Shown: positions 1 to 64,000 of the stretch, piece by piece | Numbering within the stretch: the stretch's first letter is position 1 | Layout of the letters: every line of letters begins with the position of its first letter | DNA from: Candidatus Omnitrophota bacterium | Lineage (GTDB): Bacteria; Omnitrophota; Gorgyraeia; Gygaellales; Profunditerraquicolaceae | Length of the DNA: 64,000 nt | Assembly (NCBI GenBank): GCA_016208765.1 | Contig: JACQXK010000009.1 | Span: 118,255 to 182,254 of the forward strand | Direction of reading: 5' to 3' | Notes under the pieces: generated by a model | The model's database searches: none | The model's input: only the letters and a program-made list of their open reading frames with translations | Told to the model about the DNA's origin: nothing | Position numbers and translations under genes: made by a program

Positions 1-1013
1 CGCATGCCGCAAAACCAGAATTTGAGGGTATGATTAGTAAAAGAGAGTTTGTCAATTTGGTAAGGCAGCTAAAGCCGGCAATAGATAGGTTTAACAAGCA
101 TTCTCAATACGGGCCGCTTTCTTTTTTTGAAGTTTATACTGCACTGGCTTTGTATTATTTTAATAAAAAGAAAACTGACATTGTTGTTTTAGAAACCGGT
201 CTTGGCGGCAGGCTTGATGCAACTAATGTGGTTGATCCTTTGGTTGCAGTAATTACGCCTATTAGCTTAGAGCATACAGATAAGCTTGGTAATACTCTGG
301 TTAAGATTGCCGGAGAGAAGGCAGGAATAATTAAAGTTCTTCGCTCCCGTATTCCTCTTCCTGTTGTTTGTGCGCCGCAGGAGAAAGATGCGTTTAGGGT
401 GATAAAAAACAGGTGTTCTAAAACCGGGGCAAGGTTAATTTATGTTAAAAAACCTGACCCAAAACTTAAAATTAATTTAATAGGTTCGCATCAGTCGGTT
501 AATGCAACAGTTGCAAAAACAGCTGTTGAAGCATTAAGTAAAATTGGTTACAAGATTGGTGTTGATAAAATTAAGTCAGGGCTTAATGATACTATTTGGC
601 CCGGTAGATGCGAGGTAGTTTCTTATAATCCAACTGTGGTTTTAGACGGGGCGCAAAATGAAGCTTCGGCAAAAGTTTTAGCCGAGGTGATTAAGAGCAA
701 TTTTTCATACCGTAAGTTGATCCTTGTTTTAGGAATTTCCAGCGATAAGGATATTAAGGGGATTTGCCGGAGGATTTGCCCTTTAGCGGATATAATAATT
801 TTGACTAAAGCAGATACTCCGCGCGCAGCAACAATCCAACAGATAGAAAATGATGTTAAAAAATGTCTAAGCGATTGTAGCAAGCAGATAATTTATACAA
901 ATGGGGTAAGAGAGGCAAAGAAAAAGGCGTTTCTTTTGGCGGATAAGAAAGACTTGATATTAGCAACTGGTTCATTATTTGTGGTGGGTGAATTCAGAAA
1001 TGGTAAAATATAA
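1..1013 (+). CDS. folC: Folylpolyglutamate synthase/dihydrofolate synthase (FolC), 5'-truncated by window edge
   Basis: Reading frame is open back to base 1 (no stop upstream of 30). Mur-ligase/FolC motifs LETGLGGRLDATNVV and AGEKAGIIK are present. The P-loop N-terminus is missing, consistent with truncation at the window edge. Confidence 0.75.
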   Translation, partial: HAAKPEFEGMISKREFVNLVRQLKPAIDRFNKHSQYGPLSFFEVYTALALYYFNKKKTDIVVLETGLGGRLDATNVVDPLVAVITPISLEHTDKLGNTLVKIAGEKAGIIKVLRSRIPLPVVCAPQEKDAFRVIKNRCSKTGARLIYVKKPDPKLKINLIGSHQSVNATVAKTAVEALSKIGYKIGVDKIKSGLNDTIWPGRCEVVSYNPTVVLDGAQNEASAKVLAEVIKSNFSYRKLILVLGISSDKDIKGICRRICPLADIIILTKADTPRAATIQQIENDVKKCLSDCSKQIIYTNGVREAKKKAFLLADKKDLILATGSLFVVGEFRNGKI

Positions 1014-2430
1014 TTTAGACGATACGATTGCCGCTGCAGCTACGGCTATGGGGGATTCAGGAATTGGCATTGTGCGTATTAGCGGTAAATGCGCAATTAG
1101 CATTGCTGATAAAATATTCTCGGCAAAAAACGGCAAAAGGCTTTCTACATTCAAGAATTTTACTCTGCACTATGGCTGGATTGTTGATAGTCGCCTGTCA
1201 CCTGTCACCTGTCCGTTGTCTGAAGATTTAGACAGGCGACAGGATGTAATTGATGAGGCCCTTCTAAGCGTGATGCGCGCTCCGAATAGTTTTACCAAAG
1301 AAGATGTTGTGGAAATTAATTGTCATGGGGGGATTGTAGCAATGCGTGATTGCCTGGAATTAGTATTGGCTAATGGCGCGCGATTAGCCCAGCCAGGAGA
1401 ATTTACTAAAAGGGCGTTTTTAAATGGGAGGATTGATCTTGCTCAGGCAGAGGCGGTTTTGGATATTATCCGTGCAAAAACTGACTCTTCGCTAAAATTA
1501 GGGGTTGAACAATTAAAAGGAGTTTTATCTAAGGAAATAAATATTATTAGAGATGAACTGCTTAATGTGCTTACTATTTTGGAAGCAAATATTGACTTTC
1601 CAGACGAGGAAATAGGTTCTGTTAATACCAAACAAATCCGGCAAAAGCTTGAGAGTCTTTTGCAGCAGTTAAATAATCTTCTTGAAGGCGCTAAATGCGG
1701 CAGGTTGATGCGCGAGGGGATTAAAGTTGTAATTTGCGGGCTGCCGAATGTGGGCAAGTCATCGCTTTTAAATGCTATCCTTAAGCAGGAGCGTTCTATT
1801 GTTACTCCGGTAGCCGGCACTACGCGGGATACTATTGAAGAGGTAATTGATATTAAAGGTATTCCGGTGAGGATCTCTGATACTGCGGGGATCTTAGAGC
1901 CGCGTGATCTGGTGGAGAAGAAGGCGGTTGAGCGCGCGCAGAAACATATCCAACTGGCAGACCTGGTAATTTTGGTTTTTGACGGCACTAAGAAATTATC
2001 GCAGCAAGATTTAGCCTTGATAAGAAAATTAAAGAAAAAGCCGGTCATCGCAGTGATTAATAAAATTGATGCGAGGCAAAAAATAGATAAAGATAAAATC
2101 AGGAAAGAATTCCCTCGCGTAATTGGAATCTCGGCTAAGAAATTAAAGAATTTATCTTTATTAGAGGATGAAATTTCCGGTTTAGTTTTAAAAGGAAAAG
2201 TTATGCCGCAGGAGCCGGTTTTTGTTTCAAGGCAAAGGCACATTCAGGCTTTAAAACATATTCAAAAACTTGTTGAAGAAGCGCGGAATTCATTGGATAA
2301 TAAAACTTCCACAGAATTTATTGCCCAGGACATTAAAGAAGCCCTGGGCCATCTTGATGATATTTTGGGAAAAAAATTCTCTGAAGATTTACTGGATAAG
2401 ATATTTAGCGAGTTTTGTATCGGAAAATAG
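1000..2430 (+). CDS. mnmE: tRNA modification GTPase MnmE (TrmE)
   Basis: N-terminal [23 protein letters not shown]-domain P-loop [17 protein letters not shown], and the diagnostic C-terminal CIGK tail. The ORF track starts at a TTG at 979; the first ATG is at 1000. Confidence 0.85.
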
Positions 2431-2438
2431 GAGCCCTG

Positions 2439-2993
2439 ATGGATAAGAATAAAATAGAAAAAGCAGTCCGGGATATTTTAGAGGCGATTGGCGAGGATCC
2501 AAAGAAGAAAGATCTGCTGGATACGCCAAAACGTGTGGCGGAAATGTATGAAGAGATTTTTGCCGGCATTAACCAAAAACCAGAAGATGAATTGGAAGTT
2601 ATCCTTGACCAAAAGCACCATGAGATTATTTTATTAAAAGGTATTCCTTTGTATTCTGTATGCGAACATCATCTTTTGCCCTTTTTAGGCAGGGCGAACA
2701 TTGCTTATATTCCAAAAAACGGCCGAGTTACGGGCTTGAGTAAATTGGCGAGGGTGGTGGATATTTTGGCTCGTCGTCCACAAGTGCAAGAAAGGTTGAC
2801 TACTCAGATTGCCGAGATCATTATGTCTAAACTTAAGCCTTTAGGAGTGATGGTGGTTATTGAAGCTGAGCACCTTTGCATGTCTATGCGCGGGGTAAAA
2901 AAACCAGGGACCATGACAGTCACTTCTGCTGTGCGTGGTATATTTAAGGAAGACGAAAAAACCCGCGCCGAAACCCTGTCTCTAATGAAATAA
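2439..2993 (+). CDS. folE: GTP cyclohydrolase I (FolE)
   Basis: Conserved CEHHLLPF active-site motif. AGGAG RBS 7 nt upstream of the ATG at 2439. Overlaps the mnmE stop, suggesting translational coupling. Confidence 0.85.
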
Positions 2994-2999
2994 TAAATT

Positions 3000-3660
3000 C
3001 CTCCCTGTTTCTCTTCTGAAGCGGAAACTGTTTCCAATCTGATAAGGACACTGGGCACAGCATTCAGATTAATAGCTCATCTAATAGATTATAAGGGTAT
3101 CTATCATTTAGATTTCTTTCACCGTAACTGCTGAATTTATATTCCGTTATATTTTTTGCAATATTTGCCCTTAATGGGTTCTGTTCTACATAAGCGATGC
3201 AGTTTAGTAAATACTGATCTTTAGATATAGTTTTTGTTTTATACCTGCTCTGCCAAACATGGCCGACTTTGTTATATTTTTTATTATAATGAGCAGTATA
3301 TGATCGTTGTAAACATTGCATAAATTTAGGCAATGTTTCTGGGTCTGAAGGCTCGCCAACTAAATGAATGTGGTTGGGCATTAAACAGTAGCCATACAAA
3401 AGAAATACATATTTACGTTTATAGTGTTTTAATTGTGAGAGATAAAAATCAAAGTCTTCGTCATCAAAGAAAACTTTTTGTTTTTGGTTTCCTCTAGTAA
3501 AAATATGATAACAGGCGTTTTTTATAAGCAATCTTGTTTTTGTCATTTTTCCTCCTTGTATTATTATGTTTGCCTTTTTAGCCCACTGTCCCGATTGAAA
3601 CGGAAACTGTTTCCCGATTGAGTCGGAAACTGTTTCCATAATTAGAATTGGCGGTCTAAG
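3000..3660 (-). mobile_element. IS200/IS605-family insertion element (tnpA plus flanking palindromic ends)
   Basis: Y1 HUH transposase ORF flanked by three copies of the perfect palindrome GGAAACTGTTTCC (about 3022-3036, 3598-3612, 3623-3637). Subterminal hairpins are typical of IS200/IS605 ends or REP/RAYT units. Confidence 0.6.
3064..3639 (-). CDS. tnpA: IS200-like / REP-associated tyrosine (Y1, HUH) transposase
   Basis: 191 aa; HUH motif in LMPNHIHLV; the downstream conserved Tyr in RYKTKT (Y1 catalytic residue). Overall Transposase_17-like layout. Confidence 0.8.
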   Translation of the reverse strand: METVSDSIGKQFPFQSGQWAKKANIIIQGGKMTKTRLLIKNACYHIFTRGNQKQKVFFDDEDFDFYLSQLKHYKRKYVFLLYGYCLMPNHIHLVGEPSDPETLPKFMQCLQRSYTAHYNKKYNKVGHVWQSRYKTKTISKDQYLLNCIAYVEQNPLRANIAKNITEYKFSSYGERNLNDRYPYNLLDELLI

Positions 3661-4145
3661 CTTCTATACTGTACTGCCTCGGAAATGTGCTCAGATTTAA
3701 TTATGTCGCAACCTGCTAAATCGCTGATGGTCTTTGCGATTTTTAATATTTTATCGTAAGCGCGAGCTGATAATCCTAATTCTGTTAAGGCCATCTTGAA
3801 GAGCTTTTTTGCCGAGTCATCCAGCAGGCAATATTTTCTTATTAATTTAGAATTCATCTGTGCGTTACAAAAATAGCTGTTGTCTTTGAGCCTTTCTCTC
3901 TGGATTGCGCGCGCCTGCTCTACTCTTGATTTTATAGCTGCCGAAGATTCCGCCTCATTTATTTCCGTAAGTTCTTTGTATTTTATCGCCGGTATTTCAA
4001 CATGGATATCAATGCGGTCTAATAGAGGCCCGGATATTTTGCCCATGTAATTTGCTATTTTTGTAGTATTGCAACGGCAAACCTTCATTTTATCTGTAAA
4101 ATACCCGCATGGGCAACCGTAGCCAACCTTTCCACAAACACCCAA
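3642..4145 (-). pseudogene. comM: C-terminal fragment of Mg-chelatase-like competence protein ComM/YifB (gene disrupted)
   Basis: 167 aa matching only the C-terminal part of YifB/ComM (Cys-rich CPCGY...C.C motif, PLLDRIDIHVEIP). The N-terminal Lon-like and AAA+ domains (~330 aa) are absent from the adjoining DNA. Confidence 0.7.
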
Positions 4146-4399
4146 TCAAACTGACATTCAAGATCTCCCGTTATCCAGATAAAACTTCAGGACAAAAAAT
4201 CCGTAAGTATAGACTCGAGAGAGAGTTAAAGCAGATAGAATTAGCAAGGTTGCTGAAGGTTGATGAAATGACTATTGTTAATTGGGAATTGGATAAAACA
4301 AAACCCAGGGATATGCTTGCAAATAGAGTAAATAGGCTTTTAGGAACAGAAATTTATCCTATACAAACATCGGCTTTATTAGGAGTAAAACTAAAATGA
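4109..4399 (+). CDS. Small HTH (XRE-like) DNA-binding protein, first gene of the island
   Basis: Helix-turn-helix-like segment LKQIELARLLKVDEMTIVNWE. Start is uncertain (overlaps the comM remnant). Confidence 0.35.
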   Translation: MGNRSQPFHKHPIKLTFKISRYPDKTSGQKIRKYRLERELKQIELARLLKVDEMTIVNWELDKTKPRDMLANRVNRLLGTEIYPIQTSALLGVKLK

Positions 4400-5766
4400 T
4401 CCCCACAGGCATATCCCCTACAGAAGCGGCATTTGAAGTTGTTGGTTTGGTTAATGCCAAGTCAATAATAGATTTCTTGTTTTTTGAAACCAAGATAGGT
4501 TTAGCCGTTTTTCTTATAGGATTTTTGACTTCTTTATGGAGATCTGTCAAAGAATCCGATTTTTCAGTTCTATGGAGTTATTTGGTGATGTTTTGTATTC
4601 TTTTGTTTATTTTTATTAAGCCTATGGCTAGTTTGGAGAGCTCTACTTCTACCATGGAAGCAGCCGGATGGAAAGGCACCTCAACTCAAGAGGCATTAAA
4701 AGACGTCTTTATTGATACCGGTAAAGCTCGAGCTGGTTCTCTAGGTCTTGTTTTCATAAGCCAAGGTTATAATGCCATTGTTTATGGCACGATAAGTGCT
4801 ATTACCAAGGTTACTCAACAGAAAGATTTTAACTATCTGAACAATCCTTTTATCGTCAATAAAGTGTCTTTATATCTACAGCATTTTAGCAGTGAAGGAA
4901 TCAAGAAAAACAACGCCTTAAGAAAAGACTTGGAAGGTTTTCTTAAAAACGATTATCCGCAGACCTTAGGAAGGATGGTTAATAATGGCAAAACTCAATC
5001 AGGTATATCCAAGAAATGGTGGCCTGGGGATGAAGAGGTAATAATGAACTATGATTTGGATCAGAGAAAACGTTGGGAAGCTTTGGACTTAAGATTAACC
5101 GACTATATCAAAACAGAGATAGGCAAATTAGGCGCTAAAGGTCAATTTACCGACCTCTTCATAGACTACAAGGCAATAAAGATAAAGCTTCTTGCCGGAC
5201 ATACTGAAAAGGCAGCTACGGATATAGCCTCTAACTTGACCGGTTACGGCATAGAGCCTAAGAGTGCCAGCTTAAGCTGGTTGATGAGGCAGCCTGCTAG
5301 TTGGCTAGCCTATGCTTCATCATTTGTAGGGCAATTCTTTTCAACCACTTTATCAGAGTTTATGATTAAGGCACTTCCATACTTACAGGGCTACGCGGTA
5401 ATGATTATTTACAGCCTGTTTCCGTTTACTTTATTACTGTGCCTTTTATTTGGGACATTCAGCATATTAAAAGAGTATTTTATTTACCTCTTTTGGGTTA
5501 AATCCTGGGTCATTGTCTGGGCTCTTATTCATTATGCAGCTATCTATATGTCTACCTTACAGGCAAGGTTGGGTTCCGGCACCAGTTCCTGGTTTTTTGA
5601 GAAGCCTTATTTTAATACGGTTACGGGAGTGCTTCTGGTTATGTCTCCAGGGATTGCCTGGTTTATGACTAAGGGGGTATTATCTGGTATAGGAGAAGCA
5701 GCTTCGGCTTTAACCCTTCATGCTGATAAGGGAGTAGGTAAGGTAGGTTCTAAAATAGGGGTGTAG
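4396..5766 (+). CDS. Polytopic membrane protein, TraG_N / VirB6-like (mating-pair stabilisation / channel subunit) candidate
   Basis: 456 aa with 2-3 N-terminal and 3-4 C-terminal TM helices around a large soluble central region. This topology and size match the F-type TraG N-terminal domain. Sits at the head of a tra cluster. Confidence 0.3.
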   Translation: MIPTGISPTEAAFEVVGLVNAKSIIDFLFFETKIGLAVFLIGFLTSLWRSVKESDFSVLWSYLVMFCILLFIFIKPMASLESSTSTMEAAGWKGTSTQEALKDVFIDTGKARAGSLGLVFISQGYNAIVYGTISAITKVTQQKDFNYLNNPFIVNKVSLYLQHFSSEGIKKNNALRKDLEGFLKNDYPQTLGRMVNNGKTQSGISKKWWPGDEEVIMNYDLDQRKRWEALDLRLTDYIKTEIGKLGAKGQFTDLFIDYKAIKIKLLAGHTEKAATDIASNLTGYGIEPKSASLSWLMRQPASWLAYASSFVGQFFSTTLSEFMIKALPYLQGYAVMIIYSLFPFTLLLCLLFGTFSILKEYFIYLFWVKSWVIVWALIHYAAIYMSTLQARLGSGTSSWFFEKPYFNTVTGVLLVMSPGIAWFMTKGVLSGIGEAASALTLHADKGVGKVGSKIGV

Positions 5767-5878
5767 ATGGATAAAATAATTCGCAAATTAATTTTTAAAA
5801 AGTTAGCGGTTAGGTGCGAATTATCCCAATTTGATTACGCTAATTATTTTGCGAATTATTTTTTAAGTATATTTATTA

Positions 5879-6020
5879 TCCCCAAGCACTTAAAGTTATT
5901 TGCGGGCGGTATGCCTTCGGGTGGTTTCGTCAACAACCCTCTCGAAGGCTACCGCACGCTCGTTCCAATCAAAACCACCCAAAACCCCCTAACCCAAAAA
6001 CCCTTAAGGCAGGGCGGGGC
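5879..6020. repeat. Left copy of 142-bp inverted repeat (IR-L), G-rich, with a G-tract (G4-prone) segment and an internal 13-bp hairpin
   Basis: Its reverse complement matches 32687-32828 at 141/142 positions (single T/C difference). Contains CCC/GGG tracts (CACCCAAAACCCCCTAACCCAAAAACCC) and the hairpin GCGGTA(T)GCCTTCG...CGAAGGCTACCGC. Confidence 0.9.
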
Positions 6021-6035
6021 TAATAAAGGAGAAGC

Positions 6036-6809
6036 ATGAGAAAAGGAAGATTAACAAAAGAAGAACAAGCGCGTAGAATCAAGTCATTACTTATCTTTAT
6101 CTATACTTTTCGATATGCAACGAGGAATCAATTGGAGATGTTTATTCAGGTGGTAATGAATCTATCTTTTACGCGCTGGCTTATAGATTATTCTCTTAAC
6201 AAGGGCTTCATCAATGCTTACTACGAGTCTTTATTCAAGACAAAAATCTACTATTTAACCTATAAGGGTAGGGAAATGATTTGCGATCAAGCCATGGTTG
6301 AACATTACTATTTTGAGAAGGCTCACGCGGGGTTAAATACCTTTATTCATCATAATAATATGATAGAGGCCTTTATGTTACTTAGAAGCCACTTGAATAT
6401 CGAAGAATGGGTGTGTGAGTGGGACCTAAGGAGGGGCAAGAGGGCAGGTGAGAAAATTCCCGATGGTTTAATAAAGCTTACGGAAGGAATCAATATGGCT
6501 TTGGAAGTGGAAACCCGCTATAAAACCCTTGGGATCCTAAAGACATTCATTAAGAGATACCGCTACGATATAGAGAAGATTTCTAGGTATCATTGTTTAT
6601 TGGTTGTAGCTTCAAGCAGGTTTAATTATGACGGCTTAAGAATGAGGCTGTATAACATTGCCCCGGAATTCTGTTCAAAAGCTCTTATTTTGGCTGATCT
6701 GGGTATGCTTGAGTTGGGAATGTGTTTCTACCAAGGCAAGCTGATACATCTTGAAGAAGCAATAAAGTTGTTAAAAGAGGGAGGGCAAAATCATGGACAA
6801 ACCGTTTAG
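6036..6809 (+). CDS. Replication-relaxation (Replic_Relax) family protein, putative relaxase/initiator
   Basis: 257 aa. Winged-helix-like N-terminus (LIFIYTFRYATRNQLEMF). Immediately upstream of, and overlapping, the coupling-protein gene. Family assignment is by overall resemblance only. Confidence 0.4.
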   Translation: MRKGRLTKEEQARRIKSLLIFIYTFRYATRNQLEMFIQVVMNLSFTRWLIDYSLNKGFINAYYESLFKTKIYYLTYKGREMICDQAMVEHYYFEKAHAGLNTFIHHNNMIEAFMLLRSHLNIEEWVCEWDLRRGKRAGEKIPDGLIKLTEGINMALEVETRYKTLGILKTFIKRYRYDIEKISRYHCLLVVASSRFNYDGLRMRLYNIAPEFCSKALILADLGMLELGMCFYQGKLIHLEEAIKLLKEGGQNHGQTV

Positions 6810-9057
6810 TTTAAAAGGATTCTTTATAAAGATATTGGTGTTGGTTCCGCTATTCTATATCGGCTTCGGCTGGTATATCGGTCTCAACTACGGAAGAAAG
6901 GGCGCCATTTTGGGACCCTTTGATAATATCCCTGTGGTGATGAAGACTAGTCTCTTGGGCTCATCCCTTGAGGATATTTCAGGCAGTAAAGCTTTGGTAA
7001 TGGTTGTGCCGCCAAAAGAAACCGGTAAGTCTGATCAGGACTCAACTTATTTTAAGATAACCGGTTATTTTGAAGTGCCCGGGAGTTGGGCTTTTGATTT
7101 TGCGCCTTCCGGCAACGATATTGTCCTTCCAAAGACCTTTGCTATGACTGGAAGCTATTCTAGGGTCATTTGCTATGAGCTTAAGAATCCCAGGCACAGG
7201 TTAGGAAGCTTGTCAGTAAGAGAGCTTAATGATCTTCTTAAGGCATCCGGCAGAACCAAGGATATGTTAAGTTTGATGCCTTATCTATTTCTTTCAAATA
7301 TGGAAGAGAAATACCCTTGGCTCTACTCTGACACAGTACTCTTGTCCAGAGCAATGGGTAATATCTTTAAAGACAATATGCTTCCCTACGACATATTAGG
7401 GTTAGCAGGTATAGCAGTTTTTTTTATTGCAATGGCTGCAAGAAGCTTCTGGCTATGGATATATTACTTGTATTGGGTGTTTGCTTACTGGTTCGGCAGG
7501 ATTGGCTACCATGATATAAATCTGTCTTTTAGTAACGATGGCTGGCAGGTAATCCGTTGGAGCTTCTGGAACGGTTTTATCATAAAAGAGGGAAGGTTAT
7601 TCCTGATTATAGCCTTTGGTTTGTCAATTATCGGATTTACAGGCTTGGGTATTATTTATGTGATTAAACACGTGATACCGCGTAAAAGGCGAGAGCTGGA
7701 GGATTTCTTAAAGATAGACAAAGAAACACAAAAGAGAAAAGAGCTTTCCATTGAAACTGTTGAGTTTAAGAAAGTCCACTTTAACATCAACAAAAAGTTA
7801 AATCAATACGCCAAGACAGACAAATATTTTCTGGCTGTCTCAGATGATAAGCTGGATGTGGTTGTCGAGGAGGCTGTGCTTAACCGTCATCTGCACGTAT
7901 TAGGTCCTACAGGAGGCGGAAAAACTTCATTAGTGATCCTTCCTTTAAGCAGGCAGGCGATAGAAAAAGGAAGAGGCTGCTGCTTTATTGATTTTAAGGG
8001 CGATGAGGTTTTTAAAAAGTATGTCCAGCAGCAGGCAAAAGAAAAGGGTAAGAATTTTTATTATTTCAGCATTGACCCTAACGAGCCGTCATCAGGGTAT
8101 AATCCGCTCTCCTCAGGAGATATCCATTCCAAGGTAGACAGGATTATGACGGCACTTGAACTGATTTATCACGGCCCGGCCGGATTTTACTCTAACGTGC
8201 AGGCAATGGCATTCGTTGCATTATTAAAAGAAATGGCTAAGGAAAATAAAGAGATAAATTTTCTTTCGGTTAAAGAAGAATTGGATAAGCCGGACTTTTT
8301 AGAAAGAACGGATGTAAGCGCTCAGGAAGTAAAGGGGCTCGTGGCAGTAATTTCTTGGATTGCAGATATCGATGTAATAAACCGGGATGAACTGGATTTA
8401 GCCAAAGCGATTAAAAACGGCGATATTGTATTCTTCGCCTTAAAGAGCCAGGTGAATACGCGCCTGGCCGAGGCAATAGGTAGGATGCTTATAATTGATC
8501 TTAAATGCCATGCAGTATCCCGCAAGGAAACGGATCCACCTTACTTTATCTTCATTGACGAATTCCAGAATTTAGCTTGTTCGCATTTTGTAGATGTTAT
8601 TTCTAAAGTAAGATCCGCTAATTTCTGCTTGGTTTTATCCAATCAGTCGCGGGGCAACTTATCCAATGTATCAGCTGCATTCGAAAATGCGATTTTCACC
8701 AATACCGCAACCAAGGTAATCTTCATGCAGGAGGACCCTTTTGATGCGAGGTTCTGGTCAGATAAGACAGGGCAGACCACTTATCAGGATAAGAGCGTGT
8801 TTCAGGTGGATAACATAAGTAATGATAAGGCAGGTGCCAAGCTTGACGGTTTAAGATCCGCTCAAGGCAATATCCGGACCGCTCTTAAGAACTACATTTC
8901 AGAGAACGTGTTTTTAAGGCTGCCGTTTCATAAGTCTGTTATTTTTTTAAGGGAAAAACTCACCGTAATAGCTAACCATGAGTTCTTATTTGACAAAAAA
9001 GAAAGAGACAGGCTTATCGCGAACCCGTTTGAATATGACAAGAATAAAGCAGCATAA
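6793..9057 (+). CDS. traD: Type IV coupling protein (VirD4/TraD/TraG family ATPase)
   Basis: 754 aa; N-terminal TM helices; Walker A LGPTGGGKTS; Walker B FIFIDEFQNL. TrwB/TraD-like architecture. Confidence 0.75.
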   Translation: MDKPFSLKGFFIKILVLVPLFYIGFGWYIGLNYGRKGAILGPFDNIPVVMKTSLLGSSLEDISGSKALVMVVPPKETGKSDQDSTYFKITGYFEVPGSWAFDFAPSGNDIVLPKTFAMTGSYSRVICYELKNPRHRLGSLSVRELNDLLKASGRTKDMLSLMPYLFLSNMEEKYPWLYSDTVLLSRAMGNIFKDNMLPYDILGLAGIAVFFIAMAARSFWLWIYYLYWVFAYWFGRIGYHDINLSFSNDGWQVIRWSFWNGFIIKEGRLFLIIAFGLSIIGFTGLGIIYVIKHVIPRKRRELEDFLKIDKETQKRKELSIETVEFKKVHFNINKKLNQYAKTDKYFLAVSDDKLDVVVEEAVLNRHLHVLGPTGGGKTSLVILPLSRQAIEKGRGCCFIDFKGDEVFKKYVQQQAKEKGKNFYYFSIDPNEPSSGYNPLSSGDIHSKVDRIMTALELIYHGPAGFYSNVQAMAFVALLKEMAKENKEINFLSVKEELDKPDFLERTDVSAQEVKGLVAVISWIADIDVINRDELDLAKAIKNGDIVFFALKSQVNTRLAEAIGRMLIIDLKCHAVSRKETDPPYFIFIDEFQNLACSHFVDVISKVRSANFCLVLSNQSRGNLSNVSAAFENAIFTNTATKVIFMQEDPFDARFWSDKTGQTTYQDKSVFQVDNISNDKAGAKLDGLRSAQGNIRTALKNYISENVFLRLPFHKSVIFLREKLTVIANHEFLFDKKERDRLIANPFEYDKNKAA

Positions 9058-9077
9058 AATAAAAGGAGGGAAGAGAA

Positions 9078-9401
9078 ATGTGTAGAGATATTAAAAGAAA
9101 GAGCTTTATATTAAAGACCTTTGCGGTCTTGTGCTTGGTTCTCGGATTTTCAATGGCGGTGGCACCTTTTGTCTTTGCGGAAATAAGCACCACCCAGGAG
9201 CAACAGGTAGTAAGCGACTTCGCCACGTTTATCATCAACATACTCACCGGACCTGTGTCAAAAATCCTGGGGGCAATATTGTTGATTGGCGGCGTGTTTG
9301 CGCTCTTAAACGGAAAGCAGGGAGTGGCTATAGCCTGCGGTTTTGGGTTCATGATTCTTATGTTTATACCCAAGATTCTGGAAGGATTGTTTAAGCAGTA
9401 A
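9078..9401 (+). CDS. traA: Conjugative propilin (TraA/VirB2/TrbC family)
   Basis: 107 aa; long leader with a signal-peptide-like region, then two hydrophobic helices (ILGAILLIGGVFALL, IACGFGFMILMFIP). Strong AGGAGGG RBS. Sits in the traA position ahead of traL. Confidence 0.55.
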   Translation: MCRDIKRKSFILKTFAVLCLVLGFSMAVAPFVFAEISTTQEQQVVSDFATFIINILTGPVSKILGAILLIGGVFALLNGKQGVAIACGFGFMILMFIPKILEGLFKQ

Positions 9402-9688
9402 TGAGAAAATGCCTGCGCACTATTGATAAACCGCTGCTGCTCTTCGGGCTTGAGCCTGAAGACGTGGGGATACTGGCTTTGGCCTGCGGCTCGATGATTT
9501 TATTCTTTGATACCTTTTACGCAGGCCTGGTATTCTTTGGGGGCTGGATGTTTTTAAGGTTAATAAAGCAGGGCAAGCCCCAGGGTTACATTACACACAT
9601 GTTTTATAAGTATGGGATTCGGATAAAAGGCTTGATTGCCCCGCCAAAAAAAGTTAAAATATATTCAGTTTTTAGGAAAGAGGATTAA
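9401..9688 (+). CDS. traL: TraL (VirB3-like) pilus assembly protein
   Basis: 95 aa. Alignable by eye to F TraL (FGLEPEDVGILALACG versus F LGLPLDEVIPAAICIG; RLIKQGK versus RKLKKGR). Confidence 0.55.
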   Translation: MRKCLRTIDKPLLLFGLEPEDVGILALACGSMILFFDTFYAGLVFFGGWMFLRLIKQGKPQGYITHMFYKYGIRIKGLIAPPKKVKIYSVFRKED

Positions 9689-9690
9689 CT

Positions 9691-9882
9691 ATGCAGATGC
9701 AAAATTTTACAATACCAGGATTATTATTGGTTGTCTCAATCGTTGTCCTTTATTTCCTGCCGACATTGATTGCGTTTTTAAGGAACCATAAAAATAAGCT
9801 GGCGGTATTTTTACTAAACCTGCTTTTAGGTTGGACAGGATTGGGATGGGTGGTATCACTTGTCTGGTCGGTAATGAAGTAA
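9691..9882 (+). CDS. Small membrane protein of the superinfection-immunity family (Imm_superinfect-like)
   Basis: 63 aa, two TM helices, family-typical motif YFLPTLIAFLRNHKNK...LLNLLLGWTGLGWVVSLVWS. Confidence 0.5.
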   Translation: MQMQNFTIPGLLLVVSIVVLYFLPTLIAFLRNHKNKLAVFLLNLLLGWTGLGWVVSLVWSVMK

Positions 9883-9921
9883 ATAATGCAAGATAATTTA
9901 GCGGTTCAGGAAAAAATTTAT

Positions 9922-9949
9922 ATAAAAAATCTTGACAATTTAAAATTAT
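9922..9949 (+). promoter_or_regulatory. Sigma70-type promoter (TTGACA, 16 nt spacer, TGT-extended TAATAT)
   Basis: Near-consensus -35 TTGACA at 9922-9927 and extended -10 TGTGTAATAT ending at 9949, in the 200-bp gap upstream of traE. Confidence 0.5.
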
Positions 9950-10020
9950 TGTGTAATATTAAATTAACAATTAGGTAAAGTAGATTTAACACAGTCGCTA
10001 TCACTCGGTCGCAAGACCGG

Positions 10021-10064
10021 AGAAAAATAGGGCTGGTTTTCTGAAAGCAATTTCAGAGAGCCAG
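10021..10064 (+). terminator. Intrinsic terminator / attenuator hairpin in the traE leader
   Basis: GGCTGG ... CCAGCC outer stem with nested CTGAAA/TTTCAG inner stem, followed by TTTTTTATTT. Lies between the promoter at 9922 and the traE start at 10080. Confidence 0.5.
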
Positions 10065-10079
10065 CCTTTTTTATTTGCC

Positions 10080-10697
10080 ATGAATGATTTTAAACCAGAG
10101 AAATTAAAACGCACCGGTTTCGTTGAGAAATGGGCTCATGCAGAACAGACTTCTGCATTTTTGGGGATCAGCCTTTACGCTATTATTATTTTTTGTATAG
10201 CCTTATTGCTTACGTTATTTAAGGTATCCACAAAGCCCCAGGCCATTTATTACATCCCAAGCGCACAAGAAGCTGGCATTGCTTATCCTAACCGCATAGA
10301 TAAAACAATGATCTGCGGTTTTGCTTCAAACTGGCTCTTAAACCGCAATAACTTCACTCCCGCCACAGTCAAGGACACTTATCAAAGAGCAATGCGTTAT
10401 ATGGCGCCTGGGCTACTTTCCAGGACAAAGGCAAGCCTGGAAGATGAAATATTAAGAGTTACGCGCGACAATATCTCTTCGTTATTTTCCCTAAGCAAAG
10501 AGCCGGAATTAGAAGACTCAGGTACGGATTTTAAGGTAACGCTCACTGGAGAAAAGATTATTTTCATGGGCAAAGAAAAACTTGATGATCGTATTCTTCG
10601 TTACACTATGACCTTGCAAAGAATTTCGCCTATTGAGACCAACCCTTACGGAATAGTGATAGCGGGAGTAAAACAGGAAGAGGTAGAGACACAATGA
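10080..10697 (+). CDS. traE: TraE (VirB8-like) inner-membrane pilus assembly protein
   Basis: 205 aa; single N-terminal TM helix. Segment RAMRYMAPGLLSRTKASLEDEILRVTRDN aligns with F TraE ALLQYIRPGAQNQMKVILAEEAKRIKNDN. Confidence 0.55.
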   Translation: MNDFKPEKLKRTGFVEKWAHAEQTSAFLGISLYAIIIFCIALLLTLFKVSTKPQAIYYIPSAQEAGIAYPNRIDKTMICGFASNWLLNRNNFTPATVKDTYQRAMRYMAPGLLSRTKASLEDEILRVTRDNISSLFSLSKEPELEDSGTDFKVTLTGEKIIFMGKEKLDDRILRYTMTLQRISPIETNPYGIVIAGVKQEEVETQ

Positions 10698-11416
10698 AAA
10701 TACTTAAAAAGTTATTTATTTTAATGCTTGTTTCTAGGTTGGTTCTTACGGGGCAAGTTAATGCTTCAAGTGCATCGGATTACAGCGATGAGATTACCTT
10801 AAGGTTAAAAGCAGGCATGATTACCGAAGCTGAGTTTTCGGAAAAAATCACCAATGTCACAAAAAGTGCGGCAAGCGACATGCTGCAGATTGAAACACTC
10901 GGAAATAGGATTTTTTTGCTGCCCAGAGAAAATTTAGAATCGCAACTATACGTAATCACCCAGGACAATGTTTCCTATTGCCTGCATTTAATCATGGATG
11001 AAGCACAAGCTCCTACCCGCATAAAAATTAAGAAGCCTTATCAGAAGATAAACGAAGAGCAGGCCAATGTCACGGCAAATACGGTTGAACTAATGAAAGC
11101 GCTTCTTACTGGCAGGCAACCGGCGGGTGCAGTCAGCTCCAGGCTGCATCCCCAAGAGATTTTTAATAACGGTAAATTCCGTATAGTTATAGATGAGGCT
11201 TATGAGTTTTCCAATAATGTAAAAGCCCTTGTTCTGACTTTTGAGAACTTGGATCATAAACCGCTTGTCGTACCTATTGAGCATATAGAGCTTCCGGGTT
11301 TATTGGCCATAAGCATAGACAGTCAGATATTGGAGGCAAAGCCTTATGGCACTAACAAGAAGCATTCAAGTTACGCTACAAAGGCTTACATGATTGTGGA
11401 AGGGTTAACACAATGA
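10694..11416 (+). CDS. traK: TraK (VirB9/secretin-like periplasmic ring component)
   Basis: 240 aa with signal peptide (MKILKKLFILMLVSRLVLTGQVNASS). Size and position (after traE, before traB) match F TraK. Confidence 0.45.
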   Translation: MKILKKLFILMLVSRLVLTGQVNASSASDYSDEITLRLKAGMITEAEFSEKITNVTKSAASDMLQIETLGNRIFLLPRENLESQLYVITQDNVSYCLHLIMDEAQAPTRIKIKKPYQKINEEQANVTANTVELMKALLTGRQPAGAVSSRLHPQEIFNNGKFRIVIDEAYEFSNNVKALVLTFENLDHKPLVVPIEHIELPGLLAISIDSQILEAKPYGTNKKHSSYATKAYMIVEGLTQ

Positions 11417-12648
11417 AAATATCGCTTGATAAGATTCCCGGTTTTAATAAGCTTCCGCCGGTGCTGCGTAATAATCCGAAATTAGCTTTCGTGATTATTT
11501 CCTGTCTGGTTGTGGTTCTAATATTTTTGCTGTTTGCAGGAAGCAAGGAAACCCAAAAAATACAGAAAAGCCTGGGGTTAGTTGAAGCTAAGAAGGGTGC
11601 CGGCTTGACGGAGGATAAAGATGTCGGCGTTTTAGTGGGCTCTGTGGATACAAAGTCTTATGTTTTGCGCATTGAAAAGCAATATTACGACATCAGCTCG
11701 AAGTTTGATTCTTTGAATGAGCGCATCGGAGCACTTGAAAAGAACGATCAGGATTTACGTAAAAACCTAGGCGATGTAAGCAGCATTGTCATGGCCTTTG
11801 ATAAGAAAGTAACGGATAAATTTGAGCAGAAAACCGGCTTAACAAAGAAAAGCCTTGAGCGGGGGCAGAGCATCGGTTCTATTGAAGAGGCGTTAATTAA
11901 TCCTTTTTTCATGTCGCAACCAGCCGGCAAGACAATTAATCTGGAAATGGCTAAGGTTGGCGAAATAAGAAATGAGGAAAAAGCTCCCGGGAAGAATTAC
12001 GTTTATCTTCCTTTGGGCAGCTTTGTCAAATGTACTCTTCTTACCGGCGTGTATGCCCCTGCTAATGAAAGCAACCCCTTGCCGGTATTAATCAGCGTGG
12101 ATGAAGCTTTTTACGGCCCGAATAACACAAGGATTCCCTTAAAAGGTGCCTTTGCCATCGGCAAGGCAGTGGGCGATGTGGTCTCGAAAAGGGCAATCAT
12201 TCAGATTGTAAGTTTTTCCGTAGTATTGCCAAATGGACAAGTTTTTGAGCATGAGGCGAATTTGGGGTACTTGGCTGATAGCGACGGACGTTTAGGCATA
12301 CAGGGTGAGTTAATTTACAACACAGGAAAACAATTAGGCCTGAATTTTTTATCCGGATTCCTTGCAGGAGGCTCTGAGGCGCTCTCCCAGGCAGAGACCT
12401 CAACCGTTACCGGCGCATATGGACAAACTTCAAGGAATGTTACCGGCAACACCGGACGTTATTCCATGTTTTCAGGCCTGGCTAATAGCGCGCAAGGGAT
12501 GTCAAGTTACTATCAAAAACAGTTAGAAGCCATGATCCCTGCGGTAAAAATTGAGGCAGGAAAAAAAGCTGTTTTAGTTGTCCAGAAAGGAGTGCAAATT
12601 GAAGGCCTTGAAATTTCCAGTGATAATTTTGCTTCTCTTGATGACTAG
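11413..12648 (+). CDS. traB: TraB (VirB10-like)
   Basis: 411 aa; N-terminal TM helix (LAFVIISCLVVVLIFLLFAG), coiled-coil linker, beta-rich C-terminal domain. Position is between traK and traV. Confidence 0.5.
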   Translation: MKISLDKIPGFNKLPPVLRNNPKLAFVIISCLVVVLIFLLFAGSKETQKIQKSLGLVEAKKGAGLTEDKDVGVLVGSVDTKSYVLRIEKQYYDISSKFDSLNERIGALEKNDQDLRKNLGDVSSIVMAFDKKVTDKFEQKTGLTKKSLERGQSIGSIEEALINPFFMSQPAGKTINLEMAKVGEIRNEEKAPGKNYVYLPLGSFVKCTLLTGVYAPANESNPLPVLISVDEAFYGPNNTRIPLKGAFAIGKAVGDVVSKRAIIQIVSFSVVLPNGQVFEHEANLGYLADSDGRLGIQGELIYNTGKQLGLNFLSGFLAGGSEALSQAETSTVTGAYGQTSRNVTGNTGRYSMFSGLANSAQGMSSYYQKQLEAMIPAVKIEAGKKAVLVVQKGVQIEGLEISSDNFASLDD

Positions 12649-13000
12649 CGGATGTGTTGCGTCTAAAGGAATAGTGAAGGACAGCCCAAGCAGGGTAATG
12701 GATGTATACCTGGAGGCTGTTTCTGGCGGAAGGATAGATGCAGTTAACTATATAAAGGAAAACTTAAAAATTGATAAAGCCTTTGGCTATGTAAAGCCCT
12801 ATGTTCCGGTGGTTGAGCCTGCGGATGTGCGCATGGTATGGCTGCCGGCGCATAAGTCAAAATATTCATCTCAAGTTTTAGTCAGCGGCCATTGGGTTTA
12901 TGTCATGGTGAAAGATTCACGCTGGTTTATTGATACACAAGCTAAAGGTGAAGCAAAAATTCCCTTGATAGTCCCTTATAAGGAAGTTAACAAAAAATGA
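12578..13000 (+). CDS. traV: TraV-like outer-membrane lipoprotein
   Basis: Lipobox LLLLMTSGC. An in-frame TTG at 12608 would give a clean lipoprotein signal peptide and reduce overlap with traB. Sits in the traV position before traC. Confidence 0.4.
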   Translation: MSRKECKLKALKFPVIILLLLMTSGCVASKGIVKDSPSRVMDVYLEAVSGGRIDAVNYIKENLKIDKAFGYVKPYVPVVEPADVRMVWLPAHKSKYSSQVLVSGHWVYVMVKDSRWFIDTQAKGEAKIPLIVPYKEVNKK

Positions 13001-15534
13001 TGAAGACGCAAAGCATAGAGTCTTTTCTTGAAGAAGGCAAATCCTTTACAGAGCTTCTGCCTTATTATGCTCATGAAAACGGTTTTTTTGTGCTTAAAGA
13101 CGGAAGCCTGGGTCAGGTTTGGGAAGTTTCCTTAATCGAGAGCGAGACAAAATCCGTTGCTCATTTAGAGCAGTTAGCTCAGATGATAGAAGGAATCATA
13201 ATCCGGCTTCCCGAAGACCTGGTCAGTTGCCAGTTTATTCTTATGTGTGATGAAGATATTGACGATAAGCTCCAGAGTTATACGGATTTTTCCAAGGGTT
13301 TTGACAACGAGATAATAAGAGAGGCCGGTAAGGCTAAGCTTGGGCACCTTAATTTGGGAAAGCACGGTTTTTTTGAGCAGCATACAGGGCGCTATTCCTC
13401 AAAGAGAATACGCTGCTTTTTTACTTTGCGCTATTTTCCTTCCTGGTCGCATACAAATTTTTCCGATAAGCTTCAGTTCTATTTTACCGGGAGAAACAGG
13501 ATAAAAGAAAAACTCTCAGATGATTTCTTGGTAAATTGCCAGAGTATAACCCGGTTTTCGGATGTGGTGGAAGGCGTATTTAAGGCCTGTGAAATCAGGT
13601 ACTCTAAACTTTGCGAAACAGGTCTGCACCGGCTGCTTTATAAACTGCTGAATCCTAAGCGCGCGGATACCTTGCCTATGCCGGTATTTAGGGAATACGA
13701 GTCTCTTATAGACCAGCTTTTATATAACTCGCCTCGTGCCTCGTTAGAAGGTTTTGAATTTGAAGATAGATATTTTAAGGTGGTTACTTTAAAAGAGTTG
13801 CCTCTGTCTACGGAAACAGGCATGTTCACCGCAGAACTTATCAGGGGAACGCGTTTTTCCATGCTGGATTTATTGAAAGATTTTATCATGGTGATTAACT
13901 TTTACATACCAAAACAGGAGGAGGCAATAAGAAGGATAAAGATGCAAAAGGCCTTTGCCTTTATGCAGCGCTCTACATACTTCGGTGACAAGTCAATTGA
14001 GGCCTCTGAGAAAAAAGAGGAACTTGATTCTGTGATCAGAGAGACATTCAGTTCAGGCCACAAAATAATCTATCCAAGGATTCATTTTATTGTCTCGGAA
14101 AGCTCGCATGACAAATGCGAAACTTCCATTGCCAATATCTTAAATGTGTTATCCCGCATGGGCTGCGAGGGTCTAAAAGAAGAAATTATCGGCGCATCAT
14201 TATTTTTATCCTGCCTGCCTTTGTGTTTTGACCACGCTTACGAGAGATTTATTAAGCGCACCCGGCGCATGATTTCTTCTAACTTGAGCGACATGCTTCC
14301 TTTATACGGTTCAGTCAAAGGAACTCAAACCCCTGCGCAGGTGTATCTCAATAGAAGAGGGGAATTGGTTAATTGGGATTTCTTTGATTCCAATACCAAT
14401 CCGCATGCGATTATTATCGGGGCATCAGGGGCGGGGAAAAGTTTTTTTGTGAATGATTTTATCCTGCAGAATGCCCGGCTGGACGCACACTTTTTTGTTT
14501 TAGATAAGGGAGATTCTTATAAAAAACTCTGCCAGATCTTAGGCGGCCAGTACATCAGGTTTGAACTGAATGATCCGGTGACCATAAATCCTTTCTTAAA
14601 AGAACCGGATGCAGAACATTTGGCATTTTTGGTCACGGTATTATCCGAGATGTGCTCAGGGGGCGATGAAAGAGAGCGTCTTTTCAGGGAGCAGGAAGGC
14701 GTTCTGCAAAAGGCGATTCTCTCTGCTTACCAGGAGAGAAAGAATAAAGATGAGGAAGTAACGTTATCGGATGTCGTCGAGAAACTCAAAAGCCATGCCT
14801 GTAACAGGAGGCTGGGATTAGGCGAGAGCATTGGCTTAAAGCTTGCCCTAAAACTTACGCCTTTTACCAGGGAAGGTTCATACGGCAGGTTCTTTGACGG
14901 CAGGAATCAATTTAACCTGGGTACCAAGTTTACCGTATTTGAGTTGGGAAATTTAAGCGCGCATTCCGATTTGCAGCTTGTAGTTTTATTAAACATTATG
15001 TACTTCATTACCAATTTTGTCTCATCAAGCGAAATGAAGCCTAAGCGTAAATTCCTGCTTATAGATGAAGCCTGGAGCCTGCTGCGTTTAAAGAACACCG
15101 CTGAATTTATCACCAATTCCTTTAAGACTTACAGGAAATACCATTGCTCAGCTGTGGCCATAACACAGGAGATAGTTGACCTCGTGGGTGGAGACTGCGG
15201 TATTGCCATCCAGGCAAATGCCGCAAACAAGGTATTTTTAAAACAGGAGCCAAATGTTGTCGATTCCCTAAAAACCTTTGCCTCTTTGACGGATAAGGAA
15301 ATAGAGCTCTTGAAATCTGTTGAGACACAGAAGGGTAAGTTTTCAGAGGCTCTGATTATTTCTGATACTTCCCGTGGCGTAATACGTCTGGTGCCTGATC
15401 CGTTTCTTTACTGGGTAGCTACGAGTGATGCAAAGGATAATGAATATCTGGAGAATAAAGTACAGCAATTTGAAGGTAAATATTTAGAAGCGCTTGAAGC
15501 TTGCGCAAAGGAGCGTCCTTATGGGATACATTAA
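12997..15534 (+). CDS. traC: TraC / VirB4-family conjugative ATPase
   Basis: 845 aa; Walker A IIIGASGAGKSFF; Walker B FLLIDEAWSLL. F-TraC-like size. Confidence 0.8.
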   Translation: MMKTQSIESFLEEGKSFTELLPYYAHENGFFVLKDGSLGQVWEVSLIESETKSVAHLEQLAQMIEGIIIRLPEDLVSCQFILMCDEDIDDKLQSYTDFSKGFDNEIIREAGKAKLGHLNLGKHGFFEQHTGRYSSKRIRCFFTLRYFPSWSHTNFSDKLQFYFTGRNRIKEKLSDDFLVNCQSITRFSDVVEGVFKACEIRYSKLCETGLHRLLYKLLNPKRADTLPMPVFREYESLIDQLLYNSPRASLEGFEFEDRYFKVVTLKELPLSTETGMFTAELIRGTRFSMLDLLKDFIMVINFYIPKQEEAIRRIKMQKAFAFMQRSTYFGDKSIEASEKKEELDSVIRETFSSGHKIIYPRIHFIVSESSHDKCETSIANILNVLSRMGCEGLKEEIIGASLFLSCLPLCFDHAYERFIKRTRRMISSNLSDMLPLYGSVKGTQTPAQVYLNRRGELVNWDFFDSNTNPHAIIIGASGAGKSFFVNDFILQNARLDAHFFVLDKGDSYKKLCQILGGQYIRFELNDPVTINPFLKEPDAEHLAFLVTVLSEMCSGGDERERLFREQEGVLQKAILSAYQERKNKDEEVTLSDVVEKLKSHACNRRLGLGESIGLKLALKLTPFTREGSYGRFFDGRNQFNLGTKFTVFELGNLSAHSDLQLVVLLNIMYFITNFVSSSEMKPKRKFLLIDEAWSLLRLKNTAEFITNSFKTYRKYHCSAVAITQEIVDLVGGDCGIAIQANAANKVFLKQEPNVVDSLKTFASLTDKEIELLKSVETQKGKFSEALIISDTSRGVIRLVPDPFLYWVATSDAKDNEYLENKVQQFEGKYLEALEACAKERPYGIH

Positions 15535-15973
15535 AAAGTTTTTAGCGGTTAGTTTTATTCTGTTCTTAGTAGGCTGCTCTACTTTTGGCAAAAAAGACAA
15601 AGTTCTTGAAGCAGGGTATCGCACCGGGGTAAGGGAAAATATGCAGGATTTTGCTCAAAGCTTCTATGGAAATGATTTTCCTTACTTTTATTGGGAAAGC
15701 CCGGTTGTGCAAAACGTTAAAATTCCTGCACACATTGAAAACGGCGTATTTATACCTGAGCATAATGAGCCGGTAGTGATTGATCCGGCCCAGTGGAGGA
15801 ATAAACCAAGTTATCCTATAAATTGTCCCAAACCAGAGAAGAAATCAAACAAAAAAGAAGGAGGAGAGCCGTATGCGTTTAATTACCTTAATTTTAGTGT
15901 CAGGGATATTACTGTCTTGCCCGAATCTTTTACTTGCGTTAAACCAGGAGCAAAAAACAAAGATAATCGCTAG
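15494..15973 (+). CDS. Lipoprotein (possible pilotin for the downstream secretin)
   Basis: Lipobox LFLVGCS. The likely true start is the Met at 15521. Directly precedes the secretin gene. Confidence 0.3.
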   Translation: MKLAQRSVLMGYIKKFLAVSFILFLVGCSTFGKKDKVLEAGYRTGVRENMQDFAQSFYGNDFPYFYWESPVVQNVKIPAHIENGVFIPEHNEPVVIDPAQWRNKPSYPINCPKPEKKSNKKEGGEPYAFNYLNFSVRDITVLPESFTCVKPGAKNKDNR

Positions 15974-17411
15974 CGAGTGGAAAGAAGCACTAGCGCCAAA
16001 GAGAGATGTTACCGAAGTAAAAGAAACTCAAAACTGGCGGCCTAAGGAAAAAGCAGAAAGCCCTAAACTGGAACTGCCCCTAGTCTTTGACAAGAAGATT
16101 ACCTTGCGCTCATCCGGGGTAAGTTTAAAAACGCTTACTGCTAAAATCGGCGAAGTGACCGGATACAACGTTATCTATGATCCTGAGGTTGATTCAAATA
16201 CTAGCGTATCGCTTGATGTCCAGGACGTGCCTGTATGGCGTGCGTTGAATACCATGCTTTTTCCCTTAAGCTGCGGATTTAAGATAAAGGGTAATGATTT
16301 GATTATTCTTTCCAAGGAGACGCGCACCTTTAAATTAACCTTGCCGCCAAACACGCAGACCTTTTCTGATACCATCAGCAATGAATCATGGACAAAGCCG
16401 GATGAAGCGACTGCATCCTCTAGCAGCAATAACAATTCCAACATGAATATAAAGGTAGGGGCAAGAGTTTTTGTGGAAAGCAGGGAAGACGCCATGTCCT
16501 TTTGGAAGGATGTAGAGCTGAACCTGTCGAAGATGATTTCACCGACCGGAAAATACTCTTTTAACAAACTTGCAGGCTTGGTTATGGTAACAGACAGCCC
16601 GCAGGTCTTGGATAAAATAGCCAGCTACATTGACCTCGTCAACGCTGAGACTAACAAACAAATATTAGTTGAAGTAAAAATACTGGAAGTCACTCTTTCC
16701 CGCGAAAACACCTTTGGCATAGACTGGAATGCCATTTACAAGAACTTAGGCGACATAAAACAACTGACGTTATCTTCTAATTTTGCCGCGCAGAATCTTC
16801 TCAGCCCAGGGCTCTTTACTCTTACTGCTTCCGGCCCCAAAGAAGACTCAGGCACAGTTTCCAGCGGATTAAACGCGCTGATAAAAGCGCTTCAGTCGCA
16901 GGGACGAGTGGAAGTGGTTTCGCAGCCAAAGATAATGCTCTTAAATAACCAGGCAGCCATGGTTCAGGTGGGAACTGTGACGAGCTATGTTGCTAACACC
17001 ACAACTACGACCACACAGGCAGGCCTTGCTTCCACAAGTGCAACCACTGATCAGGTACAGGAAGGAGTATCTTTAAGGCTTATGGCAAGCATATTGGATG
17101 ATCAAATTCTGGTGCAGCTTACTCCTGTGGTAACCACACTTGACCAAATCCGAAGCATTAACATGGGGTCCGGCACAACCATTGAAGCGCCCAAGACTTC
17201 CACTAAATCCATGCACACCTTGGTTAAGATTAAAGACGGCCAAACTATCGCAGTTGGAGGTTTGATTACCTCTAACGACAATAATAGCGAGAAGGGCATA
17301 CCGCTTTTGCGCGATTTGCCGTTAATCGGAAAGTTTTTTGAATATAAGAGTAAGACCCATACGCGTACAGAGCTGGTAATTTTTATAACCCCTAAAATAT
17401 TACAAAGATGA
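15873..17411 (+). CDS. Secretin (GspD/PilQ/PilN-type outer-membrane channel)
   Basis: 512 aa; signal peptide. C-terminal secretin signature GGLITSNDNNSEKGIPLLRDLPLIGKFFEYKSKTHTRTELVIFITPKIL. Confidence 0.7.
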   Translation: MRLITLILVSGILLSCPNLLLALNQEQKTKIIASEWKEALAPKRDVTEVKETQNWRPKEKAESPKLELPLVFDKKITLRSSGVSLKTLTAKIGEVTGYNVIYDPEVDSNTSVSLDVQDVPVWRALNTMLFPLSCGFKIKGNDLIILSKETRTFKLTLPPNTQTFSDTISNESWTKPDEATASSSSNNNSNMNIKVGARVFVESREDAMSFWKDVELNLSKMISPTGKYSFNKLAGLVMVTDSPQVLDKIASYIDLVNAETNKQILVEVKILEVTLSRENTFGIDWNAIYKNLGDIKQLTLSSNFAAQNLLSPGLFTLTASGPKEDSGTVSSGLNALIKALQSQGRVEVVSQPKIMLLNNQAAMVQVGTVTSYVANTTTTTTQAGLASTSATTDQVQEGVSLRLMASILDDQILVQLTPVVTTLDQIRSINMGSGTTIEAPKTSTKSMHTLVKIKDGQTIAVGGLITSNDNNSEKGIPLLRDLPLIGKFFEYKSKTHTRTELVIFITPKILQR

Positions 17412-18592
17412 ACTACCTAATTTTTGATAACGATGTTTATTACGATATAGACGCTAAGACCGGCGTTGCATCTAAATACGCGATAAAGGCTGTTTTTGAG
17501 GGATCGACAAAGGAAGTTTCAGTTGCGGTTATCGACACTGTTCAAAAGCAGGTAGTTGCCCCGGAAAAATCCCCTTCCAAGAAAGACGAAGTTATAGCCT
17601 CAAGCTTTACAGGCGAATACCTGACGCAATCAGAGAGAATAGCGGAAAATTTATTTCAGGTTATCGCTGTCGAGAAACCCAAGATTAACGAGGTCTATAA
17701 ATGCCTTGGATTCGAAAATGTCCGGCTTGTGGTTCCCTACGGGATAGCCTTAAGAGAATTTCTGAAAAACAATAACATAGCTGGTGATAAGAAAAGAGTA
17801 GTCTTTCTGGACCATTTAGGCGATCAGGTTTTGCTTACGATTTTTAACAAGGATGTATTTACCACTCCCCGGCGCCTGTCAAAAGTGCTTCCGCAGGTTA
17901 CAAGAGAGTTGATGAGGAGCCAGGAAAGCTACAGGTCCCAGAATAAAACCGATGCAGAGATTAACTTCCTGATTGTTACTAACAGTAAAGAGATAATTGA
18001 TGAGATTGTTTCAAACGGCGTAGAAACAAAAGAAAATATTGTTTTTGTCCAGGATGCTTATCCGGCATTAACCGGCTTAAGGCAGGGTAAGTTTTCCATG
18101 CACTATATGCTGCCTGAGCAGTTTATCCGCTTAAGAGAGCTAAAAGAAGCAAAGAGGCGCGTTTTAAAACTCGGGGTAATGTTGAGTGTTTTGGCAGTTT
18201 TTCTGATTTTACTTTTAGCAAGCTTTAGCGTAAACAAAACCGCTTCCGTACATTTAAAAAATTTGCAGTTTGAGGAGGCCTCTTCTAATGAGACCTTAAA
18301 GAACGCCTACCTGGAAAAATATAAAGATATCTTAAGGCACGAGAAGAAGATAAATTTCCCTTATTACTTTAGCCTGTTTCTTCAGCCGCTGTCTCCCGAA
18401 TACAGAGTAGAGTCAATAACTATAAAGAGTTTATCTAATGGCCGTTACAGGTTTGAGGCAGTAGTGTCTTTAGGTACAAAGGACAAGCCTTTTACTAAGA
18501 TGAACCTCTCCCGCGTTTTTAAGCAGGCAAGAGTAGAAAACATTTTAGTAAAGGATAATCCGGGGCTAAAGGTCACTCTGGATATTTTCTAA
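17408..18592 (+). CDS. Pilus assembly protein with PilM/PilN-like topology (putative)
   Basis: 394 aa: ~250-aa cytoplasmic region, one TM helix (LGVMLSVLAVFLILLLASFSV), ~130-aa periplasmic tail. Located between the secretin and the PilB ATPase. Confidence 0.3.
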   Translation: MNYLIFDNDVYYDIDAKTGVASKYAIKAVFEGSTKEVSVAVIDTVQKQVVAPEKSPSKKDEVIASSFTGEYLTQSERIAENLFQVIAVEKPKINEVYKCLGFENVRLVVPYGIALREFLKNNNIAGDKKRVVFLDHLGDQVLLTIFNKDVFTTPRRLSKVLPQVTRELMRSQESYRSQNKTDAEINFLIVTNSKEIIDEIVSNGVETKENIVFVQDAYPALTGLRQGKFSMHYMLPEQFIRLRELKEAKRRVLKLGVMLSVLAVFLILLLASFSVNKTASVHLKNLQFEEASSNETLKNAYLEKYKDILRHEKKINFPYYFSLFLQPLSPEYRVESITIKSLSNGRYRFEAVVSLGTKDKPFTKMNLSRVFKQARVENILVKDNPGLKVTLDIF

Positions 18593-18612
18593 AAAAGAAG
18601 GGGGTGAAGCAG

Positions 18613-18828
18613 ATGTCATTTATTATTGGAAAAGTTACGCGCAAGGTAAGTAAGCAGCATAACGAGTATTTTACAGGAAAGGTCTGTAATTTGCCGGTAA
18701 GGGCGTCTTGGGCAAAAAAGGGCCAGGATGATTTATGTTTATTCCTGGACACAGAGAAAATCAATTTTCTTTCAGAGCAGAACAAAGTTCCAGGCGGTGC
18801 AGGCGCTCAGCAAGAGAATAAACAATAA
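18613..18828 (+). CDS. Small hypothetical protein (71 aa)
   Basis: GGGGGTG RBS upstream of the ATG at 18613. No recognisable motif. Confidence 0.2.
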   Translation: MSFIIGKVTRKVSKQHNEYFTGKVCNLPVRASWAKKGQDDLCLFLDTEKINFLSEQNKVPGGAGAQQENKQ

Positions 18829-18900
18829 CGGTTAAAATCCAGAGTGAGCCAGCCGGATTATTCAGGATCCGCTGGTTCACTCTCTAAACTTTAGAAACCC

Positions 18901-19386
18901 ATGAGAATAATAACCTTTGTTTTTGTAATAATAATTTTGGTCTTATCAGCATTGTTATGGAACTCTGCTTTGGATACCCGCTTTCTTTCCAGGCAGGCAA
19001 AGAACACCTCAGAAAGAATCAGCGCAGTTAAACAGGAGAAAGACGCTTTGCTTAAGTATAAAAGCCAAGCTTCGCTTCCCTTGGAAAAGTTTTATCTGGA
19101 AGTTTTTAACGATATAAAAGAATTATCTTTTTATTACCGCGCTGCTTCCGAAGTTAAGATTATTGAAGCAAAAGAGCTTGTAAATATACAGACATTTTTT
19201 AAAGAATCCCAATATAAGGGGATAAAGTATGTTGATGTCTTATGTCGGGTTGATTTAAAGAATCAGTTTGATACGTATTTATTTGATACGCTCTATAAAA
19301 TGCTAAAGGACAGGCCTATTGAAGTGCTCGAGGCAAGCTTAGAGAAAAACATCCTTAATTTAACCATGCGTCTTTACGGACCTTAA
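18901..19386 (+). CDS. PilO-like bitopic inner-membrane pilus assembly protein (putative)
   Basis: 161 aa; N-terminal TM helix followed by coiled-coil-like and alpha/beta regions. Confidence 0.25.
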   Translation: MRIITFVFVIIILVLSALLWNSALDTRFLSRQAKNTSERISAVKQEKDALLKYKSQASLPLEKFYLEVFNDIKELSFYYRAASEVKIIEAKELVNIQTFFKESQYKGIKYVDVLCRVDLKNQFDTYLFDTLYKMLKDRPIEVLEASLEKNILNLTMRLYGP

Positions 19387-19394
19387 AAAGGAGG

Positions 19395-20030
19395 GTGAGT
19401 AAAATGAGAAGAATTTTGTTTCTATTTTTATTTTTCATGGCTATGGCAGGGTTTAAATACGCTTATTGCCAGGATAATCTTTTGGCGGTGGATGTCGTTG
19501 ATAACAAACAAAAGGCTTTAACACAAGAAAATAAACCTCTTGCCAAAGACGTGAATGTCAATAAGGCCGAAGCGGCTATAGAGGAAGTAAAGCCGCGTGA
19601 TGATTCTGAACAAGACCTTAAAGAAATAAAAGCCTATAGAGGGCTCTTAGAGAATAAACAAAAGGAACTTGAGGTAATCAGGCTTGACCTTGAGAAAAGT
19701 GATCTCATGTTAAAGAAAAGGCAGGCGGAAAAGGAGATTTATGAAATTGACAAGGCCCTTCCGCAGGGAAAGGCCGAAGTTTCTTCCTTGCCGGGTTCGT
19801 CTGCTCAAGCGGAAAAAGATTCCCTGGTTGATACCTCTGATATAAAAATACAGCTTCTATTGATAGCTGGTGATTTAAAGCAAGGCCAGGTCAGCTTAAA
19901 AGGTGTTCCTTACAGTTTTAAAGAGGGGGATTCTGTCGCCTCAAAATTAACTGCTCAAGAAATTGCAGCGTCGGGTGTTACCTTCAAGCAGCCAGATGGA
20001 AGTATTTTTAAGCTTAATTTCATAAACTAA
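19395..20030 (+). CDS. PilP-like periplasmic / lipoprotein pilus assembly protein (putative)
   Basis: 211 aa; signal peptide ending in Cys (AYC), Lys/Glu-rich linker, C-terminal beta-rich domain. Immediately upstream of the pilB-like gene. Confidence 0.25.
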   Translation: MSKMRRILFLFLFFMAMAGFKYAYCQDNLLAVDVVDNKQKALTQENKPLAKDVNVNKAEAAIEEVKPRDDSEQDLKEIKAYRGLLENKQKELEVIRLDLEKSDLMLKKRQAEKEIYEIDKALPQGKAEVSSLPGSSAQAEKDSLVDTSDIKIQLLLIAGDLKQGQVSLKGVPYSFKEGDSVASKLTAQEIAASGVTFKQPDGSIFKLNFIN

Positions 20031-20031
20031 A

Positions 20032-21672
20032 ATGCCTGTAGAAGAGATAGGACACATACTTTTAAATTCTAAGGTGATCACTAAAGAGCAGCTTGAATTT
20101 GCCCTGATGATCCAGAGGAATATCAGCCCTGCTCAAAGATTAGGAAGAATCCTTAAGTATTATAACTTTGCAAGCGAAGAGGCCGTGGCCAGGGCTTTAG
20201 CTAAGCAGGTCGGCTGGAGGTATTTTAACAAAAAATACGTGGTTAATCTTCCGATGGTAGAAAAAATAGGCCTGGAGTTTCTTGCAGATAGGGTTTTCCT
20301 ACCTGTGGAGACTGAAAAAGGGCTGTGTTTTGTTTTTGCCTATCCTTTTGATATCGAGGCAACCGATCTTCTTGCAAGCGCAGGCCTGCAGAACAAAGAG
20401 TTTTACATCGGAAGCGAAAACGCAATCCGGCATCACCTGGAGATGTTTAAAAATAAGAAAAAAAGAGAAGAGATTGACAAAAGAATCAACATGCTTAAAG
20501 AAACAGGCGTTGTCGGCGATGAGCTTAAAGAGTTGCTGGATGAGCTTTTAGATGATGCAATAATTCATAACGCTACTGATATCCATATTGAGCCGGAAGA
20601 AAAAATAAGCACTATACGTTTTAGGATTGACGGAATTCTCTATTTTAAGTTCTGCATTCCCTTGGAAGTGCACAACAACCTCATTAATGTGGTTTTCAGC
20701 AGGGCAGAGATTACCGTGAGCGATTTTTACAGGTTTCATGATGCCAGATTCCAGCATGTCTATTCAAATCAGCCTGTGGATATAAGGGTATCCTGTATTC
20801 CTTCAATATTCGGTCCGGCATTAGTCTTGCGGCTTCTAGGCGTAAATAAAACCTTAATTACTTTGGAAAACTTAGGATTCCATAAAACGCACTTTGACAC
20901 CATAAGCCGCATAACCAAGAAGCCCCACGGCATTATCATTATCACCGGGCCCACCGGAAGCGGTAAGACTACGACACTTTATGCTATCCTCAGCCAACTT
21001 AAATCCCTTTCTACAAAAGTAATTACCATCGAGGATCCTGTTGAGATTAAAATGCCGCTTATAAACCAGGTACAGATTAATGAAAAACAGGGCATTACTT
21101 TTGCTCATGCCACGAGGGCATTTTTACGGCATGACCCGAATATAATCTTGATCGGCGAAATAAGAGATCACGATACAGCCCAAGAGGCGATACGTGCTTC
21201 CATTACCGGACACAGAGTATTATCCACGTTGCACACGAACACGGCAGCGGACTCAGTTTACCGGCTGCATGATTTGGGAATAGAGCTTAGACATATCGCA
21301 AACAGCATTCTTTGCGTTATCTCGCAAAGGCTGATCAGAAAGCTCTGTCCATTCTGCAAAAAAAGAGCCATTGTTAAAAAAGAGGAACTGCCGGAATTCT
21401 TTATGAAGTATCTTAAGGAGGATGAAAGCGAAATCCGCGTATATAAGAGTAAAGGATGTCTTCACTGCCAGGCGGGTTTCCTCGGTCGTACTGTCATTGC
21501 CGAGGTTTTAGAGTTTAGCGATGATGTCCGGGATTTAGTCAACTTGGGAAAACTGGATCTAGTCAGGCACAAAAATAAAGAAGAAGGCTTCACCAACCTC
21601 CAGCAGGATGCGGTAAGACTTGTACGCGAAGGCGTTACTTCTCTTGAAGAGGCAATGAGGGTAGCAGGATAA
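20032..21672 (+). CDS. Type II/IV secretion / type IV pilus assembly ATPase (GspE/PilB family)
   Basis: Walker A ITGPTGSGKTTT; Asp box; Walker B ILIGEIRD; His box; tetracysteine motif CPFC...CLHC. Confidence 0.85.
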   Translation: MPVEEIGHILLNSKVITKEQLEFALMIQRNISPAQRLGRILKYYNFASEEAVARALAKQVGWRYFNKKYVVNLPMVEKIGLEFLADRVFLPVETEKGLCFVFAYPFDIEATDLLASAGLQNKEFYIGSENAIRHHLEMFKNKKKREEIDKRINMLKETGVVGDELKELLDELLDDAIIHNATDIHIEPEEKISTIRFRIDGILYFKFCIPLEVHNNLINVVFSRAEITVSDFYRFHDARFQHVYSNQPVDIRVSCIPSIFGPALVLRLLGVNKTLITLENLGFHKTHFDTISRITKKPHGIIIITGPTGSGKTTTLYAILSQLKSLSTKVITIEDPVEIKMPLINQVQINEKQGITFAHATRAFLRHDPNIILIGEIRDHDTAQEAIRASITGHRVLSTLHTNTAADSVYRLHDLGIELRHIANSILCVISQRLIRKLCPFCKKRAIVKKEELPEFFMKYLKEDESEIRVYKSKGCLHCQAGFLGRTVIAEVLEFSDDVRDLVNLGKLDLVRHKNKEEGFTNLQQDAVRLVREGVTSLEEAMRVAG

Positions 21673-22878
21673 ATGTATTATAAATTCAGCGTCTTATCAG
21701 AAACAGGAAACGAAATAAACGGTATTGAGCAGGGTTCCTATTCAGAAATAAAGAACAGCTTAAGGCAGAAGAACTATTACATTTTGTCTTTGGAAGCGGA
21801 TTTTTTTAAGTCAATAAGGTTTGCCTTGGAGAAAAAAACAATTAAGGCGCAAACGCTGGCAGTATTTTTTGAGGATTTGGTGAACATGCTAAAAACCGGC
21901 ATTGCCATGAATGAGGCGGTTAGCGCCTTACGGGAGTCGTCTGTTGAGCCCGTCCTGACTAAGGCTTTATCCGGCATTGAGTATGATCTTGTTAACGGTT
22001 TTTCTTTGACTAATGCCTTTAAAGAAACAAAAGTCTTTCCATGGCTGGTTTTAAATATGCTTAAAGTCGGCGAGAAATCCGGCTCTCTTGAGCAGGTATT
22101 CGAGGATTTAGCCAAGTATTATTCCCGGGAGGCGGAATTCCTGAGTAGTTTAAAGAGCGCGGTAATTTATCCAATAATTGTATTCTGCATGCTGGTCGGG
22201 ATAATGTTCTATGTTTCCTTTAAGGTGTTACCTCATTTAGAGGCGCTCTTGCCCATAAGGGGCAATGCTTATTTTTCAACCCGACTGCTTTTATCTTTGA
22301 GCCATTTCCTGAAAGACTTCTGGTTTGTCTGTTTATTGTTTCCGGTTGTATTAGCGTGTATCTATTCAAGGTTTAAGAAAAGCTCGGTTGAAAGAATTGC
22401 ATCATTCTATTACAAGCTTCCCCTGGTAGGTTCTGTGGCTAAAGACGCAGCTATTTCTAACCTTTTTTCTAAGCTCGCGGTTCTCCAAAGAAACGGCATC
22501 AATATCGCTGACGCGCTTTCCTTAATCGAAGAGACTACTTCTTATCAATTTTTAGCTAAGAAAATACAGAAGCTTAATGATCTTATTGTAAGCGGGCTTA
22601 GCTTCTGGCAGGCCCTGCAAAAAGACCCATTTTTCCCAAAGCTTGTTTATACAACTGTCAGAAAAGGCGAGGAGATGGGCTCGCTTGATGAGTATCTGCA
22701 AAGCCTTTCCAAGTATTACTTTGATAAAGTCTCAAGGAGCATACGCGTAATTTTAGGTTTTATCCAACCGGCACTTTTAGTTTTCTGCGCAGCAGTTTTA
22801 TTGTTTGTTGTTTCGGCATTCATCATGCCGGTTTACAGCAATCTTTCAAACATTGCAGGCGGCAATGTTAAGTTTTAG
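21673..22878 (+). CDS. Type II secretion / type IV pilus platform protein (GspF/PilC family)
   Basis: 401 aa; duplicated T2SF domain layout with three TM regions. Translationally coupled to the ATPase (TAAATG overlap). Confidence 0.8.
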   Translation: MYYKFSVLSETGNEINGIEQGSYSEIKNSLRQKNYYILSLEADFFKSIRFALEKKTIKAQTLAVFFEDLVNMLKTGIAMNEAVSALRESSVEPVLTKALSGIEYDLVNGFSLTNAFKETKVFPWLVLNMLKVGEKSGSLEQVFEDLAKYYSREAEFLSSLKSAVIYPIIVFCMLVGIMFYVSFKVLPHLEALLPIRGNAYFSTRLLLSLSHFLKDFWFVCLLFPVVLACIYSRFKKSSVERIASFYYKLPLVGSVAKDAAISNLFSKLAVLQRNGINIADALSLIEETTSYQFLAKKIQKLNDLIVSGLSFWQALQKDPFFPKLVYTTVRKGEEMGSLDEYLQSLSKYYFDKVSRSIRVILGFIQPALLVFCAAVLLFVVSAFIMPVYSNLSNIAGGNVKF

Positions 22879-22894
22879 AGGAGGTGAGGAAAAG

Positions 22895-23320
22895 ATGAGG
22901 AATAGGGGAGGTTTTACGCTGATCGAACTGGTGCTGGTCATAAGCATTATCGCGCTTTTAATCATGGCGGTGGGATTAACTAGCGGCGTACGGGAAAATG
23001 CCAAGGTGCATTCGGCTTCCGAATCAGTCAAGGCATTAAGGACAGCTGCGGAAAGCTACATCGCAGCCGGTAACATGACCTACACCGGGATAACGATTCC
23101 TGGCTTACAGACATTAGGGTACTTGCCTGCCAGTTTTTCTGCAACAGGCTCAAACCCTTGGGGCGGGAATTATGTCATAGCCCCGAATACCGACACTAAT
23201 AAGGTCGATATCTCGCTTACCGGTGTAAGCAGTTCTGCGGCAACAAGGCTTTCGGCTTTGTTTGCTAACAGTGCAGCAGCAACTAGCTATGCATCCGAAA
23301 CATGGACAATAACGTTTTAG
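22895..23320 (+). CDS. Prepilin / pseudopilin (type IV pilin N-methylation site)
   Basis: Short basic leader MRNRG then FTLIELVLVISIIALL (class III signal, Glu+5). GAGGAGGTGAGG RBS before the ATG at 22895. The track ORF starts further upstream at 22805. Confidence 0.7.
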   Translation: MRNRGGFTLIELVLVISIIALLIMAVGLTSGVRENAKVHSASESVKALRTAAESYIAAGNMTYTGITIPGLQTLGYLPASFSATGSNPWGGNYVIAPNTDTNKVDISLTGVSSSAATRLSALFANSAAATSYASETWTITF

Positions 23321-23772
23321 CAAAGCGTGGTTTTAGTTTGGCTGAGCTGAGCCTTGTGCTGATGTTAGTTAACGTATTCATTGCCGTATCTTTTTACTCT
23401 GCGGCAAAGATACGGCAGGCTGCTTCAGCACAAAGGGTAATTGAGGAGCTGGATGCAATAGCTGCAGCAAGTACCAGATATTACAGCGAGCATGGGGCGT
23501 GGCCGGTGAATTTAGCCGACCTGCGCCCCAGCTATCTGGTGCAGCAGTCTAGCGACCTTAATCCCTTTGGCAATGCCTATACAATTACCTCTAATGCTTC
23601 AAGTTTTTCAATATCTACGCTTTTGCCAAAAAACCTAGTTACCAATAAAAGCTACGGCAGCGAGGTTGTGGTTGTAAATCAGGGTAATAATGATCTGGTT
23701 AGCATCACTAAATCACCAGAATCAATAAACTGGAAGTTAAAATATGAGAAGAAGTACATCCATAAACAATAA
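23302..23772 (+). CDS. Prepilin / minor pilin
   Basis: Leader MDNNVLAKRG then FSLAELSLVLMLV. Confidence 0.65.
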   Translation: MDNNVLAKRGFSLAELSLVLMLVNVFIAVSFYSAAKIRQAASAQRVIEELDAIAAASTRYYSEHGAWPVNLADLRPSYLVQQSSDLNPFGNAYTITSNASSFSISTLLPKNLVTNKSYGSEVVVVNQGNNDLVSITKSPESINWKLKYEKKYIHKQ

Positions 23773-24577
23773 AAAGGGTTTTTCTTTAATTGAGCTTTGT
23801 ATAGCGCTTGGGGTTTTGGTTATCCTTACCTCATCCATTACCCCTGTTTTTATCAAGAGAATACAGGTTAAGGCAGGGGAAAAGACTGCGCTGGAGATGT
23901 CGGTAATACAGCAGGCAGCGCTTTCGTATTACGCAGCTAATAATGCTTGGCCTGCGAGTATCCAAGCTTTGCAAAATGCAGGATACCTTAATCCTTCTTG
24001 GTCTGCTAATAATCCCTGGCAGAATGCTTATACTATTTCCTCAACTATCAGCGCTTTTACGGTCTCAACCACTGTGCCTCAGGAGTGGACAAATCTTGTA
24101 GCAAGGGACCTGCCCACTAGTTCTGTATTGGGAACTATCGTCGGCAGTGTTGTGCCTGCGCCTGGCAGCGCTCAAAATGATTCGCTTCCCATAGGTTCAA
24201 TTGTTATCTGGTCAGGTGCTGTTGCTTCCATACCTACTGGTTGGCAGCTTTGCGACGGAACTAACGGCACGCCTGATCTTCGGGATAAGTTTGTGGTAGG
24301 GGCAAGGCAGGATTCAGGCGGTGTCTCAATGACGAATGTTTCCGGTTCATTAACCAAGATTGGAGGGGAAGCAAAACATACATTAACTATTGCCGAGATG
24401 CCTGCACATACGCATTCTTATCGCTGGTGGCCGGGATGGTATTTTTCAGGTAGCTCTGAATACGGCGCAAAAGGCGGCCCTGACGATAACCATCAGACCG
24501 GAAGCGTAGGAGGCGGACAGCCGCATAACATACTGCCGCCTTATTATGCCCTATGCTTTATCATGAAAATCTCTTAA
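23744..24577 (+). CDS. Prepilin with C-terminal phage tail-collar (T4 gp36-like / MdpB-like) domain, putative tip adhesin
   Basis: Leader MRRSTSINNKKG then FSLIELCIALGVLVIL. C-terminal IGSIVIWSGAVASIPTGWQLCDGTNGTPDLRDKFVVGA ... EMPAHTHSY ... NILPPYYALCFIMKI matches the phage tail-collar consensus (GWxxCDG ... PDLRxxF). Confidence 0.65.
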   Translation: MRRSTSINNKKGFSLIELCIALGVLVILTSSITPVFIKRIQVKAGEKTALEMSVIQQAALSYYAANNAWPASIQALQNAGYLNPSWSANNPWQNAYTISSTISAFTVSTTVPQEWTNLVARDLPTSSVLGTIVGSVVPAPGSAQNDSLPIGSIVIWSGAVASIPTGWQLCDGTNGTPDLRDKFVVGARQDSGGVSMTNVSGSLTKIGGEAKHTLTIAEMPAHTHSYRWWPGWYFSGSSEYGAKGGPDDNHQTGSVGGGQPHNILPPYYALCFIMKIS

Positions 24578-24583
24578 AGACAA

Positions 24584-25492
24584 ATGGTTTCAAGATTTAG
24601 GAAGGCTTTTATTGTTATTTTGTTTTTGATCTTTTCTTTAGGAAAAGTTTTTGCTCTTGAGACAACCGATATCTTGGGGATGGTAAACTTAAACTGCATA
24701 GATTTAAAGGTAATCGGCGTATGCGTAAATCCCATTGGTATTCCCGGTATTGTGATTATGTATTGGGAACCCGCCTTGCTTATTGAAACCGTCAAGCGCC
24801 CGGGCGACACTGTAATTAATTCGTTAAAACCGGTTATCGCTGATTTTGCTTCACAGGGAACTAAAAATCTTATGTCCGGGCTTACAGGATTGCCTGTAGT
24901 AATATCAAGCGGATCTAGTTCTAGCAAGCTGACTGGAACAAATTTGCAGTTTAATGAAGCACACGTGTATGAGTTTCCATTTAGGGATGAGATTATGTCT
25001 TTCATTGATATGCAGTGTCCGGATAAACTTCCTACAGGTTTATTTATCAAGTATCTTTCGGAATTGGATTCTGCGGAATGGCGTATAGGCGCTATTGAGG
25101 CCTTGCATCCGAAAAGTATTGCTTCAGCGGCAAGTGGTTTAACCTGCGCTGCAACAGGAGCATTCCTGGATGATCTGTGCATGGGTTTTTGGGGAGCAGC
25201 TTATCCAAGACGAGGTTTTGTTACGCACCAGAGCGAAGTAGTGGGGAGCGCAATAGCAGCAACTAGAGCAGTAAGCATTGCCTCACTTTTAGGCTCTACT
25301 TTTCATATCGTCTTGGAGACCACAGGTTTTATTCCTTCCTTTGATAGCGATAAGCTGGAGTTAATTTATCCAAATCCAAGCGGATGCATCAAAATAGGCC
25401 AGCATCCGGCAACCTGGGAATCCGGCAAATTGTCTTCATCCGGGAAATACCTTTGGGTATATTGGAGAAGAAGAATATGCTGTATTTATTAA
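24584..25492 (+). CDS. traU: TraU (F-type pilus assembly / DNA transfer protein)
   Basis: 302 aa; signal peptide. IMYWEPALLIETVKRPGDTVINS aligns with F TraU INYWEPMALTDVTRSPGCMVNLG. Multiple conserved Cys. Confidence 0.55.
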   Translation: MVSRFRKAFIVILFLIFSLGKVFALETTDILGMVNLNCIDLKVIGVCVNPIGIPGIVIMYWEPALLIETVKRPGDTVINSLKPVIADFASQGTKNLMSGLTGLPVVISSGSSSSKLTGTNLQFNEAHVYEFPFRDEIMSFIDMQCPDKLPTGLFIKYLSELDSAEWRIGAIEALHPKSIASAASGLTCAATGAFLDDLCMGFWGAAYPRRGFVTHQSEVVGSAIAATRAVSIASLLGSTFHIVLETTGFIPSFDSDKLELIYPNPSGCIKIGQHPATWESGKLSSSGKYLWVYWRRRICCIY

Positions 25493-26016
25493 GCGTAATT
25501 TTAAGCGTTTCTTTATTATTAAATCCGGCTTATGTAATAGCAGGATTTTTTGATGAGAAAGATGTCTCTATACAGCAAAGCGGTTGCAGTGAATGTCAAA
25601 GCCAAACACTTAACCTAAATCCGGATTTAAAAGAAAAAGTTGTAGTAATAGAAAAGAAGATTTCCAATAACCTCAATAAAAATACCAGTGGTAAAGAGAT
25701 CACCTTATTTATTGATCTTAGCGACAGCTATTTTGACCAGGCGGTTAACGTATTAGTCAAATTCAAAAATGACAATCCTGACTGGTTGGTTAAAGGCGTT
25801 ATTACTGGCAGCAAGAATAATTTAAAAGAAAAGTTACTTGCGAAACAGAAGTTTTTTGGCACCGGTATTGAATTCAGTATTGACCTGAGTGGCACCTTGT
25901 CAAAAGAGTTCGGTATCATTAAGACGCCGGTTTATTTGATTTCCTATAAAGGCAGCCAGCAGAAAATAACCGGGTTGTCTGATTTTAATGATTTTATATC
26001 GAGACTTAATAAATGA
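25477..26016 (+). CDS. Periplasmic F-type transfer protein, TrbC/TraW-like (putative)
   Basis: Signal peptide MLYLLSVILSVSLLLNPAYVIAG; size ~180 aa. Occupies the position after traU where trbC sits in F-like operons. The ATG at 25477 has a GGAGAAG RBS. Confidence 0.3.
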   Translation: MLYLLSVILSVSLLLNPAYVIAGFFDEKDVSIQQSGCSECQSQTLNLNPDLKEKVVVIEKKISNNLNKNTSGKEITLFIDLSDSYFDQAVNVLVKFKNDNPDWLVKGVITGSKNNLKEKLLAKQKFFGTGIEFSIDLSGTLSKEFGIIKTPVYLISYKGSQQKITGLSDFNDFISRLNK

Positions 26017-26741
26017 GAGCATTTATTCTTATGTTTATCCTTTTTTTATCGCACCTTGCTAATGCATCCGCAGAAAGTATCTTTCAGTATAAACGGATTG
26101 ATTTTTTCCGAGAAATAGAAACACAAATAGAACCAGTAACAGCACAAACTAATAATTCTTCCGAAGTTATTACAGAAGAATGGGCTGAACCAATAATTGC
26201 TCCTTCCGGCAAAGTAAATGTCTATGTACCGCCTAAAGAGGTGAGGAATTTCCTGGATAAGCCCGATCCGGATAACGCAAGGGCATACTTACAGTGGAAC
26301 TTAAAGAGGATTAAAAAATTCATCCTTGCGCAGGAATTGCTAAGAAAAGAAGCAAAGGAGCTTGAAGTGATTAAGGAAACGAAAAGCCTGCTTGAACCCG
26401 ATTCTCCAGCAGGATTTAGGGATTCTAGTAGCAATACAAAAGTTGATGTGAGTTATCTGTTCTATTTTATGCTAAAAGGTTGCCCTGTGTGTGAGAAAGA
26501 ATCCCAGGTGATAGAAGACGTCTATCTTAATCATCCAGAAATCAGAATCGAAGCCTTTGCCAAAGGCTTCTCTGACAGGGAGCTAGAAAACTTTAAGTTT
26601 TCTGCCAAGCAAGATTCTGGCATGAGCAGCCTTTTTAAGGTTGAATCATATCCGGCTATTGCAATATTTAACAAAAAGAATAAAAGGTATTTTCTTTCGG
26701 GGTTTGTAGATAAAGAGAGGATACTTAAGCTGCTTAAATGA
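26013..26741 (+). CDS. traF: TraF/TrbB-like thioredoxin-fold protein (CxxC)
   Basis: 242 aa; signal peptide; CPVC redox motif in a thioredoxin-like C-terminal half. Confidence 0.45.
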   Translation: MRAFILMFILFLSHLANASAESIFQYKRIDFFREIETQIEPVTAQTNNSSEVITEEWAEPIIAPSGKVNVYVPPKEVRNFLDKPDPDNARAYLQWNLKRIKKFILAQELLRKEAKELEVIKETKSLLEPDSPAGFRDSSSNTKVDVSYLFYFMLKGCPVCEKESQVIEDVYLNHPEIRIEAFAKGFSDRELENFKFSAKQDSGMSSLFKVESYPAIAIFNKKNKRYFLSGFVDKERILKLLK

Positions 26742-28018
26742 AGAAAATCATTATTTCTTTAGCTTTAATTTCGCTATTAAGAGGTATAAGCTATGCTGAT
26801 ATTTTCTCTAAAGACGATACCACTAGCCCTTATACCATAGACAGCGCTATTTCCGAAGATAGGTCCGGCTTCTATTACCGGGGAGGTCTTGACTACCGGC
26901 CGACTGTTCCGGTTGATGAGCCGGGAGTAGGTTACTCTATCTTAAGTGGTTCAAAAGGATGCAGCGGTTTTGACCTTGCCTCAAGCTTTAACAGCGTTCT
27001 CTCAGAACAGATCCTGGCGGATTATATGAAAGGTATATCCAGCGAAGCAATGGCAGCTGCACCGATGTTATTATTAGAGTATGTTTCGCCGACATTGGCA
27101 GACATCATCAAACACTTTAATGCTATGACTAATATGCGCCTAGGTCTAAGGTATGCCCAATGCGAAGACATCGAGAAGGCAGCCGGGGAATACATGGATA
27201 AGCTAAGGAAAAAGAGTGAGAGCGAGTGCGTTAAAGAAAAAGTAGCAACCGGCCTTGATATTGACTCAGCGCTTAAAGCCTGCAAAGAGGGGAAAGATCC
27301 ATTCGCCTTCCTGAAGAATGCTGAAGGCGTTCCCTTGGCACAGGGAGGAAAAATCGATGTACTTTCAGATATCTTTAAGAAGATAAATATCCCGGGCGAG
27401 AGAAAAGATTTTGTCAAATCAGTGGTAGGCGAGACCACCATCACCTCATCACAGATTGAGAACAACAAAGGAGAAAAATCCATCTATAAGGTAAACGATG
27501 AGTTTAGGTCTGAAACTTCCGATAAGTTTCTCTCTCTTTTCAATGAATACCTGAATTCAAAAACTGTATCCAGCGATTCATTAAAAGGCCTGTCCTTACA
27601 CAATAATCCGGTGACAGAGGAACAGATTAGAGATATAGCTTTGATGCCTAAGGCAAAACAATATATAGCGATTTCCAAAATTTCCTCTGACATAGCTTAT
27701 TTTAAGACTGTCTCCCAATACAGGCAGGCTATGGATGATTTATTAGAGGCAATGCGCGCGCCTGGCTTAGATGATGTGCAAAGAGGCGTGCTTGAGCGGG
27801 ATTATAATTACCTGAAAGAGAAACTGGAAAGATTCAAAGAGGAAAGAGAGATTTATAAAGATTACAACGAAGCCGTAGCCGGTATCTTATCGGAATCAGA
27901 AAAAGAAAAGCTCAATACCATTATAAATGATGATGGAACAAGCTCGTATTTCAACGATACTACTGAAACGCAGGATAAAAAAGAGATGTACCTGTCTGCT
28001 ACGGAAGAAAAGGAGTAA
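26738..28018 (+). CDS. traH: TraH (F-type pilus assembly)
   Basis: 426 aa; signal peptide. GxGC.GxD...SF segment (SGSKGCSGFDLASSF) resembles F TraH (NAGCGGIDAFLGSF). Coiled-coil C-terminus. Confidence 0.45.
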   Translation: MKKIIISLALISLLRGISYADIFSKDDTTSPYTIDSAISEDRSGFYYRGGLDYRPTVPVDEPGVGYSILSGSKGCSGFDLASSFNSVLSEQILADYMKGISSEAMAAAPMLLLEYVSPTLADIIKHFNAMTNMRLGLRYAQCEDIEKAAGEYMDKLRKKSESECVKEKVATGLDIDSALKACKEGKDPFAFLKNAEGVPLAQGGKIDVLSDIFKKINIPGERKDFVKSVVGETTITSSQIENNKGEKSIYKVNDEFRSETSDKFLSLFNEYLNSKTVSSDSLKGLSLHNNPVTEEQIRDIALMPKAKQYIAISKISSDIAYFKTVSQYRQAMDDLLEAMRAPGLDDVQRGVLERDYNYLKEKLERFKEEREIYKDYNEAVAGILSESEKEKLNTIINDDGTSSYFNDTTETQDKKEMYLSATEEKE

Positions 28019-28091
28019 TATAAAAAATGAAGATTTTAGATCATGATCTCAAACTATTAAAATATATTCAGTTTTTAGGAAAGAGGATTAA

Positions 28092-28958
28092 CTATGCAGA
28101 TTTACGAAAGTAAAACCCTTCTTTGAAATAAGGGTGTTTTTTTAATAGTTCAACCCTACGTAAGTTGAGATTGGATAGTCCATTTCTCACGGTTTCCTCG
28201 TAATATTTTTCTCGATTTCCTACCAATTTGTTCTTTCCGTTAAAAAATGTTTCAAAGATTATATGTTTGATTCTTATAAAATCATCTTTAATTATAGCAT
28301 TGATTGCAAGCAATGAGTCTAATATATGCACCATTCTTAAGCAATTATCTCGATGATAAGTAGGATCAATCGATGAAAGATGTGCCCAAATATGTCGGTT
28401 AAAATTTAATAATGGCAAATCGGATCTTCTTCGTACCTGTTTATATAAAGTATTAGAAAGTAAAGTAAGTAGATTTTCTACGATGTAAGTGAGAAGCGGT
28501 TGTAATTCAGGGCGTCCTGCGCGTAGAGACATCATTCTTTGAATATTACTATTGTCTATTCGAACGAATTCCCTTTCTCCTATTAACTGGAGGATGATGC
28601 CTTCTGGCAAGGGAGTCAATACTCCCTCACAAGTAATCAAGTTTAAGTCATACAACTCTAGAAGACCGATTTCAACCAAGTGCGAGAATTTATCTATTGG
28701 CTGAAGATTACAGTATCCTTCTTCTATCAATATGGCCCGAAATTTATAAAGAAGTGTATTAACAAATATCTCATCGGCAATCATCTTCCCGTAATGTTCT
28801 TTATCTCTTAGGGTGGGCGTTCCAGGAAGGCGTTTGATAAAATCAATAAATTTTGGCTTTACAAACTGAAAAAACCAAAAAGGAGATATAACCCATTCAT
28901 ACTTAGTTAATTTTACATTGGCCAAATTATATGATTCAAAGAGTTCTCCATCAGTCAA
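28092..28958 (-). CDS. Hypothetical protein on opposite strand (possible Abi-like defence gene)
   Basis: 288 aa; no motif recognised with confidence. Its 3' end abuts a 46-bp duplicated segment. Confidence 0.25.
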   Translation of the reverse strand: MTDGELFESYNLANVKLTKYEWVISPFWFFQFVKPKFIDFIKRLPGTPTLRDKEHYGKMIADEIFVNTLLYKFRAILIEEGYCNLQPIDKFSHLVEIGLLELYDLNLITCEGVLTPLPEGIILQLIGEREFVRIDNSNIQRMMSLRAGRPELQPLLTYIVENLLTLLSNTLYKQVRRRSDLPLLNFNRHIWAHLSSIDPTYHRDNCLRMVHILDSLLAINAIIKDDFIRIKHIIFETFFNGKNKLVGNREKYYEETVRNGLSNLNLRRVELLKKHPYFKEGFYFRKSA

Positions 28959-29340
28959 TATTGTCTCCTTTTTTATATATAACTTTATGGCATAGAAACT
29001 AGCTGATTCTATTGGAATTGCATAAAATTACATATTTTAGAATGCACAGGTAAAATTATATCAAAGATTGAAAAAATTGTCATTTAGATTTTGTCGTGGT
29101 GGCCACACGATTCACTTTAGCGGCTGAAATTTTTCTCTGTTTATTAGAGAACCTATCCTATGGCAGGCCTTATAAATTCTTCAGTTATCGTTTCTGAATT
29201 GGACTACAAACCATTACAGGAACGTATTTTCTCTTCTATAAAATTTTTACTATCTGTTTTGCAGTTTTTTCGATACACTAACCTTTTCTTCGATCAGACA
29301 GCTTCCTTTTCTCATTTTTTATTTTTTCTTGTCTTCAGTA

Positions 29341-29675
29341 ATCCCCTTTCTTTTTATCCGCCTACAATAACCCAAGCCTGACTTTTGCTCAAGAAAATCC
29401 TTCGGAAAAATTCATCTCTGCCTAAAAAGCCTTTTCGTGGTTTGCCTCGGAAAGGCTTTTTTGTCATCAGAAGTATTCTGCCCCTATAGGGGAGTCTCAA
29501 TTTTTCCAAAGGACTCCCAAGAAGGTCGCTCGTTTGGCTCTCGCTTCCCTTCGGGCATGTCTGTTTTTTTGACAAAAGACCGTATTTTCTGTGGTGTGCC
29601 TCAAAAAATACTTCAATTTCTTGGGTTTTAATTTTCGGCGTCAAAAGAAAGGAGGCTTACATGAGCCAAGTAAAA
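29341..29675 (+). promoter_or_regulatory. Copy 1 of a ~320-bp duplicated leader/promoter module (ends in RBS + ATG + MSQVK)
   Basis: About 80% identical to 33190-33512. Contains TTGACT/TTGACA boxes, the hairpin GGGAGTCTCAATTTTTCCAAAGGACTCCC, and a conserved AAAGAAAGGAGGCTTACATGAGCCAAGTAAAA end. Confidence 0.6.
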
Positions 29676-29963
29676 ACAAAACAAAAAACAAATCGAAAGG
29701 AGGTGAATACTATGATTGAAGTAGCCAGAGTTTATAAAGTCGAAAAAGACGAGAGCTCCCTGAAGGCCTTTGTTGACATTAAAGTCGCTGACGCGGTTTT
29801 AATCAAAGGTATCAGGGTTATGGCTAAAAAAGACGGCGGGCTGTTCGCAGCTATGCCATCCCATTTAGCTGGCGACGGTAAGTATTACGATACCGTTCAA
29901 TTCTTAACGCCTGAGGCAAAAACCGAATTGCAAGAAGTGGTTCTTGCAGCCTACGAGGCTTAA
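29661..29963 (+). CDS. spoVG: SpoVG-family nucleic-acid-binding protein
   Basis: IKGIRVMAKKDGGLFAAMPSHLAGDGKYYDTVQFLTPEAKTELQEVVLAAY parallels B. subtilis SpoVG ([47 protein letters not shown]). An internal Met at 29712 with an AGGAGG RBS is the probable true start. Confidence 0.65.
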   Translation: MSQVKTKQKTNRKEVNTMIEVARVYKVEKDESSLKAFVDIKVADAVLIKGIRVMAKKDGGLFAAMPSHLAGDGKYYDTVQFLTPEAKTELQEVVLAAYEA

Positions 29964-30021
29964 AGAATTTAAAAACTTTAAAAGCTGTCCTATCGGCTAT
30001 ACGGGGGAAAGGAAAGATAAA

Positions 30022-30255
30022 ATGAACTTAAACGAACTAGAGAACGAAAAGACAAAAATTAAGCTTGCAGGGGAAGAGGTAGAGGTTAAAACTTCTGATT
30101 CCGTAAAGGATACCTTAACAAGGCTCCTTAAGGAAAAAGGCATTGATTCTTTTACCATTTTGGTTGACGGAGAAGAAGTTACCTCTACCGATGACTTGCC
30201 GGCTACTTTTGACGGTCATGATATCGAAGTTGAAAGATACGTCAAGGCAGGTTAA
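30022..30255 (+). CDS. Small beta-grasp ubiquitin-like protein (Ubl) with C-terminal Gly
   Basis: 77 aa. Alternating hydrophobic pattern of a beta-grasp fold (KIKLAGEEVEVK ... FTILVDGEEV). Ends ...VERYVKAG. First gene of an E2/E1/JAB cassette. Confidence 0.5.
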   Translation: MNLNELENEKTKIKLAGEEVEVKTSDSVKDTLTRLLKEKGIDSFTILVDGEEVTSTDDLPATFDGHDIEVERYVKAG

Positions 30256-30325
30256 ATAAAAAAGCCAAAGGAGAGGGAGAGATTCTTTTCTCCCTCTCCT
30301 AAAGTTTAATAAGGAGCTTGAGAAG

Positions 30326-30913
30326 ATGATAGATACGGAATTAATCACAAAAGCAAAGAAAAAATCAACATTAATTGAAAAGATTGACGCCTCTTGGCGG
30401 GAGTTTACGGAAAGCTTAAAAGAAGGTATCTTTACGGTTCCTTTTACCGGAGGTTACAGATGCGTAATCAAGGAAGATGATATGCTTATTGAGGGCTATT
30501 CTGGTCTATTGCTCATAGATAAGGTCTACTATAGCCATAAGACCTATTCTTTAAAGATACCTGTCAAATATTACCCTTTTAAAATTTACGGCATCTATGA
30601 CCAAGGTGGCTGCTTTATTGCGTTTGTTTCAGAGCCGGAGATAGGCTTCCACTATTTGGGTATGAGCGATAAGGGGCATACCATCTGCACCGGAGAGATT
30701 CAATACCTTAACCCTGAATCTTTAGGCTTGCTCAAAGAAGCCTGCTTAAAGATAGCCAAGTCATTCAGGGTAATCAACCTTGAATCCTTAGGAACCGTAA
30801 TCTTACCCGAGAGATTCTCAAATTTAAAGAACATCCTGTCAAATAAAGATAAAGATGTATCATGCAAATTTTCGGAATTGGATAAGCAAGGTCTGATTGA
30901 GCGGATCATTTGA
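30326..30913 (+). CDS. E2-like (UBC-fold) conjugating enzyme candidate
   Basis: 195 aa; HYLGMSDKGHTICTGEI resembles the UBC HPN...Cys catalytic segment. Sits between the Ubl and the E1. Confidence 0.4.
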   Translation: MIDTELITKAKKKSTLIEKIDASWREFTESLKEGIFTVPFTGGYRCVIKEDDMLIEGYSGLLLIDKVYYSHKTYSLKIPVKYYPFKIYGIYDQGGCFIAFVSEPEIGFHYLGMSDKGHTICTGEIQYLNPESLGLLKEACLKIAKSFRVINLESLGTVILPERFSNLKNILSNKDKDVSCKFSELDKQGLIERII

Positions 30914-31854
30914 AGGAGGATAAAACTATGCCACAAGAAGCTATTTATGAACGACAGAGATTAATAGAAGGTCTAGAAATACCCGAAGTCGCCTCGGTAG
31001 TAGGCTGTGGCGGAACGGGTTTCTGGACTGCTCTTCTTCTTTCCATGTCAGGAATTAAAGAATTGATCTTGGTTGATACCGATATAGTTGAGGTATCCAA
31101 TCTGAACAGGCTGCTTTTACAGGAAAGCTCTGTAGGAAAGAAGAAAGCAGAAGCCCTAAAAGAACTCATATCCGGCATAAGAAAAGAAATAAGGATTGAG
31201 ATTCAGGATATGCGTATCGAAAAGCCCATAGACTGCCAGATATTACGTGGAGATATATTTTGCTGCACGGACAACTTAAAAAGCCAGCAGATTATCTGCG
31301 CTTTCTGCAAAAAGAACGAACTTGCCTACCAAAGAATTGGCTATGACGGCACAATCCTGAATGTTTCAAAGACCTTCCCGCTTTCCTTAAAAGATACAGA
31401 TGAGGATCGGGGCTATACAATTACTCCTTCCTGGGTGATTCCTGCGGTATTTGCCGCGGCAGCCGGAGTTTCATCACGCACTTACAAGGAACTTTGCCTT
31501 ATGGATGATATCGGGAAGGTTCATATACAGCATTCTTCTCATATCTGTCGCAAAATTTTAGACGATGCGAGAATCGAAGGCGAGGATAACATTATTGATA
31601 ACATCGAAGACCATATACCTGATAACTACGGTTACTGTGATGATTGCTCAAGGATTGACCCTGACGGCTCTGATTACGGATACTGTCCTGACTGTGAAGA
31701 ACATTACAGCGATGACGATATAGAGGACATAAAAGAAAAAGCAAAGAATGAGGAGTACGACCGGATAATCGGGGAGATTGAGGCAGGAGAGATTACTGAC
31801 CCAAAGTTATTAGAAGCCATTAGAAAATGGGCAAAAGCAAAAGGAGGAAAATAG
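30910..31854 (+). CDS. E1-like activating enzyme (ThiF/MoeB/UBA superfamily)
   Basis: Rossmann motif VVGCGGTGFWTALLLSMSGIKELILVDTDIVEVSNLNRLLL (GxGxxG ... D.D.V..SNLNRQ). Acidic Cys-rich C-terminal tail (CDDC...CPDC). Confidence 0.75.
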   Translation: MKEDKTMPQEAIYERQRLIEGLEIPEVASVVGCGGTGFWTALLLSMSGIKELILVDTDIVEVSNLNRLLLQESSVGKKKAEALKELISGIRKEIRIEIQDMRIEKPIDCQILRGDIFCCTDNLKSQQIICAFCKKNELAYQRIGYDGTILNVSKTFPLSLKDTDEDRGYTITPSWVIPAVFAAAAGVSSRTYKELCLMDDIGKVHIQHSSHICRKILDDARIEGEDNIIDNIEDHIPDNYGYCDDCSRIDPDGSDYGYCPDCEEHYSDDDIEDIKEKAKNEEYDRIIGEIEAGEITDPKLLEAIRKWAKAKGGK

Positions 31855-31855
31855 A

Positions 31856-32668
31856 ATGTTTACGTTAGAAGATACTAAAACCAAAAAAAGCAATATTTTA
31901 GATGTAAGGATAAAAAATTACGGGGAATGTGGTTTTTGTACTGACCATGACCACAAAGAAACTCTAAAGATACCTTGGAATATCTGGAGTCAGTGGCAGT
32001 ATATCAGTCAGCGCATACAGGATAAGGAATGGGGCGCTATATTTTGGGTTAAGGATAATACCATAACGAGCTTTAAAATCCCAAAGCAGGAGGTAGGCTC
32101 AGTAGACTGTGAATTCAAGGAAGAATTAGGGGGTGATGGCATAATCCATTCGCACCACGATATGGGAGCGTTTCATTCATCGCAGGACGATGCCCACGCG
32201 CGCAATCTCTACACTTACAGCATAGTTATAGCTAATTCCAAGGGAAGTATTGCTACAAAAAGAGTAAAGCTACCCTGTAACGGCTTTGGCTACGTCAAAA
32301 TAAGCTTAAAACTGGTTGAATTACCTGAGATAGATCTTTCAAAGATAAGCGAAAGAACAAGGGAGTTAATTCCAGAGGCGACCTCAGAATTTGAAGAAAG
32401 CGAGCATCCTTGCGACAGTTGTCAAACCGGCGACTGCGAGAACTGCGAACACTTAGGTATGCCTTATCTAGCTTGCCAGACCTGTGATACCTTTAAATGC
32501 AAATCGTGCAAGACAACCGCCGGTCTGGACATCCGGGGTGTGCTTCCTTTTTGCGAGCTCTGTAATGGCTCTGATATTTGTGCTTCCTGCGAAAGAATCG
32601 CAAAATACCTTAAAAATTACCCAGAAGAGCGAGGTCATTTACAAACTCCAGTTGAGAGCCAGGCGTAG
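31856..32668 (+). CDS. JAB/MPN (JAMM) metallopeptidase with C-terminal Cys-rich zinc-ribbon region
   Basis: Exact JAMM motif H-S-H-x7-S-x2-D in IIHSHHDMGAFHSSQDD plus upstream Glu. C-terminus has ~16 Cys in CxxC pairs. Confidence 0.7.
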   Translation: MFTLEDTKTKKSNILDVRIKNYGECGFCTDHDHKETLKIPWNIWSQWQYISQRIQDKEWGAIFWVKDNTITSFKIPKQEVGSVDCEFKEELGGDGIIHSHHDMGAFHSSQDDAHARNLYTYSIVIANSKGSIATKRVKLPCNGFGYVKISLKLVELPEIDLSKISERTRELIPEATSEFEESEHPCDSCQTGDCENCEHLGMPYLACQTCDTFKCKSCKTTAGLDIRGVLPFCELCNGSDICASCERIAKYLKNYPEERGHLQTPVESQA

Positions 32669-32686
32669 AGGTTTATAAATACGCTC

Positions 32687-32828
32687 GCCCCGCCCTGCCT
32701 TAGGGGTTTTTGGGTTAGGGGGTTTTGGGTGGTTTTGATTGGAACGAGCGTGCGGTAGCCTTCGAGAGGGTTGTTGACGAAACCACCCGAAGGCATACCG
32801 CCCGCAAATAACTTTAAGTGCTTGGGGG
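32687..32828. repeat. Right copy of 142-bp inverted repeat (IR-R)
   Basis: Reverse complement of 5879-6020, 141/142 identical. Begins 19 bp after the JAB gene stop. Confidence 0.9.
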
Positions 32829-32873
32829 TAAAGAAATAAGTTTTAAAAAATTAATTAAAAGGGAGAGAAAAAT

Positions 32874-33074
32874 ATGAAAGTTGATAATTGGGTTGACGAA
32901 TTACGAAATCAGTTAAGAAGCTTCGACGCGGAAACCTTAGACAGCGAAATGAAAATGGCTGATATAACGCTGGGCTATGTTGATACGCAAGGCCTAATTC
33001 ATTACCACAAAATTGAATACAGGGCAAAAGGATTTGAGAAGAAGCCGGTCCTAAACCAGCCCTTACAGAGCTAA
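32874..33074 (+). CDS. Hypothetical small protein (66 aa)
   Basis: ORF with GGGAGAG RBS; no motif recognised. Confidence 0.2.
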   Translation: MKVDNWVDELRNQLRSFDAETLDSEMKMADITLGYVDTQGLIHYHKIEYRAKGFEKKPVLNQPLQS

Positions 33075-33189
33075 AATTTACGCATTAAAATTCAGGCAGT
33101 GGATGGCCAAAATATTCGGCCTTTCCATAGCTACGCGCTTTTCTCTTCATCCTCAAATTTTCTTTTCTGTTTTTCCTTGCCGTCACGTA

Positions 33190-33512
33190 ATCCTCTTTCT
33201 TTTTCTCGCCTTAAAAATAGCCCAAGATTGACTTTTGTGCAAGAAAATCCTTTGGAAAAATTCACCTCTACCTTGTCTTTGCGGTTTGCCTCAAAGGACA
33301 AGGTATCAAGGATATCCTGCCCCTTCGGGGAGTCTCAATTTTTCCAAAGGACTCCAGGAAACTCGCTCACTTGGGCGTTCGCTTCCTTTCGGGCGTATCT
33401 GTTTTCTTGACAAAAGACGTGATTTTTGTGGGTTACCTCAAAAATCACTTCAAATCATTGGGCTTATATTTTCGGCATCAAAAGAAAGGAGGCTTACATG
33501 AGCCAAGTAAAA
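33190..33512 (+). promoter_or_regulatory. Copy 2 of the duplicated leader/promoter module
   Basis: Direct repeat of 29341-29675, including the GGGGAGTCTCAATTTTTCCAAAGGACTCC hairpin and the RBS+ATG+MSQVK start. Confidence 0.6.
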
Positions 33513-33791
33513 AAAGAAATATTAAAGAAAAACGAAAAATTTGAGGATGGGATGCTGCGCACGGATGCCTGCATGGAAAGGCATCTGGGCAGCCGTAATT
33601 CTCAATACAGGACCTATTCAGAGGATCTGTCGCAGAATTCCTTCGGTTTTTCCGCTGTCTGGGAAGAAAGACATCTTATGAAAGACGTCTACAATCTCAT
33701 CAACAAGGGCTTTAAGCCAAACGGTTCTGAAACTCTGGAAACCTTTGTTGAGAAACATCGGGATTTGCTTGATGAAGAAGGTGATTTCTAA
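33498..33791 (+). CDS. Hypothetical protein (97 aa) driven by leader copy 2
   Basis: Starts with the same MSQVK codons as the spoVG-region ORF and then diverges. No recognisable domain. Confidence 0.3.
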   Translation: MSQVKKEILKKNEKFEDGMLRTDACMERHLGSRNSQYRTYSEDLSQNSFGFSAVWEERHLMKDVYNLINKGFKPNGSETLETFVEKHRDLLDEEGDF

Positions 33792-34006
33792 TGCAGGAGT
33801 TTAAGAAGGTTACAACTAATGAAGTAACTGAAAAATTAACCATGGGCCAGATTGAGAAAGTCTGGCAGCGGGTTGATGCAAGAAAAGAGCAGGATTCAAA
33901 TCAGCTTAGCCTGCAGGTTTTTTGGTTTGCAGGGGTAGAGGTTTGGGTAATAGATGAAGGTGGTATTACTACAATGATGTTTCCTAACGAAAATAAGGAG
34001 GAATGA
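33791..34006 (+). CDS. Hypothetical small protein (71 aa)
   Basis: Overlapping stop/start (TAATG) with the upstream ORF. No motif recognised. Confidence 0.25.
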   Translation: MQEFKKVTTNEVTEKLTMGQIEKVWQRVDARKEQDSNQLSLQVFWFAGVEVWVIDEGGITTMMFPNENKEE

Positions 34007-34336
34007 AAATGTGGATACAAAAAGACAACTTAAAAAAAGAAATAACCTGGGAGCGAATTTTGGATTGGGTAGTAATTGACGGAGTCTTGTGGGTGGAAAT
34101 TCAAGAAAAGGAGGTGAAAGACGTATGTATAGTCCAGTGTTAAGCGAAACAATGGTTAAGACGCTGTATAGGCTGAAATACAGCCAGGATAAGCCGATGA
34201 CTGTGGTGGTTGAGAAGTTGCTTCTGCGCTCGATAGCATCTATAGACAAAGGGCCGGTGTGTGAGAAATGCATCAGTGAAAACAATAATGATTGCAGGAA
34301 TTGTTACCTATCCTGTATTACAAAGGAGGTTTCAAA

Positions 34337-34677
34337 TGTTAACAGAAAATGAATTAAGGCAATTTAGCGGAACAGAGCATTGGTATAAACATTTAAGCGG
34401 GTATCTTTACACTGATGGCATTCAATATGTCGCGCAAGAAGGTGGTGCATTTTGGCTAATTGATAAAGTATTGTTTATGACCAGAGCGAAAAATAATTTA
34501 CAGGAATTTGGCGTTTGGAAGCTTAAGGTTAATGAAGATAGATCGGCAACACTAGTGTGCGAAGACGGTAATTACCATGAGCTCTATCGAGAGAAGATTG
34601 AGTGGACAGATTTTCCGCTGAAAAGAATTGAATTATGGTTTGAAAATGGCGTTTTAATACTGCCAAGCGAACATTAA
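34337..34677 (+). CDS. Hypothetical protein (113 aa from the internal Met at 34337)
   Basis: AAAGGAGG RBS before the ATG at 34337. The longer track ORF begins at 34261. No motif recognised. Confidence 0.3.
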
Positions 34678-34874
34678 AGAAAAAGACTGAAAAATATGTA
34701 ATTAAGCGGACTACGAAGATTGCTACTAATCCGACAGAAAAATATTCTTAGAGGTATTAGGTTGTAGTTTTAATAGTTTTATTGTAGAGGAATTGTTTGA
34801 CGAATAAGAAATTAGGTTTATAATTAGATTTAGACTGTTATAATATGTTACAAAAGGTGTAAACCTATAAAAGA

Positions 34875-35066
34875 ATGAAAGAATCTATTGAAGTATATAC
34901 AGTTGAAGAGCTTGCAAAGGCCTTAAAACTGCATCCTTATACTATCAGACGTTTATGCCGGGAAAACAAGATCCCGGCTTTTAAATTTAGCGGCCAGTGG
35001 CGGTTTAACAAAGACTCAATAGCTAAATGGGCAAAGGAAAGAGAGAAATTATATTATAAGAAATAA
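34875..35066 (+). CDS. Excisionase / MerR-like HTH_17 DNA-binding protein (Xis-like)
   Basis: 63 aa, YTVEELAKALKLHPYTIRRLCRENKIPAFKFSGQWRF (helix-turn-helix of the excisionase/HTH_17 type). Preceded by TTGACG...TATAAT promoter-like elements at about 34797-34830. Confidence 0.5.
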   Translation: MKESIEVYTVEELAKALKLHPYTIRRLCRENKIPAFKFSGQWRFNKDSIAKWAKEREKLYYKK

Positions 35067-35081
35067 GACAGCTTAGAAAAT

Positions 35082-36323
35082 ATGCTCAACAAAAGAATTG
35101 TTATTACTGGAATAGGCGTAATTTCTCCGATAGGTATTGGTAAGGACAAATACTGGCAAAGCCTTTTTGAGGGAAAGTCAGGAATAAAACCAATTACGCT
35201 TTTTGATGTTTCAGGGCTTAAGGTTAGAACCGGCGGAGAGATTAGTAATTTTAATCCTAAAGAGATTTTAGGTGATAGCAATCTGCGTACTTTAGATAGG
35301 GCTACTTTACTGCTTGCCTCAAGCACTAAATTAGCCATCGATGACGCAAAACTGGAAATTAATAAAGAGAACAACCGGCAAATAGGAGTATCTGTTGGTA
35401 CCACCTTCGGTAGCTTAAATAGTATCTCCGAGTTTGATAAGGCTTCAGTTACTGACGGTCCGCGTTATGTCAACCCTTCGGTTTTTCCCAACACTGTATT
35501 TAACTCTCCGGCAAGCCAGCTCTCCATTCGATTTCATATCAAAGGATTCAATACTACTATTTCATCTGGTATGTGCGCTGGGCTTGATGCCATAGACTAT
35601 GCAAGAGATTTTTTATATCGCGGCAGAGCCAAAACCATTATTTGTGGTGCAGTTGAAGAATTTTGCATTCAAACATTCCTCGGTTTCTATAAATTAAACT
35701 ATCTTGCCGGACTAAAAAATAACTCTGAGCCAGTATCTTGCCCTTTTGATAAGCGCAGAAATGGTATTGTTTTCTCAGAGGGTGCTACAACCCTGATGTT
35801 GGAAAGCTTGGACGATGCTTCATTCCGTAAAACTAAGATTTACACGGAAATCCTCGGTATTGGATCTTATTTTGATCCCTACCGTCTGACTAAATATAAC
35901 CCTGAAGGTAAAGGAATGAAGCAGGCAATGCACTTAGCACTTAAGGATGCGGGCCTTAGTCCGCAGGATATTGGTTGTGTTTTTGCTAATGCTAATTCTA
36001 CACAAGACGCAGATAAATTTGAAACTCAAGCCGTAAAAGATGTTTTTGGTTCTTATGCTGATAAAATACCTATTGTTGCTGTTAAGTCTATGCTTGGCGA
36101 GACATTCAGTACGGGCGGAGGCCTTGCAGTCATAGCCGCCATAGGCGGTATAAATAATGGCTTTATCCCCCCAACTATTAATTATAAAAAGAAAGATTTG
36201 GGATTAGATTTGGATTATGTTCCAAATAAGGCGCGGAAATTTAATATAAATACGGCTATGGTAAATACCTTTGGTCAGAATGGCTGGAATAAAAGTTTAA
36301 TTATCGGCAGACGCAAAAAATAA
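35082..36323 (+). CDS. Beta-ketoacyl-ACP synthase-like protein lacking the His-His dyad (CLF-like partner subunit)
   Basis: KAS fold with Cys in TISSGMCAGLDAIDYA. Positions of the two catalytic His read ANANST and GETFSTGG instead of HGTGT / GHxxGAAG. Confidence 0.65.
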   Translation: MLNKRIVITGIGVISPIGIGKDKYWQSLFEGKSGIKPITLFDVSGLKVRTGGEISNFNPKEILGDSNLRTLDRATLLLASSTKLAIDDAKLEINKENNRQIGVSVGTTFGSLNSISEFDKASVTDGPRYVNPSVFPNTVFNSPASQLSIRFHIKGFNTTISSGMCAGLDAIDYARDFLYRGRAKTIICGAVEEFCIQTFLGFYKLNYLAGLKNNSEPVSCPFDKRRNGIVFSEGATTLMLESLDDASFRKTKIYTEILGIGSYFDPYRLTKYNPEGKGMKQAMHLALKDAGLSPQDIGCVFANANSTQDADKFETQAVKDVFGSYADKIPIVAVKSMLGETFSTGGGLAVIAAIGGINNGFIPPTINYKKKDLGLDLDYVPNKARKFNINTAMVNTFGQNGWNKSLIIGRRKK

Positions 36324-36328
36324 AGAAT

Positions 36329-37435
36329 ATGATCAACTTTGCTTTTTTAGGCCACTATATGAGCGCGGACAATCTTGAGGATATTTACAGATTTTATCCT
36401 TTTTTGCGCAGTTTTAACTGGTTTTTGAAGAGACAACCTAGGATTTTTAGAGAAAATATTATTAAATATCTTCCGCCCCATAAATTCATGGATATAAGAA
36501 ATGTTGTTTCAAAAACAGGCTTGAAAATAGACGGTATTGCTGTAATGTGTCCTTATGTGCCAAAGCAGATGGTAACATTAGGAGAAAAAGTTGTTTTAAA
36601 AAAAATAATCTCTTCGGTAAGACTGGCAAAGAAATTGGGTGCTGGCATTGTCGGCTTAGGCGGTTTTACTTCTATTGTAGGCAACGAAGGCGAAATAGTG
36701 GCAAAAGAAGTGGATGTTGCAGTTACATCCGGAAATACTTATACCGCAGCTTTAGCTTTACAGGGTATTGAAAAAGCCGCGCAGATTTTGGAGAGGCCTT
36801 TAGAGAGTTCTGTTGTGGCAGTAATTGGAGCTACCGGTGATATCGGCGGTATTTGTGCGAAAATTCTCTCTAGAAAAGCCAAAACGCTTATTCTTTGTGC
36901 AAGAAAAATAGAAGAAGCCGTTGATTTTATTTCAGTCTTGAAGAAATCCTCTAGGACAAATATCATAATTGAAAAATATGCCGATAAGGTAGCATCTCAA
37001 GCCGATTTTATTATTAGCGCCACCAGTGCCGCGACTACCATTATTTCGCCGCAGAACCTAAGGCCGGGCGCAGTAGTTTGTGATGTATCTTTACCTCCAG
37101 ATATTGCTAAAGAAGTGATTAAGATGCGCAATGACGTATTTGTTTTTGACGGTGGTAAGGCTAGTTTTTTAAATTCCGGTTTAATCGAAAGTAATAAATG
37201 GAAAGGCATATTTCCGAATGGTATAATTTATGGATGTCTGGCTGAAACAATGATTTTGGCTTTAGAACAGAAATTTGTAAATTTTTCTATAGGTAGGGGC
37301 AATATCACTGAGGATAAGATTAAATTTATCTCTGAGTTAGCCGAAAGGCACGGTTTTTCTTTGGCGCCATTCCATTGCGGGAGATATATTTATACACAGG
37401 AAGACATTCAAAGAATTAAAAATCTAATTTCTTAA
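36329..37435 (+). CDS. Long-chain acyl-[ACP] reductase (Aar) family protein
   Basis: GLGGFTSIVGNEGEIVAKEVDVAVTSGNTYTAALALQGIEKAA ... VAVIGATGDIGGICAKIL ... LILCARK and C-terminal GRGNITEDKIKFISELAERHGF parallel cyanobacterial Aar (ALGGFTSII...TTGNTHTAYVICRQVEAAA...VAVVGATGDIGSAVCRWL...LILTARN...GRNQITIEKMEAIGEASVRHGF). Confidence 0.6.
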   Translation: MINFAFLGHYMSADNLEDIYRFYPFLRSFNWFLKRQPRIFRENIIKYLPPHKFMDIRNVVSKTGLKIDGIAVMCPYVPKQMVTLGEKVVLKKIISSVRLAKKLGAGIVGLGGFTSIVGNEGEIVAKEVDVAVTSGNTYTAALALQGIEKAAQILERPLESSVVAVIGATGDIGGICAKILSRKAKTLILCARKIEEAVDFISVLKKSSRTNIIIEKYADKVASQADFIISATSAATTIISPQNLRPGAVVCDVSLPPDIAKEVIKMRNDVFVFDGGKASFLNSGLIESNKWKGIFPNGIIYGCLAETMILALEQKFVNFSIGRGNITEDKIKFISELAERHGFSLAPFHCGRYIYTQEDIQRIKNLIS

Positions 37436-37450
37436 AAGGAGGCAATTACT

Positions 37451-37705
37451 ATGGCAGACACGGGAGGTATTAATATTAAACAGGAAATTCAGACAATATT
37501 GTCAAAGATTCTCAACCGTCCGTCGGAAGAAATTACCGATGATGCAAGGTTTGTAGAGGATTTGGGGATGGATTCCATTATGTCTATCGAAATCCTTGCT
37601 TCTATTGAAAAGAAATTTAAGATTACAATTCCCGATGAAGAAATAAAGAAGGTGGCTTCCTTAAGACAAGCAATTGAGCTAGCAGAAAAATACATCAGAA
37701 AATAA
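37451..37705 (+). CDS. Acyl carrier protein
   Basis: 84 aa; phosphopantetheine-attachment motif DLGMDSIMSIEIL. Confidence 0.75.
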   Translation: MADTGGINIKQEIQTILSKILNRPSEEITDDARFVEDLGMDSIMSIEILASIEKKFKITIPDEEIKKVASLRQAIELAEKYIRK

Positions 37706-38940
37706 TGTCGGATTTTAAGAAAAGACGCATTGTAGTCACGGGCTTAGGCATAATTTCTTCAATTGGCATTGGTAAAGATGCTTTTTGGAAGAATGCCATT
37801 GCCGGTAAATCTGGGATTTCCGAGATTACTACTTTTGATACTTCTGGTTATCTCGTGCATAAAGGCGGTCAAATCAAAGATTTTAGTACTGAGGAATTTA
37901 TTGATAAAAGAAAACTTAAATATGTGGGTCGCGCGTCTCAATTAGCGGTTGCCGCCGCAAAGTTAGCCTTGGAAGATGCAAAATTAAGCCGTAGTTATTT
38001 ATCTAGACATAATGCTGGCGTGAATATGGGTACTACAATGGGTGAAACGCAATGGATTGAGGAAATAGACACAGTTTGGGCAACCTCCGGCAGTGAAAAA
38101 GTAAGAATTGAACCAATATATGAATATCCGCCTTATGCGCTTACTTCAAATGTTGCAATGGAGTTTAAATTGACTGGCCCTAATTTTATTTTTACTACTG
38201 CCTGTGCTGCGGGTAATTATGCCATTGGATATGCTTATGATCTACTTCAGGCAGGCAAAGCAGATTTGATGCTTGCCGGAGGCTCAGACGCGCTTTCAAG
38301 AATTGCATTCACTGGTTTTAGCCGGTTAGCTGCGGTTGCCCCTGAAAAATGCCAGCCATTCGACAAGAACAGAAAAGGAATGATGGTGGGTGAGGGTGCC
38401 GCCGTTCTTGTATTAGAAACTTTAGAGAATGCTCTCAAACGGAAAGCCTCTATTTACGCTGAGATTCTTGGGTATGGTTTAAGCTGTGATGATTATAGTA
38501 TGATGATTACCATTGAAGAAGGTATGCGTTTTGCTATGGGAGAAGCAATAAAAGAATCAGGCATTGATAAAAACGAAGTGGATTATATCAGCGCGCACGG
38601 CACAGGCACTCCACAGAATGATAAAGAAGAATGTGCGGCAGTAAGAAATGTTTTTGGAGAAAGAGCCAAAGAAATTCCACTTACTTCCTTAAAATCAATG
38701 TTAGGGCACACTATGGGCGCTGCTTCTGCGATCGAAGCATTAGCCTGTTGTTTAACGGTAAAAGATGATATAATTCCACCTACAATTAACTATGAAACAC
38801 CGGATCCTGAATGTAATCTGGATCACGTACCTAATACAGGTAGAAAACAAAAGATAAATATTGCTTTAAATAATGCCTATGCTTTTGGCAGTAATAATTC
38901 ATGTTTGGTAATTAAAAAATACGATGAGCGATCTCAGTAA
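37705..38940 (+). CDS. Beta-ketoacyl-ACP synthase II (FabF-like), catalytically complete
   Basis: Cys in FTTACAAGNYAIGYA; His in ISAHGTGTPQNDKEE; His in LGHTMGAASAIEA. Confidence 0.8.
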   Translation: MSDFKKRRIVVTGLGIISSIGIGKDAFWKNAIAGKSGISEITTFDTSGYLVHKGGQIKDFSTEEFIDKRKLKYVGRASQLAVAAAKLALEDAKLSRSYLSRHNAGVNMGTTMGETQWIEEIDTVWATSGSEKVRIEPIYEYPPYALTSNVAMEFKLTGPNFIFTTACAAGNYAIGYAYDLLQAGKADLMLAGGSDALSRIAFTGFSRLAAVAPEKCQPFDKNRKGMMVGEGAAVLVLETLENALKRKASIYAEILGYGLSCDDYSMMITIEEGMRFAMGEAIKESGIDKNEVDYISAHGTGTPQNDKEECAAVRNVFGERAKEIPLTSLKSMLGHTMGAASAIEALACCLTVKDDIIPPTINYETPDPECNLDHVPNTGRKQKINIALNNAYAFGSNNSCLVIKKYDERSQ

Positions 38941-40402
38941 AATTAAGGATAAGTATGACGTTATAATCATCGGCGCCGGCATCGGAGGCCTTGTTTGTGG
39001 TTGTTATTTGGCAAAAGCAGGGATGAAGGTATTAATTGTAGAGAGAAATAATAAAGTTGGGGGATATTGTGGATCATTTAAGAGGAATGGTTTTATTTTT
39101 GATACAGGTGTTCATGCTTTAGAAGGGTGCGGACCTAATGGTATCTTAAATAAGATCATCCAAGATTTGGGGATAAATTCTTTATTAAAAATAAAAAGAA
39201 TTGATCCTTCCGATGTAATTATTACTAGTTTTGGTAATTTTAATATTAGAAATGATATTAAAATTACGATAAATGAATGGACAGAAAGATTCCCGCGTTG
39301 TAAAGATGGAATCCAAAACATCTTTGGGCTTATTTTAAATAAGGATTTTGTTTTGAGATACCCCGAACTTAAGAAAATAACCTTCGATAAATTACTAAAA
39401 AGGCATGTTAAGGACAAGTTTATCACAACATTGTTATCTGTTTTGTTTGTCAATGTGGGTTTGCCAATAAATAGATTATCAGCGGTAAATGGCCTTATCT
39501 TCCTGAATCATTACTTGTCAGATGGAGGGTATTACCCGGAAGGGGGCATGCAAGGTTTTGTTAATGTTTTTCAAGAAAAATTCAAATCTTTCGGTGGGAC
39601 GGTATTATTAAATACTACAGTCAACAAGATATTCTCAGAAAATAAGTGTGTACGTGGAGTCGTAATAGCAAATAACAATATTTTTGAATCAAAATATGTT
39701 ATTTCTAATTGTGATGCTACACAGACATATTTAAATTTAATTGATAACCAAGAGACTCAAGTTAAATACAAAAAGCGTTTAGGAAACATGGTTACTTCTG
39801 CCTCTGTTTTTATGGTCTCTTTGGGTTTAAAAAAAGATATATATGATAGAAATTTTGATTGCGGTGCGTTGTGGTATTTGAGAAATGAAGATGAAAATGC
39901 TGGACTTGAAATGCTCTTTAAGAATAAAACAAATTACAATAGCAATTGTATTATGATAGCCTTCCCTTCATTCCACGATAATAAATTAGCCCCGGTTAAT
40001 AAATCGTCTATCTATTTGATGTGCAACGCTAATTTTAAAAACGCAGAGTATTGGAAAGAAAATGAAGAAAAAGTTGCGAATGAGCTAATTGGTATTGCGG
40101 AGAAGGTTGTCCCACTAATAAAGAATAATATTGAAGTTAAGCTTATCGCTACCCCACAGACTCTATATAAATATACTCTTAATAAAAACGGCGCTATGCA
40201 TGGATGGGCTTCCTTGGTATCACAAATTGATCCTACAATTATTCCTCGAGAAAGTGATATCAAGAATTTATTTTTCGTTGGTCATTGGATAACGCATCCT
40301 GGGCAAGGTGGAATTCCAATGGTGGCAAAATCAGCCTATAATTTGGTTAACATAATACTTAGCAAAAGTAAACAAAACGCATTTATGGAGAAATGCCGAT
40401 GA
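38924..40402 (+). CDS. FAD-dependent oxidoreductase (phytoene-desaturase/amine-oxidase superfamily)
   Basis: N-terminal dinucleotide-binding motif DVIIIGAGIGGLVCGCYLAKAGMKVLIVERNNKVGG; 492 aa. Confidence 0.65.
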   Translation: MSDLSKIKDKYDVIIIGAGIGGLVCGCYLAKAGMKVLIVERNNKVGGYCGSFKRNGFIFDTGVHALEGCGPNGILNKIIQDLGINSLLKIKRIDPSDVIITSFGNFNIRNDIKITINEWTERFPRCKDGIQNIFGLILNKDFVLRYPELKKITFDKLLKRHVKDKFITTLLSVLFVNVGLPINRLSAVNGLIFLNHYLSDGGYYPEGGMQGFVNVFQEKFKSFGGTVLLNTTVNKIFSENKCVRGVVIANNNIFESKYVISNCDATQTYLNLIDNQETQVKYKKRLGNMVTSASVFMVSLGLKKDIYDRNFDCGALWYLRNEDENAGLEMLFKNKTNYNSNCIMIAFPSFHDNKLAPVNKSSIYLMCNANFKNAEYWKENEEKVANELIGIAEKVVPLIKNNIEVKLIATPQTLYKYTLNKNGAMHGWASLVSQIDPTIIPRESDIKNLFFVGHWITHPGQGGIPMVAKSAYNLVNIILSKSKQNAFMEKCR

Positions 40403-42486
40403 ATATTTATTCTATTTCATTGTTGTTAGCATGTGTATTTAATTTATTTATAGGCTTGTTTGTATATTTTAAGAATCCCAAAGAGAAGGTAAACAGATTT
40501 TTTGGAATATACTACATTGTTCTTACTATGTGGGTTTTTGGATGTTTTATGGAAAGTAGTGTTGGGACTGCACAAGATGCGCTTTTTTGGGATAAGATTC
40601 TTTACACGGGTTGCATACTCGCTGCTCCTTTGTATCTTCATTTTTGTTATATTATTACGGGAAAAAGCAATAAATCAAAGTTGTTATATTTTTCTTATTT
40701 AACCGCAATTATTTGGTTAATTTTTAATTTTAGCTCTTCTTTAAGGCCGTTTTTTATTAACGATGTTGTTCATAAATATTGGTATAGATTTATTGCTGTG
40801 CCCGGATTTTTGTGGTATGTCTATGTGCTTTGGTTTAACTTATTAGTGACGATGATGTTTGTCGTATTGTTTAAATATTTCTTACATTCTTCAGGAATCA
40901 AAAGATTGCAGGCGAAATACTTGTTGTTTGCATTTTTGATCATGATCTCAGCAGGTTCTTTTTATTTCCTGCTTTTGTTAAATATTTCATCTCCCCCAGT
41001 CGATCCGTATCTTTTGATACTATTTGGAGTTATTATGTCCTACGCTATAGTCCGGCACCAGTTAATGGACATCGAAGTCATCATCAAGAAATCCCTCGTC
41101 TTCGCCGGGATGTTTGCTTTTATCTTTGGTATTTATATTGGAATTACGCTTATAATCTCTCAATTTGTAGCAGGTGGTAAAATTTTCTCTTTGATGATTA
41201 GTGCATTGATCATCACCGTAACTCTTCGTCCTCTTGAAAACTGGCTTGTTAATATCACCGACAAATTCCTCTTTCAGAAAAAATACGAATACAAGCAGAT
41301 CCTAAGGGCGTTTATCGATGAGGTAGTAACCGTCTTAAATCTTGATGAGATAGTTAATTCTACGCTAAAACTCTTGGACCAAACTTTACATCCATACACC
41401 GCAGGGGTATTCATTTTGAACAAGGTAGATGATAAATTCCAGCTTTACAATTCATCTGGGCTGGAAGATAAGGATATGGTTTTTACTTCTGAATCAAAGC
41501 TGTTAGCTTTCTTTAAGAAGACCCATGGTCCTTCGGTAATTAAGCAGATAGATGGTATAACCGGAGTAAATCCGGAGATAGCTGTAGAAATGACTAAATT
41601 GAAAGCAGTAATCGCCCTACCTTTTATGTTGCACAATGATTTGATTGGTTTTATTTCGTTGGGGAAAAAGAAGTCAGACGAAGAATACACTAAGGACGAC
41701 CTTGATGTGCTTCTGGATCTCGCCCGTACCGAGGCAATAGCTATAGGTAACGCCCAACTCCTTACTGAGGCCGCCCAATCCGAAAGGCGCGCGGCCATCG
41801 GCACCATGGCTGCAGGAATAAATCATGAGATTGGGAATCCGCTAAATATTATGTCAAATAAGATTCAGGTATTTAAGTTGGCTCGGCAAAAGGGGTTGTT
41901 TAAAGATAAGCCTAGCGAAGGAATCTTAGATGAGGCAGAGAAAGCATTGGATGAATGTCTGAAGCAGACAGAGAGGATTTCAATAATCACGAGAAAGTTG
42001 TCAAATTTTGCCAAACCAAGCAAAGAGTTTAAACCGGATTTGGTAAACATCCCTCAGGAAGTAGATGAAACTCTTTTTATTGTCGGTCATGAACTGGATC
42101 TGGAAAGAATCGCGGTTAAAAAGGAATTTAGCGCAGAGCCGCAGAGAATTTTGGCGGATAAGTATGATATTCAGCAGATTTTGTTCAATATAATAAGGAA
42201 TGCCGGACAGGCAATTGAGGGCCAGGGGAAGATTATTATCAGAGTGATGCCAACCAGAGATGGCAAAGTGCATATTGAAGTGGAAGATACAGGTAAAGGA
42301 ATCCCTGAGGATAAAATACACAAGGTATTTGAGCCGTTTTTTACCACCAAAGGCTCTAAGGGCGGTACAGGCCTGGGTTTATCTATTGTCAGGCAGCTTG
42401 TCCGGCGCAATAAAGGCGAAATTACTTTTCGCAGCCTTGCCGGTATCGGGACGACTTTTATTATAGCTTTTCCCAAAGCTGGTTAA
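40393..42486 (+). CDS. Sensor histidine kinase with polytopic N-terminal membrane domain
   Basis: About 7 TM helices, a GAF-like region, a HisKA segment (INHEIGNPLN), and HATPase_c (GTGLGLSIV ... GIGTTFIIAFP). Confidence 0.75.
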   Translation: MPMNIYSISLLLACVFNLFIGLFVYFKNPKEKVNRFFGIYYIVLTMWVFGCFMESSVGTAQDALFWDKILYTGCILAAPLYLHFCYIITGKSNKSKLLYFSYLTAIIWLIFNFSSSLRPFFINDVVHKYWYRFIAVPGFLWYVYVLWFNLLVTMMFVVLFKYFLHSSGIKRLQAKYLLFAFLIMISAGSFYFLLLLNISSPPVDPYLLILFGVIMSYAIVRHQLMDIEVIIKKSLVFAGMFAFIFGIYIGITLIISQFVAGGKIFSLMISALIITVTLRPLENWLVNITDKFLFQKKYEYKQILRAFIDEVVTVLNLDEIVNSTLKLLDQTLHPYTAGVFILNKVDDKFQLYNSSGLEDKDMVFTSESKLLAFFKKTHGPSVIKQIDGITGVNPEIAVEMTKLKAVIALPFMLHNDLIGFISLGKKKSDEEYTKDDLDVLLDLARTEAIAIGNAQLLTEAAQSERRAAIGTMAAGINHEIGNPLNIMSNKIQVFKLARQKGLFKDKPSEGILDEAEKALDECLKQTERISIITRKLSNFAKPSKEFKPDLVNIPQEVDETLFIVGHELDLERIAVKKEFSAEPQRILADKYDIQQILFNIIRNAGQAIEGQGKIIIRVMPTRDGKVHIEVEDTGKGIPEDKIHKVFEPFFTTKGSKGGTGLGLSIVRQLVRRNKGEITFRSLAGIGTTFIIAFPKAG

Positions 42487-42493
42487 TTTTTAT

Positions 42494-43183
42494 ATGTTTG
42501 AAGAAATTCGTAATTTGTTTAAAGATAAAGATAGGGATGAAGAGGAAATCAAAATCTCTATGTGTCACGAAAAAGATGCAGATGGAAAAGAATGGGTGGT
42601 TGTGTCTGTTCAGGATAGCGGAGCTGGCTGGCACTGGGATGATATGCCCCGGGATGCCAGAGAAAGGTATCAAAATATAAGATCATCTACGGAGAAAATG
42701 AACGGAAAGTTTGAATATGCAAATATTAAAGGACAAGGTGCCGTAGTCAAAGTTAGGTTTCCAGCATCTTATGATGAAAATGAGAAATTAGAATCAACTG
42801 TTTCTTCCCAATTTTTTCAAGGGGGTGTAATTATGAAAAAAGTTTTGATTGTAGATGATGAGCTTGAATTCGTGAAAGATTTCTCTAAAGCATTGGTAAT
42901 GTTTGGCCATGAGCCCTTTCAGGCAGTTGATGGAGAGGGGGCGTTTGAGGTAATTGAAACTAAAAAGCCGGATATTGTGCTTTGTGATTACAAACTTCCT
43001 GATATGGAAGGGGATAGAATCTTAGAAATGACAAAGAAGAATCATCCCGAAATAAAATTTGTGATGCTAACTGCCTATTATGACGAGGTGGTTAAGGAGC
43101 GTTTTAAAAGATTAGGTGCGGATGAAGTAATCTTCAAGCCCATAGTCTTAACTGAAATCGAAGCTTTATTGGCTAAGCTCTAA
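42494..43183 (+). CDS. Response-regulator receiver protein with N-terminal HATPase_c-like remnant
   Basis: C-terminal REC domain (VLIVDDELEF ... DIVLCDYKLPDMEG ... FVMLTAYYDE) preceded by a ~100-aa segment resembling the end of a kinase ATPase domain (VVVSVQDSGAGWHWDDM). Confidence 0.55.
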   Translation: MFEEIRNLFKDKDRDEEEIKISMCHEKDADGKEWVVVSVQDSGAGWHWDDMPRDARERYQNIRSSTEKMNGKFEYANIKGQGAVVKVRFPASYDENEKLESTVSSQFFQGGVIMKKVLIVDDELEFVKDFSKALVMFGHEPFQAVDGEGAFEVIETKKPDIVLCDYKLPDMEGDRILEMTKKNHPEIKFVMLTAYYDEVVKERFKRLGADEVIFKPIVLTEIEALLAKL

Positions 43184-43197
43184 CAGAAAGGTTCATC

Positions 43198-43449
43198 ATG
43201 TCAAAAATCAGGGATTTATTTCACAAGGTCGGCAATTGCCACAACAAAATCAGCGTTGCCGCAGGTCTAACCAAGGCTGAATTAAAGCGAAAGCATGAGG
43301 GCGGCACTATGCCAGAGGAAATAAAAAAAGTAGTTGGCAGGTTGTCAGAACTGGAGCAGCACGCAGTAGAAGCAAGCAAGGTCTTAAACCAATTGAAAGA
43401 TATTATTTATGGTGCTATAGACCCTGATACAGGCAAGGCCAAGAAGTAG
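43198..43449 (+). CDS. Small hypothetical protein (83 aa), possible degenerate Hpt-like phosphotransfer protein
   Basis: DLFHKVGNCHNKISVAAG loosely resembles the Hpt HxxKG region. Weak evidence. Confidence 0.2.
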   Translation: MSKIRDLFHKVGNCHNKISVAAGLTKAELKRKHEGGTMPEEIKKVVGRLSELEQHAVEASKVLNQLKDIIYGAIDPDTGKAKK

Positions 43450-43452
43450 AAT

Positions 43453-44331
43453 ATGGAAAATCTTAAAAAGATTTTAATTGTTGATGACGAAAAATTTGTG
43501 ACTGATGCGTTGGAAGAATTTTTCCACAGCAAGGGTTACAGAATATTTAAAGCGCAGGATGGTCAGGCATGCTTAGATATTATTAAAAGCGAAAAGCTCG
43601 ATTTAGTGCTTTTAGACATAAAGCTTCCTAAGATTGACGGAATTGAAATTTTAAAATTACTGCGCAGGGATTATCCTGAGGTTAAAGTTATCATTATGAC
43701 TGCCTATGACTTTGAGTATAAAACCAAGGTTGATAATATCGGCTGCGATGCATTTTTTGTTAAGCCCCTCTTAATTGATGAATTAATGCAGGAAGTAGAA
43801 AATTTGCTGTCAGCGGGTGTTAAAATAAGTAAACAGCAGAGAGATATTATTCCGCAGCTAGCGGAAGAGGTAGAATTTAGCGTTTCAGAAGGGATGTTGC
43901 CCTGTGCCAAGCTTTTAATAGTAAGCCCGCGAGATTTGATTTCTAGTCTCCTGAAGGATTATTTCACGCAGCAACAAATCTGTGAAGGGATATACGTAGT
44001 AGCTGAAAGTGGACTAGAGCAGTTAGATTATATAAAGAAATTCCAGCCCGATATTATTCTTTTGGATGTGGCATTAGTAGGAGTGCTCGGAGAATTCGGA
44101 GATATTCTAATAAAAATGCCGCATCCACCGAAAGAAATTATCCTTTTTGGCGATCCGGCGGTAAAATGGGAGGAAGCAGAAATATTAATCAAGAGAGGCA
44201 CTAAATTTATTGAAATGCCCATGGATTTACACGATATGACATATCCGATTAGAGAGACTATCGAGCGCCTAAGCAATGCAGTAAAAGAAGTTTGCATAAA
44301 ATACCATTTATTTAGTAAGGAGGCAGGTTAA
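43453..44331 (+). CDS. Response regulator with REC domain plus second REC-like domain
   Basis: ILIVDDEKFVTD ... DLVLLDIKLPKIDG ... IIMTAYDFE; then a second alpha/beta segment (DIILLDVAL). Confidence 0.55.
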   Translation: MENLKKILIVDDEKFVTDALEEFFHSKGYRIFKAQDGQACLDIIKSEKLDLVLLDIKLPKIDGIEILKLLRRDYPEVKVIIMTAYDFEYKTKVDNIGCDAFFVKPLLIDELMQEVENLLSAGVKISKQQRDIIPQLAEEVEFSVSEGMLPCAKLLIVSPRDLISSLLKDYFTQQQICEGIYVVAESGLEQLDYIKKFQPDIILLDVALVGVLGEFGDILIKMPHPPKEIILFGDPAVKWEEAEILIKRGTKFIEMPMDLHDMTYPIRETIERLSNAVKEVCIKYHLFSKEAG

Positions 44332-44724
44332 ATGTTAAAGAGAAAGATGAAATTATTAGTCGTTGATGATGAAAAGGATATTTGCCATTTTGTAAAACTG
44401 CTTTTTAAAAAGGAAGGGTTTTTGGTGTATAGCGCCCTTTCCGGCACTCAGGCCTTAAATGCAGCAAGGAAAATTAAGCCTGATATAACCCTTTTAGACA
44501 TCTATCTTAAAAAGGGAATCACTGGCCTTGAGGTTCTTGAGCAAATAAGAAAATCTGTCCCCAATTGCCGTAATATCATGGTTACTTGGGATAAGGCTGA
44601 GGAAAAAATGCAGGAAGCAAAAAAGCTGGGAGCGGTTTCCTATCTTACCAAGCCCTTAACTGTAACACAGCTGCTTAAAGTAGTCACTCGCATAGCAAAA
44701 CAGGCAGAAAGAGAGGGCCGGTAA
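44332..44724 (+). CDS. Single-domain response regulator (CheY-like receiver)
   Basis: LLVVDDEKDICHFV ... DITLLDIYL ... conserved Lys near KPLT. Confidence 0.7.
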   Translation: MLKRKMKLLVVDDEKDICHFVKLLFKKEGFLVYSALSGTQALNAARKIKPDITLLDIYLKKGITGLEVLEQIRKSVPNCRNIMVTWDKAEEKMQEAKKLGAVSYLTKPLTVTQLLKVVTRIAKQAEREGR

Positions 44725-44988
44725 ATGGCCAATCCTATGTCTGATGAGCAGAGAATATACGAAAAAATAGAAAAAGAGAAATTAATCATCCCTTCAGTTA
44801 TTTGGGAACTACTCGACCACCATTTAGGAAATGATGTTTATACCATTTCCTTGATTGCCGGTAGCCACGTTACCGGCCAAGAAAAAGAGCCTATCCCCAT
44901 TGAAGACGGCGAAAAGATTGTTAAACACTGCGTAGAGATTAAGAAGTTTTTACAGAAATTAAACGAAGCAACCCGGGTGAAAAGCTGA
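44725..44988 (+). CDS. Hypothetical small protein (87 aa)
   Basis: Stop/start overlap with neighbours; no motif recognised. Confidence 0.2.
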   Translation: MANPMSDEQRIYEKIEKEKLIIPSVIWELLDHHLGNDVYTISLIAGSHVTGQEKEPIPIEDGEKIVKHCVEIKKFLQKLNEATRVKS

Positions 44989-44989
44989 G

Positions 44990-45268
44990 ATGTTCTGGGG
45001 AAAAGAAGAAAAAATCCCTTCACGGTTAAAACAACAGTTGTTATCCAGAATCAGGCCAATATTGGCAAAACATCTTAAGGTTGGTGAAGAGAAGATTATC
45101 CCTGAGGCAAAACTCGTAGAAGAATTAGGCATAGATTCTCTGGAGGCTGTCGAAATTATTATGGAGTTAGAAGAGGCGTTTGATATTGAGATTATGGATG
45201 CGGACGCAGAAAAAATGAAAATCGTTGATGAGGTGCTGGAATATTTAGCCAAGAGGATAAAACAATGA
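44990..45268 (+). CDS. Acyl-carrier-protein-like small protein
   Basis: LGIDSLEAVEIIMELEEAFDIEI carries the DSL phosphopantetheine-site pattern of ACPs. Embedded among receiver genes. Confidence 0.45.
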   Translation: MFWGKEEKIPSRLKQQLLSRIRPILAKHLKVGEEKIIPEAKLVEELGIDSLEAVEIIMELEEAFDIEIMDADAEKMKIVDEVLEYLAKRIKQ

Positions 45269-45645
45269 TTAAGCTTTTATTGGTAGATGATGAAAAAGGA
45301 CTATGTGAGTATTTAAGGGATTTTTTTAAATTGCGCAGTTTCACTGTGTTTACTGCCACAAACGGCCAGGATGCGCTTTCTCTTGTAAAGAAGGAAAAGC
45401 CCAAGGTTGTATTCTTAGATATTAAAATGTCAGGCATGTCCGGTTTGGAAGTATTAAAAGAAATAAAGAAAATAGATAGTGCAACGAAAGTGATTATGGT
45501 TACTGTTCTGGACGATGAAAAGACCAAGGATGAAGCAAAAAAATTAGGCGCGGACAGCTTTATTACTAAACCTTTTATTACTGACCGCCTAGAAGAAATT
45601 GTCGGGGAAAAAATTAAAGAGTTATTAGAAGAGAAAGGGCAATAA
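45265..45645 (+). CDS. Single-domain response regulator (CheY-like)
   Basis: LLVDDEKGLCEYL ... VVFLDIKMSGMSG ... TKPF. Confidence 0.7.
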   Translation: MIKLLLVDDEKGLCEYLRDFFKLRSFTVFTATNGQDALSLVKKEKPKVVFLDIKMSGMSGLEVLKEIKKIDSATKVIMVTVLDDEKTKDEAKKLGADSFITKPFITDRLEEIVGEKIKELLEEKGQ

Positions 45646-45646
45646 A

Positions 45647-46036
45647 ATGCTTAAACCCAAAATATTAGTGGTGGATGATGAATTAGATGTTCTGGATAGA
45701 TTAGCTAATATCGTTTCGAGGCATTTTCTTTGTGAAGTCAAGAAGGCTTCCAGCGGCGAAGATGCCTTAATCCTGCTTAAGAAGGAGAGTTTTGACCTTG
45801 TGCTTTTAGATATTAAGATGCCCGGTTTAAGTGGTATCGACGTGATAAATGAAGCAATAAAATTTACTCCTCAAACAAAATTCCTGGCTATTTCCGGTTA
45901 TGACAGTGATGAAGTTGCTTCTGCCGCGCTTAAGGCCGGAGCAGTTGATTTTATCCCTAAACCTCAAACTTCAAAAGCAATCCAGCTTAAAATCAAAGAG
46001 ATATTAAGCCAGTTAGGTAAATACGAAGCCAAGTGA
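45647..46036 (+). CDS. Single-domain response regulator (CheY-like)
   Basis: ILVVDDELDVL ... LVLLDIKMPGLSG ... PKP. Confidence 0.7.
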   Translation: MLKPKILVVDDELDVLDRLANIVSRHFLCEVKKASSGEDALILLKKESFDLVLLDIKMPGLSGIDVINEAIKFTPQTKFLAISGYDSDEVASAALKAGAVDFIPKPQTSKAIQLKIKEILSQLGKYEAK

Positions 46037-46038
46037 AC

Positions 46039-46623
46039 CTAAATATGTTTTGGATTTTGAATAATGATGCAGGAAGCTTTTCGCAAGGTATTATTTTCAA
46101 ACAAATGCGGGATATTGCTTTCAAAACAAAGTACGTCGTCTTTCTTCAGTTCAAATCTCTCTTGCCCTACCACGCAGGTAATTTTTCCTTTTAATCCGTA
46201 AACCCACTTTTCATATCTTGCTAGCTCAATCGGATCCTGTTCGAGTTTTGTTTTTCCTCCGGGTTCAAGTATAAGCCTGACACCCAGGAAAGACTGTTGT
46301 TCCTTGGTTAAAATCTGCGCGTAGGCGTTTTTAGAATAAACATACTGCGCAACACCCTGATCGTACTTCTTAATGAAATTAGCCAGAGAAAGTTTCTTCT
46401 CTTCTTCCGTATCTTCTTTGAGTTCTTTTAAGGAAACACCCAAGCCAATACAAATCTGCGAAAGAGAAGAGACCCTTGCATCGCGCAGACCTTTCTCAAT
46501 GCGATAAAGGGAATTATAACGCAGGGCCTTATTACCGTAAATCTCTATTAACCTCTGCTCCAAATCAGTCAAAGATAGCCCTTTTTCTTTGCGTATTTGC
46601 CTGATTTTGTCGTGAAGTTTCAT
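46039..46623 (-). CDS. XRE-family HTH transcriptional regulator with C-terminal cupin domain
   Basis: N-terminal IRQIRKEKGLSLTDLEQRL (HTH_3); C-terminal beta-barrel-like segment. Confidence 0.6.
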   Translation of the reverse strand: MKLHDKIRQIRKEKGLSLTDLEQRLIEIYGNKALRYNSLYRIEKGLRDARVSSLSQICIGLGVSLKELKEDTEEEKKLSLANFIKKYDQGVAQYVYSKNAYAQILTKEQQSFLGVRLILEPGGKTKLEQDPIELARYEKWVYGLKGKITCVVGQERFELKKDDVLCFESNIPHLFENNTLRKASCIIIQNPKHI

Positions 46624-47059
46624 CTCTTGCCTCCAATAAAATTGTAACTTAAATAATCGGGTTTGTCAAGGAGTATTTTCTACCAATTATTTTTTATTAA
46701 TCTAAAAATTGGCTATAAAATAGCTATTTTTATACATTTTTACTTATCATAACTTCTTGTATATCAATTAATTATGAAATAGAAAGCAAAGATAAGCCCC
46801 GTCCTACCAAAGTTTTTAAAATACACTTGACATTGGTAGAAAGATATGCTATACTTCAACTGGAGGAAAAAAAGATGGAACATTTAAAAGACTGGTTTAT
46901 GGTGTTAACAAGCAAGATGCACTTTCCGTTAATCGCCGGTTTAATGTTGTGTTTTAAAAAAGAGGAAAAAAGCACCTTTCTTGATTTAGGCGATTTAGGG
47001 GATAATGTGCCGCACGTTTTTTTTAAAAACCTGCATTAAGGCGCAGGGAGGGTGAGGCA

Positions 47060-47242
47060 ATGGCTAAGGTCCGGTGTAAAGATTGCGGTAAAACTGGGTA
47101 TACAGCATCACCGAAATACATCATCTGCTCCTGCGGAGGAAGGTTCAGGATAATCCCGGGAGCTTGCCGTATGCAGCGAGCTGAGCCGGATATTGTAAAT
47201 ACAGTATTAATGAGCTTCCAAATTTTATCGCACTATGCATGA
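47060..47242 (+). CDS. Small zinc-ribbon protein (60 aa)
   Basis: CKDCGK ... CSCGG four-Cys arrangement; GGAGGGTGAGG RBS. Confidence 0.25.
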   Translation: MAKVRCKDCGKTGYTASPKYIICSCGGRFRIIPGACRMQRAEPDIVNTVLMSFQILSHYA

Positions 47243-47499
47243 ATTAAAAACAATAACTAATAAAACTAATTTAACCGGTCAGGATCTGGATGCCTTAATT
47301 ATCAAGGTAAAACAAAATTACCGGCCGTACTTATGCAGAGAAAATGCGCCCGAGCATTGCGGCCTTTGTGTTTTATTTCCCGTATGTAAAGTTGTAAATC
47401 ACAATCTAATTTGCCCTTGGCTTACTTATGGAGGTAAGTAAGCTTTTTATTTAGGGTTAGATTTTCGGCAGCCACGGATTCCCTGTGAAAGGGGATTAG

Positions 47500-47548
47500 C
47501 CGGACTGATAACCAAACGGTCAGGTTTATCAGTCTGGCTTTTTATTTT
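47500..47548 (+). terminator. Rho-independent terminator
   Basis: Perfect 12-bp stem CCGGACTGATAA / TTATCAGTCTGG followed by CTTTTTATTTT. Confidence 0.55.
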
Positions 47549-47585
47549 GACCACTTATTAAAAAAGTTTAAAAAGGAGAAAACGG

Positions 47586-50500
47586 ATGTTGGACTGGCAG
47601 AAGAATAATAAGTTAAGGGCATTCATCAGGACTATCTGTGTTGTTTTAATAATAACCTTTCTTTCCTATGATTTATCTTGGGCAGGTGCAACCGAAGTAT
47701 TTAGTCCCAAAAACTGGTGTGCAGCGGCCAAGCCGAAAGATTTCACTTCAATCGAAATTCCCCAGGAACTCGGAGTAATTAAGGAATCCTATATTTCAAA
47801 ATCTAATCCGCATAAGCTGATTATCCATATTCAGGATGCCCATGCTAATGTTGAGGCGCAGGAAAATGAGGCAAAGCTCATCAGTTATCTTAAAGATAAA
47901 TACAGCGCGAATCTGGTTTCAGTGGAAGGCGGCTTTGGCGATTTTGACGCTAAATTCTTCCGGGAATTTCCCAAAGATAAAAAAGTAAGAAATAAGATTG
48001 CGAGATATTTTCTCTCTAAGTCTTTTATTTCCGGTACAGATTATCTTTTGATTACTGATAATTCGCCTCCGGCAGTTTACGGCGCAGAAGACAAAGATCT
48101 CTATTCAACGCACCTTGCTGTCTTTAAAGATAATCAGGAGATCGTTAGCGCTCTTAATCGATCCTTGGGTCTTTTGGACAACGCAGTTGAAGCCTTGAAA
48201 GATAAATTCTATTCCAGGGACTTAAGAGAACTGGATAAAAAAACAAGTGATTTTAGAGAAGGAAGGCTCGCTTTAGAGGATTACCTCTCTTACCTTAATA
48301 TTGCCTCAATTGTAAATAATCTGGACCTTGCCGGGTTTCCCAGTCTTTATCGTTTGATTACTTCCGGAGAGCTGGAAAGAAAGATTAACTTTGATAAAGC
48401 CGAAGCCGAACGCCAGGCATTGATTGAAACGCTTGCCAGGACGTTAGAGAGAAATGAACTCGAGGAATTAATAAAGGCCAGCCTTGATTTTAAATCCAGC
48501 AAGCTTAGTCCTGCTGATTATTATACCTATCTAGAAGGTTTAGCCAAAAAATCCGGCATCGCAGCCGGCTCCTATAATAATTTATTTACCTATATTAAGT
48601 ACATAAGTTTATCCAGCGGCTTGGATAATTCCCGGGTCTTTCCGGAAATAGACGAGCTGGCAGAAAGGCTCAAAGAGAAGTTAATTGCTTCTTCCGGACA
48701 GAAAGATATAGATAAACTCTGCCTGATGACGCGCATCCTTAAAGGCCTTGCGGAGATAAACCTTTCGCCCAAAGAATATGAATATTTTAAGAAAAGCAGG
48801 AATGATTTTACACGAAAAATTCTTGCCGGGCTTTTCGGGAGGTATCTGAATAATTCTTATGTTAAGAATCTGCCTGCGGATGATCAAATTTTATCTTTAG
48901 AGAAATTCTACAGCCTTGCCCATGACAGGGATAAGGCAATAGTCGAGAATTCTCTTAGCCGTTCAGACAGAGAATATAGCGCTAATTCTGTTATTCTTGT
49001 TGCCGGCGGTTTCCATACCCAGGGCATCACTTCAATCCTGAAAGAAAAAGATATCTCATATTTAGTTATCGCTCCAAATCTTAAAACAGCACAGGAAAAA
49101 GAATCAACCTATTTTTCTTTGCTCAAAGATAAGAGAATTCCTTTGCAGGATGTTTTAACTGATCCGGATACTTTGCAGATTATAAACAGTATTTCCGATC
49201 CCCAGGCTCGGAAGCTGCTGATTAACTACTGGGTTGCCCGGGCATCAAGGTATTATTCTTATGAAGATTTGAATGTCCAGTTAAACCGACTTGCTTTATC
49301 CGATGCCGATAAAACCGCAGTTAACCTTGCTTTAAATGAAATTCCCCATCAGGAAAACATGGTTGTTAAAGAATCTCCTGCCAGCCGCGGAAGCAGCCCT
49401 GTAAAGACAGAAAAGGATTTCTTCAGGGTTATTTCTTTTGTCTTAAGTTTTGGTTGGGCAGCTACAGCCTGGGCAGATTTTGGCCATGTCTGCCACAAAG
49501 CCATCTCAGGATTGCAGGATTTGGTTACTCAGCCGGTTGTGATTATTTCGGGGATCTGCGCCGGAATTGGTTATATGGTTTATCGTATCGCAAAAAAGAT
49601 ATTCAATAAAGGCCCGGCGCCAATGCAGAGGCAGCCAGAGGCAGTGCCTTTGGAAATTATGCCGCCAGAAGTATATGCAGCTAACCGGCCTATGCAAAAT
49701 ATTATGCCGCCAGTTCCGCATGTAATCAGCCGGCCAGCACAGAATAATCTGCCGGCTGCAGCCGGCGAAATCAGCGAAGAAATCCGCCGGTTAGGCGAAT
49801 TTATCTCTCAGGCTTCCAGCGAGACCCTCTCCAGGAGTTTCTGGCCGGCAGGGCCTTTTGAACTGCCGCTTCCCATGCCGATTACGGAATTTGAACGGCT
49901 GCCTTCTGACAGGGAAAAAATTGTCAGTATTCTGGAAAATATGCAGCGGATGATGGATTGGGCTGATGAAACAGCCCTTCATGATTTTGAAAAGGCAGTT
50001 GATAACGCCAGAGACCGGACAACACAAGAAGCCTTATCAGGTTTTGACAGGTTATCTAACACCCAGATTCATAATCTCGCCACCAGCGGGTATTTGGCAG
50101 AACTACAAAGAGAATTCCAGCAGGTCATTGATAATCAAGCCCAACTCATGATACATTCCTATACTCCAAGCGCCCAGGAACAAACCCTCTATGTGAGTGA
50201 AGAAATGGACCAGAGATATCCGCGTCTGCCCAGATATCTAAAATGGCTGCTTGGTAATAATCCCGGGCTTGAATCTGATCCTTTAATCAGGGATTTCCTT
50301 TATGCGGTTGAGATGAGGATGATGCGAATACCGCCTTTTCCTGAAATGGTCAGGGAATATTCCAGAGAGGCATTATACAAGTCGTTATATCTAAATCCTG
50401 AACTGGCAAAGCGCTTAATTTTGTATTTATCTAATGGTGTTTCAGAAGGTGCTGTTTTTGATGAAGCACGCACCCAGGAGCTAATCACGCAGGAGTTAGC

Positions 50501-53500
50501 TCCGGCACCCGAAGCCTTGCCTGAACCGGATATTAAAAAGATAACAGCAGAAAAGTCAGAACTCCGGTCATTGGAAGAGGCTTGCAACCAGCTAACGGCT
50601 AAATTGAACGAGCAGGAAGAATTAGCAAGAAAGATCGAGGCTGATCTTCGCGAATTAAACGAGAGTCTTGAAGAGGCGCGCAGGCAGAACGATGCAATTA
50701 TTATTGACGCTTTAAACCCGGCAGCCGCAGGCCTGTCTGCAAAATTAGAAAGAGAAAAAGCCTTACTTTTAAAACTCCAGCAGGAAAAAACCGAATACGA
50801 AGATAGAATTAAAAAAGTAAAAAAGGATTTAGGCTTGGATGAAGGCACGACACTTTATTCATCCAGTCCGCTTACTATGGGAGTTGTTGCGGTATTTGCG
50901 GCGATGTTCGGTATTCCTTTATACATCACAAAAAAGATTATAGGTAAATATTTTACTACTACCCTTGCTAAGGTATTCGGTATAGGTGCCGGTATCGCAA
51001 CGCTTATTCCGGGTTATTATATTTATTACGCAAGTCTGAAGCCGCAGATAGAGCAGGTTTTTGTTAATTTCCCGGAAGCTGATTGGGCGAGGCTTGCTTC
51101 TTTCGTAATTATCTGGCCGATTTCTGTAATTATCGGAACTCTCTTTGGAAAGATTGGCGAAGAAGTAATACATGAGGCGCTGTATGACAGGGCGAATTCT
51201 GCGTATAAGAAAAAAGATTTTGCCAAGGCAGCGGATTTAATTAATCGCGCGATAGAATTAAGAGAAAAGCCCGAGTATTATGCTTTGCTGGGAGACTGTA
51301 GATTTGAAGAGAAACGAATTAACGCGGCCATTGAAGCCTATGAGAGTGCTTCAAGATTAGGAAGCAAGAACAACCTGGCATACAACAGCCTTGGCGTGTT
51401 GTATGCACAAACAGGCAATGATGCAAAGGCCATTGAGAATTATAAACGTTCGTTAGAATTAAAGCCCGACAATGCAGTGGTTTTAACTAATTTGGGAAGG
51501 GTCCTGCATAGAAAGGGCCAGCTCTTAGAAGCGGCAAGGGCTTTGCAGCGCGCCCAGGAAATAAGACCTGATCTATCAGTTACCGAAGAATTAAATCAGA
51601 TCTTGCGCCAGGCAGCTGGTACTCCAAAACCGCAGCAGCCAAAAGACCTTGATTATATTAGGACAAAGAAAGCTTCACTTATAATTGACAGGGAAAAGTC
51701 TTGGCTAAACCAGCTTAATGATAAGGATGTTTTAGGGCCACTTATGTTCTTAGGCGCAGTTATAGGCTGGGTTTTGGGAGGCTTATTCTTACATTATGTC
51801 CCTTACGGCCATCATTGGAATTTAGGAACTTCAGCTGATCCTTCTTGGTTAGGAATTGCTGTTTGGACAGGAGAAATTATTGGTGCTCCGCTTGCAGGCG
51901 TAGGTTTAACTATGCCAATTATATGGATTAGCGATAAGATTACCACATTCATAAGGCAGGTTTACAGATATATAAAATTTCCCCATGATTACAAAATAAT
52001 GCAAAAGATTAATATAAAGCCTTCAGATGAACTTTCAGATGAGGATTTAAAACGGGCAGCACCTTTATTTGCCCGGCTTCCCAAGGATTATTTAGAGGAG
52101 ATATTCCGTTCCTGGGTTGAAGCCGGACATGATGAAAAAATACCGCGGCTTTTTAAATTCGACAACTGGAAGTCAAGCAAGATACAGGTTTATTCGGATA
52201 TCGGAGAATATAAAAAAGCAATACGCGCGGCTGTTGTTAAGTTTACGAATTCCCAGGCAGAGCAGTCCAGCCTGACAACAGAGATTGACAGCCAGAAGGA
52301 AAGGCTTGCGCAAAAGGGAATAGAGAATTCCATTAGATTGTTAAAAGACATCCTGCCGCAGGTAGCCGAGCATTCCCGTACAAGACAAGAGTTTATTTAC
52401 TGGCTTAATCTGCTTGTAGATTTGCCGGTAAATGTCTGGAATCAAGGTTCAAAGCGCGTTTTGGATGATTTTACCGATTTAAGAGAGTTTAAACAAGTTC
52501 AGGAAGCTGTCTTGAAAAAATTTGCTCACAATCCGCAGGAAGAAGAGAGGATTAACAAAGTAATAGAAAAGTTGAAATCAAAACTCAATGAAGACGGATT
52601 TTTTAGTCCCGCCGGAATTTTAAAGACAGCCTTAGATGAAGTGAGTAAAGTTTCTCGCGATATCAATGAATTTATATTCTGGGTGAATGAATTAACACAA
52701 TTTGACAAGAATCTTTTTTCTTCAGGTTTTGGATATTCAAGGAGGCAAACAGGAGACGCCTGTCTGCCGGCATTACAGAACCTGGTTGTATATGAAAGAA
52801 CAAAAGAAGAAGCCGCTAAGAAATTCTGCAAGGATGATAATGAAATCAAGACACTCTACCAGGCTGCTGATTCTTTAAAGAAACTATTAAGGGAACAATC
52901 TTTCGCCGGTAATTTCTCAATATTAAAAGATATTATCTTAAGAGTAGCCGAGGTCTCGCGAAGTTTAACGGAATATCTTGATTACATAGCTGTATTAAAA
53001 ACCTTTGATAAAAATATTTGGCGCAGTACACAGACAGTTTTACAGGCCCTTAACAACCATATTGACTATAAAAAGGCAAGAGAAAATGCAGCAGCAAAAT
53101 TCACGCATAATGATTCAAACCGGCAGAGATTCCTTTCAGATGTCGATGATTTAAGAAATCAGCTAGTGCAAAAAGGTTTTCCTCATGCCTCGGACTTGCT
53201 CAAAGACGTGCTTCCGGAATTAACCAAGACCTGTCGCTCCAGCGAAGAATTTGTTTATTGGCTCGGGGAATTAGTCGGGTTAAATCCCAGCGTATGGCAC
53301 GCAGGAGCCCATGCAGTAGTCAGCAGTTTTAATGATCTGGCTGGCTTTAAACAGGCTAAAGAAATGGCCCTTGATAAACTTTGTGCCAGCCGGCAGGAAA
53401 AAGAAGAATTAGCTAAAACAATTGACGGCCTTAAGGCAAAACTTGAAGGAAAAAGGCCCGGTTGCGCAGGCCTCTTCAAAGATCTCATTTTAGAGATTCT

Positions 53501-56500
53501 AAAAGATATTGATACGCTTTCTAACCCGTCTTACAGAAAGAATGACTTTATCTGGTGGCTGGCAATGTGCGTTAATTTTGAGCCGGCGGTCTGGCATGCC
53601 GGAATAACGCAGGTTTTAACAGGTTACCGGGAATTAAAAGATTATGTAAGAGAAAGGCGGGAATTATCCGCAAGATTCGCTGCTAATCCTGAAGAAGAAA
53701 AGCGGTTGTCAGGCGCTTGGGATAATTTGGATAAAGCTGCTAATTTTGCAAGGCCTGCTTCCATCAACCTGCTTAAGGGTGCGTTAGATAAGTCAGCTCA
53801 AATTTCCGCTAACCCAAGAGAATTTGTTTTTTGGGTGGGGACTTTATCCGAATTAAACACTGAAGTGCTGGATATATTCTGCCGCGACATCGAAACCGTC
53901 TTTAGCTATTACAAAGAAAAAGGCAAATCACGCGACTTTAACCATTTACCCGCAGCTCTAAACCAGTACTATAAAACTTATCATCAGATAATCCTTATTA
54001 CACTTGATCTCTTGGATATATTAACTGAGCCGGGGGTTGATATTAATGCCAGGGTTGAAAAAGCTTCCCGTTATATAGTTGAGCAGAAAATTGTCAGATT
54101 GGGCGCGCCCCCTAATTTGATCGGATTAAAAGATGTTGTCAGTTTTGACCAGCTGCTGGGCATTGTCGGCGAAGGCGGTTTTGGCGGTTTATTAAATTAT
54201 CACTGGCAGGAGGAAACGACATCTTATGATGATTACGGAGGTTATGGCGAATCATCTTATTATGACACTAATCTTCAGCCTATCCGCCTTATTGTTCCCA
54301 AAATGGGCAGGGATGGAATGTATTCGTTTTGGGAAGCGCAGCAGCCGCCTTATTATCGGCAGTTTCAGGAGGAGACAAGAGGCTTAGCTCCGGGCTTCCG
54401 CAGGCCGGGAGAAAAATTCAGGGTGGCGTATGATGACAGAGTATTAAACTGGAGCAAAGAAGATATTTTTCAGGTTATGCCTATTGCAAGCGATGTAGAG
54501 GCATTGCAGCAGTTGATCCGGTATTTGCGTATGGAATGGCCGAATCTTTACGAAAGCTTTATTGAGCCTAAAAGAGACTTGATTAAAGATAGATTCTTAG
54601 AAGAATTCGTTACCCCGGATACAGTCTTAAAAATGTCGCAGCAGCTTTTAGGTAAAGTGCAAAACTGGAAGTTTAGCGATGACGAAAGAACAGTATTCCT
54701 GATTAAGATTATGGAGATATTTGCTTTTTCGGAAACCGCAGATTTAAGGACAAGAATTAACAATGCTTCAGAAGATTTTAATAAACTAAGGCTGGTAGCA
54801 GAGTATTGGGAAAAAGTTTTAGAGTTAATTTTGAAGCATAATTGGCTGCAGGAAAAATCCAAATTCTATAAAAGTGTTGCCAAGATAATTAAGCAAAGGA
54901 CAGCTACAATTAATGATAAGTTAGGTAACGGCTCAGAAGGGGTGATGCAGTTTTATCTTTCCGGAGGAACGGTTGCCGACTTCTTCAGGGGTATTGTCAG
55001 CTGCGATTGTACCAAGCCCGGAGGACAGGCTTTTCAAAATACCCTTGGCACAGTGGTTGATCCTGGATTTCTCTTATTCAAAATTATTGAGAGCGGACAG
55101 TGGGCAGGAAATATTTATTCGGTTATTTTCAAAACAAAGGATGGTAAATTCGCGTTATTCGTAGATGTATTCCAGATTAATCTCGGGCATCCCTTGGTTG
55201 CGCAGGGCGATACCTGGAATAAGAAAAGGGAAAGGTTTATTGCGGCTTTCTTCCAGGAATTTAAGTCGTATCTTGCCTCTCAGGGTTTTGATTATTTGAT
55301 TTTTGCCAATACCCATTCTTCTCAGAAGATCGGTGAATATATCCATAGAGAACTGGTTAAGCAATCAGGCAGGTCCTCAGCAGAATCCTTAAGTTTGAAA
55401 AAGCCCGGAGGGCTGGCGCATTTAGGCGAAGGAGCCTTGCCTGTGGAATTTGTACAGGGAGTGGGTAATATTGCGCCGGGTTTTCAGAGTGTTTCAGGAT
55501 ATAAGATTGCTTTGGATAAAAATACTGCGCAAAGCGCGCAGCAGAGAAAGAAAAAGCTCGATGCTCTCACTGTTTTATTAAAAGAAGCAGCTAATGAAGA
55601 ATCTCGCTTATCCGGAGTTTTAAGACAGGCGCAAAAAGAATTTAATCAGCTTAATGCGAGAGGCAGGGAAGCCGCTAATTCCGGAAAGAACTCTGTTGCG
55701 GAGGCGCTTAGAAAAGCTTCCGAACAGAAAACTTTGGAAATCAATAAAGTCAATTATGAATTACAGGGGATCAGGCAGAGAATGCAGCAGGCCCAACTGG
55801 AAGCCGGGCAGATTATGGGAGCTCTTGGTTTACCGCAGGCGCGTCAAGACAGAACATCTTCCGCTGTCATCGGAAAATTTCTGTTGGCACTTCCAGTTGT
55901 AGGAGCTCTGAATTTATTTCTTGCCCGGTCTGCGCAGGCTCAAGAGCCTTCGTTTATCGAAGAGTTTGTCCGTAACCCGATAGGTTTCTTTTTAACTTTT
56001 TTAGGAGGCTTGGGAATTCTTTGGTTCATTATAACAAAGCTTTTTTCGGAGAAAGAAGAAACACTTCCTTATTACGACAGGAGTTTTCCCAGGCGTCCAA
56101 TAATTGAAGAATACCGCCTGCCGGAAGATGTAAGCGATCAATTAGACAGGGTCTTGGAAAAAACCTCTCCTAATGTTGCAAGCTTAATTCCTAAGAAAAT
56201 AGATATCAGATTGCCTCATATGTCCGGCATAAGTCCTAATCAGGCGGTTAAGGCGCTAAGATTTATTTTTACCAAGTTAATAAAGCATAACTCTATATTG
56301 GATTTCCTCAAAGGGCAGGATTTCTATAAGAAATTTAAGGATAGAACAAGTGAGCTGGGTTTAGCCGGAGATTTTGACCAAGCACAGCATAGTTACTTTT
56401 TTACCGTAAAGAGAGAAAAAGACCCTGATGTCCAATATGAGCTTAGTTTGTCAGAACGCAATGCCGATAGTATTTTAAGCGGGATTGCCAGCGGTGATTG

Positions 56501-59500
56501 CACATCCATAAACAGCCATGCTTTTTCTAACACTATTCCGCAGTTTATGCTTGATCCGGGATTTTTAGTTTTTAAGCTTTTGCAGGATGGTAAGTGGGTG
56601 GGCAATGTTTATACAATTGTTGCGCAAAAAGACAACAAACCGATTCTCATTATTGATGCTGTGCAATTGCCTGTTTTAGGCAGGGAGTGGCCGGCTCCGG
56701 CTGTTGAATTAGCAGACAAAATTGTCGAGAAAATAATTGAATACGCGCAAGAGCAGGGTTTCTCCGCGGTTTTAATGAGCAGTTTTATTTCTAATTTTAG
56801 CGCTGTGTATAAGCATTTCAGCCTGCAATATCCGGTGAAAGCGGCAAGGATAGAGAAAGTCGGAGGTTTTGAACATTTAAAAGCCTTGGGCCTTTGGGAT
56901 GATTATGTATTGTGCAATGAGTACTTGGAAACTTTCAGTCCGCAGTGGAATTATTCTTCAAAGACAAGAGTCAACCCGAATAATCCGGAACAAACATTGT
57001 TATTAAGGAATATTTGGGAGAAGGCCCGGTCTTTAGATGAAACTAAAGAAGATCCTGTTCCTGCTTCAAGCCCGATCCAGTCTGTTTTGAATAAATTAAA
57101 GATCGCGGTTCTTATTGGAATAGTGTCTTTATTTATACTTGCTATGCCGCATAAGGCAAATGCGGCTAAATTTGCGATAACCGGCACAACACCGCCCCAG
57201 GTTGTAGCTGTAGTGGAAAAGGGAGATACTGCCTGGAAAATTGCCGGACAAGCATACAAAGAAGTCGAAGGATTGGGTAAAGGCAGTTATTCTGCTAACT
57301 TGCAATGGAAAAGAATTTACGAAGCTAATCCGCAGCTGCATCACCGTCCGAATAATACTCTTGCGCCAATGTACGAAAACGGCAGGCATTACGAAGATGA
57401 CAAGCATATTGTAGTTAATATCAGGCCGGGTGACAGGCTGGTTATTCCGGGACAAGTAAATTACGAGACAACAGGATTACAGGCGCCTGCCTTACAAAAG
57501 CCGGCTGTTCCGGAAGCAGGAGTTTCTCAACCGCCAGTCAATGTCCAACAAGCAGAACAGGAATTTTCCAAACTGAAAGAGCAAACCCAGACCGCGCAGG
57601 CTGATTTAGAGAGGCTGCAAAAACAGAGGGATGAACTTAACCGCCAGATTCAAGAACTACAAAACCAGCTTAATGATGCAAGAGAGCAGTCTCAAGCTTT
57701 GCAACCCATAGAAGCAAGGCGCAAAGCTTTGGAAGACGAAGCAAAGCAGCTTGAAGAGAAGCGGGCTAGGTATGCTCAGGAAATCGTTGATCTTGAGAAA
57801 CAATACCGCGACGCTCAGGATAATCTAGCTAAAGTTATTTCTGAAAGAGAAAAAGCCCGAGCGGAGCTGGAACAGCTTAAGCAGCAAGTTCCCCAGAAAC
57901 AGGCTGAGTTAAATAGGATTAGAGAAGAAAACGAAAGACTGGAGGCGCAAAGAAAACAGATTCAGGATAATCTATCCAGGCTGCAAAACCAAAGAGGTGA
58001 TTTGCAAAAGTCAATTGACCAATTGAATCAAGAAAGAGCTGAATTGCAGAGGGATTTGGAAAATCTCCGGCAGCAGATAGTTGAAGCCAAGAAAATATTA
58101 GATGAAGCAAAGCAAAAAATCCAGCCTGTCTGGAAAAATGTTTGGGATGGTTTATCGCTTCCGGCAAGAATAGGGCTCATTCTTTTATTTATAACCGGCT
58201 TAGGAGCAATCGCCGCAGGGATCATTTTGATAAAGAGATGGCATAAATTCAAAGAATTAGAAAATAAAATAAACCGGTTAAGAGAAGAAGCCGAAGACTT
58301 AGATGGCCAGCTTACGCCTTTACGCGCAGAGAAGGATGATCTTGTTAAGATGAAAGAGGATACGCTTGCAGAAAAAGTTAGAGTTGAGAAAGAAGCAAGG
58401 AAGGTATCCCAACAGCAGACCCAGCTTGAAGCTGATAGAGGCATACTTACGCAAGAATCTCAGGATTTGCAAAAACAAAAGGAAGAAATAGAAAAACAAA
58501 AACAAGGCTTAGCTGAATTAGATAAACAAAAACAAACAGTAAAGGATGAAATTACGCAATTAGAAACTCAACGCGACGGCCTTAATCAAGCATTAGCTCA
58601 AGCGCAGGAAGAGGTCAAGAAGGTTCAGTCTCAGACGCAAACGCAGATTAATGCCTTAGATGATCAGTTGCAGGAGGCAAGGGAAAAATATGAAACCAGC
58701 TTTGCGGAGATAGAGGAGCAGAAATCTAAAACTCAGGGTGAATTACAGGGTTTGCTTTCTGAAAAAACCAAGGCAGAAGGAGAATTGAATGCTTTGGCCG
58801 AAAAGACAGCTTTATTAGCAGAGACACAAGGAACCTTGCTTGAGGGATTGCAGGATTTAGAAAAACAGCAAAAAGCAACTCAGGAAAATATTGAGCTTTT
58901 AAGACAGGAAGAAGCCGGATTAAAGGATAGAGCTGAGAAGTTAAGAAAAGTCAGGGAGATTAAGCCGGAAGTAGAGGGTTTGGCAGCCAGGGCAAGAGCT
59001 ATTTCTCAGGAAGTTAATTCTTTGTATTTAGGAGAAGAAGGCAAGGCACGCGGAGTAGACGCTTTTGTCAGTCTAGTGCAGACAAAGAGCCATAGCGGAG
59101 ATGAACATCAAATCAGAGAAGAATTAAAAGGAATTTTGACGTCTCTGGGAGGAAAAATAATTTTAGAATGCGGAACAGCTAATAAACAATGCGGGTTAAA
59201 GAAAAACGGCGGTATTGTTCCGCAAAATCTGGTAGTGGAATTTCCGGGTACAGGCAGATTTAGTAAGGAGCCCGGATTTATTATTAATGCCCATATGGAT
59301 ACGGTTACTCACAGCACCCCAGAGCAGATGGATGTTTCAGATAGCGCAAAAGGATTTTTTCATAAAATAAACGGTTCGTTTGGTGCTGATGATAAAGCCG
59401 GGCTGCTGGTTCAATTAGAGGCTTTGCGTTTTATGAAAGACAATTATTGGGATAAAGGATACGACCACAGAAGGATCGTGTTTATCATTACTGCAGAAGA

Positions 59501-61478
59501 AGAGCCTCATCCGGAAAGGGCAGGTTTTGGCAGAGGCGCAGAGCATCTGGCAGTCAGTCATCCGGGATTATTTAAAAATATCCTTTTCACATTAACAAGC
59601 GACGGACCGTTGGAAATGCCGAATTATGACCCTGACCGCTCATTTGTCGCGGTGGTCCCAGAAACATTAAAAAACCGCCAGCCCTATGCTTCGATATTGG
59701 AAACTCTTAGCAATATTGCCGGAAGAAAAGGCCGCGTCTTGGAAACAACAGAAGTTGGATTGGGGATGGGGGATTTTGCCCATTTCCCTGCCTCTGCAAA
59801 GGCTGAGATGCATATCCGGTCTCCTTACGAAGGTAACCACAGCAACGAGAGAGTGAAAATTGCAAACTTAATCGATCATATTGACTTATGGATAGCGATA
59901 TTATCGAGATTTGCTTGCGACATTCAGGATACCAAGACATCCGGCATAGCAAGAAAAACATCAGGAAATGAACCGGTAAGGGTACTTCGTGAATTTATTG
60001 TAAGTGAAGATAGCAGCCTTGTCTTGGCTGATGGCGCTAAACCGGGATTATACGAAATAACCGGAATCTTATCTGCTAAGCTGGATAAAGCAATAGCCGA
60101 GATTATGATAAGTCCTTTAGGATACAAACGCGGTCATGCGATTAAAAAAATCACTGTTGTTCAGGGCAATAACCGTTTAGCTGAGGCAGATACCATTAAC
60201 GGAAATATCATCTTGGATATCGATGCTTTTGAATCCGATAATTTATTAGCCTTAGAAATGGAACATGAGTTTTTGCATATTAAATTAGATAAAGAAAAGC
60301 AGATTCCGGAAGCCATAGAAGAAATTTCTGCTCTTCTTTTTGAGACAGTGCATTTTCTGTCGTTGGATCAGGCTAGGAGGCAGGAAATTATTGATGTAAT
60401 GGAAGCTGATAATGATATTGATGAACAGGGGTTTGTCAAAATACTTGAGAAGTTTGACATCAGCACTTTAGATCTCCAAATTTTAGTAGAAGACCTAATT
60501 AGTTATGTTAGAGATAGCGGTGTCTATCCAGCCCGGATAGCAAGTTACTTAGAAGGTAAAACAGCTAATCAAATACAAAATGAATTATATTATTCCATAA
60601 AGAACTATCCCGAGGATTTATTTATTGTAATGATAGACAGGCTGATTAGCATTGGCAAATCAGCCCGGGGTTTAATGGAAAATATTCTTCTGTTTCATAA
60701 TAGTATTGGTTTAGAAAAATATCCGGATATTATGGGCAAAAAATTAGTTATGTCTGATCCTTTTGCCAAAGTATTTTATGGTTTAGGCCAAGACGAAAGC
60801 TTAATCTTATCTCCGCAAGCCTTGTCAGTCTTAAATACTTTGATTTTAGATTATAACGGATTGACTTTGGATATCGATATAGATACTTTAATTGATGTTT
60901 CTACCGGTATGCCTAAATTAAAAGGCCTTGGTTTTAAAGAGGCGCTTGCTTCTTTATATCAGGCACAGGAGAAGAAAGAAATTCCTGCTAATTTACATGT
61001 CAGGTTGATTAATCTTAATCCTGATTTAAACAGAGCAAAAATCATTAAAACTTTAGGCTTAAGCGATGCTTTACTAAAAGGAATGGTGGAGATTCCGGAT
61101 ATTTCTCAGGATTATTTAACCAAAGGCCTTGAGATATATCTTGTTCCTGGATCCATCAGGATTGTCTATGAAGCTAATGCCAAATACTGGGGCGAAAAAA
61201 TAGACGTACTGGTGCAAAAGGGCAAAGAAACCGAAATTCTCTCCAGTCTCGGTTTAATCGTTGCCGCTCTTTCCAAGGAGCCGAAATTCTATCAAAGCCT
61301 TCCGCAGGAATTGAAAGAATATATATCCGCTTCAACCGATGATAAAGGAAATATTGTCTTAGACGACCAGAATAAGATTAAGCAGTTGATCTTTAAGCCG
61401 ATTGAGAGGACAAAGGTAGATACGCAGTATTTAGACCGTCTGGATAAAGCGAATAAAGAATTGGAAGGTATGGTATAA
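47586..61478 (+). CDS. Giant multidomain surface/membrane protein (4630 aa)
   Basis: Single uninterrupted 13,893-nt ORF with AAAGGAG RBS. Contains N-terminal TM helix, several internal TM clusters, TPR repeats (~51190-51610), six tandem ~100-aa repeats (~52250-53900), a duplicated GDCT...DPGFLxFK...GxWxGNxY domain (~54930-55270 and ~56440-56780), a LysM-like domain (~57200-57460), ~500 aa of Q/E/K-rich coiled coil (~57540-58990), and an M20/M28-like metallopeptidase region (HMDTVTH, GADDKAG, TAEEEPH; ~59200-59900). Confidence 0.8.
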   Translation: MLDWQKNNKLRAFIRTICVVLIITFLSYDLSWAGATEVFSPKNWCAAAKPKDFTSIEIPQELGVIKESYISKSNPHKLIIHIQDAHANVEAQENEAKLISYLKDKYSANLVSVEGGFGDFDAKFFREFPKDKKVRNKIARYFLSKSFISGTDYLLITDNSPPAVYGAEDKDLYSTHLAVFKDNQEIVSALNRSLGLLDNAVEALKDKFYSRDLRELDKKTSDFREGRLALEDYLSYLNIASIVNNLDLAGFPSLYRLITSGELERKINFDKAEAERQALIETLARTLERNELEELIKASLDFKSSKLSPADYYTYLEGLAKKSGIAAGSYNNLFTYIKYISLSSGLDNSRVFPEIDELAERLKEKLIASSGQKDIDKLCLMTRILKGLAEINLSPKEYEYFKKSRNDFTRKILAGLFGRYLNNSYVKNLPADDQILSLEKFYSLAHDRDKAIVENSLSRSDREYSANSVILVAGGFHTQGITSILKEKDISYLVIAPNLKTAQEKESTYFSLLKDKRIPLQDVLTDPDTLQIINSISDPQARKLLINYWVARASRYYSYEDLNVQLNRLALSDADKTAVNLALNEIPHQENMVVKESPASRGSSPVKTEKDFFRVISFVLSFGWAATAWADFGHVCHKAISGLQDLVTQPVVIISGICAGIGYMVYRIAKKIFNKGPAPMQRQPEAVPLEIMPPEVYAANRPMQNIMPPVPHVISRPAQNNLPAAAGEISEEIRRLGEFISQASSETLSRSFWPAGPFELPLPMPITEFERLPSDREKIVSILENMQRMMDWADETALHDFEKAVDNARDRTTQEALSGFDRLSNTQIHNLATSGYLAELQREFQQVIDNQAQLMIHSYTPSAQEQTLYVSEEMDQRYPRLPRYLKWLLGNNPGLESDPLIRDFLYAVEMRMMRIPPFPEMVREYSREALYKSLYLNPELAKRLILYLSNGVSEGAVFDEARTQELITQELAPAPEALPEPDIKKITAEKSELRSLEEACNQLTAKLNEQEELARKIEADLRELNESLEEARRQNDAIIIDALNPAAAGLSAKLEREKALLLKLQQEKTEYEDRIKKVKKDLGLDEGTTLYSSSPLTMGVVAVFAAMFGIPLYITKKIIGKYFTTTLAKVFGIGAGIATLIPGYYIYYASLKPQIEQVFVNFPEADWARLASFVIIWPISVIIGTLFGKIGEEVIHEALYDRANSAYKKKDFAKAADLINRAIELREKPEYYALLGDCRFEEKRINAAIEAYESASRLGSKNNLAYNSLGVLYAQTGNDAKAIENYKRSLELKPDNAVVLTNLGRVLHRKGQLLEAARALQRAQEIRPDLSVTEELNQILRQAAGTPKPQQPKDLDYIRTKKASLIIDREKSWLNQLNDKDVLGPLMFLGAVIGWVLGGLFLHYVPYGHHWNLGTSADPSWLGIAVWTGEIIGAPLAGVGLTMPIIWISDKITTFIRQVYRYIKFPHDYKIMQKINIKPSDELSDEDLKRAAPLFARLPKDYLEEIFRSWVEAGHDEKIPRLFKFDNWKSSKIQVYSDIGEYKKAIRAAVVKFTNSQAEQSSLTTEIDSQKERLAQKGIENSIRLLKDILPQVAEHSRTRQEFIYWLNLLVDLPVNVWNQGSKRVLDDFTDLREFKQVQEAVLKKFAHNPQEEERINKVIEKLKSKLNEDGFFSPAGILKTALDEVSKVSRDINEFIFWVNELTQFDKNLFSSGFGYSRRQTGDACLPALQNLVVYERTKEEAAKKFCKDDNEIKTLYQAADSLKKLLREQSFAGNFSILKDIILRVAEVSRSLTEYLDYIAVLKTFDKNIWRSTQTVLQALNNHIDYKKARENAAAKFTHNDSNRQRFLSDVDDLRNQLVQKGFPHASDLLKDVLPELTKTCRSSEEFVYWLGELVGLNPSVWHAGAHAVVSSFNDLAGFKQAKEMALDKLCASRQEKEELAKTIDGLKAKLEGKRPGCAGLFKDLILEILKDIDTLSNPSYRKNDFIWWLAMCVNFEPAVWHAGITQVLTGYRELKDYVRERRELSARFAANPEEEKRLSGAWDNLDKAANFARPASINLLKGALDKSAQISANPREFVFWVGTLSELNTEVLDIFCRDIETVFSYYKEKGKSRDFNHLPAALNQYYKTYHQIILITLDLLDILTEPGVDINARVEKASRYIVEQKIVRLGAPPNLIGLKDVVSFDQLLGIVGEGGFGGLLNYHWQEETTSYDDYGGYGESSYYDTNLQPIRLIVPKMGRDGMYSFWEAQQPPYYRQFQEETRGLAPGFRRPGEKFRVAYDDRVLNWSKEDIFQVMPIASDVEALQQLIRYLRMEWPNLYESFIEPKRDLIKDRFLEEFVTPDTVLKMSQQLLGKVQNWKFSDDERTVFLIKIMEIFAFSETADLRTRINNASEDFNKLRLVAEYWEKVLELILKHNWLQEKSKFYKSVAKIIKQRTATINDKLGNGSEGVMQFYLSGGTVADFFRGIVSCDCTKPGGQAFQNTLGTVVDPGFLLFKIIESGQWAGNIYSVIFKTKDGKFALFVDVFQINLGHPLVAQGDTWNKKRERFIAAFFQEFKSYLASQGFDYLIFANTHSSQKIGEYIHRELVKQSGRSSAESLSLKKPGGLAHLGEGALPVEFVQGVGNIAPGFQSVSGYKIALDKNTAQSAQQRKKKLDALTVLLKEAANEESRLSGVLRQAQKEFNQLNARGREAANSGKNSVAEALRKASEQKTLEINKVNYELQGIRQRMQQAQLEAGQIMGALGLPQARQDRTSSAVIGKFLLALPVVGALNLFLARSAQAQEPSFIEEFVRNPIGFFLTFLGGLGILWFIITKLFSEKEETLPYYDRSFPRRPIIEEYRLPEDVSDQLDRVLEKTSPNVASLIPKKIDIRLPHMSGISPNQAVKALRFIFTKLIKHNSILDFLKGQDFYKKFKDRTSELGLAGDFDQAQHSYFFTVKREKDPDVQYELSLSERNADSILSGIASGDCTSINSHAFSNTIPQFMLDPGFLVFKLLQDGKWVGNVYTIVAQKDNKPILIIDAVQLPVLGREWPAPAVELADKIVEKIIEYAQEQGFSAVLMSSFISNFSAVYKHFSLQYPVKAARIEKVGGFEHLKALGLWDDYVLCNEYLETFSPQWNYSSKTRVNPNNPEQTLLLRNIWEKARSLDETKEDPVPASSPIQSVLNKLKIAVLIGIVSLFILAMPHKANAAKFAITGTTPPQVVAVVEKGDTAWKIAGQAYKEVEGLGKGSYSANLQWKRIYEANPQLHHRPNNTLAPMYENGRHYEDDKHIVVNIRPGDRLVIPGQVNYETTGLQAPALQKPAVPEAGVSQPPVNVQQAEQEFSKLKEQTQTAQADLERLQKQRDELNRQIQELQNQLNDAREQSQALQPIEARRKALEDEAKQLEEKRARYAQEIVDLEKQYRDAQDNLAKVISEREKARAELEQLKQQVPQKQAELNRIREENERLEAQRKQIQDNLSRLQNQRGDLQKSIDQLNQERAELQRDLENLRQQIVEAKKILDEAKQKIQPVWKNVWDGLSLPARIGLILLFITGLGAIAAGIILIKRWHKFKELENKINRLREEAEDLDGQLTPLRAEKDDLVKMKEDTLAEKVRVEKEARKVSQQQTQLEADRGILTQESQDLQKQKEEIEKQKQGLAELDKQKQTVKDEITQLETQRDGLNQALAQAQEEVKKVQSQTQTQINALDDQLQEAREKYETSFAEIEEQKSKTQGELQGLLSEKTKAEGELNALAEKTALLAETQGTLLEGLQDLEKQQKATQENIELLRQEEAGLKDRAEKLRKVREIKPEVEGLAARARAISQEVNSLYLGEEGKARGVDAFVSLVQTKSHSGDEHQIREELKGILTSLGGKIILECGTANKQCGLKKNGGIVPQNLVVEFPGTGRFSKEPGFIINAHMDTVTHSTPEQMDVSDSAKGFFHKINGSFGADDKAGLLVQLEALRFMKDNYWDKGYDHRRIVFIITAEEEPHPERAGFGRGAEHLAVSHPGLFKNILFTLTSDGPLEMPNYDPDRSFVAVVPETLKNRQPYASILETLSNIAGRKGRVLETTEVGLGMGDFAHFPASAKAEMHIRSPYEGNHSNERVKIANLIDHIDLWIAILSRFACDIQDTKTSGIARKTSGNEPVRVLREFIVSEDSSLVLADGAKPGLYEITGILSAKLDKAIAEIMISPLGYKRGHAIKKITVVQGNNRLAEADTINGNIILDIDAFESDNLLALEMEHEFLHIKLDKEKQIPEAIEEISALLFETVHFLSLDQARRQEIIDVMEADNDIDEQGFVKILEKFDISTLDLQILVEDLISYVRDSGVYPARIASYLEGKTANQIQNELYYSIKNYPEDLFIVMIDRLISIGKSARGLMENILLFHNSIGLEKYPDIMGKKLVMSDPFAKVFYGLGQDESLILSPQALSVLNTLILDYNGLTLDIDIDTLIDVSTGMPKLKGLGFKEALASLYQAQEKKEIPANLHVRLINLNPDLNRAKIIKTLGLSDALLKGMVEIPDISQDYLTKGLEIYLVPGSIRIVYEANAKYWGEKIDVLVQKGKETEILSSLGLIVAALSKEPKFYQSLPQELKEYISASTDDKGNIVLDDQNKIKQLIFKPIERTKVDTQYLDRLDKANKELEGMV

Positions 61479-62696
61479 ATGCGCAAATTTGTATTTTGTT
61501 TGTATATAATTATTTTCCTTTCGTTGGGTATAGTTTATGCTATGGACTCAGGCGAGGATGATGCCAGCTCAGTTTATCTCTCCTCAATTGCCGTCAGCAG
61601 GACAGACGACGGATTTAATCATCTAAGATTCAAGCTTAAAGCCAGAAAATCAGGATTCTTTGAACCGATTATTGACATAAACAAGTCAGCGCAGAAGTCC
61701 CTGGAGTATTTCTTTATCGGTTTAGCTCTGCCTGATAGTGCCTTTTGGGTAAATCTTAATCCGCATGAGCCGGAAAGATTAATCGATCAGGACTTAGCTG
61801 ATACTGATTTAGGCAGAATAATGCTCAGTGCGGATTTAAGGTTAAAAGAGGATTTTGCGGAGTGCCTTAATCCGCAGACATCTCCAGTCGGCAGAGAATT
61901 CTGGAAGCGGGTTTACGAAAAAGCAAAAGAACTGGGCTATACAGATAAAATCCCTTTTACGAACAAACTCTGGATAATTCCCGATAAAGCCTTGGCAGTT
62001 GAATCCAGTAATCAGCTTTCGCTGGTTAATTGCAGCCTTAAAGTAGGATTTGGGCCCGTAGGCTCTTTACCATTAGATAATTTTATTTTGGGCCTGATGA
62101 AAGAGTTAATCGTTCCTTATATAGAGAAAAGAGTGAATGAATCTTATGCCTATGCGGATTTAAGGGAGGTCTATCATGCCTTAATCCTGAGCCGTTGGTA
62201 CAGGCAGAAATTTGGCGTTTTTCGGGGAAACCTTTGTCAAGCTGTCGGTTTTGAAACTCTTAGCGAAACAAACCAGGATTATCCCATTGAGAAAAATGAG
62301 GTTTATCAGGATTACCTGAATTCTTTTAAGAAGGGCAGGTATTCTTTTACGGAAAGAATACCTGAGTTAGACATGTTCGGAACGATTATCATTACGAGGA
62401 ATTATTTTAGCGGCGGAGTTGATTTTAAACGCATTGATCTTAGTTTAACCGATAAGCAAGGAGAGTCTGCGCAGGGAGAATTAACTTATACCTGCGATTT
62501 ATTTATTCCTGAAGGAATACAACATCCTTTAGCGTATGCAAAAGCAAATTTAGGACTGCTTAAAGGAGATATTTCAGGGATTGTTTTAGCGAAAAATTTA
62601 CCGGCAATCGTTCCGTTAAATCATCCTTCAGAGGATAGTCTGCGGAGTCTCGATTCCTGCGGAAAAATGGAGAGACTGGTTTTAAGCAAGCTTTAA
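61479..62696 (+). CDS. Hypothetical secreted protein (405 aa), translationally coupled to the giant gene
   Basis: Signal peptide MRKFVFCLYIIIFLSLGIVYA; ATG overlaps the giant-gene stop (TAAATG). Confidence 0.4.
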   Translation: MRKFVFCLYIIIFLSLGIVYAMDSGEDDASSVYLSSIAVSRTDDGFNHLRFKLKARKSGFFEPIIDINKSAQKSLEYFFIGLALPDSAFWVNLNPHEPERLIDQDLADTDLGRIMLSADLRLKEDFAECLNPQTSPVGREFWKRVYEKAKELGYTDKIPFTNKLWIIPDKALAVESSNQLSLVNCSLKVGFGPVGSLPLDNFILGLMKELIVPYIEKRVNESYAYADLREVYHALILSRWYRQKFGVFRGNLCQAVGFETLSETNQDYPIEKNEVYQDYLNSFKKGRYSFTERIPELDMFGTIIITRNYFSGGVDFKRIDLSLTDKQGESAQGELTYTCDLFIPEGIQHPLAYAKANLGLLKGDISGIVLAKNLPAIVPLNHPSEDSLRSLDSCGKMERLVLSKL

Positions 62697-62711
62697 AGCC
62701 TGTTAAAAAAT

Positions 62712-62903
62712 ATGAAGATTGATGAAGTGGCCGAATTATCAGGAGTTTCCATTACTACAGTTTCCCGTGTGATTAATAACCAGAAAGTTAACGAAGAAAC
62801 AAAGCTAAGGGTTTTGGCAGTAATCCGCAAACATAATTATAAGCCGAACCCTCATGCCCGGAACTTAGCCCGTAAGAGAAACGGCGAAGAACAAATTTTT
62901 TAA
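62712..62903 (+). CDS. Stand-alone LacI-type HTH domain protein (63 aa)
   Basis: MKIDEVAELSGVSITTVSRVINN matches the LacI/GalR HTH. No ligand-binding domain follows. Confidence 0.45.
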   Translation: MKIDEVAELSGVSITTVSRVINNQKVNEETKLRVLAVIRKHNYKPNPHARNLARKRNGEEQIF

Positions 62904-62941
62904 TTAAATTTTATGATTAGAAAGGGCTCCTCCAGCCTTTT

Positions 62942-64000
62942 CTAAACCGGGTCCAACATCCGGTAATGCCCTGCAGGAGAGAAACTCTTCTTGCAGGGCA
63001 TCTTTTTAGCTGGGAAGATGATAGAGAAGGTGGTTTTTGATCCAGACAGGCTTTCAGCGTAAATCTTACCCTTATGGTTTTCAATAATGCTCTTTACAAT
63101 AGCAAGTCCTAATCCGGAGCCTTTTTCCTTGGTTGTAAAGAATGGTTCAAATATTTTCGGAAGTAGATCCTGCGGAATCCCTGTGCCGGTATCTGAGATA
63201 ATAATCTTTATGCTTCCATTTTCCCTGGAAGTGGATATTTTCAACTCTTTTTCCGTTTCTTTATTATTGTGCATTGCCTGGATGCTGTTTAAGAAAAGGT
63301 TTAGAAAAACCTGCTCTAACTGTTGCGGGTCGCTGATAATCATCCCGCATTCAGGAGAATAATTTTTCTTAACATGTATTCTTTCTTTTGTTATTTCGTT
63401 CTCCAGCAGGCTTAATGTCGCATCAATAATCTCATGAAGATTAGTTTCTCTTAGATGCGCGCTTTTGGGATGCGCATAGAAGATTAACTGTTCAACAATA
63501 TGGTTGATCCGATCTACTTCTGAACCTACGATTCTTTGGAATTTGGCCCGGAATTCCGGGTTATCAAATTTTTTATTCATGTATTCAGTAAAGGTTTTAA
63601 TTGAAGCAAGCGGGTTTTTAATCTCATGGGCAATGCCTCCGGCAAGCCTTCCGATAGAAGCAAACTTTTCTGCTTCAAAAAGCTTATCTTTTGTTTCGGA
63701 GAGCTCTTCATATGCTTGGGCGTTTTCAATGGCCAGCGCAGCTTGGATAGACAAGGTGTTAAAAAGGCTCAGGTCTTCCTGCGTATACATATCTCCGGAA
63801 AGCTTCTCTCCTAAAAGCAGCAGTCCGATTAACCTTCCTTTTAAGAAACTCGGCACGCATAAACTGACATTGAAACGTTCCATTTCTTCGATAATTCTTG
63901 AGGCTTCCTGAGAATAGTTTTGTTTAACCATTAGTTTTAGTTCTTCGCAGACAATAGGGTCTTTGTTTTTAAGAAGATATTTGACCAGGGGATTCTGCCG
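62942..64000 (-). CDS. Sensor histidine kinase (GAF end + HisKA + HATPase_c), N-terminus beyond window
   Basis: HisKA segment AHEIKNPLASIKTFTEY; HATPase_c DTGTGIP ... GSGLGLAIVKSII ... GSKTTFSIIFP. Reading frame stays open upstream of the listed Met to the window end. Confidence 0.7.
   Translation of the reverse strand, partial: RQNPLVKYLLKNKDPIVCEELKLMVKQNYSQEASRIIEEMERFNVSLCVPSFLKGRLIGLLLLGEKLSGDMYTQEDLSLFNTLSIQAALAIENAQAYEELSETKDKLFEAEKFASIGRLAGGIAHEIKNPLASIKTFTEYMNKKFDNPEFRAKFQRIVGSEVDRINHIVEQLIFYAHPKSAHLRETNLHEIIDATLSLLENEITKERIHVKKNYSPECGMIISDPQQLEQVFLNLFLNSIQAMHNNKETEKELKISTSRENGSIKIIISDTGTGIPQDLLPKIFEPFFTTKEKGSGLGLAIVKSIIENHKGKIYAESLSGSKTTFSIIFPAKKMPCKKSFSPAGHYRMLDPV
62966..63008. 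terminator. Hairpin + T-run between convergent genes (possible bidirectional terminator)
   Basis: ATGCCCTGCAGGAG ... TTCTTGCAGGGCAT followed by CTTTTT. Overlaps the last codons of the minus-strand kinase ORF. Confidence 0.3.

Follow-up and report, generated by a model that had tools for sequence, protein, structure and literature searches.

The forward-strand open reading frame at positions 47586–61478 of the 64-kb stretch of DNA that we analysed (the window) encodes a protein of 4,630 residues. We read it, with a probability of about 0.55, as one multi-module polypeptide threaded through the inner membrane, and as a small representative of the long, transmembrane (TM)-rich, multi-enzyme proteins already known from the Omnitrophota. 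From the N-terminus, it begins with a signal anchor, a head domain resembling the TIKI/TraB/erythromycin esterase (Ere) hydrolases, a helical module, three TM helices, a TPR region and two TM helices. The middle holds six helical repeats, a conserved core, a first GNAT-fold domain, two TM helices, a second GNAT-fold domain and a further TM helix, and the chain ends with a LysM-like segment, a coiled coil, a TM helix, a second coiled coil, an M20/M28-type peptidase and a C-terminal module. The features are listed below; a slash in a sequence motif marks a candidate signal peptidase cut.

47586–61478, +: whole ORF, 4,630 aa, NCBI MBI4706921.1
47619–47675, +: TM1, signal-peptide-like, aa 12–30, with a K/R-rich N-terminus, then SWA/GA
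47748–49355, +: head domain, aa ~55–590, TIKI/TraB/ChaN/Ere-like fold, predicted periplasmic
49428–49583, +: TM hairpin, aa 615–633 and 646–666, absent in ortholog P0020
49788–50855, +: conserved helical module with short coiled coil, aa ~735–1090, predicted periplasmic
50871–51155, +: cluster of three TM helices, aa 1096–1190
51183–51605, +: TPR repeats, aa ~1200–1340, predicted cytoplasmic
51729–51932, +: TM hairpin, aa 1382–1449, kept in orthologs
52167–53867, +: six divergent helical repeats of ~95 aa, aa 1528–2094, no known family matched
53883–54899, +: best-conserved core, aa ~2100–2438, 62% identity to the homolog at locus L004
54900–55535, +: GNAT-fold domain 1, aa ~2439–2650, 'DCT' motif at 2474
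55563–55835, +: short coiled coil, aa ~2660–2750
55866–56042, +: signal-peptide-like segment ending ARSAQA/QEP and a second TM helix, aa 2761–2819
56043–57035, +: helical region and GNAT-fold domain 2, aa 2820–3150, 'DCT' at 2971
57090–57152, +: signal-peptide-like TM helix, aa 3169–3189, ending HKANA/AKF, A-x-A kept in orthologs
57198–57455, +: LysM-like segment with large insertions, aa ~3205–3290, predicted periplasmic
57540–58169, +: coiled-coil arm 1, aa ~3319–3528, predicted periplasmic
58170–58232, +: strongest TM helix (TM12), aa 3529–3549, with 6 K/R in the next 15 residues
58233–59030, +: coiled-coil arm 2, aa ~3550–3815, predicted cytoplasmic
59055–59915, +: MH-clan (M20/M28-type) dinuclear metallopeptidase domain, aa 3824–4110, no lid domain
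59925–60575, +: module with HExxH at aa 4227–4231, a tentative zincin-like motif, common to homolog P0063 only
60741–61475, +: conserved C-terminal module, aa ~4386–4630, 65% identity at locus L008
61479–62696, +: coupled downstream gene P0002, 405 aa, signal peptide, Omnitrophota-specific family
62966–63001, +: strong hairpin with T-run terminator, where the transcription unit probably ends

The reading frame is single and uninterrupted, as an earlier note on this DNA had claimed. It starts with ATG, with AAGGAG 7 nt upstream, and runs for 4,630 codons without an internal stop, a run expected by chance with a probability of ~1e-141 at this base composition. The longest ORF in the other frames over the same interval is only 182 aa, and frame 1 ranked highest for RNY and G1 bias in all nine 1.5-kb segments of the ORF. 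Tandem DNA repeats able to cause assembly collapse were not found within it, and no tRNA or Rfam element was detected in the 64-kb window. NCBI annotates the product (MBI4706921.1) as an "M20/M25/M40 family metallo-hydrolase", and gives Omnitrophota as the source name for it and for its homologs. The earlier description of the DNA as AT-rich holds only moderately (36–44% GC), and its claim that an ORF of this size is rare does not apply to this phylum, where ORFs above 20 kb are common (PMC10066038).

The sequence comes from a bin of a short-read metagenome and the L004 homolog was called as two ORFs, both of which would suit an assembly or annotation artefact, with a collapsed frameshift or a chimeric assembly having joined several genes. 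Against this, the same 4,630-aa protein is present at 100% match in the NCBI MAG contig (220,517 bp) and in a separate Logan assembly (run SRR12113402, 33,150-bp contig), orthologs at 39–55% identity are colinear over all internal junctions, the coding bias is even along the ORF, and DNA repeats are absent from it. The L004 homolog, the only one seen split, carries a single-base frameshift within unbroken homology. Because the identical protein occurs in two assemblies and the orthologs are colinear, a frameshift or chimeric origin is effectively excluded. We also considered the two L004 ORFs as a sign of gene fusion and rejected this; the homology passes from one frame to the other within a single codon, 30 nt ahead of the stop of the first ORF, which points to a 1-nt frameshift.

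Colinear orthologs of 3,700–6,500 aa occur in other Omnitrophota. Ortholog P0020 (4,676 aa) spans residues 655–3973 of the giant protein at 39–51% identity, P0019 spans residues 1241–4122 at 52–55%, and a 6,541-aa protein at loci L008/L011 spans residues 2818–4630. A word-index search with aa 3820–4630 gave zero matches; the search was not sensitive enough here, since both the peptidase and the C-terminal module yielded homologs in later comparisons. A sequence search of the PDB gave no significant match for the head, aa 670–1090, aa 2138–3165, aa 4140–4630 or P0002, and Pfam scans of ten sub-segments added nothing beyond a marginal LysM and a weak GNAT hint. Our fold assignments cover about half of the protein, leaving aa 735–1090, 1528–2438 and 4114–4630 outside. 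The earlier, sequence-only note mentioned neither the TIKI-like head nor the two GNAT-fold domains nor the six repeats.

The many TM clusters noted previously were borne out, with about 12 hydrophobic helices and an N-terminal signal-like anchor. Topology was modelled from hydropathy and the positive-inside rule rather than with a trained predictor, and published work reports that TM predictions on proteins of this length differ between tools. The flanks of the helices contain 28 K/R residues on the predicted inside versus 17 on the predicted outside. The first hairpin (aa 615–666) breaks the positive-inside rule, and without it the counts become 26 and 9; as this hairpin is missing in P0020, the membrane parity is the same there. 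Parity is broken between the GNAT-fold domains, where P0020, P0024 and P0025 have one TM helix and the giant protein has two. TM12 is followed by 5–6 K/R residues in three of the four orthologs checked. The TM helix ahead of the LysM-like segment resembles a signal peptide, in keeping with this model. From the model and from domain logic we infer that the head and the LysM-like segment are periplasmic and that the GNAT-fold domains and the peptidase are on the cytoplasmic side, which would hold ~63% of the chain; the peptidase is predicted to lie opposite the LysM-like segment because of the strongly positive flank after the preceding TM helix. The window contains a secretin gene, which argues for a two-membrane envelope. 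No outer-membrane export element or beta-barrel was detected in the giant protein in Pfam and NCBIfam scans.

The N-terminal 600 residues are, judging from an AlphaFold2 (AF2) model and residue conservation, a hydrolase domain of TIKI/TraB/Ere-like fold with its catalytic His/acid motif intact. The model (pLDDT 76.7) has an alpha/beta core with a parallel sheet and a large helical insert at aa ~170–460 (a bundle of ~290 aa). Residues D84, H86, E114, R448 and GGFH477 are near-invariant; across 15 homologs, D84-x-H86, E114 and the His of GGFH (H477) are either invariant or conserved to at least 90%, so that the head keeps its catalytic residues across divergent proteins. These residues fit the 2His/2Glu catalytic motif described for the TIKI/TraB/ChaN/Ere superfamily (PMC6254334), and E114 lies 28 residues past H86, as E113 lies past H85 in Bcr135. 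The TraB, ChaN, Ere and GumN Pfam families gave no match to the head at E ≤10 or to seven homologs at E ≤1.

Between the head and the LysM-like segment, the helical module at aa ~735–1090 has a conserved core (aa 754–1046) and matched no known family. The TPR region reported earlier is clear. The six ~95-aa repeats share 22–35% identity between copies. GNAT-fold domains 1 and 2 are paralogs (30% identity, E 5e-17), and the unit formed by the helical region and domain 2 also exists as free-standing proteins of 400–520 aa without signal peptides. Both divergent domains have the GNAT fold; no Pfam GNAT family scored above its cut-off, the best being Acetyltransf_CG (E 0.094, 13.3 bits versus a cut-off of 30), and the free-standing homologs matched no Pfam family. 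In GNAT enzymes the acyl-CoA binding loop has the motif Q/R-x-x-G-x-G/A after strand 4. When the alignment was inspected by eye, no such motif was seen in the loop after 'IDAxQ'. In view of this lack of an obvious CoA-binding loop, acyl-CoA use is unproven and the argument for a cytoplasmic location of the GNAT-fold domains is weaker.

The LysM domain claimed earlier is marginal. PF01476 scored 21.9 bits against a cut-off of 20.9 for the isolated segment alone, over profile positions 2–29 of 43; there was no match when the full-length protein was scanned with Pfam, and the corresponding region of three orthologs remained below threshold at 16–17.6 bits. The long coiled coil described with it exists, in the form of two ~210-aa arms rather than one ~500-aa spacer, and these arms flank the strongest TM helix of the protein.

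The M20/M28-like peptidase with HMDTV, GADDKAG and EEE motifs stood up well. PF01546 scored 28.3 bits with the full protein and 34.5 bits with the segment (cut-off 24.6), and the metal ligands and general base (H3903, D3905, D3935/3936, E3972, E3973, D4006 and H4085) are all conserved in eight of eight aligned homologs at 25–52% identity. The domain aligns with the PepT-like structures 3rza and 3gb0. The M20 lid/dimerisation domain is absent (no M20_dimer Pfam match), only 79 residues separate D4006 from H4085, and M28 was matched weakly by P0020 and also by the L008 ortholog. M28-type peptidases are often secreted. The predicted peptidase resembles the PepT-type tripeptidases, which are exopeptidases for short peptides, rather than wall hydrolases. 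The HExxH at aa 4227 was considered as a second peptidase and kept as tentative only, because just one distant homolog has it and the closest orthologs lack it. The module at aa ~4386–4630 always forms the extreme C-terminus in homologs.

The stop codon of the giant gene abuts the next start (TAAATG at 61476–61481), so the start/stop coupling to a signal-peptide protein noted earlier is upheld, and this neighbour also proves to be a conserved partner. A P0002 homolog lies directly 3′ of a large multi-domain gene in all seven loci examined, and P0002-like partners also follow TIM-GAPDH-PGK fusion proteins in other genomes. P0002 matched no Pfam family; it is 35% identical (E 4e-60) to aa 64–424 of P0020, in which a P0002-like domain is fused N-terminally and replaces the head. 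The genes conserved around the homologs encode HisKA_7TM kinases, receiver-domain proteins and the P0002-like protein.

On the single-chain reading, ~12 TM helices would weave the polypeptide through the inner membrane, placing the head, the aa 735–1090 module, the LysM-like segment and coiled-coil arm 1 in the periplasm, and the TPR region, the repeats, both GNAT-fold domains, coiled-coil arm 2, the peptidase and the C-terminal module in the cytoplasm. The LysM-like part may bind the protein to the peptidoglycan of the same cell, and the substrate of the head may be a peptide or ester in the periplasm. The most likely role would be to keep enzymes for peptide and acyl processing at the envelope beside a periplasmic capture or processing module, possibly under the control of the two-component genes that always flank the giant gene.

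The earlier note favoured a cell-surface or cell-contact machine, which in an epibiotic or predatory bacterium would bind a partner's wall through LysM and degrade or remodel it with the metallopeptidase. Omnitrophota giants have been proposed to serve in prey adhesion and wall digestion (bioRxiv 10.1101/2023.11.21.568195; PMC10066038), a LysM-like segment and a predicted periplasmic TIKI-like hydrolase are present, and secretin and T2SS E/F genes lie 25–30 kb upstream. With the enzymes predicted to be cytoplasmic and no outer-membrane export element detected, however, this reading is poorly supported. The peptidase is of an exopeptidase type for short peptides and would be on the other side of the membrane from the LysM-like segment, as would both GNAT-fold domains; Pfam and NCBIfam revealed neither a wall-lytic domain (glycosidase, amidase, NlpC/P60) nor a beta-barrel, a dockerin, an adhesin repeat, SecA_DEAD or C39, and nothing was found that could take any part over the outer membrane. 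We therefore consider a surface machine improbable. Far less probable still is that the giant protein is a cargo or surface component of a conjugative type IV secretion element that the window encodes in its first half. F-type genes (TraC, TraD-like, TraE, TrbI, TraG_N and TraH) are present at 4–28 kb, and the ortholog at L008/L011 has genes for a resolvase and for phage replication downstream of it. However, ~20 kb of unrelated genes separate the element from the giant gene and the conserved neighbours of the homologs are not T4SS genes; on the synteny of the homolog loci, the association was rejected.

Unlikely, though somewhat less so than a surface machine, is a membrane-inserted polyprotein from which signal peptidase I, cutting after three signal-peptide-like segments (SWA/G at aa ~33, AQA/Q at ~2784 and ANA/A at ~3192), would free three or four chains. 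One of these, a free stalk of ~31 nm made up of LysM and coiled coil, would be held by TM12 and could reach the peptidoglycan. An A-x-A motif follows three of the six predicted N-in to C-out helices (TM1, TM9 and TM11) and none of the six helices of opposite orientation. At the first internal site the sequences are AQA/Q, AQA/Q, ALA/Q and AHA/Q in the giant protein, P0019, P0021 and P0023, respectively, and at the second ANA/A, ANA/A, AHA/A and TKA/A in the giant protein, P0020, P0019 and P0030. Cleavage would also resolve the geometry of a 210-aa coil that cannot extend while both its ends are held in the membrane, and head, enzymes and tail are separate genes in other genomes (L010). On the other hand, so short a motif easily arises by chance, the first internal signal-like segment is absent in P0020 and P0024, and internal processing by signal peptidase is unusual for bacterial proteins. 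An extension of this idea, which we judge equally doubtful, is an undescribed, Omnitrophota-wide 'bookended' system. It would open with a periplasmic TIKI-like hydrolase or, interchangeably, a P0002-like domain and close with a secreted P0002-like protein; between them would lie a membrane-threaded polypeptide, or a string of genes, for variable cytoplasmic enzymes (peptidase and GNAT-fold here; TIM-GAPDH-PGK, PFK, UGPase and enolase elsewhere). Cutting at the conserved internal A-x-A motifs would yield separate membrane-tethered enzymes. If this were true, Omnitrophota giants would be envelope-tethered metabolic assembly lines and not predation weapons.

Should the topology model behind the preferred single-chain reading be wrong, the protein would be one more poorly understood long Omnitrophota protein. 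If it is right, at least one family may have to be pictured differently, with the recognisable catalytic modules except the head facing the cytoplasm and only the TIKI-like head and the LysM-like, coiled-coil tether facing the periplasm. At 4,630 aa the protein is small enough for domain-by-domain dissection, and the conserved head and the conserved, sometimes fused, secreted downstream partner offer handles for classifying and testing such proteins.

Individual modules both resemble and depart from known families. The predicted head has the acidic-x-His, Glu (+28) and G-x-x-His elements of the 2His/2Glu set of the TIKI/TraB-PrgY/ChaN/Ere superfamily and, like PrgY, would lie outside the membrane behind an N-terminal anchor. 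It differs in having no sequence match to any superfamily Pfam, in its inserted helical bundle, in having Asp where the superfamily motif has Glu as the first acidic residue, and in being the N-terminal module of large modular proteins. The GNAT-fold domains differ from the GNAT superfamily in lacking both an above-threshold Pfam match and a recognisable CoA pyrophosphate-binding loop, and in having invariant motifs particular to their own family (D-C, W-x-G, D-x-x-Q, S-x-x-x-S-N and G-x-x-H-L). The LysM-like segment shares the KGDTxWxIA and PGDxLxIPG signature of LysM proteins and a position directly behind a signal-peptide-like segment; it differs in ~40 extra inserted residues, a score at threshold and a profile alignment over only the first third to two-thirds. 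The peptidase shares the H-x-D, D, E-E, D, H ligands of PepT-like tripeptidases and M28 aminopeptidases (MEROPS clan MH), with PF01546 above cut-off and 3rza and 3gb0 as its nearest solved structures. It differs from M20 proper in having no lid/dimerisation domain and an M28-like last-ligand spacing of 79 aa, and from clan MH peptidases in being embedded in a membrane protein behind a 260-aa coiled coil.

The whole protein is best compared with the long, inner-membrane-anchored multi-enzyme proteins described in Omnitrophota (bioRxiv 10.64898/2026.06.07.730766), and specifically with the 'multi-enzyme metabolic cluster' class (Nielsen & Lui 2026) and the Archaeovorins (West-Roberts et al. 2023). 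It comes from the same phylum and likewise has a signal peptide with TM helices (one per ~390 aa, versus ~1 per 370 in the most TM-dense reported giant), several unrelated enzyme domains (GNAT, peptidase) carried on one chain together with TPR and repeat scaffolds, a sequence that is largely unannotated, and a contig that also holds secretin and T2SS genes. At 4,630 aa and 13.9 kb it falls below the 10-kAA, 20-kb and 30-kAA thresholds; giants have been defined as at least 10 kAA (Nielsen & Lui), as ORFs above 20 kb (Seymour et al.) or as genes above 90 kb (West-Roberts et al.). In the last of these studies most giants carry a SecA_DEAD and/or an N-terminal C39 peptidase domain, whereas Pfam and NCBIfam found neither of these here, nor a dockerin, glycosyltransferase or glycosidase domain. 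Neither giant-protein preprint mentions a TIKI-like head, a LysM-like segment, an MH-clan peptidase or a conserved tail gene. The giant gene belongs to a small, new family among the long, membrane-anchored multi-enzyme proteins already known from Omnitrophota.

The giant is encoded by a single ORF:

47586-61478, + strand: giant ORF, ATG start, 4,630 sense codons

The earlier note's description of this ORF as uninterrupted agrees with its coordinates, its coding bias and the absence of long alternative frames: frame 1 had the highest RNY and G1 codon bias in all 1.5-kb windows along it, nothing above 182 aa was found in the other reading frames across it, and at this composition a stop-free run of 4,630 codons has a chance of ∼1e-141. 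The GC content of the window is 36-44%, and no DNA tandem repeats were found in the ORF. A ribosome-binding site (AAGGAG) lies 7 nt upstream of the ATG. In the region upstream of the gene (46827-47585), a near-consensus sigma-70-like promoter (46827-46855) precedes two small ORFs, one at 46875-47039 and a Cys-rich, zinc-ribbon-like one at 47060-47242, and two hairpin and T-run terminators (47419-47444 and 47518-47539) stand immediately 5′ of the ribosome-binding site. The paired terminators could be a read-through control.

The protein exactly matches NCBI MBI4706921.1, annotated "M20/M25/M40 family metallo-hydrolase", which is encoded on a 220,517-bp MAG contig of Candidatus Omnitrophota; an independently built Logan contig (run SRR12113402) encodes an identical 4,630-aa protein. 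Searched exhaustively with HMMER, aa 2138-3165 gave 69 cluster representatives, many very long, among them P0019 (3,720 aa), P0020 (4,676), P0023 (4,873), P0024 (6,509), P0025 (5,012), P0033 (6,788) and P0063 (7,557). BLAST matches were colinear across the giant's internal junctions, with P0020 matching aa 655-3973, P0019 aa 1241-4122 and a 6,541-aa protein on contigs L008 and L011 aa 2818-4630. With the identical product in two assemblies and orthologs colinear over the junctions, the frameshift or chimera artefact that the earlier note had allowed for is effectively excluded as the origin of the ORF. The homolog on contig L004 is split into two called ORFs. There, homology moves to another frame from one residue to the next, 30 nt ahead of the stop of the first ORF; this indicates a single-base frameshift (L004 6470-6511), and a gene boundary was rejected because homology continues across the frame jump. 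The frameshift reflects an error of assembly or else a genuine pseudogene.

The modules are arranged along the giant as follows:

aa 1-600: head, TIKI/TraB/erythromycin-esterase-like
aa ∼1200-1340: TPR
aa 1528-2094: six ∼95-aa repeats
aa 2100-2438: conserved core
aa ∼2439-2650: GNAT-fold domain 1
aa 2820-3150: helical region and GNAT-fold domain 2
aa ∼3205-3290: LysM-like segment
aa 3319-3528: coiled-coil arm 1
aa 3529-3549: most hydrophobic helix of the giant
aa 3543-3752: coiled-coil arm 2
aa 3824-4110: M20/M28-type peptidase
aa 4227: HExxH module, common only to the giant and P0063
aa 4386-4630: C-terminal module, always at the extreme C-terminus of homologs (65% identity in L008)

The TPR proposed from the sequence is clear, and the M20/M28-like peptidase was likewise borne out, with PF01546 scores of 28.3 and 34.5 bits (cut-off 24.6) and alignment to the PepT-like structures 3rza and 3gb0 via HMDTV, GADDKAG and EE. 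Its metal ligands (H3903, D3905, D3935/6, E3972, E3973, D4006 and H4085) are all kept in eight of eight homologs (25-52% identity). The last two are only 79 residues apart, an M28-like spacing, and the M20 lid domain is therefore missing. The suggested ∼500-aa coiled coil is present by heptad periodicity, but as two arms split by the hydrophobic helix. The LysM assignment is marginal: the segment exceeded the cut-off (21.9 versus 20.9 bits) only in a separate scan of aa 3186-3300, with the alignment limited to profile positions 2-29 of 43, and three orthologs scored below threshold (16-17.6 bits). Both flanking motifs, KGDxxWxIA and PGDxLxIPG, are conserved. The divergent GNAT-fold 'DCT' domain is also N-terminal in two metagenome proteins (P0064 and P0071), the rest of which is ankyrin repeats.

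The head had no sequence-level match in Pfam. In every complete protein among its 14 homologs it is N-terminal, after a signal peptide or anchor; the proteins carrying it are large and from Omnitrophota or Elusimicrobiota, and the downstream enzymes vary (phosphofructokinase, UGPase, epimerase, amylase). Residues D84-x-H86, E114 and H477 show little or no variation among the homologs. They correspond to the 2His/2Glu catalytic set of the TIKI superfamily and have the His-to-Glu spacing of Bcr135 (PMC6254334).

Hydropathy gave ∼12 TM helices. A topology model combining hydropathy with the positive-inside rule, from an N-in start, placed 28 flanking K/R inside versus 17 outside, or 26 versus 9 without the first hairpin, which breaks the rule. 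Predicted to be periplasmic (∼30% of the chain) are the head, aa 667-1095 and the LysM-like segment with coiled-coil arm 1; the TPR, repeats, conserved core, both GNAT-fold domains, arm 2, peptidase and C-terminal modules (∼63%) are predicted to be cytoplasmic. Five observations were counted in support: in P0020, the secreted N-terminal domain leads into the aa 754-1046 module with no TM in between; the TM preceding the LysM-like segment is signal-peptide-like; of four orthologs checked, three have 5-6 K/R after TM12; free-standing GNAT-like homologs have no signal peptide; and a secretin gene in the window points to an outer membrane, while no element able to cross one was found in the giant. 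No simple model fits the hydrophobic region between the GNAT-fold domains:

giant, aa 2756-2822: two helices
P0020, aa 2545-2577: one helix
P0024, aa 2157-2181: one helix
P0025, aa 2087-2119: one helix

Published TM predictions on long Omnitrophota proteins are known to be unstable (bioRxiv 10.1101/2023.11.21.568195).

The best reading of the giant is an inner-membrane-threaded scaffold. It would hold cytoplasmic peptide- and acyl-processing enzymes beside a periplasmic hydrolase head and peptidoglycan tether, and would act together with a secreted partner. The earlier note instead suggested a machine for the cell surface or cell-cell contact, possibly wall-degrading, a less likely reading that lacks support, as the peptidase is of the wrong type and lies on the predicted cytoplasmic side, and the giant has no module for wall lysis or export. 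More speculatively, signal peptidase may cleave after three signal-peptide-like segments, each of which precedes an A-x-A motif that orthologs share, and so divide the chain into separate pieces tethered to the membrane; the LysM and coiled-coil stalk would then be able to extend ∼31 nm.

The candidate partner of the scaffold is P0002 (405 aa), whose gene is start/stop-coupled to the giant's, the TAA directly adjoining its ATG, and which has the signal peptide noted earlier. Its family has 82 representatives, all from Omnitrophota, and no Pfam family was found for it. P0020 carries a P0002-like domain in place of the head (35% identity, E 4e-60), and the gene right after P0020 opens with a second copy. 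A P0002-like gene follows a very large multi-domain gene in seven of seven loci examined. Four of the preceding genes (window, L005, L008 and L011) encode M20/M28 giants, and the other three encode fusions of triose-phosphate isomerase, GAPDH and phosphoglycerate kinase (2,067-2,097 aa):

L009, 3744-9989: TIM-GAPDH-PGK fusion
L010, 1362-7655: TIM-GAPDH-PGK fusion
L012, 3691-9894: TIM-GAPDH-PGK fusion

The P0002-like gene follows the fusion immediately in L009 and L012 and after a further 736-aa gene in L010, with a PilZ gene next in all three. Beyond these, still downstream, come a GH2 glycosidase and, in L010 and L012, a sugar ABC transporter. The gene string of L010 begins with the head as a gene of its own.

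Genes for a HisKA_7TM kinase and receiver-domain proteins lie beside the giant in the window and beside its homologs in L003 and L006; L004 and L008 have receiver-domain genes only, the short L004 contig showing just these and Cupin_2 genes. In the window (40393-46036), genes for five stand-alone receiver-domain proteins and one small PP-binding carrier protein come after the kinase gene, and similar kinase-plus-receiver arrays lie upstream of the homologs in L003 and L006. Just upstream of the array (37705-40402), genes for a ketoacyl synthase and an FAD amine-oxidase-like protein adjoin a carrier-protein gene. Elsewhere in the window, an F-type type IV secretion (conjugation) set (4396-28018: TraG_N, TraD-like coupling protein, TraE, CagX/TraK-like, TrbI, TraC, TraH) is interleaved with:

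15873-17411: secretin
20032-21672: T2SS/T4P ATPase
21673-22878: T2SS-F platform protein

Long, TM-rich, multi-enzyme proteins anchored in the inner membrane are already known in Omnitrophota (bioRxiv 10.64898/2026.06.07.730766; bioRxiv 10.1101/2023.11.21.568195; PMC10066038). Compared with these, the giant falls below every length threshold used and has no SecA_DEAD, C39 or dockerin domains. The two preprints make no mention of its head, its combination of LysM-like segment and peptidase, or the tail gene, and we therefore regard it as a new family within a known kind. Being small, it is a member on which the topology and the function of these proteins can be tested.
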